Part shown: positions 1 through 42,758 of the stretch, in pieces
How positions within the stretch are numbered: position 1 is the stretch's first letter
How the letters are laid out: every line of letters begins with the position of its first letter
From: Planctomycetota bacterium
GTDB lineage: Bacteria; Planctomycetota; MHYJ01; JACQXL01
NCBI GenBank assembly: GCA_016208805.1
Contig: JACQXL010000155.1
Location: 1-42,758, forward strand
DNA: 42,758 nt
Reading direction: 5' to 3'
Translations under genes and position numbers: made by a program
Notes under the pieces: generated by a model
The model's database searches: none
Seen by the model: only the letters and a program-made list of their open reading frames with translations
What the model was told of the DNA's origin: nothing

Positions 1-1
1 C

Positions 2-532
2 TTCTGCGCCACCTGCGATGGTCCGTTCTTTAAGGGCAAGGATGTTTGCGTCTTCGGCGGGGGCGACTCGGCCGTGGAGGAAGCGTTGTTTCTCACCAAC
101 TTCGTCCGTAAGGTCACGATTATCCACCGGCGCGACCAGTTGCGGGCCGGCGCGATTCTGCAGCAACGCGCCCGCGCCAACCCCAAGATTGATTTCATCT
201 GGGATACGGTCATCACCGGAGTCAACGGCAAGGGTAAGGTAGAATCCATAAACATAAAGAATGTCAAGACCAACCAGGAAAAAGAGATGCCCACCGCGGC
301 GCTGTTTGTCTTTATCGGCTTTGACCCGAACAGCAAATTTGTCAACGGGCTGGTCAAACTGGACGAATCGGGTTATATTATCACGGACATAGAGATGAAA
401 ACATCACTTGCTGGTGTTCTTGCGGCCGGTGATATCCGGAGCAAAGCGCTCAGGCAGATAATCACGGCCTGCGGCGACGGCGCCCAGGCCTACGGCTCAG
501 CCCAGCACTATCTTAATTCCAAGCCCCATTAG
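2..532 (+). CDS. trxB: thioredoxin-disulfide reductase, C-terminal ~177 aa (5' end outside window)
   Basis: The frame is open from the window edge. The translation FCATCDGPFF..VFGGGDSAVEEALFL..LAAGD carries the redox CxxC and the NADPH/FAD-binding motifs of TrxB. Confidence 0.85.
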   Translation, partial: FCATCDGPFFKGKDVCVFGGGDSAVEEALFLTNFVRKVTIIHRRDQLRAGAILQQRARANPKIDFIWDTVITGVNGKGKVESINIKNVKTNQEKEMPTAALFVFIGFDPNSKFVNGLVKLDESGYIITDIEMKTSLAGVLAAGDIRSKALRQIITACGDGAQAYGSAQHYLNSKPH

Positions 533-636
533 GCAAACCTTTTCACCGCAGAGGCCGCCGGTGTCTCTGTGTGAGATATTTTCCTTGACTTGTTCCCTAT
601 TTATTATATTTATGAAATCAGGAAGGAAACACAAGT

Positions 637-978
637 ATGGAGATAAATCCGAATATCACCCTGACGGATGTGGCCAAAAACCTTAACCTAACCATTGACC
701 GAGTCCGGGATATCCTGACCGAAAAGACCGGCCTCCAGGTCGCTAAAGAGGAGATGGACAAGGTTTTCCAGGTCGCCCGCAAACTCGGCTACGATTTCAA
801 GAAACTCAAATTGGGCAAACGGATGAACCTGCGCAAGGAGGCCATAGAATCAATCCTGTCCACCATAGAGGCCAATCCCAAATGGAAGCGCAAGGAAATC
901 GTTGCATACCTCAAGAAATCCTGCGAGATGGTGGAACGGGTGCATAAACGAACTTTCACGGAAGAGTTCTGTTCCTGA
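637..978 (+). CDS. hypothetical small protein (113 aa), possible helix-turn-helix
   Basis: The ATG is preceded by AGGAAGG. The N-terminal TLTDVAKNLNLTIDRVRDIL looks HTH-like. No family recognised. Confidence 0.5.
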   Translation: MEINPNITLTDVAKNLNLTIDRVRDILTEKTGLQVAKEEMDKVFQVARKLGYDFKKLKLGKRMNLRKEAIESILSTIEANPKWKRKEIVAYLKKSCEMVERVHKRTFTEEFCS

Positions 979-1014
979 GCCACAGATTACACGGATTTCA
1001 TTTCCGGGTAACCG

Positions 1015-2295
1015 CTAACGCGGCTCATATAAAAACTGTAAGTTCTGGTTATCCAGCCAGTTGAATATGTTTTCAGCCGGCACCATCAGCCCCAGGTGCG
1101 TGATGGGCGTCGGTATCAACTGGTTATACATACACACCATAGAAGAAACGCCGATTAACTCGTTAGTTTCAGCCAGGAAAATCCCGCCGCCGGAGTTGCC
1201 GAAGATGGTCGGCGCGCTCATCAGCCAGAACTTCTCGCCGTTCATCTGGCGGTTGGTAGAGCCAATCTGGCCGTCCGTCGGCATCGGCTCATAGCCCAGC
1301 GGGCAACCCACCGCATAGACCGGTGTGAAGACCTTGATGCCGGCAATATTGCCCTTGGTAATGAGTTTAGCCGATTTGAACGGCTTGGCGGATTTCAGTT
1401 TCAGGAGCGCCAGGTCTTTGGATGGTTGGTAACTGACAATCTCGGCCTTGTATTCGTCCATCGCGCTCAGGTCATCGCGGTAGATATCAACCGAAGCCTC
1501 TTCGTGGGCAATGGCGGTTGGTTTCTGGTCGCAGGCATTATCGTCTTGATTCGCATCGGAACGCTCCGAAGGCACCAGCACCTGAACCACGTGATAGGCG
1601 GTCAGGAGATAGGTCTGGTAGTCGCCGTTGCTATCCGGCCGAGATGAGATGATGGTGCCGCCGCCCACGCCGCTCCGGGCCCGAATCCGCACGGACGGCA
1701 ACAGGACCATCTCGTATAACCGCTCGCGCTTCTGGGCCAGCGTCTCTTTGAGATGGTTGACATCCTGCATATTGCTGACCAGCCGGTTGCTGGTCAGGTT
1801 AAGCATAGATTCAATCCGTTCCAGTTTTGCCTGCGCAGATTTTTCAGTGGTTGACTTCTCTTGCGATAGCGCGCTGAGCGAATCCTTAAGCAGTCCGAGT
1901 TCCTGCCGGGCAGTGCTGGAGTCCTGTTCCAGAGCCCGGGCAGTGGGGTCCAGCCGTTTGCGCAGACCGGCAAAAGTCTCGTCCGCTGATTTCAACTGGT
2001 TGGCCAGTTGACGGGCCGTGTCCCGGCTCTCGGTCAGGGCCGCATCGCTCCGGCGGAGTTGGTTATTCATCATCACAATCTGGATTTCCAGGATAGCCCA
2101 GACGGCGAACAGGCCCAGGGCCAGCCCGAGCACAATACCCCATTTGATTAAGGCTGGACGCCTGCGCGGCCGGTGCCCCCGTCTCCGCGGCGCCGGCAAC
2201 TTGAACCCTGCAAAAGGATGCCCGCCGAACGGGATATGCGGCATATTCCAGTTCTGGTAATTAAGATTGTTTCTCATAACTGCCTCGCTTTCCAA
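1015..2295 (-). CDS. membrane-anchored trypsin-like (S1/HtrA-type) serine protease with long coiled-coil linker
   Basis: The C-terminal half has a His/Asp/Ser triad context (LLTAYHVV, DLALLKL, GNSGGGIF). It has an Arg-rich N-terminus, a TM helix (WGIVLGLALGLFAVWAIL) and a ~150-aa helical heptad-like segment. The likelier start is Met7 at 2277, after GAGG. Confidence 0.75.
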   Translation of the reverse strand: MESEAVMRNNLNYQNWNMPHIPFGGHPFAGFKLPAPRRRGHRPRRRPALIKWGIVLGLALGLFAVWAILEIQIVMMNNQLRRSDAALTESRDTARQLANQLKSADETFAGLRKRLDPTARALEQDSSTARQELGLLKDSLSALSQEKSTTEKSAQAKLERIESMLNLTSNRLVSNMQDVNHLKETLAQKRERLYEMVLLPSVRIRARSGVGGGTIISSRPDSNGDYQTYLLTAYHVVQVLVPSERSDANQDDNACDQKPTAIAHEEASVDIYRDDLSAMDEYKAEIVSYQPSKDLALLKLKSAKPFKSAKLITKGNIAGIKVFTPVYAVGCPLGYEPMPTDGQIGSTNRQMNGEKFWLMSAPTIFGNSGGGIFLAETNELIGVSSMVCMYNQLIPTPITHLGLMVPAENIFNWLDNQNLQFLYEPR

Positions 2296-2307
2296 GGCGT
2301 CCCGACG

Positions 2308-2940
2308 TCACGTCGGGACTGACGCGCCGACCGTTGATTCCAGCCGGCCGCTCCGCCTGTTTGTCTCCTTGATTTTCTGAACCTTATTAAATATAATCGG
2401 TGCGATAATCGGCGCGTGTTCGCCTTTATTCTCTATCGCACCGTATTTAACATTGCCCAGATAAATTGTATTGCCCAGAATAAAGTTAAGCGTTGCCCTG
2501 GACCAACCGGCGCCGTTGGGCCTGCCCGCCAAAGCCTTGGCGCAGGCGGGAGCCGGGATATTCAGTTCGGCCAGCCGGGCGCTGACCTTGCCTAAACTCT
2601 TCAGCCGCAGGTATTCGCGGAATATGGTCCGCACGATAGATGCCTGGTATTGGTCAACATCCAGTATAAACCGCTTGGCCAGCGGGTCGTAGTTCTTGCG
2701 GTAACCGTACGGGGTAATCCCGCCCTGGTGGCGGCCGGCCCGGGCGGCCTGGCGTTTGCCTTCCTGGATACATCTCAGCCAGGTATCAAGACCCAATATC
2801 CGTGTTTCCGCCGACGTCTGCCTGGTCGTTTCTTGTACCGGCAATACTGTCCTTGGTGCTTCCGGTACCCTGATAAACGGTTTGCCTCGGGTCGTAATCT
2901 TGTTTCCCTCTATCCGGTTCATTTCTGGCGTCATAATCAT
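2308..2940 (-). CDS. recombinase-domain-only protein (DNA-binding module of large serine recombinases, no resolvase catalytic domain)
   Basis: GGITPYGYRK..ASIVRTIFREYL..VSARLAELNIP..WSRATLNFILGNTIYLGNVKYG resembles the Recombinase domain that follows the catalytic domain in large serine recombinases. The first ~70 residues show no resolvase motif. The last codons and the stop lie inside a GTCCCGAC..GTCGGGAC hairpin repeat. Confidence 0.6.
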   Translation of the reverse strand: MIMTPEMNRIEGNKITTRGKPFIRVPEAPRTVLPVQETTRQTSAETRILGLDTWLRCIQEGKRQAARAGRHQGGITPYGYRKNYDPLAKRFILDVDQYQASIVRTIFREYLRLKSLGKVSARLAELNIPAPACAKALAGRPNGAGWSRATLNFILGNTIYLGNVKYGAIENKGEHAPIIAPIIFNKVQKIKETNRRSGRLESTVGASVPT

Positions 2941-3145
2941 TTACTCCTTTGGCTCGCCGAACCCGGTCCCGCTGGGACTGGGGAAGGCGGCCTTATATCC
3001 CATTTCTTTCTTATCCCCCACTTATTATATCGGCATAATGTCATAAAATCTTTAGCATTTTATACAAAAATATCTAAAATTCTTTATAGCGTCTGGTTAT
3101 TATCAAAAGGTAGGAATCCGGGGAAAAAGAAGGATTTTGTAGCAG

Positions 3146-4555
3146 TTAGCGCCCTTTTTTATGGGCAAAGAGGTCGTTATCCGCCACGCTGATTAATTCG
3201 TCGGATGTATTCGTCTCCGGCGCCAGGGTGCTGACTCCGGCGCTGATGGTGACCCGGAATGGCAGGGCCGGGTCGGCCAGATTGGTAAACCGTGTGGTTT
3301 CCACGGCAGATTGAAGTTTATCGGCCTTGGCCCGGGCGCCGTCCAGTCCGGTCTCGGGCATAATAATGGCGAACTCGTCGCCGCCGTAGCGGCAGACGAT
3401 ATCTATCTTACGGCTGTTGGCATTAACCAGTTGGGCCACCTCGCGCAGGATGATATCGCCCTGCTGGTGGCCGTGCTTGTCGTTTATCTGCTTGAAGTCA
3501 TTCAGGTCAAGGAACAGAAGCGAGAGTTTACGGCGGTAGCGTTTGGCCCGCTTGAATTCGTCGGCCAGCATATTATTGAAATGCCGGCGGTTATAGATAT
3601 TGGTCAGCCCGTCCCGGATGGACTGGGCCGTGAGCGCCTCGGTCAGCCGCAGGTTTTCTATGGCCAGGCCGATGGAATTGGCCAGCGTGCGCAGGACTTC
3701 GTAATAGCCCTTCTTGGCGGTCGGGTTGGCTTCCATTAATTCTCTTTCCTTGCGGTTGAGTTTGAGATGCAATATGCCTAAGGGCTGGTTTCGGCCCTTG
3801 AGCGGGATGGCTATCTTGCCGCCGCTGGTATCCAGCTCGCTCGGGATACCATAATCGGTATCGTATTCCGTGAAAAGCAACCGGGCAAATTGGTGGTTTT
3901 TCCGGATATCAATCTTCCGCCGTCCCGCTCTTTGGCCGCAAAGAGCGGGATAACTCCGTTCCAGATAATTCCCGCGCACCAGATAGGCGTCAACGCCGTC
4001 AAAACCCAGCCCCCGCCGGTCGCACATCGCGGTGCAGGCGTTCTTTATCAGCCGCTCTTCCTTGTTGGTTTTAAGCAATGATGCGGTCAAGACCGGCACA
4101 TTCTTTATCTTCTCGGTCAGGGCTAACACACGGGTATTGGCCAGCGCCACCTCCTGGAGTTTATCCCGAAGAGATTTTTCCAGGACCATAAAATCGGTCT
4201 TATCGCGCCAGGAGCCGACCACCAGCCGGTTGGAATGCATCTTGGTCGGCGGCACCGTCACCCGCCGGACGCTGACTTCTATATGCTTAATCTCGCCGGA
4301 TTTGCAGACCACGCGATAGGGATAGCGCTCGGAGGTGACCCCCTTCTTGCGCCGGGCCACCAGTTTCTTGAGGATAGACAGGTCTTCAGGAAGCGAGATA
4401 TCAACCGGTGTAAAACGGTTGGCCACCTCTTCCTCTTTATAGCCGAGGAAATTACAGAATGCCGGGTTGACCACGATGTATTTCTGCGTTTTGAGGTCAA
4501 GCACGAATTGCGGGTCGTTGGCGTGCCGGAAGATGGCTTTATAAATATCTATCAT
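3146..4555 (-). CDS. sensor diguanylate cyclase (PAS - GAF-like - GGDEF)
   Basis: C-terminal RYGGDEFAIIMPE active-site motif. N-terminal PAS-like segment (FVLDLKTQKYIVVNPAFCNFLGYKEEEV). The middle region looks GAF-like. Confidence 0.85.
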   Translation of the reverse strand: MIDIYKAIFRHANDPQFVLDLKTQKYIVVNPAFCNFLGYKEEEVANRFTPVDISLPEDLSILKKLVARRKKGVTSERYPYRVVCKSGEIKHIEVSVRRVTVPPTKMHSNRLVVGSWRDKTDFMVLEKSLRDKLQEVALANTRVLALTEKIKNVPVLTASLLKTNKEERLIKNACTAMCDRRGLGFDGVDAYLVRGNYLERSYPALCGQRAGRRKIDIRKNHQFARLLFTEYDTDYGIPSELDTSGGKIAIPLKGRNQPLGILHLKLNRKERELMEANPTAKKGYYEVLRTLANSIGLAIENLRLTEALTAQSIRDGLTNIYNRRHFNNMLADEFKRAKRYRRKLSLLFLDLNDFKQINDKHGHQQGDIILREVAQLVNANSRKIDIVCRYGGDEFAIIMPETGLDGARAKADKLQSAVETTRFTNLADPALPFRVTISAGVSTLAPETNTSDELISVADNDLFAHKKGR

Positions 4556-4746
4556 TTATCCCGTTCCTTGCTATTTGTAATCGCAGATTAACTTGCTTTA
4601 ACCTCAATAATTGTTTTATTGTTGTGGTTCAATGTCCCACTTAACAAACCGTAAAATAGCGGAGCAACGGGACAGGTGTAACTCTACCAAACTGTAGAGG
4701 TTGTGTCAATAACTTATCGTATGGAATTTCAATAATTAAATTCCAA

Positions 4747-4915
4747 CAGCACTTAACCCTTCGTGTTAAGTGCTGGACTGCGTTAGGCAACTGGGCCAAT
4801 ACGACCCAGCCCCGCACCCACTTTGGCACAATGGCTGGTGATGGCTATTTGACCCACAGCCAAAGTAGGTGCTGGGCTGCCCGAAGGGAGTTGCCGACCC
4901 CGACGAAAGTCGGGG
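4747..4915 (+). ncRNA. candidate structured leader or ncRNA upstream of the flavoprotein gene (nested helices)
   Basis: 11-bp hairpin CAGCACTTAAC/GTTAAGTGCTG (4747-4775). Enclosing helix GGCAACT (4786-4792)/AGTTGCC (4889-4895). Inner 14-bp helix GCACCCACTTTGGC/GCCAAAGTAGGTGC. CCCCGAC-GAAA-GTCGGGG tetraloop hairpin (4898-4915). The strand and whether it is transcribed are unknown. Confidence 0.25.
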
Positions 4916-4938
4916 GAGGCCTAACTGGAATATGAAAT

Positions 4939-5628
4939 ATGAAAATAGTCGGCATTTCCACCAGTGCGCGGGAAAAGGGCAATACCAGCCGGCTGGTCAG
5001 ACGGGTTTTGGAACGCCTTGCCGCGCTCGGGGCACAGACCGAGTTCGTTTGGGCCGGCGGTAAGACACTGGAATACTGCACCGCCTGCGAATACTGTATG
5101 ACGCACGGCGCCTGCATCAAGAAAGATGATTATCAACCAATCCTTAAATCCGTGCTTGAAGCGGACGGGCTGGTGCTGGGCAGTCCCAACTATGCCTTCC
5201 AGATGTCGGCCATAATGAAGACCATCTACGAGCGCAGTCATTGCCTGCTTTATTACACCCGCCAACTGGCCGGCAAGTATGCGCTGGGTATCGCGGTGGG
5301 CGGGCATCGCTTTGAGACCGGCAAAATTGCCAAGACTATTGCCCAGGGCGTCTGGCTCTGCGGCGGATATTATAGCGGTTATCTCGGCGCGGTATCGGTC
5401 CGGCGCGACGACCTCCGGCTGGTTGACGAGGATAAAACCTTCAGCCGGGCCGATAAACTGGCCGAGAAACTATTCTCGGATATCAAGAACAGCCGCCCGC
5501 ACCGGCTCCAGCGCCTGATTCGCAAGATATTCTTATACCCGCAGGTGGCCGGGATGGTCCGGAACAATAAAGATAAATATCCGTATCTCTATAATTTCTA
5601 TCTGGACAGAAAGTGGCTAAAAGGTTGA
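4939..5628 (+). CDS. iron-sulfur flavoprotein-like NAD(P)H-dependent FMN reductase
   Basis: Flavodoxin-like N-terminus MKIVGISTS..GNTS plus a compact CTACEYCMTHGAC (Cx2Cx2Cx5C) cluster motif. Confidence 0.7.
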   Translation: MKIVGISTSAREKGNTSRLVRRVLERLAALGAQTEFVWAGGKTLEYCTACEYCMTHGACIKKDDYQPILKSVLEADGLVLGSPNYAFQMSAIMKTIYERSHCLLYYTRQLAGKYALGIAVGGHRFETGKIAKTIAQGVWLCGGYYSGYLGAVSVRRDDLRLVDEDKTFSRADKLAEKLFSDIKNSRPHRLQRLIRKIFLYPQVAGMVRNNKDKYPYLYNFYLDRKWLKG

Positions 5629-5652
5629 CGAGGATATTTTTAATGATAGTAT
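5625..5652 (+). promoter_or_regulatory. possible sigma70-type promoter for rplU (TTGACG-N16-TAGTAT)
   Basis: The hexamers were read directly. It lies ~45 nt upstream of the rplU ATG and overlaps the stop of the preceding gene. Confidence 0.3.
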
Positions 5653-5695
5653 AGTCGGCTCAATCTGCTAAATCAGTTTACTCAAGGAGGTTCGT

Positions 5696-6013
5696 ATGCA
5701 ATACGCCATCGTAAAAGATACCGGTGAACAATTTAAGGCCACCGAAGGCGCCCGGGTAACCATACCGCTTAAAGACATTGCCGAAGGCCAGGACATTACT
5801 TTTTCTGATATCCTGCTCTATGCCAAAGACAATGAGGTCAAGGTAGGCAATCCGTTAGTGTCCGGCGTCAAGGTCACCGGCGTGGTGGAAAAGCACTTCA
5901 AAGGCCCCAAGGTAACTACTACCAAGTTCCGCCGGCGTGAAGGGTATCGGCGTAAAATCGGCCACCGCCAGAACTACACGACAGTCAAGATTACCGGCAT
6001 CGTCAGCGCATAG
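5696..6013 (+). CDS. rplU: 50S ribosomal protein L21
   Basis: MQYAIVK..G.QFK..EG... KFRRREGYRRKIGHRQNYT is a typical L21 sequence. A strong AAGGAGG lies 6 nt upstream. Confidence 0.9.
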   Translation: MQYAIVKDTGEQFKATEGARVTIPLKDIAEGQDITFSDILLYAKDNEVKVGNPLVSGVKVTGVVEKHFKGPKVTTTKFRRREGYRRKIGHRQNYTTVKITGIVSA

Positions 6014-6016
6014 AGG

Positions 6017-7339
6017 ATGACAAATTATCGTATATTATTTCTCTGCGTCCTCTGCGTCTCTGCGGTGAATTTCTCCGCCACCTCGGAAAAGATTCCGCCT
6101 TCTCCTTACACCCAGGTGGCCGGCGTGATTCATCTCCAGACGCCAGTCAGCGGCGGCCAGCGCACCATTAACGACTACATCCAACTCGCCCGCCAGGAGC
6201 GGATGGGCATCCTGATTGTCACCGACCACGATACCCAGCGCTATGAATACGGCCTCTGGCCCCTGCGCGGGATTATCCGGAAAGTGGTGGAGCGCGAATC
6301 CGTCCTCAAGTTCGGCGCCGGCAAATATCTGGACGCTATCCGCCAGACAAATCAATCGACCGGCGATGTCCTGGTAATTGACGGCGTGGAATCCACGCCT
6401 TATTATTACTGGGGCGGCAGTTATTTCGGCAAGAACCTGACCTTAAACAACCGCGGCAAGCACCTGCTGGTGATTGGGTTGAATAAATCCGATGCCTACG
6501 AGAATCTGCCCCTGATTGCCAACGACAAGTCCCGGTTCAGCCAGTATGAACCGACCCAGTCCTATGAACCGTATCAAGACCTGATAGATTACGTGGTCGG
6601 CCGGCAGGGCCTGGTCTTCTGGGCGCACCCGGAGGCGCGGGAGACCAAAACAATAAACAACATCAATATTGATACGCCGGCCTATCCGGAAGCGCTCAAG
6701 GCCACGACCAATTATACCGGCTTTGCCGTGCTGGGCGAGGGCTACCAGAAAATCGGTATTGCGGGCGGCATCTGGGATGAGGTCTTGAGCGAATACTGCG
6801 CCGGCAAACGTAACCAGCCCATCTGGGCTATCGGCGAACTGGATGACTACGGCAACAAAGATATCTCCACCGTCCAGACCATCTTCTTGCTCAAGCAAAA
6901 ATCATACCAGGGCGCGCTGGATGCCCTGCGCAACGGCAAGGTCTATGCCCTGTCCAAAGCGCCCGGCAAACCGGCATTGGTGCTGGAAGATTTCTATGTA
7001 GCGGCTTCGGCTCTGCCTAAAGATAAATCCGCCAAGAAGAAAACATCTCCATCCGCCGATACTGCCAGCATTACCCGTTCGGGCGAGCAGATGACGCTTT
7101 CTGCAAACGGACAACGGCCGACTCTTCGCATAAAAGTTTCTCACAAACCGGCCTCCCGCCAGAAGGTTACGCTCAAGGTCATCAAGAACGGCAAACTGTT
7201 CAAAGAATACAACCAGTCTCTGCCAATAGACATTACCCTTCCGGATGACGCATTATCCGGAAGCAAGACTTATTATCGCTTGGATGTGATAGACGAATCC
7301 GGCGGGCACCTCATTTCCAATCCTATTTTTGTCAGATAG
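6017..7339 (+). CDS. exported or membrane-anchored PHP-like phosphoesterase-family protein (function uncertain)
   Basis: VIHLQTPVSGG and ILIVTDHD resemble PHP-domain metal-binding motifs. The hydrophobic N-terminus is LFLCVLCVSAVNF. It starts 4 nt after the rplU stop, where rpmA is more usual. Confidence 0.55.
   Translation: MTNYRILFLCVLCVSAVNFSATSEKIPPSPYTQVAGVIHLQTPVSGGQRTINDYIQLARQERMGILIVTDHDTQRYEYGLWPLRGIIRKVVERESVLKFGAGKYLDAIRQTNQSTGDVLVIDGVESTPYYYWGGSYFGKNLTLNNRGKHLLVIGLNKSDAYENLPLIANDKSRFSQYEPTQSYEPYQDLIDYVVGRQGLVFWAHPEARETKTINNINIDTPAYPEALKATTNYTGFAVLGEGYQKIGIAGGIWDEVLSEYCAGKRNQPIWAIGELDDYGNKDISTVQTIFLLKQKSYQGALDALRNGKVYALSKAPGKPALVLEDFYVAASALPKDKSAKKKTSPSADTASITRSGEQMTLSANGQRPTLRIKVSHKPASRQKVTLKVIKNGKLFKEYNQSLPIDITLPDDALSGSKTYYRLDVIDESGGHLISNPIFVR
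6041..6070. repeat. CTCTGYG-type repeat copy inside the 5' end of the 6017 CDS
   Basis: CTCTGCGTCCTCTGCGTCTCTGCGGTGAAT matches the intergenic copy at 20776-20805 in 24 of 30 positions (hand alignment). Confidence 0.6.
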
Positions 7340-7371
7340 ATACAAGAGTAATCAGTGCAATCCGTGGCTGG

Positions 7372-7926
7372 TTATCTCTGTTCCCTGATATGTTCTTCCA
7401 GCAGATGTCTCCAGTCCTCAGCCTGGATAGTGGCCTTGACATCGGAGACCTCCAGCGCCAGGAAAACCGCATTGGCCAGTTGGCCGAATGTGGCCCGGTC
7501 TTTATCTGATGTAAGCGTTTCGTAAACCACGGTATGGGCAATCCCGTTGATTTCCACGGTCAGCACCCTGGTATAAAAATCCATCCGTTTCAGGTCTTCC
7601 AGTTTGATAGCCCGCGGGGGGGCATTGCGGCCCAGCGAATAGAACTCGTCCTGATAGATTAGTTGAACCAACCCGTCCGCAGTTTCGTCGTCCAATACCG
7701 CAACTATCGGCTGGGTAATGGACTCAAAGAGTTCGTTCAGTTTCACGCCGCCGTTCTGATAACGTTCCTGGGAAACCAGCCCGATATAGGTGCCGACCGG
7801 CTGTTTGGCGGTCTTGCCCTCTATCAGCCGGAAATACGAAACCTTCACCTCGCCCACCGGCGGTCGGACCGGCGTGCCGGCACAACCCATCAGCGCGCAG
7901 GTAATCGCAATAAGGAGTATTCGCAT
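7372..7926 (-). CDS. hypothetical lipoprotein
   Basis: Signal peptide with lipobox: MRILLIAITCALMGCAG. No family recognised. Confidence 0.6.
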   Translation of the reverse strand: MRILLIAITCALMGCAGTPVRPPVGEVKVSYFRLIEGKTAKQPVGTYIGLVSQERYQNGGVKLNELFESITQPIVAVLDDETADGLVQLIYQDEFYSLGRNAPPRAIKLEDLKRMDFYTRVLTVEINGIAHTVVYETLTSDKDRATFGQLANAVFLALEVSDVKATIQAEDWRHLLEEHIREQR

Positions 7927-8142
7927 AATCTATTATAAGGAAACCAGGAATCTATGATTTCTCTCTTGGCTTCCTGGGTTCCTTATACCAAAAGGTTGTC
8001 GTTTTACAACTATTTCTTGTAGTCTGCGGAAAAACAAGTTACTTATGTACACGGATTAAGCGGATTAAACAGATATTTCCAGTTGCCCCTGGGCTCACTG
8101 CCGAAGGGTCAGATAAATCCGTTCAATCTGTTTACTAAACGT

Positions 8143-9993
8143 ATGCGTTGGACTAAAACACTTATCCCCACCTTGAAGGAAGACCCGGCCGATGCCGAAA
8201 GCGTCAGCCACAAACTGATGCTCCGGGCCGGGCTGATTCGTAAACTCTCGGCCGGCATTTATATTTACCTGCCGCTCGGCCAGCGGGTGCTCAATAAGGT
8301 TGTTAATATTATCAGGTCGGAAATGGACCGGGCCGGCGCGCTGGAAGTGCTTTTGCCTGCGCTCCAGACGCCCGAACTCTGGGAAAAGACCGGCCGGCTC
8401 AAGGATATGGCCGATATCATCTACCAGTTCAAGGACAAGAGCGGCAAACCCTGTATGCTCGGCCCGACCCACGAGGAAATCATCACCTATCTGGTCGCCA
8501 ACGAGGTCTCCTCCTACCGGCAACTGCCCGTCACTCTTTACCAGATACAGACCAAGTTCCGTGATGAACTCCGTCCGCGCTTCGGCATCATCCGAAGCAA
8601 GGAATTCCTGATGAAGGACGCCTACAGTTTTGATGCGGACGAGACCGGGCTGAACAAAAGTTATCAGGCGATGGACCAGGCCTACCGACGCATCTTTGAC
8701 CGCTGCGGCCTGAATTATAAATGCATTGAAGGCGACAGCGGCGCAATGGGCGGACACTTCTCCCAGGAGTTTATGGTGCCCTCGCCGGCCGGAGAGGATA
8801 TCTTTGTTACCTGCTCCAAATGCGACTATGCCGCCACCTTGATGCTGGTGAAATGTCAACCCGCCCCCACTGGGGCGAAGGCGGACAAGCAGCCCCTAAA
8901 AGAAGTCGCCACCCCGGGCACGACCACCATTGAAGCGGTCGGCAAACTGCTCAATGTCTCCGCTCAGCAGATGGTCAAGACAATGATTTGTCTGGCGGGT
9001 GAAAAACCGGTTGCCATTCTCCTGCGCGGCGACCACGAACTCAACCTCTCCAAACTTGCCAAACTATACTCCGGCAGTTTGAGCGGGAGCGAATTACTGC
9101 CGGGTATAGTCGGCTGCCCTAAAGGTGGTACAGCCGATTGGTCCTTTAGGATGGACCATAATCGACAGGCCTCAACAGCCGCACTATTAGGCGAGGCCAA
9201 TATCACCCTGGCCGAACCCGCCCTTATAGAAAAGGTCACCGGTGGACCGCTCGGGTTCTCCGGACCGGTCGGACTCCAAAGTCGCAACGGAGTCCCGATT
9301 ATTTCGGGAAAGGGCATCACCATTATCGCCGACCACGCGGTAATGTCAATGAGTAACTTCGTTACCGGCGCCAATAAGAAGGATGCCCATCTGCTCAATG
9401 TTAATCTGGACCGCGACTTCAAGCCGACCCATGTGGCTGATGTCCGGGTCGTGACCGAGCAAGACCCCTGTCCGGTGTGTCAGTCGCCGCTCAAGATTAA
9501 TAACGGGCTGGAGGTCGGTCATATCTTCCAACTAGGCACCAAATACTCCAAAGCGCTTGAGGCGATGTTCCTGGATGAAAAAGGCGCCCGGCATCCTGTC
9601 ATTATGGGCTGTTACGGCATCGGCGTCAACCGCATCATCGCCGCGCTGATAGAAAACGCTTATGACGACAACGGCATCATCTGGTCAACCGAACTCGCGC
9701 CTTACAATGTCCTGATTATCTCCATCAACCCGGCCGATAAAACCATTGCCGCCGTTTCTACGGAATTATACGACCAACTCACGGCCAAAGGCATAGATGT
9801 CCTCTGGGATGACCGCGATATCTCGCCGGGAGTGAAGTTCAAGGATGCCGACCTGATTGGCATTCCGACCATCGTCACGGTCGGCAAGGGCACCATCAAG
9901 GACAGGACCGTGGACATCAAAGACCGCAAGACCGGCCGGAAGCAAATTGTCTCATTTGAGAAGGCAACAGATGTAATAATGACTAATGTCTAA
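8143..9993 (+). CDS. proS: proline--tRNA ligase (bacterial type, with editing domain)
   Basis: MRWTKTLIPTLKEDPADAE..SHKLMLRAGLIRK.., RPRFGIIRSKEFLMKDAYSF, GHIFQLGTKYS and GCYGIGVNR are class II ProRS motifs. The track ORF begins 20 codons earlier at 8083, but the conserved N-terminus starts at the 8143 ATG. Confidence 0.9.
   Translation: MRWTKTLIPTLKEDPADAESVSHKLMLRAGLIRKLSAGIYIYLPLGQRVLNKVVNIIRSEMDRAGALEVLLPALQTPELWEKTGRLKDMADIIYQFKDKSGKPCMLGPTHEEIITYLVANEVSSYRQLPVTLYQIQTKFRDELRPRFGIIRSKEFLMKDAYSFDADETGLNKSYQAMDQAYRRIFDRCGLNYKCIEGDSGAMGGHFSQEFMVPSPAGEDIFVTCSKCDYAATLMLVKCQPAPTGAKADKQPLKEVATPGTTTIEAVGKLLNVSAQQMVKTMICLAGEKPVAILLRGDHELNLSKLAKLYSGSLSGSELLPGIVGCPKGGTADWSFRMDHNRQASTAALLGEANITLAEPALIEKVTGGPLGFSGPVGLQSRNGVPIISGKGITIIADHAVMSMSNFVTGANKKDAHLLNVNLDRDFKPTHVADVRVVTEQDPCPVCQSPLKINNGLEVGHIFQLGTKYSKALEAMFLDEKGARHPVIMGCYGIGVNRIIAALIENAYDDNGIIWSTELAPYNVLIISINPADKTIAAVSTELYDQLTAKGIDVLWDDRDISPGVKFKDADLIGIPTIVTVGKGTIKDRTVDIKDRKTGRKQIVSFEKATDVIMTNV
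9072..9162. repeat. palindromic repeat element inserted in frame within proS
   Basis: The 51-nt core GGCTGCCCTAAAGGTGGTACAGCCGATTGGTCCTTTAGGATGGACCATAAT (9112-9162) recurs at 42431-42481 with one mismatch. The upstream CGGCAGTTTGAG is also shared (9072 and 42337). Confidence 0.8.
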
Positions 9994-10092
9994 TGACGAA
10001 TGACGAAAGAATGACTAAAGCGCTAATAGCTAATTTAGTCATTAGGAATTTGGCCCGGTTAGCCAGTCAACCGGTAAACCGGCAAACATTTA

Positions 10093-10563
10093 ATGAAACA
10101 AACTCGTATCTTAGGCATTGACCCCGGCACCCGGCTGGTCGGCTGGGCCGTCCTGGAGCAATCACCAACCGGGATGAAGGCGCTCAACTACGATGCCATC
10201 AAGGCCAAAGGCAACGACTTGCCCCAGCGGCTTAAGACGATTTATATTGAACTGAACAAGATTATCAAACGCTACCGCCCAACCGTGATTTCGCTGGAGA
10301 ACGTCTTCTATGCCAAGGATGTCCAGGCCACGGTTAAGATAGGCGAAGGCCGGGCGGTTGCGCTGTTGGCCTCGGCCCAGTGCCATATCCCGATTTACGA
10401 ATATACGCCGGCCGAGATAAAGAAATCGGTCACCGGCAACGGCCGGGCCGACAAGGCCCAGGTCGCCTGGATGGTCAAAAACATACTCGGGATGGAGGAG
10501 TTAAAGGCGGGCGATGCGGCCGATGCCTTAGCCATCGCCCTCTGCCATGCGAACAGGACATAA
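10093..10563 (+). CDS. ruvC: crossover junction endodeoxyribonuclease RuvC
   Basis: ILGIDPGTRLVGWAVLE, ISLENVFYAK and DAADALAIALCH give the RuvC acidic catalytic pattern. The size (156 aa) fits. Confidence 0.85.
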   Translation: MKQTRILGIDPGTRLVGWAVLEQSPTGMKALNYDAIKAKGNDLPQRLKTIYIELNKIIKRYRPTVISLENVFYAKDVQATVKIGEGRAVALLASAQCHIPIYEYTPAEIKKSVTGNGRADKAQVAWMVKNILGMEELKAGDAADALAIALCHANRT

Positions 10564-10639
10564 TAGTTACAGCGTTAGAATGTTGTAATGTTTCATTGTT
10601 CGGGACGGCCCAACATTGTAACTCTGTAACATTGTAACT

Positions 10640-11584
10640 ATGAAACCTATACTGAAGACCGATATTCCCGTGCTCAAGAAACTCGGCCAGGGCAAGGTGC
10701 GCGATATATACGAGGTAGGCGAGAACTTGCTGGTAGTCACCACCGACCGCATCTCGGCATTTGATGTGGTCCTGCCGGACGGCATTCCATATAAGGGGGC
10801 CGTCTTAACGGCCCTGTCCACCTTCTGGTTCTACCTGATAAAGGACATCACCCCAACGCACTTCATCACCTCCGATTTTGATGAGATAGCCCGGCAGGTG
10901 CCGGCCGTAAAACCCTATAAAGACCAGTTAGTCGGTCGGACTATGTTGGTCAAAAAGGCAACCGTATTCCCGGTGGAATGCGTCGTGCGTGGCTATATCG
11001 CCGGCTCGGCTTGGGAGGAATACTCCAAGTCAGGCACGGTCCGCGGTGTACAACTGGTTGAGGGATTGAAGGAGTCAGACCAACTCAAGCCGACTCCGTC
11101 CACCAAGGCGGAAAAGGGGCATGATGAAAATATCTCATTTGAAAAGATGGCCGAGGTTATCGGCCCTGAACCGGCCAAGGAGTTGAAAGACCGGAGCATC
11201 AGGATATACGAAACGGCGCACAAGTATGCGCTGACCAAGGGCATTATTATATGCGACACTAAATTTGAGTGGGGCACGGTAAAAACAACCGGATTAAACA
11301 GGATTAAGCCGGATAATCCGTTAAATCAGTTAAATCCTGTTGTTGAAATTACGTTAGTGGATGAGGTGCTCACGCCGGATTCGTCCCGGTTCTGGCCCTC
11401 GGACGGCTATTTCCCCGGGAAGAGCCAGCCCTCGTTTGACAAGCAATTCGTTCGCGACTATCTGAAGGTCATCGGCTGGAATAAGACCCCGCCCGCGCCC
11501 AAACTGCCAGAAGAGATAATAAAGAAGACTTCGGAAAAATACTTGGAGGCCTACAAGCGGATAACCGGGCAGGAATTGGCCTAA
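10640..11584 (+). CDS. purC: phosphoribosylaminoimidazole-succinocarboxamide synthase (long form)
   Basis: GKVRDIYEVGENLLVVTTDRISAFD, CDTKFEWG and LVDEVLTPDSSRFW are SAICAR synthase motifs. Confidence 0.85.
   Translation: MKPILKTDIPVLKKLGQGKVRDIYEVGENLLVVTTDRISAFDVVLPDGIPYKGAVLTALSTFWFYLIKDITPTHFITSDFDEIARQVPAVKPYKDQLVGRTMLVKKATVFPVECVVRGYIAGSAWEEYSKSGTVRGVQLVEGLKESDQLKPTPSTKAEKGHDENISFEKMAEVIGPEPAKELKDRSIRIYETAHKYALTKGIIICDTKFEWGTVKTTGLNRIKPDNPLNQLNPVVEITLVDEVLTPDSSRFWPSDGYFPGKSQPSFDKQFVRDYLKVIGWNKTPPAPKLPEEIIKKTSEKYLEAYKRITGQELA
11278..11346. repeat. GGATTAA/AACAGGATT-type palindromic repeat inserted in frame within purC
   Basis: It encodes VKTTGLNRIKPDNPLNQLNPVV between the conserved FEWG and LVDEVLTPDSS. 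The same words (CGGATTAAGCGGATTAAACAG, TTAATCCTGTTGTT) occur in intergenic DNA at 8051-8074 and 19905-19929. Confidence 0.7.
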
Positions 11585-11655
11585 TCAGCAGGTCGGGACA
11601 AAGGGGTAACTACCCTTGAACTTTGCAACCTTTTGAACCCTTGCGTAGCCGTAGC

Positions 11656-11811
11656 GCCTGCCCGCCGCAGCCTTGGCGTAGGCGGGGAGTCCCGATAATC
11701 ATCGGGGCTGGTATCCGGTCAGGGGCGGAACTGAGAATTGTTTACCCGCCTCTGGAGGGCCTGCCACTCCGCAGCCCGTATGGGCGAAGGATGGGTGTTC
11801 CCGGAATTCGT
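11656..11811. repeat. ~150-bp GC-rich repeat element, copy 1 (GCCTGCCCG..GGCGGGGAGTCCCGATAATCATCGGGGCTGGTATCCGGTCAGGGGCGG..)
   Basis: Long near-identical stretch shared with 13183-13303 in the same orientation. The track ORF 11623..11880 is an artefact of this element. Confidence 0.8.
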
Positions 11812-11820
11812 AATCTTTGC

Positions 11821-11872
11821 TTGACAGCGGTTACCATACAAACTATCATATTAGCGTTATTGTATGGTAACC
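11821..11872 (+). promoter_or_regulatory. sigma70-type promoter TTGACA-N17-TATCAT with a 13-bp perfect inverted-repeat operator
   Basis: TTGACA 11821-11826 and TATCAT 11844-11849. GGTTACCATACAA (11829-11841) and TTGTATGGTAACC (11860-11872) bracket the -10. It lies 50 nt upstream of the 11901 ATG. Confidence 0.55.
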
Positions 11873-11900
11873 ATTATTAAGGCAAGCGAAAGGTTTTAAT

Positions 11901-12218
11901 ATGGGCGTGTTAAAAGGCGTGCTTAAAGAAGAGCTTCGGAATTCCCTCCAGATGAAAAATGATTATGAAAGGGAATTGGCTGAATTGCCCAGGGGGAGTT
12001 TGGCCAGGAAAAACATCAAAGGCCACAATTATTACTACCTGCAAATGCGCCGAAACGGGAAAGTAAAATTCATCTATAAAGGAAAACTCCCGGACTCGGA
12101 AATCGAGAAGTATCAGGAAGCCAAAAAATACCGCGCGAAATACCGGAAGTTATTATCACGGGTAAAAAAACAGATAAGGTTTTTAAGGAGCGCTCTGCGT
12201 GGAAAAGAATCAGTATAA
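11901..12218 (+). CDS. small basic protein, putative antitoxin/partner of the downstream nucleotidyltransferase
   Basis: 105 aa. It overlaps the next gene's GTG start by 20 nt, so the two look translationally coupled. The promoter/operator lies upstream. No family named with confidence. Confidence 0.55.
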   Translation: MGVLKGVLKEELRNSLQMKNDYERELAELPRGSLARKNIKGHNYYYLQMRRNGKVKFIYKGKLPDSEIEKYQEAKKYRAKYRKLLSRVKKQIRFLRSALRGKESV

Positions 12219-12554
12219 CTTATGCGTGGAAATCCTGAAACGGCTGCGACACGCCGGCGTTCTGAATGATATCATAGTCATCGGAAGTTGGTGCATTCCG
12301 TTTTATTCCGAATATTTCAGGGGCGTAAAATACATATCGGCCATAAAAACGCGCGACATTGATTTGCTCGTTCCCGCGCCGGGAAAACTTAAGGCAAGCG
12401 CGGATATCCCCGGCTTGGTAAAAGACCTGGGTTTTGTTATCGGCTACAAAGGAAGCAAGGGGTATATTAAGTTAGAGCATCCGGATTTGGTGATAGAATT
12501 CCTGGTGCCGGAAAAAGGCCGAGGCACGGATGAGCCGTATGCTTTGCCTAAGTT

Positions 12555-12768
12555 CTGAACTCTTGCGAAATGCCCCTTTTGTCATTCTGAACGAAGTCCG
12601 CCATAGGCGGACGGAGTGAAGAATCTCCGTTTTATGCGGATTTGGGACGAGATTCTTCGCCCTACGGGCTCAGAATGACACTTTTTGGGTGGTTTACGAG
12701 ATTCTTCGCCCTACGGGCTCAGAATGACACTTTTTGGGTGGTTTATTTCCCATTTCGCAAGAGTTCAG
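12555..12768. mobile_element. 214-bp MITE (GTCATTCTGA..GAAGAATCTC family) with 18-bp perfect terminal inverted repeats and a 6-bp TSD
   Basis: The TIRs are CTGAACTCTTGCGAAATG (12555-12572) and CATTTCGCAAGAGTTCAG (12751-12768). TAAGTT is present on both flanks (12549-12554 and 12769-12774). The element has no coding capacity. Confidence 0.85.
12648..12745. repeat. perfect 49-bp tandem duplication inside the MITE
   Basis: CGAGATTCTTCGCCCTACGGGCTCAGAATGACACTTTTTGGGTGGTTTA occurs twice back to back (12648-12696 and 12697-12745). Confidence 0.85.
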
Positions 12769-13182
12769 TAAGTTGGGGCTTAATGCGCAGGCCTTAAGGT
12801 TTTTAAATCTGCTTACGGAAAACACGATAAAAATCAACATTCAGGGTATTCCGGTAACGCTTCCGCATCCGGCCAACTTCGCCCTGCATAAACTGATAAT
12901 ATTCCAGAGAAGGAGAAATCCGGACAAAACAGCCAAAGACAAAGAAGCCGCCATAAACATATTAAAAGCGCTGGTTCATAAAGGTGATGTTGATGAAATC
13001 AGGAAGGTTTTCGACGCGCAACTATTCAAATGGCGTAAAAAGATAATATTGGGGCTGGAAAAATCACGGGAAAAGGAACTTCTGGATATCCTTCAACCCC
13101 GATAATCCCGGCAAAACTATCTTGCACTGCCGCAGAATAAACGGCTGAAAAAATAAATCCGTGCAATCTGCGTAACCGCAGT

Positions 13183-13303
13183 GCCTGCCCGTCCGTCAGG
13201 CGGGGAGTCCCGATAATCATCGGTGCTGGTATCCGGTCAGGGGCGGGATTGAGGATGGTCTGCCCGTCCCGCCGTGGCGGGAAGGGTGTCCCACGAATTG
13301 CGG
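13183..13303. repeat. ~150-bp GC-rich repeat element, copy 2 (direct orientation relative to 11656-11811)
   Basis: It shares GCCTGCCCG..GGCGGGGAGTCCCGATAATCATCGG(T)GCTGGTATCCGGTCAGGGGCGG..TTGAG.AT.GT with copy 1. Confidence 0.8.
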
Positions 13304-13314
13304 TGTCCCAAGAT

Positions 13315-13614
13315 ATGTCTAAAAAATCCATGGTTTCCAAATCGGCGGTACATCCCCCGCTCCCCGTGCTGGAGAAGTTCTTCCATAGAAACGGCTATGT
13401 GCGTGTGCAAAATTATAATCTAAAACAAAAACTTGGCGCCAAATACCATAAGGGTTGGGAGGTCCGCTTTGTTCTCAAGACGCCGAGAGAACTCACACAG
13501 GTTTACCAATTGCTCTGTGAAGCAGGTTTTAAGCCCGGCAATCCTTTTACAAAACATGGCTGGTTAATTCAGCCTGTTTACGGCAAACAAACGGTTGACT
13601 ACTTTCTATCTTGA
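13315..13614 (+). CDS. hypothetical protein (99 aa)
   Basis: ORF beyond the repeat. The track start (13249, TTG) lies within the repeat, so the ATG at 13315 is the likelier start. No confident family. Confidence 0.4.
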   Translation: MSKKSMVSKSAVHPPLPVLEKFFHRNGYVRVQNYNLKQKLGAKYHKGWEVRFVLKTPRELTQVYQLLCEAGFKPGNPFTKHGWLIQPVYGKQTVDYFLS

Positions 13615-13818
13615 ATTCCGGGGAACATACTACCGAATAAAACAGGAACTGGCAAGAGACAGGATTAATCCGTATAATTTGTATAATCTGTGGCTTGGAG
13701 AGAGGGACGTGGCCCGCATTTAATAATACGGGGCAGGCGTAAGTAAAATAAATACCGCCCGGGAAATAAGGAAAATAGCCCCTGCCCGCCTCTGGCGAGT
13801 ATCCATAGAATTAAACGG

Positions 13819-14085
13819 TTAGCAGGGTGTCCAAAAAGCCTGTCTGCGTGCGGGAACGCACAGGCAGGCCCCTTTTGTCATTCTGAACCCTTCGGCGGTT
13901 GTCATTCTGAGGGATGGCGCCAACGGCGCCAGACCGAAGAATCTCCGCCGCCTCATGGTAAACTCCGTGAAGAATCTGCCCTGAGCGAAGGGTCTACTAA
14001 CAATGTGAATAGAGATTCTTCGGCTCACGCCTCAGAATGACCATGCCATGCCGCATGGCGTGGCACTTTTTGGACACCCTGTTAG
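13819..14085. mobile_element. ~267-bp MITE-like element of the GTCATTCTGA..GAAGAATCTC family
   Basis: Terminal inverted repeats TTAGCAGGGTGTCCAAAAAG (13819-13838) and CTTTTTGGACACCCTGTTAG (14066-14085) match in 18 of 20 positions. Internally it has GTCATTCTGAG/GAAGAATCTC and inverted GAGATTCTTC/CTCAGAATGAC cores. Track ORF 13819..14028 is an artefact. Confidence 0.7.
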
Positions 14086-14102
14086 AAATTCAGTTCTACA
14101 TC

Positions 14103-14120
14103 CCCCCCACCGGTGGGGGG
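14103..14120. repeat. perfect 18-bp palindrome CCCCCCACCGGTGGGGGG
   Basis: Self-complementary when read directly. It lies immediately upstream of the 22-bp array. Confidence 0.8.
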
Positions 14121-14139
14121 TATGGTAGGGTCTGGTAGG

Positions 14140-14447
14140 GGGTAGCCCTGAACATCGTAGGGGTTTGCCCACAATCTGGCAGGGGGTAACCGCCCTATTC
14201 GTAGGGGTCGCCCGTCATACTCGTAGGTCTAACGACCCCATCTCGTGGGGCATTAGGCCAATACCCGTAGGGGGGTACCACAAACCTCGTCGGGGGTAGC
14301 CGCTTTATTAGTAGGGGTCGCCCGCCATACTCGTAGGTATCGCGACCCCATCTCGTGGGGAATTCGGCCAATACTCGTAGGGGTGCTGGACAAAACTCGT
14401 AGGGATAACCACCGATACTCGTAGGCATTAGACACTAATTTCGTAGA
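14140..14447. repeat. phased tandem array of fourteen 22-bp units (conserved 3' block ~ATACTCGTAGG, variable 5' half), iteron-like
   Basis: The region parses with no indel into 14 units, each ending in CGTAGG or a close variant. Units 3-7 (14184-14293) and 8-12 (14294-14403) form a 110-bp higher-order duplication. Confidence 0.85.
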
Positions 14448-14506
14448 CAACACTCCATAAAAAATGAGAAAAAGATTGTTTTTGTGGTCTTAAAAGAGGA
14501 TATTTG

Positions 14507-14534
14507 TTGATTTTAGTTGAGGGCTAATTATAAT
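14507..14534 (+). promoter_or_regulatory. candidate promoter TTGATT-N16-TATAAT at the start of the AT-rich block
   Basis: Hexamers read directly, with a consensus -10. It lies 15 nt upstream of the 14549 ATG and ~220 nt upstream of the methyltransferase ORF. Confidence 0.4.
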
Positions 14535-14548
14535 GACAGGTAAATTAT

Positions 14549-14683
14549 ATGCCAAATAAATATCAGGATTGGGATAAGGAAAAGTTAATCGCTGAGATTA
14601 AGCGGTTAAAGGAACAGAAGACATATGGCCTGGTCTGGGAACCTAAGACCGAGGAGGTTGTAGAAAAGTGCAAGACCCGATGA
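14549..14683 (+). CDS. 44-codon ORF resembling the N-terminus of Mod-type DNA methyltransferases (possible relic)
   Basis: MPNKYQDWDKEKLIAEIKRLKEQKTYGLVWEPKTEEVVEKCKTR. From memory, a coiled-coil followed by YGLVWE..EEVVE is typical of Mod/adenine-MTase N-termini. It is followed by an overlapping 26-codon ORF (14680-14760) in another frame. Confidence 0.3.
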   Translation: MPNKYQDWDKEKLIAEIKRLKEQKTYGLVWEPKTEEVVEKCKTR

Positions 14684-14752
14684 AACCGATTATCGTTGAC
14701 CACAAGGATAAGAATGTTAGAATTGTGGGGAAAGTGGAGCGGGTAATTAAAA

Positions 14753-15751
14753 ATGTATAGTAAAGCAGTCAAATATAAGAAGAAGACAAAAAAGAGACCC
14801 CAAATGGTACGAGAATTACAAGCCGAATATCAAGTTGCTACGTTGCCCATGGAAGAAAATCAGTTAGGACCAGTTATAAATAAAATTATCTGCGGTGATT
14901 CAGGGGAACTACTAAGGAAATTACCGAGTAATTTCGTTCATTTAATTATAACAAGTCCTCCTTATTTTGGTTGCAGGAGTTATGGCAATGAAACATTAGG
15001 CAGAGAAGAATCGCCTTTGGACTATGTTAATAATTTATTGAGATTTACTATTGAATTAAAAAGAGTCTTGCATAAAGAAGGATCTTTTTACTTGAATATC
15101 GGCGATGTTTATTTTGGAACCAAAGGGTTTATTAGAAATAAAGGAAGATACGCAAGAAAAACAGATATCCATTACAAAGAACATAAAATAATAAAACCTG
15201 ATGGTAAATATCTTCAATATAAGCAACTTTTAATGCTCCCCGAAAGAGTTGCCATGGGAATGCAAGAACAAGGATGGGTTTTACGCAATAAAATAATCTG
15301 GGAAAAACCTAATCCCGTGCCTTCTTACTCTCCTGATAGACGGTATCCTGTTTATGAACATATTTTTCATTTTGTAAAATCCAGAAGATATTACTTTGAT
15401 TTAGAAATTGCCAAAAAATTAAACAACCATAGAGACATTTACCGAAATGGTATTGAACCGTTCAAGGAACATCAGGCATCATACCCTGTTTCTCTTATAA
15501 AACCTTTAATTCTAACCACTTCAAAAGAGAATGATATTGTGTTAGACCCTTTTATGGGTAGTGGCACTACGGCAGTCGCTGCGATACTTAATAATCGCCG
15601 TTTTATCGGACTTGAAATTAATCAGGGGTTTTGCAAGATAGCCGAAGAAAGAATCAAAGAAACACAATCTTTGATAAATAACCGTTTACACCTTCAGGAT
15701 AAGCAATTAAATTGGAGTAAATCTTATGACGAAAAACAGATTATTTTCTAA
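14753..15751 (+). CDS. beta-class DNA amino-methyltransferase (N4-cytosine or N6-adenine; the SPPY motif favours N4-C)
   Basis: Motif IV IITSPPY lies near the N-terminus and motif I LDPFMGSGTT near the C-terminus, which is the beta permutation. The INKIICGDSGELLRKLP context also fits. The true start may be an internal Met (for example MVRELQ at 14804). Confidence 0.85.
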   Translation: MYSKAVKYKKKTKKRPQMVRELQAEYQVATLPMEENQLGPVINKIICGDSGELLRKLPSNFVHLIITSPPYFGCRSYGNETLGREESPLDYVNNLLRFTIELKRVLHKEGSFYLNIGDVYFGTKGFIRNKGRYARKTDIHYKEHKIIKPDGKYLQYKQLLMLPERVAMGMQEQGWVLRNKIIWEKPNPVPSYSPDRRYPVYEHIFHFVKSRRYYFDLEIAKKLNNHRDIYRNGIEPFKEHQASYPVSLIKPLILTTSKENDIVLDPFMGSGTTAVAAILNNRRFIGLEINQGFCKIAEERIKETQSLINNRLHLQDKQLNWSKSYDEKQIIF

Positions 15752-16886
15752 TAGCGATTATGTCAATTACTTAAAAGCGATTTGTTCGTTATCTAGATTA
15801 TTTACGGAGTCAAATATTCCTTATTTATATTATAGGGTTGCCGAGAATATATTTTGCAAGGCATTTGGTGCGGAAAATTTATCAAGAGATAATTTAGCAT
15901 ATGATGCGCGTGTAGGCGAGATAGGCATTGGAGTAAAGACATTTATTGATAAAGGAACGAATCCAGAAAAAATTACAGAGTTTAATGTATTTAGTAACCA
16001 ATTAAGGCGGTTGAATGGTAATGACCTTGCGGTTAAATTAGCGGAATTAAGAAATGAAAGGATTGACTTTGCAAATAGAACCTATGGAATTAAATCGGCT
16101 GTTTATCATTGTATCGCGCGAAAAGAAAAGTCATTAAGAATTTTTGAGACAGATTATGACTTAATTGATATCCCTAATATTAAAAAGACAAAATCCCGTG
16201 AAGCAAGTATTTTATTTGAGGATGGAAAAAATGAATATTCTTTTAACTTCTCCAAAACCACTTTATTTAAGAAATTTTATACTCCTCGTAATGCACTAAT
16301 AGTTGACATTGAAATATTAAACGACCCTTTAGCGCTTGTTTTACAATTATTTAATCAGCAAATTACGAAGCTATTAAAACGTAAAATAAAAGGAGTTAAT
16401 TTTGTAATTTTACCGTTGTACTCTTTAAGGGAAAGTAAAATTGGTCATAAAGTTGTTTCTGCGAAAAGTGGTCTAAATCAATGGAATGCGGGAGGTAGGC
16501 CAAGAGATACGGGAGAGGTTTATATTCCTGTGCCTAAGACCATTCACAATAAATTCCCAAGATTTTTCCCGAGTAGAGAAACGCCGTTTAACTTACATCT
16601 GCCTACCAGCGAAGTACTAAATGCGAAACTCTGTCAGGAAAACTCAAAAGCATTAATGACTAATCCTAATAATGCGCTTTCAGATTGGTTGTTAAGAAAA
16701 GTTTTGAAACTTAAAGACGGTGAATTACTTACCTATGAGCGGCTACGTTTATTAGGAATAGATAGCGTTAGAATTACTAAGATAAATGACCAGAATTTTA
16801 AGATTGATTTTACCAAAATTAACAGTTTTGATGACTTTGTAGAAGACAAAGACGAAACCGAGGAGATATATTATGACTTCAGATAA
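15726..16886 (+). CDS. putative restriction endonuclease/nuclease partner of the methyltransferase (family not recognised)
   Basis: It overlaps the MTase stop by 26 nt and has the same AT-rich composition. A possible PD-(D/E)xK-like segment is AYDARVGEIGIGVKTF. The call rests mainly on position. Confidence 0.5.
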   Translation: MTKNRLFSNSDYVNYLKAICSLSRLFTESNIPYLYYRVAENIFCKAFGAENLSRDNLAYDARVGEIGIGVKTFIDKGTNPEKITEFNVFSNQLRRLNGNDLAVKLAELRNERIDFANRTYGIKSAVYHCIARKEKSLRIFETDYDLIDIPNIKKTKSREASILFEDGKNEYSFNFSKTTLFKKFYTPRNALIVDIEILNDPLALVLQLFNQQITKLLKRKIKGVNFVILPLYSLRESKIGHKVVSAKSGLNQWNAGGRPRDTGEVYIPVPKTIHNKFPRFFPSRETPFNLHLPTSEVLNAKLCQENSKALMTNPNNALSDWLLRKVLKLKDGELLTYERLRLLGIDSVRITKINDQNFKIDFTKINSFDDFVEDKDETEEIYYDFR

Positions 16887-17943
16887 CAAACCACTTGAGG
16901 AGTTACCGACTCCTCGTTACTCAAAAGAAGAATGCGAAAAGATTGTCCAATATCTTATGAGCGTTAAGAGTGATTTAATTCGGGGATTCCTCGCAAGTCA
17001 TAATATCCTTGTTTCAGGAAAAAAACAGGAACTCCGTGAACGTGTAGAACAATGTCTCAAGGATGAGGAATTAGAGTATAAGGACTTGGTGAATTTTATA
17101 GACACGGTTGCGCCCTGTGGTAAGCAACATATCATTCTTTACGAAGGGCCGGAGTCGCAAGCGAAAAAGTGGAAGACAGACGGATATGTTAATAAGGTGT
17201 TAAAAGAAAAAGGGCTTTCAGAATACTTAAACGCCCGGCTGCCCCTGATACTGCCGGAGGTTCTGACTATTTCCTCAATCACCTATAAACCGGGCGAGGA
17301 ATTGAAGGTCTATGCCGTGGAGCGGCGCGATGATACCGACCGAAGAGAAGACCTTGATAAGGAAGAAACAATAGGCAATGAAAAGATTGAGTTCAGGGCG
17401 TATGCGCCCCAGGTCACTCGCGGTGTTGTTATTTTCACCTGGGATTTTCTTGGCAATACTGCGATGCTCCAGATTTCGCAACTGCCCAGCGGCTCGGCAT
17501 ACGAAGGAAAAGAGGAGAAATTTGCCGGGTTGATTAACGGCTGTTTAGATATGAACCAATTTGAGAAGATAGACATAAGGAGGGCTGTTAAAAAACTCAA
17601 TCAACTGGAGGCGGAAGACAAGCCGGAGGCGCGCTCGCACAGCATCGGCTATCACTCTCCCGGCGGCAGGAAACTTGATATCAAGAGCCCCTCATTGAGC
17701 CAGTCAGTTTTAGGCGAGAGTGCCTGGGACCACGGCTTAGGCGAGATACGAAAAGGGTCAATCGGGCACAGCGGCAACTTTTACTGGCTTGAGTCTTCCC
17801 AAAGCCCGGTTGACCATAACCCGCTTGAAGGAGAAGTCCATACTATCATTGTTGGCAGTAAAAGTCGGATAAATTTCACCACGCCCAATAGAAAAGAAGA
17901 TATAGAGTATGTTCTTTCCAGAGTGCGAGCGCTTAGCAAGTAG
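16873..17943 (+). CDS. SAP-domain protein with a large uncharacterised C-terminal region
   Basis: Residues ~33-62, LIRGFLASHNILVSGKKQELRERVEQCL, fit the SAP helix-extended loop-helix DNA-binding motif. The remaining ~290 aa are unassigned. It overlaps the upstream gene by 14 nt. Confidence 0.6.
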   Translation: MTSDNKPLEELPTPRYSKEECEKIVQYLMSVKSDLIRGFLASHNILVSGKKQELRERVEQCLKDEELEYKDLVNFIDTVAPCGKQHIILYEGPESQAKKWKTDGYVNKVLKEKGLSEYLNARLPLILPEVLTISSITYKPGEELKVYAVERRDDTDRREDLDKEETIGNEKIEFRAYAPQVTRGVVIFTWDFLGNTAMLQISQLPSGSAYEGKEEKFAGLINGCLDMNQFEKIDIRRAVKKLNQLEAEDKPEARSHSIGYHSPGGRKLDIKSPSLSQSVLGESAWDHGLGEIRKGSIGHSGNFYWLESSQSPVDHNPLEGEVHTIIVGSKSRINFTTPNRKEDIEYVLSRVRALSK

Positions 17944-18880
17944 ACATCCTGACTTGAAAGATATAATTATCCGGATAGACGAATTATTGTCATCCTGCGG
18001 GCATTCGTCTGTTTTTAATCCGGATGACATCGCCAGTTTATTCGGGGAAAGGGAAAGCCGTATCCGAGGTGTCTTTGAGGGTCTGGTAAAAACGGGTTTA
18101 GTCCAAGAGGTAAAATATTTGGAATGTCCTGAATGCGAGACCCTGCTGGAGATTGCGTCTCGTGAAAAAGCCATAGAGAAAGAAGAAGATTTTGAATGCA
18201 CGCAATGCCAGAAAGACCTTTCCGGCTTGGCTCTTACTGAAACTACGAGGTATAGATTAAATCCGGCAATTAAAAATGTCCGGATAAGTCAACCAGTCCA
18301 ACAGTCCGCTCCAAAAACAGAACCTTCCCCCAAAATATATTCTTATGTTATTACCGAGAATGACCGCCAAGACCTGACGCAAGAACTGTATAAGAATTTT
18401 ATTGGCGATGTTGAGAAGAATCATTCTTACGATATGTTTATTGACGGCGTCAGAGATAATCGTCCCTGTTATAAAAAAGATAAAAACGGAAAAATAAAAA
18501 AGAGTAATCTTACTATAATAGGATTTGCAATTACCCGGGAATATATTGAAACTGGTAAAGCAATGCTTCCGGGCGCTACAGAATCAATCAAGCAATATAA
18601 TAAAGCCGCAAAAGAAGCAAAAGAAGCCCGTGGCGGGCGACTTGACAAGGAGAAAATTGGCGATGGCACAGCGCTGGATTATTTGGAAGATGCCCGCCGT
18701 AAGGTGGACATTAATCTTGGGCAAGGTAAGGGGTTTCGTGCATTTAAGCGCGGCAAAGAAATAAGCATATCTACCGCGTCCGACATCTTCCAGTTCAAGC
18801 CGCCACCAGACCTAAAATATGCTCTTATCTGCCCTGCCGAATCTCTCTCATCTACTCCATTGGCTACGGATAAAAAATAA
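17909..18880 (+). CDS. uncharacterised protein with wHTH-like N-terminus and a CPEC..CTQC zinc ribbon
   Basis: GVFEGLVKTGLVQEVKYLECPECETLLE..FECTQCQ, followed by a Lys-rich C-terminal half. It overlaps the upstream gene by 35 nt. Confidence 0.55.
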   Translation: MFFPECERLASRHPDLKDIIIRIDELLSSCGHSSVFNPDDIASLFGERESRIRGVFEGLVKTGLVQEVKYLECPECETLLEIASREKAIEKEEDFECTQCQKDLSGLALTETTRYRLNPAIKNVRISQPVQQSAPKTEPSPKIYSYVITENDRQDLTQELYKNFIGDVEKNHSYDMFIDGVRDNRPCYKKDKNGKIKKSNLTIIGFAITREYIETGKAMLPGATESIKQYNKAAKEAKEARGGRLDKEKIGDGTALDYLEDARRKVDINLGQGKGFRAFKRGKEISISTASDIFQFKPPPDLKYALICPAESLSSTPLATDKK

Positions 18881-19018
18881 AAGACCCCTCTTTCCCATTA
18901 CCGGTTAGATAATAAATTTCCTGTCAAAATCCTCTGGTCATCCCCTCATTTTCCCCTCGTCTTTGTGTAATATATGGTTAGGGAACACATAAGGTGTTTC
19001 TGGAAGGAGTATATTACT

Positions 19019-19591
19019 ATGATAGATGAAAAATGCTATGCGAAATGCTTCAGCGCAAAGGATTTTGAGAAACTGCTCAGACACGGGGAAACCAATGATA
19101 TGGAATGGTTCAGACCTGTCTTTGGATTGCTTCAGAATAAGATAGGATGGTTAAGACAGGAGCAATTCTCTAAACCCGGCGGTATTGTGGAGAGTATCGT
19201 TGCATTCCAAGGATTAAAGGAACTGAATATCAGGAATGAAGTTACAGATAAATTAGTGAAGATATTCAGACGCAACCCGGCAATCAGGGAAGGTATGATA
19301 TCATATCTGTTTCTATTGATGATACCGCCACTGAAGAATATCGGCTGTCATTATTGTGAAACAATTATGCCGGTCTATGACCCTTTTTCTGAGGCGTATT
19401 TTGGGGATTATAAGGCAATAGCCAAGGGTAAATTTAAGAAAGGTGACATCATACTGGCAAGTATTATCCGCCGTGTCAGGGCGCATCTCTTTCGTTTATC
19501 CCAAAGGGAAAGCAAACTCAACCGATTCAGAAGTAGTATATCAATAGAAGAGATTGAACAAAGTCTTGATAAGGATGATGATTGGGAATAA
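19019..19591 (+). CDS. hypothetical protein (190 aa)
   Basis: The ATG at 19019 has GGAAGGAG 8 nt upstream; the track start at 18974 is less likely. It is AT-rich like the preceding four genes. No family recognised. Confidence 0.5.
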   Translation: MIDEKCYAKCFSAKDFEKLLRHGETNDMEWFRPVFGLLQNKIGWLRQEQFSKPGGIVESIVAFQGLKELNIRNEVTDKLVKIFRRNPAIREGMISYLFLLMIPPLKNIGCHYCETIMPVYDPFSEAYFGDYKAIAKGKFKKGDIILASIIRRVRAHLFRLSQRESKLNRFRSSISIEEIEQSLDKDDDWE

Positions 19592-19594
19592 TAG

Positions 19595-19929
19595 CCACAG
19601 ATAAAAAATAACCTGTGGCAAGAAAGGACAAACTTATGTTTAAGTCAATGTCCGGTTTCTGGCGGAAGGTTGTTAAGGCGATAATTGAAATCGTCTTGGA
19701 CCTGCTCCAGAAAAGGAACCACAGATGAACACGAGCCACAGATTACACAGATTCGCTTTGTGGACTTTGTGGTGAAAACAACCACAGTCCGGTCGGGGCT
19801 GTCTACAGGTGCCACCCCGAAACAACATCGGGGAGCAAGGCACAGACAGCCCCTCCGGCTGTTTATATAAACAACGGAATTTAACCGATTGAACAGATTT
19901 TCCGTTCAATCCTGCTTAATCCTGTTGTT
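19595..19929. repeat. dense cluster of CCACAGAT/CACGGATT/AATCCTGTTGTT word-like palindromic repeats
   Basis: Contains the CCACAGATAAAAAATAACCTGTGG hairpin (19595-19618), CCACAGATGAACACGAGCCACAGATTACACAGATT..CTTTGTGGACTTTGTGGTG (19719-19780) and TTAATCCTGTTGTT (19916-19929). Related copies occur at 980-998, 8051-8074, 13650-13700 and 20738-20805. Confidence 0.7.
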
Positions 19930-19944
19930 AGAAAGGAAACGAAA

Positions 19945-20736
19945 ATGATACACACTAAAATACTGGTTCCGGTTGCGCCGTCCGTGACGCCGCACCCGGA
20001 TATGTCCACCAAGCGCGTGGAGACGCTCAAGAATGATGCGGAGATTATCAATGACCGGCGTAAGGCCCGTGTGCCGGACGAGGGCACCTATGCCCAGTTG
20101 ATTTCTCCGGCGGCGGATAAGTTTAAGGAACGGGTTAACTTCCCGACCCCGACCCAGGGAGACCGTAACGCCGATGACATCTACACGATGCAACGTTCCA
20201 AAATCACCAGGGCCTACACCAAATATAACGATGGCCTTGACTATGCCTTTGAGGAGGTGGATGGAGTCGTTGCCAAACGGTTTAAGGACAAGGTTGACGC
20301 CTCGCAGTCCAACTGGGACGAAGAGGCGGCCAAAGGGACTTTACGATTTACCGGCTCACGCGCCAGAGGCCGTCAGGTTGCATCCGTGATGGGTTACTGG
20401 CTGACCGGCGACCAGCAGGCGCTTCAGCGACTGCCGGAAGGCTCCATTGTTGTGGCCGGCGGTCCTTATGACATCGCCCTGGCAGACCTTAAGGCAACCT
20501 TAAGGACGTCTATGACCCAAATCCTCGTCCAGACCGGGATAATTATCTCGGAGTCGGGCTATCACCCGGATATGTTCACCCGGCATAACACTAGAATTAA
20601 GAATATGCTGGAGAAACTGTCCGACCCGCTCAAGGCCGCGGCCTGGGTAACAACCAGAATAGCGGATAAGTCCTACTGCGTCTGGTTCGTGGAGGACGGG
20701 CAACTGAAACTGGAGACACAGATTTATACGGCGTAG
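19945..20736 (+). CDS. hypothetical protein (263 aa)
   Basis: Long ORF with AAAGGAAA upstream and GC-richer codon usage than the 14.7-19.6 kb block. No family recognised. Confidence 0.5.
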   Translation: MIHTKILVPVAPSVTPHPDMSTKRVETLKNDAEIINDRRKARVPDEGTYAQLISPAADKFKERVNFPTPTQGDRNADDIYTMQRSKITRAYTKYNDGLDYAFEEVDGVVAKRFKDKVDASQSNWDEEAAKGTLRFTGSRARGRQVASVMGYWLTGDQQALQRLPEGSIVVAGGPYDIALADLKATLRTSMTQILVQTGIIISESGYHPDMFTRHNTRIKNMLEKLSDPLKAAAWVTTRIADKSYCVWFVEDGQLKLETQIYTA

Positions 20737-20737
20737 C

Positions 20738-20805
20738 GTGAAACCACAGATAAACACAGATGGACACGGATTAATCTCTGTGTCCTCTGTGCCTCTGTGG
20801 ATAAT
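20738..20805. repeat. imperfect palindromic CCACAGA..CTCTGTGG repeat
   Basis: CCACAGATAAACACAGATGGACACGG-ATTAAT-CTCTGTGTCCTCTGTGCCTCTGTGG; the two arms are roughly complementary. Confidence 0.7.
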
Positions 20806-20817
20806 GGAGATAAGACA

Positions 20818-21036
20818 ATGAAGCAATGCGAAGCATTAACCAAGAAAGGTAAACGGTGTAAAAACCCGGCTTTCTATCTGGATGAAGAAACCAAATTGTA
20901 TGTATGTCCCGATCATAAGTTCGGGAATGCGAAAGGAGTGAATCATTATGGCAAGGACTTTGTACGACCGACTCAACGAAATCAAAACCAAGCACTTAAA
21001 CCCGCAATCGGTTACGGGCGAAAAAGTCGCGCTTAA
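20818..21036 (+). CDS. small Cys/His-containing protein (72 aa), overlaps the next gene by 89 nt
   Basis: MKQCEALTKKGKRCKNPA..YVCPDHK suggests a small zinc-binding fold. The 3' third overlaps the 20948 CDS in another frame, so whether it is real is uncertain. Confidence 0.35.
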   Translation: MKQCEALTKKGKRCKNPAFYLDEETKLYVCPDHKFGNAKGVNHYGKDFVRPTQRNQNQALKPAIGYGRKSRA

Positions 21037-22045
21037 CGCGATAGAGGAAAAGCATATCAAGGATAACTCGGTCACCAGGCGCAAGATTGTTGACGGCGTC
21101 ATCGGCAAGGACGAGATAGCGGACGGCTCGGTTGTTACCAGCAAACTGGCCGGCAGTGCCGTAACCACGGACAAGATAGCGGATACGGTGATTAGCACGG
21201 CCAAACTGCAGGATGGCAGTGTTACCGCGCCCAAGATTGCATCCGGCGCAATCACCACGGATAAGATTGCTAACGGCGCGATTACCAGGGACAAGGTGGC
21301 CGACCGTTCAGTTGGAACCGATGATTTGGTGGATGGCGCTGTGACCAATCCCAAGATTGCGACCAATGCGGTAACGCAAGGAAAAATTGCGCCAAATTCT
21401 ATAGGTGGTAGCGAGTTGATAGACGGCGCAGTTGCCGAGCGGGAACTATCTTCAGCCGCAGTAACACCGGTTAAACTATCCGCCATTGATGCGCCCGCAG
21501 ACGGCGAGGTGCCCGCCTATAATCAGGCACAGGCAAAGTTTGAGTGGAAACCGGCCGCTGGTGTGAGCCGACCATTAGTCCCGCCAATCGCCACTGCAGA
21601 AATAGGAGACGCCCAGGTGACACCGGCGAAACTCTCATTTACTCCGGTCAGCAGACCGCTTGTCCCGCCGGCTACCCCTGCTGAGATGGAAGACAGATTC
21701 TCCATCGCCCTGAACGTCCTGGTGTTTTCTAATCTCACTAATGCCTCAGTGCCGAATACCGAGATAGACGTTTCGGGATACGTGCCACCGGATACGAGAT
21801 ACGCGATATGCGTTATGACGCACGCGGGCGCCAGTACGATACTCTACGGCTACAAGGCCCAGTTTTATACCAAGCCGACCGTTGACCCGGCCCCGCTGTA
21901 TCGGTTAGACACGGCGGCTAAGGACTTCACCAATTACCTGACGGTGTTAGTTCCGTTGGACGCGAACAGACGTTTTGTAACATCAGTATACCGTGACGGT
22001 GTAACTACTACTGCAGAATTATACTTGATGGGGTATGTCAGGTAA
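20948..22045 (+). CDS. tail-fibre-like / surface protein with ~15 tandem decapeptide repeats ([VI]TxxK[IL]AxG[AS])
   Basis: AAAGGAG lies 9 nt upstream. Residues ~20-178 are a 10-aa periodic array (VTTDKIADTV ISTAKLQDGS VTAPKIASGA ITTDKIANGA ...), as seen in phage tail fibres. The C-terminal ~185 aa are non-repetitive. Confidence 0.65.
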   Translation: MARTLYDRLNEIKTKHLNPQSVTGEKVALNAIEEKHIKDNSVTRRKIVDGVIGKDEIADGSVVTSKLAGSAVTTDKIADTVISTAKLQDGSVTAPKIASGAITTDKIANGAITRDKVADRSVGTDDLVDGAVTNPKIATNAVTQGKIAPNSIGGSELIDGAVAERELSSAAVTPVKLSAIDAPADGEVPAYNQAQAKFEWKPAAGVSRPLVPPIATAEIGDAQVTPAKLSFTPVSRPLVPPATPAEMEDRFSIALNVLVFSNLTNASVPNTEIDVSGYVPPDTRYAICVMTHAGASTILYGYKAQFYTKPTVDPAPLYRLDTAAKDFTNYLTVLVPLDANRRFVTSVYRDGVTTTAELYLMGYVR

Positions 22046-22050
22046 CTCAG

Positions 22051-22078
22051 CCCCGCACATAATAAGTTATGTACGGGG
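22051..22078 (+). terminator. hairpin after the fibre-like gene (CCCCGCACATAA-TAAG-TTATGTACGGGG)
   Basis: 11 of 12 bp pair in the stem, 6 nt after the stop. There is no clear U-tract. Confidence 0.35.
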
Positions 22079-22136
22079 TCTAAGACCCAGTAACGCTCTC
22101 CCGACATTCGTCGGGATTGCTAACTGGCTCTAAGAG

Positions 22137-22211
22137 AAGTTTGTGACCAGCGTTTACAGGGATGGGGTGACCACGGCCGCAGAGTTGTATCTAATGGGCT
22201 ATATCAGGTAG
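22137..22211 (+). pseudogene. orphan 3'-end fragment homologous to the last 24 codons of the 20948 CDS
   Basis: It translates to KFVTSVYRDGVTTAAELYLMGYIR*, against RFVTSVYRDGVTTTAELYLMGYVR* at 21971-22045. An in-frame TAA lies just upstream and there is no start codon. Confidence 0.7.
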
Positions 22212-22326
22212 GTAAGGAAAAATGGAAAAAGTGGGAAAAGGGGAAATTACCATTTTTCCTTCTTTCCCCTTTTTCCTTTCGTGTTTTCGTGGTATGGTTC
22301 TTGGTGCCTTTGTGGTGAAGCCAACT

Positions 22327-22755
22327 CTAAGTCGGATGGACCAGCCAGATGCCGGCGATAATCAGGATGGTGCCGATGACGCGCATCAATGTGACCTGCT
22401 CGCCCAGTATCAGCACGCCCAGGATGACCGTGACCAGCGGATAGGTGGCCGTGACCGGCACGACCTTGGAGGTGGCTCCGAGTTTCAGCGCCGCGAAGTA
22501 GGTGAGCATGGCCAGCAGTCCGGCCGTGACGCCGGTGAATGCGAATAGCAGCATCGTTCGGGGCGAGGTGTTGAGCACTTCCTTGATTTTACCGGTGGCC
22601 AGCACCGCGATGACCAGTATGAACGTCACGGTCATATTCCGGAAGATGAGCCCGATGAACGGTTCGGCGCCCTGGAGAGCGCGCTTTTCTATTATCGGCG
22701 TGACACCCCACAGCAGGGCCGTCAGAATTAGGAGTAAAATGATATTAGACTGCAT
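22327..22755 (-). CDS. small EamA/DMT-family membrane protein (single EamA domain)
   Basis: Multi-TM hydrophobic profile. LWGVTPIIEKRAL and ..VLILGEQVTLMRVIGTILIIAGIWLV.. are typical EamA ends. The likely start is MQSNII at 22755. Confidence 0.6.
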   Translation of the reverse strand: MQSNIILLLILTALLWGVTPIIEKRALQGAEPFIGLIFRNMTVTFILVIAVLATGKIKEVLNTSPRTMLLFAFTGVTAGLLAMLTYFAALKLGATSKVVPVTATYPLVTVILGVLILGEQVTLMRVIGTILIIAGIWLVHPT

Positions 22756-22882
22756 TGTTAAACGAATATAAGGAGACCATGAAACCATGATAATTTTCTT
22801 GGTTTCCTGGCTTCCTTATAAAGGGTCTACATAAGCGGCGGCCCGCCTACGCTATGGCTTCGGCGAGGCAATTATATAAAAT

Positions 22883-25090
22883 TTACATTAATGGAGGCAG
22901 CGTCAAAGCCGGATGGTTCACCTTCTGCAGGTGCGCCACGACTTCTTCCTCGGTGGTGGCAATGGTCTCATCCGCAATCAGGTCAAGCAGGTTAGGCACG
23001 CCCTCGGCCTTGGCCCGCGCTTCAAACAATACTCTTAAGTCATCCTTAAGCGCCTTGGGCATCCAGACCAGCCGCTTGATACCGCCTTCGGCCAGCAGGA
23101 ATTTCTTGCTGACCACATAGCGTTTGCTGTGGCCGACGAAGCCGGGTATCTGCTGTCCGCCGCCGACCGTGCCGGCCAAGGTGGAGAATTTCATTCCGCA
23201 GGGTGTCATCCCGGCGAACTCGCGACTGACCGTCATCACGCCGTTGGCCAGCGGCAGCACCGCGGCGATGCATTCAAAACAGCCGCACGAGGTCATCGGC
23301 TCGGACATAATGCTGTAGGCGCTCATCGCCGAAATCGCCTTGCGGGACGATTGGAGGATGAATTCGTTACAGCCCTTCCACTGTCCTTTGAGGGCATCCA
23401 CGGTATCGCCTTTAGGCACGGGCTGGTTTGGCCCGCGCGGGTTAATCTCATACGACGCCTTGCAGGTGAACCAGTTATAAGAGCCGCACAGCCCGGTCCG
23501 TTCCGGCGAGACGACGCAGACGTGGGTCGGCGCAAAACTCTGGCACAGCAGGCAGGAATAGAATGTATCGGTGGATTCGTCGGTCATAGAACCGACCCGC
23601 TCATCGCGTTTGTTATAGGCTTTCTTGGCTATCTCGCGCCATTTGAGCACGTCTTCCTGCTTGGTGTAAATCTTGACCTGGACCTTGTCCACAATGGCGC
23701 CGAATTCGGTATGGAACTGGGCGTGGATAATCGTGCCGATGTGGGCAATCTTGAAGCCTTTTTCCTTGGATTCCTTGCTGATACGAATCCAGTTCTGGTC
23801 GCGCTGGCCCATATGGAATACGCCCTGGGCCTCGTTGATGAAGTTGTGCAGGCGCCGTTCCAGGACCGGCTCAAAATCCTCCTGCATCTTGCGGCCGGCC
23901 ACTTCGGCCACGATGCCGATGGGCAGTTGCGTGCCGGCCGGGACATCGGTGATTTCCGGGCCGATGACTTCAATCTTATTGTCGGTCACCTCGTTGATGC
24001 TCTTGCTGGTGACGAACTCAAAGGCGGGCGTCTTGTTGCCGCCCATTTCCACCCAGGTATCCTCGCCCCGGATGCGTTCGCCTTCAAAGGCCGCCCCGTA
24101 AGAAACCGGAATCGGTATTTTATGGACCTGTATCTTTAAGCCCCTGACCTCCACCGCCTTCTGAATCATTTCTTCCGGCTTGACCGGAGAAACGACGTGT
24201 TCGTAGGTGCAGACGCCGGTGGGTAGAATCTGGCCGATATCGGTTTCGGAGATGGCCGGGAAGCCGTAATTAATCGCGCCGGCGGCCTGGGCGTGCTTTT
24301 CGTCATCCACCTCGCCGAAGGCCAGCACGAACGCGAAGATACGCATCTTGTTGTATTTGAGGTTGCGGGCGTAATCGCCGGGTTTGACGCCGCCGAACGA
24401 TAGCGCGGCCCGGGTGGCAAAGCCGAGCGCGTGAATCGTGGACGTAACATCGCTGCCGAACGGCACCAGCCGCGTTTCCCAGCCCATCTGGACGCCGGCC
24501 TCCCTGAGTTGGTCGGCCATACTTTTGCCGTTATTAGAGGCGGACATAAAGACATATAAGTTCTTTTCCTGCAGTTCGCGGGCAATCTTGACGGCCACCT
24601 CGGTTGACGGGCAGGCGCCGACGCAGGCGGCGAATCCGGGCGCCGTGCCGTCCACGAATTCTATCCCGCGCTTGCGCATTATCACGTCATCGGCCGCGCC
24701 CAGCCAGAAGTTGCCGTCCTCCGGACAGTTTTCCATTACGGTGTAGGGCAACGGGTCCTGCAGGTATTTGAGCGATTCTATGATTTCATCCGCAAACAGG
24801 GCGGCCATCCCGCAGTCCAGGGTATGACCGAGATAGGGCACCCATTTATTTTCGTCCGGAATGGGATGGAGCAGGGATTTGGCCTTGTCCAACAGCGGCT
24901 GGAGTCCGCCCACGGTATTGATATTCATTCCGAGCATGCCGTGCGAGATGGGCAGATAATAGCCGGTATTGGGGAATTCCACTTTCTTGTCCGGCCCGTG
25001 TTTCTTGAGCGCGTCGCTGAATTCCTTTTCGGCGCGGGAGACGAGTTTATGCGCCCCGCGAATGGCGCGTGTGGCGATTAATTTGGACAT
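22883..25090 (-). CDS. acsB: CO-methylating acetyl-CoA synthase (A-cluster subunit of CODH/ACS)
   Basis: A-cluster ligand pattern CLLCQSFAPTHVCVVSPERTGLC plus SCGCFECI. The N-terminus FPNTGYYLPI is typical of AcsB. AGGAGG RBS. Confidence 0.9.
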   Translation of the reverse strand: MSKLIATRAIRGAHKLVSRAEKEFSDALKKHGPDKKVEFPNTGYYLPISHGMLGMNINTVGGLQPLLDKAKSLLHPIPDENKWVPYLGHTLDCGMAALFADEIIESLKYLQDPLPYTVMENCPEDGNFWLGAADDVIMRKRGIEFVDGTAPGFAACVGACPSTEVAVKIARELQEKNLYVFMSASNNGKSMADQLREAGVQMGWETRLVPFGSDVTSTIHALGFATRAALSFGGVKPGDYARNLKYNKMRIFAFVLAFGEVDDEKHAQAAGAINYGFPAISETDIGQILPTGVCTYEHVVSPVKPEEMIQKAVEVRGLKIQVHKIPIPVSYGAAFEGERIRGEDTWVEMGGNKTPAFEFVTSKSINEVTDNKIEVIGPEITDVPAGTQLPIGIVAEVAGRKMQEDFEPVLERRLHNFINEAQGVFHMGQRDQNWIRISKESKEKGFKIAHIGTIIHAQFHTEFGAIVDKVQVKIYTKQEDVLKWREIAKKAYNKRDERVGSMTDESTDTFYSCLLCQSFAPTHVCVVSPERTGLCGSYNWFTCKASYEINPRGPNQPVPKGDTVDALKGQWKGCNEFILQSSRKAISAMSAYSIMSEPMTSCGCFECIAAVLPLANGVMTVSREFAGMTPCGMKFSTLAGTVGGGQQIPGFVGHSKRYVVSKKFLLAEGGIKRLVWMPKALKDDLRVLFEARAKAEGVPNLLDLIADETIATTEEEVVAHLQKVNHPALTLPPLM

Positions 25091-25202
25091 AGCGACCTCC
25101 TGTTACAATGTTTCAGTGTTTTATTGTTTTAATGTTACTGTCGCCTGAATTTCTCTCCCTTGATACCGCTTTTGATCAGATAATCTATAAACCTTTTCAG
25201 CA

Positions 25203-25532
25203 TTATTGATATATGGTTAGATAATGCCATGCCGTTGTAGATTCAAACTCTTCGGTCGTAATATATTTCTGGTTTCGGGCGATATATAATTGGGTACGCA
25301 CTTCTCCGGCCGAGCCCTTGGCCACAAATAAGAATTGGATAAACTCTTTATTAGAACCTCTTTCAAACCCTTCGGCGATATTGGAAGGAACTGAAACAGC
25401 GGCGCCACGAATTTGTTCCGCCAATTTGCGGTCTTTGTTAAATAATGGGCTTCTGGTCAGTTCGTAAACTTTATCGGCTAACTCTATTCCTTTTTGACAG
25501 ACTTGCAAATTCTCAAATCTCTTTATTCCCAT
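25203..25532 (-). CDS. four-helix-bundle protein (23S rRNA intervening-sequence protein family)
   Basis: FENLQVCQKGIELADKVYELT..AEQIRGAAVSVPSNIAEGFERGSNKEFIQFLFVAKGSAGEVRTQLYIA matches the family signature. Confidence 0.8.
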   Translation of the reverse strand: MGIKRFENLQVCQKGIELADKVYELTRSPLFNKDRKLAEQIRGAAVSVPSNIAEGFERGSNKEFIQFLFVAKGSAGEVRTQLYIARNQKYITTEEFESTTAWHYLTIYQ

Positions 25533-25572
25533 ATAACACTAAAACATTAAAACATTGTAACAATGTAACCGG

Positions 25573-27549
25573 TTAAACTTCCAGCGCCCTTCTGGCTTCC
25601 ATATCATACAACTTGCGTTCCTGCGCCTTCTGGATGCCCAGCGCCTCGCGCTTCTTGTTGATATGGTCAATAATCATCGCGGCCATTTGTCCCGCTCCAC
25701 GGGACTCAAAGGCCCATTTGCCTTTATATATTTTTTCGTATTCCTCAAAGAGGTATTTGGTCAGGGTCGGACTGCCCGTGGTCGGCCAGGTGACGCCGAA
25801 GACGACCAGCGCGCCTGAAGTAACAAAATATTGCCCAATCGCAATGGCCTTTTCAGACATCCATTCGGGCGCGCAACCGGCCACCGGTAAATCGGAGATA
25901 TCGTTGCCCAGACCGCCTTCGCGGACCATCTCGGTGCAGGCAACGAGTATGCGGCTGTTATCAACGCAGGCGCCGCAGTGTAATACCGGCGGCATTCCGA
26001 CTGCCTCGCAGACCTCTCTTAAGCCCTTGCCGGCCATCGTGGCCGCTTCCGGAATCAGCAGCCCTTCCTTGGCGCAGGCAATGGCCGAACAGCCGGTCTG
26101 GACCACCAGGATATCGTTACCGATAAGTTCTTTGACCAGGTTAATATGAACGTCATCGTGCTTGACCCGCGGGTTATTGCAACCGACCACGCCGACCACG
26201 CCCCGGATGCGGCCGTTGATGATATTGTCGTTGAGCGGACGGTAGGATGCCCGGAATGAGCCGCCTAACATATAATTAATCGTTTCGTGCGAGAAACCGG
26301 CTATCAGGTCGGTGGTTTTATTGGGGATATTGGTCTTGCCGCGCTTGGGATAATTTTCCACGGCCGTCCGGACTATGGTCTTGGCGATATTGAGGGCATC
26401 GTGTTCGTTGAATTCTATATGAGTAGCGCCCTGGATTTTGACCGTGGGCGAAGTAGTAATCAATTTGGTATGAAAACACTCAACCAGCCGGCCCAGGGCG
26501 GGCATAATGCACTGGACATCAACCACCATCGCCTCAACCGCGCCGGTGGCGATGGCCAGTTCCTGCTGGAGGAAATTTCCGGCCAGCGGGATGCCGTGAC
26601 GCAGGAGAATCTCGTTACCGGAACAGCACATCCCGGCGATATTGATTCCCTTGGCGCCTTTCTGCTTGGCCAAGTTGACTAGTTCCGGGTCGCGGGCGGC
26701 CACGGCTACCATCTCGGCCATCAGCGGATTGTGGCCGTGGACGATAATATTGACTTGGTCGTTTTTCAGGACGCCCAGATTAACCTTGCTGCGCACCGGC
26801 ACGGGCGTGCCGAACATAATATCCTGCAGTTCGGTGGCAATCATGGAGCCGCCCCAGCCGTCAACCAATGAGCAGCGGCTACCCTGGAGCATCAGGTTTT
26901 TATAGTCGGCATCGTCGCCCATATGGGTGCGCGACATCATCTCCACGATTTCGCGGTCAATGCCGCGGGGCGTGACGCCGGTTTCTTTCCAGATTTCCTG
27001 TCGTTTCTGGGGCGCGCGCTTAATCATATAAAGCCCTTTTTCGGTGCCGAATTCGCCGATGGCCTTCTGGCCCAGTTCTTCGGCTACTTTGTTAAAGGGT
27101 TTGTCCTTGGTGTCCCCGCCATAAGTGGCGGGGTCTCCACCGACAATGCCGAACTCGGCCGCGACTTTGAGCAGTTTGGGGACATCCTGTATCTTGTAGC
27201 CGGGCACATCGCCGCGGGCAGCGGATAAGAACGTGTGGGAAACGTGGCGCGAATGCTCGCAATGCGCCGCGGTGCCGGCCGCTATCATCCGGCAGAAGTT
27301 GCGGGCCGCTACCGTGTTGATATCAGCGCCGCAGACGCCTTTGATCTCGTCCGGTTTCTTGGGATTGAACCGGCAGGGGCCCATGGCGCAGTGCTTGCAG
27401 CAAGCGCCCACCTCGCCGATGGGACAGGGCTTTACCTTCTGCGCCCGCTGGAAAGCCGTGTCGTAATTGCTTTCTGCGGAGTATTTGAGCATTTCTATGG
27501 TGGCTTCACAAACGGAATTCTCGTTCGTCTTTTCGGCAGTTGGACTCAT
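25573..27549 (-). CDS. cooS: anaerobic carbon-monoxide dehydrogenase catalytic subunit
   Basis: N-terminal cluster motifs CPIGEVGACCKHCAMGPC, plus HGHNP and GVVGCNN C-cluster regions. 658 aa. Confidence 0.9.
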   Translation of the reverse strand: MSPTAEKTNENSVCEATIEMLKYSAESNYDTAFQRAQKVKPCPIGEVGACCKHCAMGPCRFNPKKPDEIKGVCGADINTVAARNFCRMIAAGTAAHCEHSRHVSHTFLSAARGDVPGYKIQDVPKLLKVAAEFGIVGGDPATYGGDTKDKPFNKVAEELGQKAIGEFGTEKGLYMIKRAPQKRQEIWKETGVTPRGIDREIVEMMSRTHMGDDADYKNLMLQGSRCSLVDGWGGSMIATELQDIMFGTPVPVRSKVNLGVLKNDQVNIIVHGHNPLMAEMVAVAARDPELVNLAKQKGAKGINIAGMCCSGNEILLRHGIPLAGNFLQQELAIATGAVEAMVVDVQCIMPALGRLVECFHTKLITTSPTVKIQGATHIEFNEHDALNIAKTIVRTAVENYPKRGKTNIPNKTTDLIAGFSHETINYMLGGSFRASYRPLNDNIINGRIRGVVGVVGCNNPRVKHDDVHINLVKELIGNDILVVQTGCSAIACAKEGLLIPEAATMAGKGLREVCEAVGMPPVLHCGACVDNSRILVACTEMVREGGLGNDISDLPVAGCAPEWMSEKAIAIGQYFVTSGALVVFGVTWPTTGSPTLTKYLFEEYEKIYKGKWAFESRGAGQMAAMIIDHINKKREALGIQKAQERKLYDMEARRALEV

Positions 27550-27601
27550 AATATTATTCCTTTCTATACCACGAAATCACGAAACAGTGGAAGGCACAAA
27601 A

Positions 27602-28378
27602 TTACCTTTGTGTCTTTGCGCTTTGGTGGTCAGGTATCAGGGCGAGATTGATTTTATCTATCTCTTTGTTAACCCTTTCGTCCTTCTCCTGCGTATTAGA
27701 TGTTTCTTTTAACGAATTAGAATACGGTATAATACCGATGACTTTTATGTTGTCAATATTTTCCGTTATAAAAGTGGCATCCTGAGGCGAGGCGACCTTG
27801 TTACCAATTGCACAAACTCGTTTTATGCCGATTTGATTTGCTAAATCTTTGATTCGCCGGGCGGCCTGGATGCTCCGCATACCGGGTTCTACCACGGTTG
27901 TCAAGCAGTCCACCGCATCGGTCGTGCTCCGGCCAAGATGCTCCACGCCGGCCTCCATATCCATAATTATGCGCTCGTTGCGGTCCAGGATAATATGGCG
28001 GACCAGCGCTTTGATAAGCGTGCTTTCCGGGCAGGCACAGCCGCCACCGCCGGTCTTGACGCCGCCCATCACGATAAGTTTGATACCGTTATGTTCCACG
28101 GCAATTTTGTCGGGCAGGTCGTCCACGTGCGGGTTGAGGTTGAACATCTGGCCGAACGAGCCGGGCTTGGCGCCGGTGCGTTCCTCAACCAGTTCGTTCA
28201 TCCGGCTGAGCGGAACTATTTTATCCGGATTGGGAAACCCGAGCGCCGAGGCCAGCGACGAGACCGGGTCGGCGTCTATGGCCAGAACCTTGAACCCGGC
28301 GGCAACCCAAGATTGGGCCAGGAGAGCCGCTATAGTAGTTTTGCCCACGCCGCCCTTACCGCTGATGGCTATCTTCAT
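27602..28378 (-). CDS. cooC: CODH nickel-insertion accessory ATPase
   Basis: P-loop MKIAISGKGGVGKTT and the CxC metal motif GGGCACPES. Confidence 0.85.
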   Translation of the reverse strand: MKIAISGKGGVGKTTIAALLAQSWVAAGFKVLAIDADPVSSLASALGFPNPDKIVPLSRMNELVEERTGAKPGSFGQMFNLNPHVDDLPDKIAVEHNGIKLIVMGGVKTGGGGCACPESTLIKALVRHIILDRNERIIMDMEAGVEHLGRSTTDAVDCLTTVVEPGMRSIQAARRIKDLANQIGIKRVCAIGNKVASPQDATFITENIDNIKVIGIIPYSNSLKETSNTQEKDERVNKEIDKINLALIPDHQSAKTQR

Positions 28379-28553
28379 TATAAGTACACTGATTGAGCAG
28401 AACTTGTCCCGCTCCAGCGGGATTAAACAGATTGGTATATTATCTTGAAATACTTAAGCGGTCAACTAATAAACAATTCCGCTGAAGCGGGACAAGCAGA
28501 AAGTTCTTGATATTCCCGGGCAGTTTTATATATTTGGCACAGAGGGGGCTACG

Positions 28554-29762
28554 ATGGTTGATGTTACCAATGTCTTCTTGAAGAAGTTCGTCCTGGCCGT
28601 CTGCCAGGCGTTTGAACTGCTGAGCCGACGGATTCACCTGCACCAGCAACGGGTCACCATTATCTGCCTGAACCTGGCCAACCGGCTGAAATTAAGCCCG
28701 GCCAATAAGACCACTTTATTCTATGCCGGCCTGATGCACGATATCGGCATCTTTCTGGCTCGCCGCAAGATTGATATCCTGAACTTTGACTGCGAGGATA
28801 TCCTGCCTCATTGCGAAGAGGCGTATTCAATGCTCAACCGGATTGAACTGCTGTGTGATGCGGCAGTTCCGATCCGCTATCACCACGATAATTGGTCTGG
28901 GCCGAACGAGTCGGGGTTAGCCAAAGACAAAATCCCGCTGTTAAGCCAGATAATCCGTCTGGCCGACCGGATGGAGGTTTTGATACGGGATGATAAAGGC
29001 CCGGCCGCCCAATCAACCGAGATTCTGAACAAGATTAAACACCACAGAGGCACATGGTTCAATCCACAGTTGGTGGATGCTCTGCTGGAATTGACTGGGG
29101 AAAGGGTGTTCTGGCTGACGCTCACGCCAGAGTTCACGGATAGTTTCCTGAACGAGTTTGCGCCTGAAGATACCCGTAAGGTTACGTTGGATAATATGAT
29201 AGAAGTGGCCTCGGTCTTTGCCCAGATAGTGGATTACAAGAGCCATTACACCAAGGGCCACAGCGTGGCGGTAACATCGCTGTCGCTGAAAATCGGCATT
29301 GCGATGCGCTGGTCTAAATCGGACCTGAAACGGCTCTGGGCCGCGGCGCTACTGCACGACCTCGGCAAACTGGCCATCCCCAATGAACTGCTGGAGAAAT
29401 CAGGCGCGCTGACGCCGCAGGAATACGAGATTATCAAGCGTCATCCCTATTTCGGCTATGTGATACTGAATGCCATTCCCGCCTTTGACGAGATTGCCGA
29501 GTGGACGCTTTTCCACCACGAGCATCTTAACGGCAAGGGCTATCCCTTCGGCGTGGATACGGACAATATTCCGCAGGGGGCGCGCATCATTGCCGTGGCC
29601 GATAAATATACCGCGCTGACCGAAGAACGGACCTACCATAAACGGACCTCGCCGGAAAAGGCGCTCCAGGTTCTTGAAGAAGAGGCCCGACAGAACGTGA
29701 TTGATAAAAAGATACTGGATGTGCTCAAAAACATTGTCCGCAAGAATATAGCGTATCTTTGA
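28554..29762 (+). CDS. c-di-GMP phosphodiesterase-type protein with a degenerate HD domain followed by an HD-GYP domain
   Basis: The first HD is LMHDIGIF..RYHHDNWSG. The second is LLHDLGKLAIP..HHEHLNGKGYP, a canonical HD-GYP. Confidence 0.85.
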   Translation: MVDVTNVFLKKFVLAVCQAFELLSRRIHLHQQRVTIICLNLANRLKLSPANKTTLFYAGLMHDIGIFLARRKIDILNFDCEDILPHCEEAYSMLNRIELLCDAAVPIRYHHDNWSGPNESGLAKDKIPLLSQIIRLADRMEVLIRDDKGPAAQSTEILNKIKHHRGTWFNPQLVDALLELTGERVFWLTLTPEFTDSFLNEFAPEDTRKVTLDNMIEVASVFAQIVDYKSHYTKGHSVAVTSLSLKIGIAMRWSKSDLKRLWAAALLHDLGKLAIPNELLEKSGALTPQEYEIIKRHPYFGYVILNAIPAFDEIAEWTLFHHEHLNGKGYPFGVDTDNIPQGARIIAVADKYTALTEERTYHKRTSPEKALQVLEEEARQNVIDKKILDVLKNIVRKNIAYL

Positions 29763-29841
29763 ACCATACCACGAAAGCACGAAAACTAGAAGACACGAAA
29801 TGGTTTCGTGTTTTGGTTATTTCGTGTTTTCGTGGTATGGT
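29763..29841. terminator. long hairpin between convergent genes, built from CACGAAA-type repeat words (possible bidirectional terminator)
   Basis: ACCATACCACGAAAGCACGAAA (29763-29784) pairs with TTTCGTGTTTTCGTGGTATGGT (29820-29841) in 21 of 22 positions. There is an inner ACACGAAA/TTTCGTGT hairpin. Related words occur at 22270-22300 and 27565-27590. Confidence 0.4.
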
Positions 29842-29843
29842 CT

Positions 29844-30587
29844 TCAGGCGGGCAGGCCTTCGTATGCCTTGATAACCGCATCCGGCGCGCCGGTTATCAG
29901 CGGCTTGCCCCTGTCCAGCAGAATCACCCGGTTGCAGAGCGTCCGAACATCGCTCATCGCGTGCGAGACAAATACTATCGTAACGTTCTTCTGCCGGAAC
30001 GAGAGCATTTTATCCTGGCATTTCTTCTGGAATACGGCATCGCCCACCGCGAGTATTTCGTCAATGAGCAGGATTTCCGGGTTGAGATGCGCCACCACGG
30101 AAAACCCCAGCCGGGCCAGCATCCCGCTGGAATACATCCGGATGGGCTGTTCAATGAACTCGCCGATTTCGGCAAATTCAATTATCGCGTCCATACGTTT
30201 CCTGACCTCCTTGCGGGTCATTCCCAGGATAATGCCGTTGAGCAGGATATTCTCCCGCCCGGTCAGTTCCGCGTGGAAGCCCATCCCGAGTTCCAGGAAG
30301 GGCGAGACCCGGCCGCGGAGCGTAATCCGGCCGGATGACGGCTTGAGCACGCGGGCCAGCAGTCCCAGGGTGGTGCTTTTGCCGGAGCCGTTGCGGCCGA
30401 TAATGCCCAACCGCTCGCCCGGCTGGATGCTGAACGATAACTCCTGCAACGCCTGGAACCGGGTGCTCCTGAATGATTTGATGGCGCTGGGCAGATGAAA
30501 GATAAACTGCTTTATCCCGCCGGTGATGTGGTGATACATCGGGTAATACTTGGAGACCTTGTCAAAAACAATAACCGGTTCGCTCAT
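29844..30587 (-). CDS. ABC transporter ATP-binding protein (polysaccharide/teichoic-acid exporter type)
   Basis: Walker A GIIGRNGSGKST, signature YSSGMLARL, Walker B ILLIDE. It is paired with an ABC-2 permease. Confidence 0.85.
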   Translation of the reverse strand: MSEPVIVFDKVSKYYPMYHHITGGIKQFIFHLPSAIKSFRSTRFQALQELSFSIQPGERLGIIGRNGSGKSTTLGLLARVLKPSSGRITLRGRVSPFLELGMGFHAELTGRENILLNGIILGMTRKEVRKRMDAIIEFAEIGEFIEQPIRMYSSGMLARLGFSVVAHLNPEILLIDEILAVGDAVFQKKCQDKMLSFRQKNVTIVFVSHAMSDVRTLCNRVILLDRGKPLITGAPDAVIKAYEGLPA

Positions 30588-30610
30588 ATTTAATCAGTAT
30601 AATCCGTGGT

Positions 30611-31387
30611 TTATAACACCTCCGCGAAACGCCAGCGCAACCCCCTATATATATAATAGCCGATAGCAAATATCAGAAGCGCCGGCCCGAGCGCTTTTAA
30701 GACCAGCATCATATCCACCGAGCCCTTCATAAACAGGTTCTGCCACGAGACTACCAGCGGGGTGAACGGGTTAAAATTATTTACAATAAAGATTAGTGTA
30801 GCGTATTTTTTCTTGTCTATTAAATCTATCGTATAAAATATCGGTGTGCCGTAGAAAAGAGCCGTTATCAGGAGGTTATTGATGCGCTCCAAGTCTCGGA
30901 AGAACAGGTTCAGGGATGCCAGCGTCATAGAGAGCCCGCAGATAAGGAAAAACTGGATGACGCACAGAAGCGGTATTCCGTAAAGCCAGACCCAAGACGG
31001 TTGCTGGCCGTAATAAAACACGAACACAACGATGACCGGCACGGATAACAGGAAATGAATCATATTATTCAGGACATCGGCCAGAATCACCACCTCTCTG
31101 GGGAAGGCAGTCTTCTTGATAAGCGATGCGTTGGAGATAAACATAAACGGCGCGGCACCGATGGAATTGGTCACCCACTGCCAGGGGAAAAGGCCGGCTA
31201 TCAGGAAGAGGGTGTAATTTTCTATCTGGATTCTCATTATCACCTTAAAAGCCAACAACGAAATTATCGTATAAAAGAGCGGGTGGGTAATGGACCAGAG
31301 GTAACCCAGAAAGGTGTTCTTATAGCGGACCTTGATTTCCTTCTGGGTCAACACCAGCACCAAGTCCTTGTAGTATTCCAAATTCAT
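30611..31387 (-). CDS. ABC-2 type transporter permease (Wzm/TagG-like)
   Basis: Six-TM hydrophobic profile. The N-terminal LTQKEIKVRYKNTFLGYLWS is typical of ABC-2 permeases. It lies directly upstream of the ATPase. Confidence 0.8.
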   Translation of the reverse strand: MNLEYYKDLVLVLTQKEIKVRYKNTFLGYLWSITHPLFYTIISLLAFKVIMRIQIENYTLFLIAGLFPWQWVTNSIGAAPFMFISNASLIKKTAFPREVVILADVLNNMIHFLLSVPVIVVFVFYYGQQPSWVWLYGIPLLCVIQFFLICGLSMTLASLNLFFRDLERINNLLITALFYGTPIFYTIDLIDKKKYATLIFIVNNFNPFTPLVVSWQNLFMKGSVDMMLVLKALGPALLIFAIGYYIYRGLRWRFAEVL

Positions 31388-31508
31388 ACTGATAGTCTCG
31401 AACGGGGTAAATCAGGGAAGAATTTATCCGGTTATCGGTTATAGATACCAGCCGGCTCCTGAGGTGTCAAGAAGTTGTTGTCTGTAGCAAGAACCGCTTT
31501 TGGCGGTC

Positions 31509-32024
31509 TCAACTCCGTCCGAGTTCCCAGATAAGATGGTCTATCTGCGGTATGAGTAATTTAGATAAGGCGAGTTTGACCGCATCGGGCGAGCCGGGCA
31601 GGGCGCAGAGGATAGCGGGCTTACAATTCCGGATTTGGCCGGCGATACCAAGGAACGCCCGGCTCATCAGGGCAGTTGAACCGATTTCCTTGTAACTCAG
31701 CATCCTGAAAAGTTCGCCGAACCCTTCCAGGGTCTTTGATAACAGCGGCGCTATCGCCTCAATGGTCACATCTTTATTGCCGCATCCGGTCCCGCCGGAG
31801 GTGATGACCAGTTGCACTACGACACTACGAATCAGGTCTTTAATGTGGCGTTGAATCAGCTTAAGGTTATTGGGGATAATGGTTTTGATGACGCATTTAT
31901 GCCCCTGGCGTTCAAGAAGGTTGGTAATAACTTTCCCGGTCCGGTCGGTTTTCTCGGTGCGGCTGTCTGAGGTGATGACGATGGCAAAGTTAACCTTGGC
32001 CCGCGGCAAATCTTTATGCGCCAT
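31509..32024 (-). CDS. moaB: MoaB/MogA-family molybdenum cofactor biosynthesis protein
   Basis: AIVITSDS.., ..LVITSGGTG.. and PGSP motifs of the MoaB/MogA fold. 171 aa. It starts 10 nt after the gyrB stop. Confidence 0.7.
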   Translation of the reverse strand: MAHKDLPRAKVNFAIVITSDSRTEKTDRTGKVITNLLERQGHKCVIKTIIPNNLKLIQRHIKDLIRSVVVQLVITSGGTGCGNKDVTIEAIAPLLSKTLEGFGELFRMLSYKEIGSTALMSRAFLGIAGQIRNCKPAILCALPGSPDAVKLALSKLLIPQIDHLIWELGRS

Positions 32025-32034
32025 AATCTGTGGT

Positions 32035-34960
<2,926 letters not shown>

Positions 34961-34964
<4 letters not shown>

Positions 34965-36118
34965 AATTCTATCGTCATCGGCATCACCAGGTAAATATAA
35001 TCCTTGCCGTGCTTTATCATCGCCGGCGAAGTTTTATCTTTCAGTTCCAGCGAGATATTATCCCGTCCGATAACCCGCAGGACGTCTATGAAATAATCCG
35101 GGTTGAAAGTGGTCTTAAGCGCCGTGCTGTCGTATTTGATGCCGAGCGTGATTTTCGCCTCGCCCACATCCGGCGTGCGGGACAGCAGCGTCAGTTTGTC
35201 TTTATCAATGTCCATCTGGGTGGCCCGGAGTTTATCGGTGGTGACCAGCGCCACCCGCCGCATTGCCGATAACAATTCCTCGGCCGGCAGTTCTATCTTT
35301 TTGTCGTTATCCGCCGGGACGATGTTCTCGTAATCCGGGAACACGCCCTCTATCAGCCGGCAGAATAACAATGCATCCGGCATCCCTTTCCGCGGCACGC
35401 TGATTTTCAACTGCGTTTCGTCCGCCTCAAGTTTGATATTAATATCTTCTTCCTTGGCGCCCTTTTTGCCGCCTTCTTCGTCGTCATCCGGTCGGCCGGG
35501 CAGGAGGTGTTCCAGAAGCGTCATCATCTTGGGCGGCACAATCACCTTGATATCATCGGTCACGCCCTGTTCGGTGCGCCGTTTGATATAGGCCAATCGC
35601 TTGCCGTCGCTGGCCACCAACCGCAGTTCTTTCTTCCTTATCTCCAGCAACAAGCCGGTCAGGGCGTACCGGCTGACCTCTATGGAAGTGGCGAATATGG
35701 TCTTGCGAACCATCTCTTTTAGTCCCCTGGCGCTGATTTCTACGGCCTTTTTACCGTTAAAGGTCGGAAAATCCGGATACTCCGCCACATCGCCGCACAT
35801 TATCCGGTATTTACTGTCTTTAGTAACTATCTCGGCGACGTTGCCGTCGCTTTCTATCTTGATTTTCTCGTCCGGTGTTTCTCTCAATATCGCTCCAAAC
35901 CGCGCGGCCGGGATAATCACCGTTCCCTTTTCTTTTGTTTCCCCTCTGACATAACTCTGTATCCCGGCTTCCAGGTCGGTTCCGATAATGGAGATGGTTT
36001 TATCATCCGCCGTTATCTTGATATTCTGTAGAACCGGCATTGTGCTCTTGGTTGGAATAATGGTGTTCAGGCTCTGGAACGTTTCCAACATTGAATTCTT
36101 GTCGCAGGTAATTTTCAT
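34961..36118 (-). CDS. dnaN: DNA polymerase III beta sliding clamp
   Basis: MKITCDKNSMLETFQSLNTIIPTKSTMPVLQNIKI is a typical clamp N-terminus. The size and the position after dnaA fit. Confidence 0.9.
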
Positions 36119-36414
36119 AGTTTACTCCTTCTATAATACTTAAACTATTCCTTTATTAAATTATCGTATTCTTATTCCTATAATCTCCTTTAATGTGGAA
36201 TCGCCAGTCAGTTTTCCCTAACCCGTTATCCGGGTAAAAGATATTGCCGACCTGTTTCCGGATAACATTGTGAATAACCTGTTGATATCCTGTTAATCTT
36301 CGGCACGCACGGGCCGTTTTATCTGGCCCGTGTTAATAACATCCCGGAACCGTGTTTTCATCCTCCTATATAAACATAATAACCACCGGTTTCCCACTAA
36401 TTTTCAACTTTTCC
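36119..36414. other. probable oriC segment (AT-rich unwinding region plus DnaA-box-like 9-mers) between dnaA and dnaN
   Basis: AT-rich 36125-36195. TGTGAATAA (36269-36277) matches TGTGGATAA in 8 of 9 positions. Weaker boxes are TGTGGAATC (36194), TTATCCGGG (36226), CCGGATAAC (36258) and TGTTAATAA (36331). Confidence 0.5.
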
Positions 36415-37836
36415 TCAAGCGACGGATTTCTTTAATTCGTTAACCAGAATATCCATTGTCGCCGCGAACTGCTTATCCTTTGAAATCCGCTGTTTGACCT
36501 TCTCAATGGCATACAGGACGGTGGAATGGTCCCGCCCGCCGAAGGCGTTGCCGATTTCCTCCAGCGAATAATAAGGATTTAACAAACGCGCCAGATAAAT
36601 GCCTATCTGCCGGGCTGTCGTAATCGTTCTATCACGTTTCTTTGACTGCAAATCGGACGGCGTCAGGTTAAAATGACCGCTAACCGCTTTCTGGACGGTC
36701 TCAAAGGTTATCGGATATGCACCGATTTTAACAATATCCTTAATGGCTTCTTTAGCCAGGCTGACGTCAATCGGCCGATGAGTGGCCCTGGATAGCCCGA
36801 TAACGGTATTGATGGCGCCCTCAAGGTCGCGCACATTAGTGCTGATATTGGTGGCCAGGAAACTAATCGCTTCGTCCGGCACATCTGTCCCGCCCAGGGT
36901 GGCCTTACTGCGCAGGATGGCCGTGCTGGTCTCAAAATCAGGCGCATCCAGCCGTGCCACCACGCCCCACTTGAACCGCGAAACCAATCGGTCTATCAGG
37001 TTGGGGATATTCTGGGGCGGCGAATCGCTGGAAAGAATTATCTGTCGCTGGCTGTTATGCAAAGCATTGAACGTATGGAAGAATTCCTCCTGGCTGGCCG
37101 GCTTGTCGCCCTTGCCTAAAAAATGGATATCGTCTATCACTAAAATATCAATCTGCCGGTATCTATTCCGGAACTGTTCCAGTTTGCCGGCCTGGATGGC
37201 GGCGATATAATCATTTACAAACCCCTCGCAGGAACGGTAACAGATATCGGTCTTGGGATTACGGTCCAGCACGGTATGGCAGATGGCCTGCAAGAGATGG
37301 GTCTTGCCGAGGCCAACCGAGCCGTGGATAAAGACCGGGTTATAGGCCTTGCCCGGATTTTCGGCCACGGCCAGCGCGGCCTCGTGGGCAAAACGGTTAC
37401 AGGAGCCGACAATAAACCGGTCAAATGTAAAGTTACGATTCAAACCCAGTTCACACCGCGGGGTCTCCTTGGTTTCTACCGGGGCCGGCATAACGGGTTT
37501 CGGCTCACCCGGTGTTTCTCCCTCGGCCTGGGGACCAACCCCAAAAAGCGGCATCTGGCCGTCCGCGCCGGTCGGGCCGTTGCTGTTGGCCGAAACCGAG
37601 AACCGCACCTTGTAACTCCCGCCCAGGGTCGTCTCTAGCGCCTTCTGAATCAACACCCCGTAATTGCGCTCATACCACTGGCGGTAATAGACGTTGGGCA
37701 GCGGAATCTCTATGGTATTCTGGCCGTCGTCTATCAGGTCTATGGACTGGAACCAGCGCTCAAAGTGTTGCTGGCCGACCGTGTCTTTCAGGTTATCCAG
37801 CAACCGGGACTTTAATTCGGAGGACAACGAAGCCAT
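36415..37836 (-). CDS. dnaA: chromosomal replication initiator protein DnaA
   Basis: AAA+ Walker A GSVGLGKTHLLQAI, LVIDDIHFL, and the C-terminal DNA-binding ..ARQIGIYLARLL..SLEEIGNAFGGRDHSTVLYA. Confidence 0.92.
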   Translation of the reverse strand: MASLSSELKSRLLDNLKDTVGQQHFERWFQSIDLIDDGQNTIEIPLPNVYYRQWYERNYGVLIQKALETTLGGSYKVRFSVSANSNGPTGADGQMPLFGVGPQAEGETPGEPKPVMPAPVETKETPRCELGLNRNFTFDRFIVGSCNRFAHEAALAVAENPGKAYNPVFIHGSVGLGKTHLLQAICHTVLDRNPKTDICYRSCEGFVNDYIAAIQAGKLEQFRNRYRQIDILVIDDIHFLGKGDKPASQEEFFHTFNALHNSQRQIILSSDSPPQNIPNLIDRLVSRFKWGVVARLDAPDFETSTAILRSKATLGGTDVPDEAISFLATNISTNVRDLEGAINTVIGLSRATHRPIDVSLAKEAIKDIVKIGAYPITFETVQKAVSGHFNLTPSDLQSKKRDRTITTARQIGIYLARLLNPYYSLEEIGNAFGGRDHSTVLYAIEKVKQRISKDKQFAATMDILVNELKKSVA

Positions 37837-38011
37837 TTTATTAACCCTGTTTCAGATTCATGACATATTCGCAGAACGGCCATTAGAACCTAAATACTTA
37901 ATAAAGTCAAGAAATATAAAAACAAAACAACCATAGGCCGTTCCGGCATGCCGTAACGCTTTTTTAACGAGAGTCGCCCGGGCCTGCAACATTTCTAAAG
38001 GCGAACCCGCC

Positions 38012-38569
38012 CTATTTTTCCGGCACGAAATAGACATCCGTTGGCTTGAACTTGGCGTTGCGCTTGAACTGAGCCCGGACCTTCATGCCCACCCAATCCA
38101 GGCTCGGGTTGGCCGCGTCCACGCCGACCAGCCGGGTCAGGAAAAGGGTATCAACCTTGTCCCACTCAATCAAAGCCAGCACAAAGGGCGTTTCCTTCAG
38201 GAACTCCTCGCTCCCGAACTGGCAGACGGTGAACGTATGCACCCGTCCGGTTAATGGCAGTTCAATCCAATTACAGCGCGTGCCACAGTTCATGCAATGG
38301 CCCTTGGGCGTGCCGTAGGTGTAGCCGCACTTGGAGCATTTGGTGCCCAGCAATTTGCCGTTGGCCAGCCCGGCGAAGAACGGCGAATCCTGGCCGAAAC
38401 TGTGGATGTAATCAATGTGGTACGGCTGTTTGATGATTATCGGCGACATATCGTGCAGGTCTTTCAGGTTCTTGGGGAACGGCACCCGGAACAGAATTGC
38501 CCCGTCATCCGTCTCGGCCAGTTTAATCTTTTCCGTGAGCGGCTTTTTTTCCAAGCATGTTTGTTTCAT
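38012..38569 (-). CDS. DUF35 zinc-ribbon/OB-fold protein (thiolase-associated)
   Basis: CSKCGYTYGTPKGHCMNCG zinc ribbon followed by an OB-fold-like segment. It lies directly downstream of a thiolase-like gene, which is the usual pairing. Confidence 0.75.
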   Translation of the reverse strand: MKQTCLEKKPLTEKIKLAETDDGAILFRVPFPKNLKDLHDMSPIIIKQPYHIDYIHSFGQDSPFFAGLANGKLLGTKCSKCGYTYGTPKGHCMNCGTRCNWIELPLTGRVHTFTVCQFGSEEFLKETPFVLALIEWDKVDTLFLTRLVGVDAANPSLDWVGMKVRAQFKRNAKFKPTDVYFVPEK

Positions 38570-38585
38570 AGAAGTATCTCCCTCT

Positions 38586-39920
38586 TTAATTCTTTTCTAA
38601 TATTGAAACGGTTACATAGGTCCCGGTGCCGGCGTGGCTGTGAATCGCGCCGCGCTTGGCATCCTTGACCTGGATGGTATTGTCGCCCAGGTGCTTTTTG
38701 ATACTTCCCTGTAGTTGCCAGAGCGCGAAGACGGCCTGCATCAGGCCGGTGGCGCCGACCGGGTGTCCGCAGGCAATCAAGCCGCCGGACGGGTTGACCG
38801 GAATCTCGCCCTGCCGGGGCAGTTTACCCAGCCCGTAATTAATATTGGGCATAAACGGCGCGCCCGATTCCACGAATGCGCCGCCTTCGCCGTATTTACA
38901 CAGCCCCATATCCTCGTAGGTCTGTATCTCGGACGAGGTGTAGGCATCGTGCAGTTCCACGAAATCTATATCTTTAATCGGGTTGTTAATCCCGGCGTGT
39001 TCGTAGGCCAATTTGGAAGCCGTCCGCCCGGCCCGGAACGAATGCACGCCCGGATATTTCAATCCTTTATAATCCGATTTTTTCTCGTGCGGCAGCAGGA
39101 TGACGTCCGCGTGCGGCCGGTCGGCCATACGCATTGCGTCCGTGCCCCGGCCGACGCCGGTGACCTTGACCAGTTTAGGCGACTTGCCGGTCGCCTTGCG
39201 GATACGCTCCACGCCTTCCTCGCTGGCCAGGACGCAGGCCGCCGCGCCGTCGCTCATCACGCAGATATCCAGCAAGGTCAGCGGCCAGGCCACCATATCT
39301 GAATTGCGCACATCCGCGATGGTCAGCTTACGCCGTTTCTGGGCGTATTTGTTATGGAATGCGTTGATGTGGTTCTTGACCGAAACGCGGGCCAGTTGTT
39401 CCACGGTCGTGCCGAACTCCTGCATATGGCGCACCACCATCATCGCATAATAGCCCGAATAAAAACCGCCTACCGGGTAATCAAAACTTACATCAGAAGC
39501 CAGCGCGATGAACTCGTTGCCTTTCCATGTATTTACGTGCGACATTGTCTCAAACCCGTAGGCCACGCAGGTATCCATCACGCCCGATGCGATATTCTTG
39601 TATGCCTCCTGGAAACACACGCCGCCGGTGGCGCCGCCGGCTTCAACCCGGTGGCCCGGCAACGGGCACAGCCCCAGGTAGTCCTGGACCATTATGCCGG
39701 ACATCAACTGGCGCTGGAAATGGTCTGAAAAATATGATGCCACGCTACCGTCAAACACCTCGCGCGCCTGGCGGTTGTCCAGCCCGATATCCTTCAAGGC
39801 GTAATCGTACGCCTCCTTGACCATCGGTTGGAAGGTCACATCCGGCCTGGCCTTGGCGAACTTGCTGATGCCGCCGGATATGAAATAAACATCACGCCGG
39901 CCGTTCTTCTGTTTTGCCAT
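38586..39920 (-). CDS. thiolase-domain protein (SCP-x/archaeal-type acetyl-CoA acyltransferase family)
   Basis: The thiolase-like C-terminus is NPSGGLIACGHPVGATGL..HSHAGTG. The start was chosen at MAKQKNG (GGAGG 8 nt upstream). The track extension to 40133 runs into a MITE and is unlikely. Confidence 0.8.
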   Translation of the reverse strand: MAKQKNGRRDVYFISGGISKFAKARPDVTFQPMVKEAYDYALKDIGLDNRQAREVFDGSVASYFSDHFQRQLMSGIMVQDYLGLCPLPGHRVEAGGATGGVCFQEAYKNIASGVMDTCVAYGFETMSHVNTWKGNEFIALASDVSFDYPVGGFYSGYYAMMVVRHMQEFGTTVEQLARVSVKNHINAFHNKYAQKRRKLTIADVRNSDMVAWPLTLLDICVMSDGAAACVLASEEGVERIRKATGKSPKLVKVTGVGRGTDAMRMADRPHADVILLPHEKKSDYKGLKYPGVHSFRAGRTASKLAYEHAGINNPIKDIDFVELHDAYTSSEIQTYEDMGLCKYGEGGAFVESGAPFMPNINYGLGKLPRQGEIPVNPSGGLIACGHPVGATGLMQAVFALWQLQGSIKKHLGDNTIQVKDAKRGAIHSHAGTGTYVTVSILEKN

Positions 39921-40069
39921 ATCAACATCCTCCATTTCTCCGCCCCACACCGGAGGCGTGCCCGACCAATATACATCCGCCCGGACGCCTGTCAAGAAAG
40001 CCGGCATTAAATATTGACACCATCTACGGCAATATGGTATGTATCCCCCCTTTGTATTTGGAGCGAAAA

Positions 40070-40190
40070 CAGGCTGTCCAAAAAGTGTCATTCTGAGGCG
40101 TGAGCCGAAGAATCTCTGCCGTGGAACCTGCATAAAACCGAGATTCTTCGCTTCGCTCAGAATGACAAATGGGACTTATTAGACAGCCTG
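40070..40190. mobile_element. ~121-bp MITE-like element (GTCATTCTGAG..GAAGAATCTC family) in a divergent promoter region
   Basis: CAGGCTGTCCAAAAAGTGTCATTCTGAGG..GAAGAATCTC..GAGATTCTTC..CTCAGAATGACA..GACAGCCTG, with inverted termini and the family core. Confidence 0.7.
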
Positions 40191-40202
40191 AAAATATATA
40201 TT

Positions 40203-42320
40203 ATGGATTTGAACTTAGTCCGTAACATCGGCATTATGGCGCATATTGACGCCGGCAAGACCACCCTGACCGAGCGCATCCTGTTTTACACGGGTAAATC
40301 GCACAAACTGGGCGAGGTGCACGACGGCAAAGCCCAGATGGACTGGATGAAACAGGAGCAGGAACGCGGCATCACCATCACTGCCGCGGCCACCACCTGC
40401 TACTGGAAAGAACACCGGATAAACATCATTGATACGCCCGGACACGTGGATTTCACCGTGGAAGTGGAACGGAGTTTGCGCGTGCTGGACGGCGCCATTG
40501 CGGTCTTCTGCGCCGTGGGCGGCGTGGAACCGCAGTCCGAGGCCGTCTGGCAGCAGTCGCACAAATACAACGTCCCCAAAATCGCATTCATCAACAAGAT
40601 GGACCGGCCCGGGGCCGATTTCTTGGGAGTGGTCAAAAGCATTGAGACCGACCTGGGCGCCAACGCCATCCCGATGCAGATTCCCATCGGTGCGGAAGAC
40701 AAATTCCGGGGCGTGATTGACCTGCTGGAAATGAAGGCATTCATCCACGACGATGCCGCACCGGACAGCGACATCAGCGTTGAAGATATCCCGGCTGAAT
40801 ATTTAGCCGATGCCCAAAAATACCACCACATCCTGGTGGAAAAGGCCGTTGAACTGGACGATACCCTGATGGCCAAATACTTTGAGGGCGAGGCCGGCAT
40901 CACCAAACCGGAACTCATCCAGGCCATCCGCAAAGGCGCCATCGCCAACAAGGTCGTGCCGGTCCTGTGCGGCGCCGCATTCAAGAACAAAGGCGTGCGC
41001 AAACTGCTTGATGCCGTAACGATGTATCTGCCCGCGCCGCTGGATTTGCCGCCGGTAAAAGGCACCGACCCGTCCGACCCGACAAAAATCATAGAGCGCA
41101 GACCGGATGACGCCGAGCCGTTTACCGCGTTGGCATTCAAGGTCCAGGCCGACCCGCATATGGGCAAACTCGTCTATTTCCGGGTCTATTCCGGCAAACT
41201 TGAGGCCGGCGGCCACGTGCTCAACGTCACCAAGGACCGCAAAGAACGGATGATTCGGATTCTCCAGATGCACGCCAACCAGCGCGAGAACCGGTCCGAT
41301 ATCCACGCGGGCGAAATCGCCGTCGGCATCGGACTGGAACACACCGTCACCGGCGACACGCTCTGCGACCCGGCCCACCCCATCCTGCTGGAGTCAATAG
41401 AATTCCCGGCGCCGGTTATCTCCATCAGCATCAAACCCATAGCGCAAGCCGATAAAGACCGGCTGGGCAAGGGACTGTCACGGCTGTCCGAGGAAGACCC
41501 GACCTTTAGCGTCCACGTTGACCAGGAGACCGAGGAAACCATCCTTTCCGGTATGGGCGAACTGCACCTGGAAATCATCGTGGACCGGCTGAAGCACGAA
41601 TTCAGCGCCAATGTCACGGCCGGCCAGCCTAAGGTCGCCTACAAGGAAACGATTATCAATACCGCAGTGGAAAAATATAAACACGTCAAACAGACCGGCG
41701 GCCACGGCCAGTATGCCCACGTGGAACTGGAGGTCTCGCCGGGCAAACCGGGCGAGGGGTTTGAGTTTGAAAACAGCATCTCCCAGGGCGCCATCCCGCG
41801 CGAATTCATTCCGGCTGTGGAAAAGGGCGTGATTGATGCGATGCACAAGGGCGTGCTGGCCGGTTATCCGGTCGTGGACGTCAAGGTTGACCTGGTGGAC
41901 GGCTCGTTCCACGAGGTGGACTCATCGGAGTTGGCCTTCCGGACCGCGGCCCGTGAATGTTTCAAGCGGGCGTTCAGCAAGGCCGGTCCGGTATTGCTGG
42001 AGCCGTATATGTCGCTGGAAATCACCACTCCGGCCGAGTATATGGGCAACATTGTCGGGCACGTCTGTTCCAAGCGGGGCAAGGTGCTGGCCATAGAGGG
42101 CCGGGCCGACCGGTCCCGAAATAATCGGGACTCCGCTGCGGCTACGCAGGTGATAGAGGCCGAGGCGCCGTTGTCCGAGATGTTCGGCTATGTCTCAACC
42201 CTGCGCTCGCTCAGCAGCGGTCGGGCCAATTACTCAATGCACTTTGAGAAATATCTTCAAGTCCCCTTTGAAATCGCCGAGCAGATAATAGAGGCCGCCG
42301 CCAAACGCAGTCAGTCCTAA
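40203..42320 (+). CDS. fusA: translation elongation factor G
   Basis: [33 protein letters not shown] and the C-terminal [11 protein letters not shown]...GRA are canonical EF-G. Confidence 0.92.
42105..42146. repeat. GTCCCGA..TCGGGAC hairpin repeat inserted in frame within fusA
   Basis: It encodes [14 protein letters not shown], where EF-G normally has only ~2-3 residues before [12 protein letters not shown]. The hairpin GTCCCGAAATAATCGGGAC (42113-42131) resembles GTCCCGATAATCATCGGGG in the 11656/13183 repeats. Confidence 0.65.
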
Positions 42321-42336
42321 AGGAGAAGCGGTAGTG

Positions 42337-42481
42337 CGGCAGTTTGAGTCCCGCCTCTGGCGGGATAAACTGCGCGAATTATTGAGCCACAGCGAAATCC
42401 CGTACTTATGCGGGACTGCCGACTATACTGGGCTGCCCTAAAGGTGGTACAGCCGATTGCTCCTTTAGGATGGACCATAAT
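42337..42481. repeat. intergenic copy of the element that is inserted in proS
   Basis: CGGCAGTTTGAG..GCGAATTATTG..GGCTGCCCTAAAGGTGGTACAGCCGATTGCTCCTTTAGGATGGACCATAAT. Track ORF 42406..42588 is an artefact. Confidence 0.8.
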
Positions 42482-42581
42482 TCAGTTCCCTCAAACAGCC
42501 CAAGTATCAGACTACCTTTAGGGCAAGCGGGACGGCGAATAACCAACCGTTCACGCCGGCGGGCGGGAAACCACCTCGTTC

Positions 42582-42610
42582 TTGACACGCCTCAGCGGAT
42601 ATGGCATAAT
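42582..42610 (+). promoter_or_regulatory. sigma70-type promoter TTGACA-N17-CATAAT
   Basis: Hexamers read directly. It is followed by AAGGAGAG and a GTG at 42634. Confidence 0.45.
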
Positions 42611-42659
42611 CGGCACAATAAAGGAGAGTAAACGTGCCGCACGATACAAACCTAATAAA

Positions 42660-42758
42660 CTGAACTCTTGCGAAATGGGAAATAAACCACCCAAAAAGTG
42701 TCATTCTGAGCCCGTAGGGCGAACAATCCCTGCCTGCCGCGCTCCGCTTGGCGCAGGC
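42660..42758. mobile_element. partial MITE copy (same family and terminus as 12555-12768, inverted), running off the window end
   Basis: CTGAACTCTTGCGAAATGGGAAATAAACCACCCAAAAAGTGTCATTCTGAGCCCGTAGGGCGAA is the reverse complement of the right end of the 12555-12768 element. Confidence 0.8.

What the first reader, a model, noticed from the sequence alone, without database searches (positions are those of the whole stretch)
14753..18880. Four translationally coupled genes in an AT-rich block: SPPY methyltransferase, putative nuclease, SAP-domain protein, wHTH/zinc-ribbon protein (candidate undescribed multi-gene restriction/defence system)
Seen in sequence: four consecutive + strand ORFs overlap by 26, 14 and 35 nt (15726/15751, 16873/16886, 17909/17943), so they look like one operon. 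The block is visibly AT-rich, with A/T-ending codons, compared with both flanks. ORF1 is a beta-class amino-MTase (TSPPY then DPFMGSGTT). ORF2 sits where a cognate endonuclease would, but I cannot place it in any named REase family. ORF3 starts with a clear SAP DNA-binding motif (LIRGFLASHNILVSGKKQELRERVEQCL), followed by ~290 residues with no recognisable domain. ORF4 combines a wHTH-like segment with a CPEC..CTQC zinc ribbon and a Lys-rich tail. Inference: an ordinary type II R-M system needs only the first two genes. Two extra coupled DNA-binding-type proteins suggest either a larger restriction/defence machine or a novel accessory, regulatory or sensor module. The neighbouring 19019..19591 orphan shares the composition and may belong to the same unit.
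Basis: partly seen in the sequence, partly recalled or inferred. Interest (0 to 1): 0.75.

Follow-up and report, generated by a model that had tools for sequence, protein, structure and literature searches.

The report
RM pair plus undescribed two-gene module
The four overlapping genes are not one machine: an ordinary restriction-modification pair sits directly upstream of a separate, widespread and apparently undescribed two-gene module, a DNA-binding 'sensor' plus a partner with a swappable output domain, which is found in prophages and defence islands and is probably a new phage-exclusion system.

Summary
The four ORFs and their 26, 14 and 35 nt overlaps are real, but they are two units.

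**ORF1/ORF2: an ordinary type II R-M pair**
- ORF1 is a beta-class N6/N4 methyltransferase and ORF2 is a NgoFVII-family endonuclease with a B3-like C-terminal domain.
- The pair is 33% GC against 43-47% for ORF3/ORF4. No ORF2 homologue was found in the 57 other loci checked.

**ORF3/ORF4: a strict two-gene module**
- 51 of 51 ORF3-family loci have an ORF4-type N-domain downstream. 71 of 73 loci fetched through ORF4 have ORF3 directly upstream.
- The overlap is conserved (32 or 35 nt in 37 of 41 loci), and the two proteins co-diverge (Mantel r 0.89).
- ORF3 is a SAP domain followed by a domain that is absent from Pfam, NCBIfam, PADLOC and PHROGs. Its confident model (pLDDT 93) matches the RdgC/CENP-N fold, which lambda RexA also has.
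- ORF4 is a wHTH plus four-Cys zinc ribbon followed by a variable C-terminus. Variants include several HTH types, patatin, PNP, alpha/beta-hydrolase and a Rossmann domain.

**Context of the module**
- Neighbours include serine recombinases, LexA-like or ImmA-type repressors, and type I R-M operons; in one case the module lies between hsdR and hsdS.

**Reading**
- My best reading is a Rex-like DNA-sensing exclusion module. Its function is inferred, not shown.
- ORF5 belongs to a different block.

The parts
14696..14723 (+). Promoter-like site (TTGACC, 16 nt spacer, TG-TAGAAT) about 30 nt upstream of ORF1. It is a candidate promoter for the whole co-oriented block in this window.
   Evidence: 10 of 12 matches. 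This is a consensus match only, and the number of sites in the region is not above the shuffled expectation. No convincing + strand terminator lies between ORF1 and ORF4.
14753..15751 (+). ORF1: beta-class amino-methyltransferase (SPPY motif IV before FxGxG motif I). This is the M subunit of a type II R-M pair.
   Evidence: Pfam N6_N4_Mtase 9.9e-48. PADLOC MTase_II 7.9e-75. GC 33.7% and GC3 27.6%.
15726..16886 (+). ORF2: NgoFVII-family type II restriction endonuclease with a C-terminal B3-like DNA-binding domain (aa 241-353).
   Evidence: PADLOC REase_II PDLC03479 at 1e-136, aa 8-373. Pfam RE_NgoFVII_C at 7.3e-10, above the cut-off. RefSeq-annotated plasmid homologues at 44-47% identity. GC 32.5%.
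16873..17943 (+). ORF3: the conserved 'sensor' protein of the two-gene module. It has a SAP domain (aa 33-63, nt 16969-17061) followed by an uncharacterised domain of about 270 aa (aa 84-356, nt 17122-17940) with a predicted RdgC/RexA/CENP-N-like fold.
   Evidence: 282 close homologues. 846 representatives of 50%-identity clusters at E<=1e-3. 35 invariant columns in 38 sequences. AF2 model with pLDDT 93.2 and pTM 0.89. Foldseek top hits are RdgC, CENP-N and Iml3 and phage RdgC. SAP detected in 33 of 38 members. No hit for the C-terminal domain in Pfam, NCBIfam, PADLOC or PHROGs.
17909..17943 (+). Dual-coding overlap of 35 nt. ORF3's conserved C-terminus (YVLSRVRALSK*) and ORF4's conserved N-terminus (MFFPECERLA) are read from the same bases, with ORF4 in the +1 frame.
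   Evidence: The overlap is 35 nt in 19 loci, 32 nt in 18, 53 nt in 3 and 44 nt in 1, out of 41 loci. All values are 2 mod 3. Both peptides are conserved.
17909..18268 (+). ORF4 N-terminal domain (aa 1-120): wHTH-like helices plus a four-Cys zinc ribbon (C73, C76, C97, C100; nt 18125-18208). This is the part that always accompanies ORF3 and is a probable ORF3-coupling or DNA-binding adaptor.
   Evidence: Found downstream of ORF3 homologues in 51 of 51 loci that have sequence there. Reciprocal association in 71 of 73 loci. The Cys residues are invariant. Weak wHTH hits to Crp, MarR, TrmB, TFIIE/TFE and Zalpha. Mantel r 0.89 against ORF3.
18338..18856 (+). ORF4 C-terminal output domain (aa 144-316). 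It is one of many alternative C-termini in the family, it is basic, and its fold is unknown.
   Evidence: Homologous only to L042 and L012 (about 31% identity), where it has the same N-domain, and to P0122 (61% identity), where it carries a different N-terminus. No Pfam or PADLOC hit. pI 9.1. The single-sequence AF2 model is unusable, with pLDDT 37.7.
19019..19591 (+). ORF5 (the longest ORF starts at 18974). It is not part of the ORF3/ORF4 module. It belongs to a block made of ORF4's C-domain, ORF5, the 263-aa ORF and the tail-fibre-like 365-aa ORF, which is shared with another Planctomycetota contig.
   Evidence: 76% identical to the gene after P0122 in L058, with alignment starting at ORF5 aa 16. 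No homologue next to ORF3 homologues in any other locus. No family hit.

Best explanation
The locus is a composite of independent cassettes in a small genomic island (about 11.6-22.8 kb, between SAICAR synthase and the ACS/CODH genes) of a Planctomycetota MAG.

(1) ORF1/ORF2 are a self-sufficient type II restriction-modification pair: a beta-class N4/N6 methyltransferase plus a NgoFVII-family endonuclease with a B3-like DNA-binding domain. The pair was acquired separately (33% GC) and now abuts ORF3, so the four genes are probably co-transcribed in this window.

(2) ORF3/ORF4 are a separate, strictly linked and widespread two-gene module that is not in the current family or defence libraries.

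Inferred mechanism of the module:
- ORF3 is a SAP domain fused to an RdgC/RexA-like DNA-binding fold. It would act as a DNA sensor, for example of incoming or aberrant DNA.
- ORF4's invariant wHTH/zinc-ribbon N-domain would couple to ORF3.
- ORF4's interchangeable C-terminal domain would deliver the output. Depending on the variant, that output is DNA binding or transcriptional interference, or an enzymatic attack (patatin lipase, PNP-type nucleosidase, alpha/beta-hydrolase or a Rossmann enzyme).

The logic is that of lambda cI-rexA-rexB: a lysogen-expressed or island-expressed exclusion or abortive-infection pair, often placed behind a DNA-damage-responsive repressor. The differences are soluble plug-in outputs in place of a membrane channel.

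Shown: the two-unit architecture, the strict ORF3-ORF4 linkage, domain swapping at ORF4's C-terminus, and the mobile-element and R-M context. Inferred: DNA sensing, an ORF3-ORF4 interaction, and an anti-phage function.
For: **Two units**
- Composition steps at the ORF2/ORF3 junction.
- ORF2 and ORF1 hit standard R-M models over their full length.
- None of the 57 other loci held at that point contains an ORF2 homologue.
- The closest ORF3 relative, L004 at 73% identity, has no ORF of 40 aa or more on the same strand in the 545 bp upstream and no ORF1/ORF2 match.

**Strict pair**
- 51 of 51 ORF3-family loci have the ORF4 N-domain.
- 71 of 73 loci fetched with an ORF4-only pattern have ORF3 directly upstream.
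- The overlap of 32 or 35 nt is conserved.
- Mantel r is 0.89, with 0 of 500 permutations reaching it.
- Fusion proteins exist: P0216 (ORF3 + ORF4N + PNP-like) and P0228 (EEP-like + ORF3).

**Fold**
- The model has pLDDT 93.
- It consistently matches RdgC, CENP-N and Iml3. This is the same set of structural relatives reported for lambda RexA (PMC11077077).

**Output swapping**
- Pfam finds AdoHcyase_NAD-like Rossmann, Patatin, alpha/beta-hydrolase and PNP_UDP_1.
- It also finds Rrf2 and MarR wHTH domains and HTH_17.
- The PNP domain matches the CBASS PN effector in PADLOC at 1e-17.

**Context**
- 17 IMG/VR viral contigs carry the pair, mostly near a contig end.
- In 90 loci of at least 5 kb: serine recombinase in 30, LexA/S24 repressor in 24 (several overlapping ORF3 by 4 nt), ImmA/IrrE (CapP-like) in 10, and type I R-M in 14.
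- One locus has hsdR-ORF3h-ORF4h-hsdS-hsdM.
- Mrr, SLFN/AlbA_2 and helicase genes are neighbours in other loci.
Against: - There is no experimental evidence of any kind for this family.
- There is no sequence-level link to RexA or RdgC. hhalign gives probabilities of about 0.1%, and there is no Pfam RexA or RdgC hit.
- Foldseek TM-scores are only 0.33-0.46, and RexA itself is not among the 50 listed hits.
- ORF4 has no membrane segment, so it is not RexB-like.
- The commonest ORF4 C-termini are small HTH-like domains (42 of 67 in one subclade), not toxic enzymes. That also fits a regulatory role.
- The window's own ORF4 C-domain has no known function. It recurs without ORF3 in L058.
- Neighbourhood counts come from BLAST against a few reference proteins and crude ORF calls. 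No background defence-enrichment statistic was computed.
- The family is absent from cultured phages and from PLSDB plasmids.
Confidence: 0.6

Rival explanations
1. All four genes (with or without ORF5) form one integrated multi-gene restriction or defence machine. ORF3 and ORF4 would be obligate DNA-binding subunits or regulators of the ORF1/ORF2 enzyme pair.
For: The genes are on the same strand and overlap by 26, 14 and 35 nt, with no + strand terminator-like site of note between them. The pair recurs beside R-M systems in other genomes.
Against: No ORF2 homologue was found in the 57 other loci checked. ORF3/ORF4 mostly occur with recombinase and repressor genes and no R-M. GC3 is 27% for the R-M pair against 51% for ORF3. 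ORF1 and ORF2 match complete stand-alone R-M models. ORF5 is linked to a different block.
Confidence: 0.04
2. ORF3/ORF4 are a regulatory module of temperate phages and integrative elements, not an immune system. An RdgC-like protein would modulate RecA-dependent cleavage of the adjacent LexA/cI-like repressor, or bias the lysis-lysogeny switch as RexA does in lambda. It would work with a wHTH/HTH transcription factor (ORF4).
For: A LexA/S24 repressor lies directly upstream in 24 of 90 loci and often overlaps ORF3 by 4 nt. ImmA/IrrE plus XRE pairs lie upstream in about 10 loci. Most ORF4 C-termini are HTH-like. RdgC inhibits RecA functions and RexA biases the lambda switch (as summarised in PMC11077077).
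Against: ORF4 variants carry patatin, PNP (related to a CBASS effector), alpha/beta-hydrolase and Rossmann domains, and there is an EEP fusion to ORF3. These are hard to explain as switch regulators. The pair also occurs away from any repressor, inside or beside R-M operons and next to Mrr and SLFN genes, including in this window.
Confidence: 0.2
3. ORF3/ORF4 are an R-M-linked 'guard', like the PrrC-EcoprrI arrangement. They would be held silent by, or would monitor, a neighbouring restriction enzyme and fire when phage anti-restriction proteins disable it.
For: The pair is embedded between hsdR and hsdS/hsdM in one lineage. It is contiguous with hsdR or with hsdRMS-Mrr in others. In this window it abuts a type II R-M pair. 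The window's closest full-context relatives (L005, L006, L007, L008) all have restriction-type neighbours.
Against: R-M genes are detectable in only 14 of 90 loci. The R-M types differ (type I, type II, Mrr), which argues against a specific protein partner. There is no similarity to PrrC or RloC.
Confidence: 0.1
4. ORF3/ORF4 are a toxin-antitoxin-like addiction module that stabilises mobile elements. ORF4 would be the toxin and ORF3 the neutraliser, with no role in sensing phage.
For: It is a tightly overlapping two-gene operon on mobile elements with enzymatic C-termini in some members. The island also holds a disrupted nucleotidyltransferase of the AbiEii/NTP_transf_8 type.
Against: ORF3 is large (about 350 aa), unusually conserved (35 invariant columns across phyla) and built like a DNA-binding protein. 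Many ORF4 outputs are HTH domains, not toxins.
Confidence: 0.05

Closest known systems
Lambda RexA/RexB and RexAB-type prophage exclusion systems (lambda; actinophages Sbash, CarolAnn and Butters; P. putida prophage P1)
   Same: - Both are two-gene operons.
- The first protein has the RdgC/Iml3/CENP-type fold and DNA-binding features. The ORF3 model matches RdgC, CENP-N and Iml3, and RexA is reported to have these same relatives (PMC11077077).
- Both are often placed directly after a cI/LexA-type S24 repressor near a prophage end.
- New RexAB-type systems have been recognised by structure rather than by sequence (PMC12894663).
   Different: - There is no sequence similarity to RexA.
- ORF3 has an extra N-terminal SAP domain.
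- The partner is a soluble wHTH/zinc-ribbon protein with interchangeable C-terminal domains, not a polytopic membrane protein.
- The two genes overlap by 32 or 35 nt.
- The module is found in archaea and many bacterial phyla, and also inside R-M operons.
RdgC (recombination-associated, ring-shaped DNA-binding protein) and phage RdgC homologues
   Same: RdgC gives the best structural matches for ORF3 over about 340 aligned columns: 2owl and 2owy at E 2.5e-5 to 1e-4, and phage RdgC at E 4e-6.
   Different: - There is no sequence-level similarity.
- TM-scores are only 0.35-0.46.
- RdgC is a stand-alone housekeeping gene with no SAP domain and no obligate partner.
'RdgC histone' operon of Bacillus and Halobacteria (histone, RdgC-like protein, winged-helix/TM protein; PMC11390915)
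   Same: Both pair an RdgC-like protein carrying extra terminal domains with a partner that begins with a winged-helix domain, in a conserved operon of unknown function.
   Different: That operon has a histone-fold first gene and a transmembrane partner. Homology to ORF3/ORF4 was not tested here.
Type II R-M systems of the NgoFVII/BfiI kind (for ORF1/ORF2 only)
   Same: A beta-class N6_N4 MTase sits next to an endonuclease with the NgoFVII C-terminal B3-like domain. ORF2 matches a PADLOC REase_II model over its full length.
   Different: Nothing is unusual about the pair. Its recognition sequence and the catalytic PLD motif were not determined.
PrrC-EcoprrI and other defence genes embedded in type I R-M operons
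   Same: The module is inserted between hsdR and hsdS/hsdM in one lineage and is contiguous with hsd genes in others.
   Different: There is no anticodon-nuclease or ABC-ATPase domain. Most family members are not next to R-M genes.
Defence families with one conserved core and swappable effector domains (e.g. Lamassu LmuA; CBASS effectors)
   Same: The conserved ORF3 and ORF4 N-domain are combined with alternative patatin, PNP, hydrolase and HTH C-termini. The PNP domain is homologous to the CBASS PN effector.
   Different: There is no SMC, CD-NTase or other signature protein, and no PADLOC hit for ORF3 or for the ORF4 N-domain.

Membership tests
Type II restriction-modification system (ORF1/ORF2) | Amino-methyltransferase with catalytic (S/D)PPY and AdoMet-binding FxGxG motifs | tested here: met
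   TSPPY and DPFMGSGTT are present in beta-class order. Pfam N6_N4_Mtase scores 163 bits against a cut-off of 26.7. PADLOC MTase_II scores 7.9e-75.
Type II restriction-modification system (ORF1/ORF2) | Adjacent cognate endonuclease of a recognised REase family | tested here: met
   PADLOC REase_II scores 1e-136 over the full length. Pfam RE_NgoFVII_C is above its cut-off. Homologues are annotated as NgoFVII-family or PLD REases.
Type II restriction-modification system (ORF1/ORF2) | Catalytic PLD (HxK) motif, cleavage activity and recognition sequence | not tested
   The N-terminal half matches REase models (PDLC03446, 2.4e-31). I did not map the catalytic motif. Activity and methylome data need experiments.
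RexAB-type exclusion system | RexA-family sequence (Pfam RexA, or detectable homology to lambda RexA) | tested here: not met
   ORF3 and 38 family members hit no Pfam family other than SAP-type domains beyond scattered matches in one or two members. hhalign of the family profile against lambda RexA gives a probability of 0.07%.
RexAB-type exclusion system | First protein with the RdgC-like two-domain DNA-binding fold | tested here: met
   Foldseek of the pLDDT-93 model gives RdgC, CENP-N and Iml3 as top hits, with probabilities of 0.97-1.0 for the RdgC and human CENP-N entries. This is fold level only, with TM 0.33-0.46, and RexA itself is not among the listed hits.
RexAB-type exclusion system | Second protein a polytopic membrane effector (RexB-like) | tested here: not met
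   The Kyte-Doolittle 19-residue maximum is 0.70 for the window ORF4. Most family members fall below 1.6.
RexAB-type exclusion system | Location in a prophage immunity region, downstream of the cI-type repressor | tested here: inconclusive
   This is met in many relatives: LexA/S24 is upstream in 24 of 90 loci, and 17 viral contigs carry the pair. It is not met in this window, where an R-M pair is upstream and no repressor or integrase was seen nearby.
RexAB-type exclusion system | Exclusion of superinfecting phage by growth arrest | not testable with these tools
   This needs phage challenge experiments.
RdgC family (Pfam RdgC) | Sequence membership | tested here: not met
   No Pfam RdgC hit. 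No PDB sequence hit to 2owl or 2owy. hhalign against E. coli RdgC gives a probability of 0.14%.
SAP domain proteins | SAP helix-extended-helix motif | tested here: met
   33 of 38 family members hit Pfam SAP, with a best E-value of 1.1e-8. The window protein scores 18.3 bits, below the cut-off. The profile hits SAP-domain PDB chains weakly. Model helices lie at aa 33-42 and 51-63.
Any defence system catalogued in PADLOC-DB v2.0.0 | HMM match of ORF3 or ORF4 to a system component | tested here: not met
   ORF3, the archaeal homologue P0040 and several ORF4 homologues give no hit. The window ORF4 has only a 0.0087 hit to HEC-08 over its zinc ribbon. Only the swapped-in PNP domain matches an effector model.
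PrrC-type R-M-embedded guard | Embedded in or contiguous with an hsd operon | tested here: inconclusive
   This is true for L007 and the P0019 locus, L006, L002, L022, L051 and L032. R-M genes are present in only 14 of 90 loci. The window has a type II pair, not a type I system.

The most novel reading that the evidence does not exclude
ORF3/ORF4 would define a new, phylogenetically broad family of immune modules, found from methanogens to Planctomycetota, Acidobacteriota, Chloroflexota and their prophages. A SAP-tagged RdgC/RexA-fold DNA clamp would sense foreign or damaged DNA. It would switch on a partner whose wHTH/zinc-ribbon adaptor carries plug-in outputs: lipase, nucleosidase, hydrolase or DNA-binding domains. 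That would generalise the long-unexplained lambda Rex principle beyond membrane channels. Some lineages would be wired into type I R-M operons as a second line of defence.
Probability: 0.4. Interest if true: 0.8.

Novelty: new variant of a known kind. Interest (0 to 1): 0.62.

Why it matters
If the ORF3/ORF4 pair is an exclusion system, it adds a widespread family. There are at least 846 clusters at 50% identity, almost all from uncultured lineages, and none is seen by Pfam, NCBIfam, PADLOC or PHROGs.

It would also link three things that are each poorly understood:
- the RdgC fold;
- lambda RexA, whose trigger is still unknown about 70 years after the rII exclusion experiments;
- SAP domains in prokaryotes.

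The natural series of output domains on a constant adaptor gives a direct handle on how the sensor talks to its effector. The hsdR-pair-hsdS/M arrangement offers a test case for cooperation between restriction and a back-up system.

For annotation, the practical lesson is that tight overlaps between genes do not prove one system. Here a foreign R-M cassette has been placed directly against an older two-gene unit.

Tried and rejected
**Word-indexed protein searches.** The search for ORF4 and for its N-domain profile found only 4 and 5 proteins. I reached the family through loci next to ORF3 homologues instead.

**Structure prediction of ORF4.** The single-sequence model that followed is unusable (pLDDT 37.7), so no fold search was run for ORF4. 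An alignment of the permitted proteins (P0121-P0129) would have been a better use of it.

**Sequence-level tests of the Rex/RdgC link.** All were negative: hhalign against lambda RexA and E. coli RdgC, a PDB profile search, and Pfam on 38 members.

**Other collections.** PDB phmmer for ORF2 found nothing. Cultured phage genomes and PLSDB plasmids hold no ORF3 homologue.

**Metagenome scan.** A subclade alignment worked, but it biases that sample towards one subclade.

**Weak leads on ORF4.**
- The ORF4 C-domain profile against PDB gave only a weak HGPRT PRPP-loop-like match (E 0.3). I treat it as a lead, not a finding.
- The ORF4 N-domain against PDB gave only weak wHTH and Zn-finger-like matches.

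**Signals in the window.**
- The promoter and terminator scan shows nothing above the shuffled expectation.
- There are no tRNA genes in the window and no Rfam families in 11000-23000.

**Rejected ideas.**
- ORF5 as part of the module.
- The 49-bp duplication alone as the cause of the split nucleotidyltransferase gene. Removing one copy does not restore the ORF.

**Literature.** Searches combining 'SAP domain' or RdgC with defence terms found no description of this module.

Full report
**1. The observation**

All four + strand ORFs exist at the stated coordinates and overlap by 26, 14 and 35 nt. The block is AT-rich relative to its flanks, but the composition falls in two steps.
- ORF1 and ORF2 are 33.7% and 32.5% GC, with GC3 about 27%.
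- ORF3 is 46.6% GC (GC3 51%), ORF4 42.7% and ORF5 39.8%.
- The flanking genes are 51-55% GC.

The window is a 42,758-bp contig of a Planctomycetes MAG (source names). Housekeeping genes flank the region. ProRS, RuvC and SAICAR synthase lie upstream and ACS/CODH lies downstream. The region at roughly 11.6-22.8 kb is therefore a small genomic island.

**2. ORF1/ORF2 are an ordinary type II R-M pair**

ORF1 carries TSPPY before DPFMGSGTT, which is the beta-class order. It matches Pfam N6_N4_Mtase (9.9e-48) and a PADLOC type II MTase model (7.9e-75).

- It matches a PADLOC type II REase model end to end (1e-136).
- It has the NgoFVII C-terminal B3-like DNA-binding domain above Pfam's cut-off.
- It has plasmid homologues at 44-47% identity that RefSeq names NgoFVII-family or PLD-domain restriction endonucleases.

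I did not map the catalytic motif or infer the recognition site.

**3. ORF3/ORF4 are a separate, strictly linked two-gene module**

*Family size and conservation of ORF3.*
- ORF3 has 282 close homologues of near-constant length, about 351-357 aa.
- A profile search finds 846 representatives of 50%-identity clusters at E<=1e-3, and 543 at E<=1e-10.
- Hosts include Planctomycetota, WOR-3, Acidobacteriota, Chloroflexota, Actinomycetes, Spirochaetes, Myxococcota and three methanogen lineages.
- 35 alignment columns are invariant in 38 diverse members.

*Linkage with ORF4.*
- I fetched 36 genome loci and 17 viral-contig loci by ORF3 similarity, and 3 more by exact-protein look-up.
- Every locus with sequence downstream of the ORF3 homologue encodes the ORF4 N-terminal domain there: 51 of 51.
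- I then fetched 80 metagenomic loci with a pattern taken only from the ORF4 N-domain.
  - 71 have an ORF3 homologue directly upstream.
  - 7 have no upstream sequence.
  - 2 lack an ORF3 homologue.

*Other signs that the two genes are one unit.*
- The gene overlap is conserved: 35 nt in 19 loci, 32 nt in 18, 53 nt in 3 and 44 nt in 1. It is always in the same relative frame.
- The conserved ORF3 C-terminus (YVLSRVRALS) and the conserved ORF4 N-terminus (MFFxECxxLA) are therefore dual-coded.
- Pairwise identities of the two proteins are correlated (Mantel r 0.89; the highest of 500 permutations was 0.20).
- Two fusion proteins exist. P0216 joins ORF3, the ORF4 N-domain and a PNP-like domain. 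P0228 joins an endonuclease/exonuclease/phosphatase-like N-terminus to ORF3.

*Independence from the R-M pair.*
- No ORF2 homologue was found in the 57 other loci held when this was checked.
- The closest ORF3 relative, L004 at 73% identity, has no ORF of 40 aa or more on the same strand in the 545 bp upstream and no ORF1/ORF2 match.

**4. What the two proteins are**

*ORF3.*
- It has an N-terminal SAP domain. 33 of 38 members hit Pfam SAP, with a best E-value of 1.1e-8. The window protein's own hit is sub-threshold.
- A domain of about 270 aa follows. It has no match in Pfam, NCBIfam, PADLOC or PHROGs.
- The alignment-based AlphaFold2 model is confident (pLDDT 93.2, pTM 0.89).
- Foldseek against PDB gives RdgC (2owl, 2owy; E 2.5e-5 to 1e-4), CENP-N and Iml3 as the only significant matches.
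- Foldseek against BFVD puts phage RdgC proteins on top (E 4e-6).
- TM-scores are modest (0.33-0.46), and hhalign finds no sequence relationship to RdgC or lambda RexA.
- The crystal-structure paper on lambda RexA reports exactly this set of structural relatives for RexA: RdgC and Iml3/Chl4. It also shows that RexA homologues bind DNA non-specifically (PMC11077077).

*ORF4.*
- The conserved N-terminal domain is about 120 aa.
- It has helices that give weak winged-helix matches to Crp, MarR, TrmB, TFIIE/TFE and Zalpha.
- It has a zinc ribbon with four invariant cysteines.
- A variable C-terminus follows.

| ORF4 C-terminal type | Where seen |
|---|---|
| Rossmann domain, AdoHcyase_NAD-like | L001, L006, L007, L140 |
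| Patatin | L029 |
| Alpha/beta-hydrolase (weak, below Pfam's cut-off) | L024 |
| PNP_UDP_1, homologous to the CBASS PN effector (1e-17) | L030; BLAST-clustered with L025 |
| Rrf2-type wHTH | BLAST cluster of 9 loci; Pfam hit tested in L017 |
| MarR-type wHTH | L041 |
| HTH_17 | P0126 |
| Short HTH-like domain | 42 of 67 in one subclade |
| Several unknown types | various |

- Most members, including the window protein, have no membrane segment.
- The window's own C-domain (aa 144-316) has no known family.
  - It recurs with the same N-domain in L042 and L012, at about 31% identity.
  - It recurs with a different N-terminus in P0122, at 61% identity.

**5. Context of the module**

- In 90 family loci of at least 5 kb, BLAST against a few annotated references gives these lower-bound counts.

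| Neighbour | Loci (of 90) |
|---|---|
| Large serine recombinase | 30 |
| LexA/cI-type S24 repressor | 24 |
| Type I R-M genes | 14 |
| ImmA/IrrE metallopeptidase, with an XRE HTH beside it in 9 | 10 |

- The S24 repressor is usually the gene directly upstream, and in several loci it overlaps ORF3 by 4 nt.
- PADLOC calls five of the nearest neighbours CapP-like.
- 17 IMG/VR viral contigs carry the pair, mostly near a contig end.
- In one lineage the order is hsdR, ORF3 homologue, ORF4 homologue, hsdS, hsdM.
- Other arrangements include hsdR-hsdM-hsdS-Mrr-pair in the cultured Thermostilla marina and hsdRMS-XRE-ImmA-pair.
- Other loci place the pair next to SLFN/AlbA_2, ResIII helicases and two Mrr-type genes.
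- These are prophage immunity regions and defence islands, which are where lysogen-expressed exclusion genes usually sit.

**6. ORF5**

ORF5 has no family hit.
- Its only homologue in the fetched loci is in L058.
- There the order P0122, ORF5-like, 265-aa and 387-aa genes matches ORF4's C-domain, ORF5, the 263-aa ORF and the tail-fibre-like 365-aa ORF in the window.
- Amino-acid identity is 48-76% and nucleotide identity is 71%.
- No ORF3 or ORF4 N-domain is present in L058.
- ORF5 therefore travels with ORF4's C-terminal domain, not with the ORF3/ORF4 module.

**7. Interpretation**

*Shown.*
- The locus is a mosaic.
- ORF1/ORF2 are a complete R-M pair.
- ORF3/ORF4 are an independent, co-evolving pair with a swappable output domain, carried by mobile elements and sometimes placed within R-M operons.

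*Inferred.* ORF3 is a DNA-binding sensor made of a SAP domain and an RdgC/RexA-like clamp. It controls ORF4 through ORF4's wHTH/zinc-ribbon domain, in the manner of lambda cI-rexA-rexB. The outputs are soluble and interchangeable instead of a membrane channel.

*Probabilities I assign.*

| Reading | Probability |
|---|---|
| Defence or exclusion reading | about 0.6 |
| Regulatory role in the lysis-lysogeny or SOS response | about 0.2 |
| R-M-linked guard variant of the defence reading | about 0.1 |
| Toxin-antitoxin-like addiction module | about 0.05 |

- The regulatory reading is supported by the repressor linkage and by the predominance of HTH outputs.
- The four-gene machine is contradicted by its own stated refutation test.

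**8. Novelty**

None of the four libraries (Pfam, NCBIfam, PADLOC v2.0.0, PHROGs) recognises the ORF3 core domain or ORF4. No paper in the held library links a SAP or RdgC-like protein of this kind to defence.

The nearest described systems are the RexAB-type pairs. Membership fails on sequence and on the membrane partner, so I file the module as a new variant of that kind rather than as a member. The R-M pair itself is already known biology.

**9. Caveats**

- Fold similarity is moderate and comes from a predicted model.
- ORF4 has no usable model.
- Gene calls in the loci are my own crude ORF calls.
- Context counts are lower bounds with no background statistic.
- The metagenome sample is biased towards one subclade.
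- Nothing here is experimental.

Noticed in passing
window 12199-13105 (ORFs 12199-12558 and 12734-13105; repeat 12647-12745): A nucleotidyltransferase gene of the NTP_transf_8 (AbiEii-like toxin) type is split into two ORFs. The gap holds a perfect 49-bp x 2 tandem repeat. Removing one copy does not restore the reading frame, so the gene looks disrupted by an inserted repeat element. The overlapping 105-aa ORF upstream (11901-12218) may be its partner.
   Followed up: partly
window 12656-12680, 12705-12729 (+) and 42699-42723 (-): The 25-nt core TTCGCCCTACGGGCTCAGAATGACA of that repeat occurs three times in the window, against zero expected by chance. This suggests a dispersed MITE/REP-like element in this genome.
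   Followed up: partly
window 14182-14425: A tandem repeat of 110 bp x about 2 (79-88% matching) lies in the stretch between about 13.6 and 14.75 kb that has no convincing gene, just upstream of the R-M pair. It may mark the insertion boundary of the AT-rich cassette.
   Followed up: no
window 18338-22045 and L058 6265-9950: A block made of ORF4's C-domain, ORF5, a 263-aa ORF and a 365-aa ORF with tail-fibre-like repeats (phrog_892, 9e-30) is shared with another Planctomycetota contig. Nucleotide identity is 71% and the chromosomal location differs. L058 also carries an MTase and an RE_MjaI gene a few kb upstream. The function of this block is unknown.
   Followed up: partly
the P0019 locus (no DNA held) and L007 7203-15577: The ORF3/ORF4-type pair lies between hsdR and hsdS/hsdM of a type I R-M operon. 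All genes are co-oriented with gaps of under 50 nt. This resembles the embedded prrC arrangement.
   Followed up: partly
proteins P0216 (717 aa) and P0228 (693 aa): These are natural fusions. P0216 joins ORF3, the ORF4 N-domain and a PNP-like domain in one chain. P0228 places an endonuclease/exonuclease/phosphatase-like domain in front of the ORF3 domain. They could also be assembly or frameshift artefacts.
   Followed up: partly
window 18338-18856 (ORF4 C-domain; alignment A6): A four-sequence profile of this domain gives a weak match (E 0.3) to the PRPP-binding loop region of HGPRT (query '...LtaielailkeyieaGkpm' against chain '...LTGKNVLIVEDIIDTGKTM'). The canonical acidic pair is not conserved. 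This is a lead only.
   Followed up: partly
L012, L021, L041, L042, L047 (LexA-like gene and ORF3 homologue): In several loci the LexA/S24 repressor gene overlaps the ORF3 homologue by 4 nt (ATGA). This implies a three-gene operon of repressor, ORF3 homologue and ORF4 homologue that would probably be DNA-damage responsive.
   Followed up: partly
literature: PMC11390915: A conserved operon in Bacillus and Halobacteria is described in the literature. It encodes a histone-fold protein, an RdgC-like protein with extra terminal domains, and a winged-helix/transmembrane protein. Its architecture echoes ORF3/ORF4. Homology was not tested.
   Followed up: no
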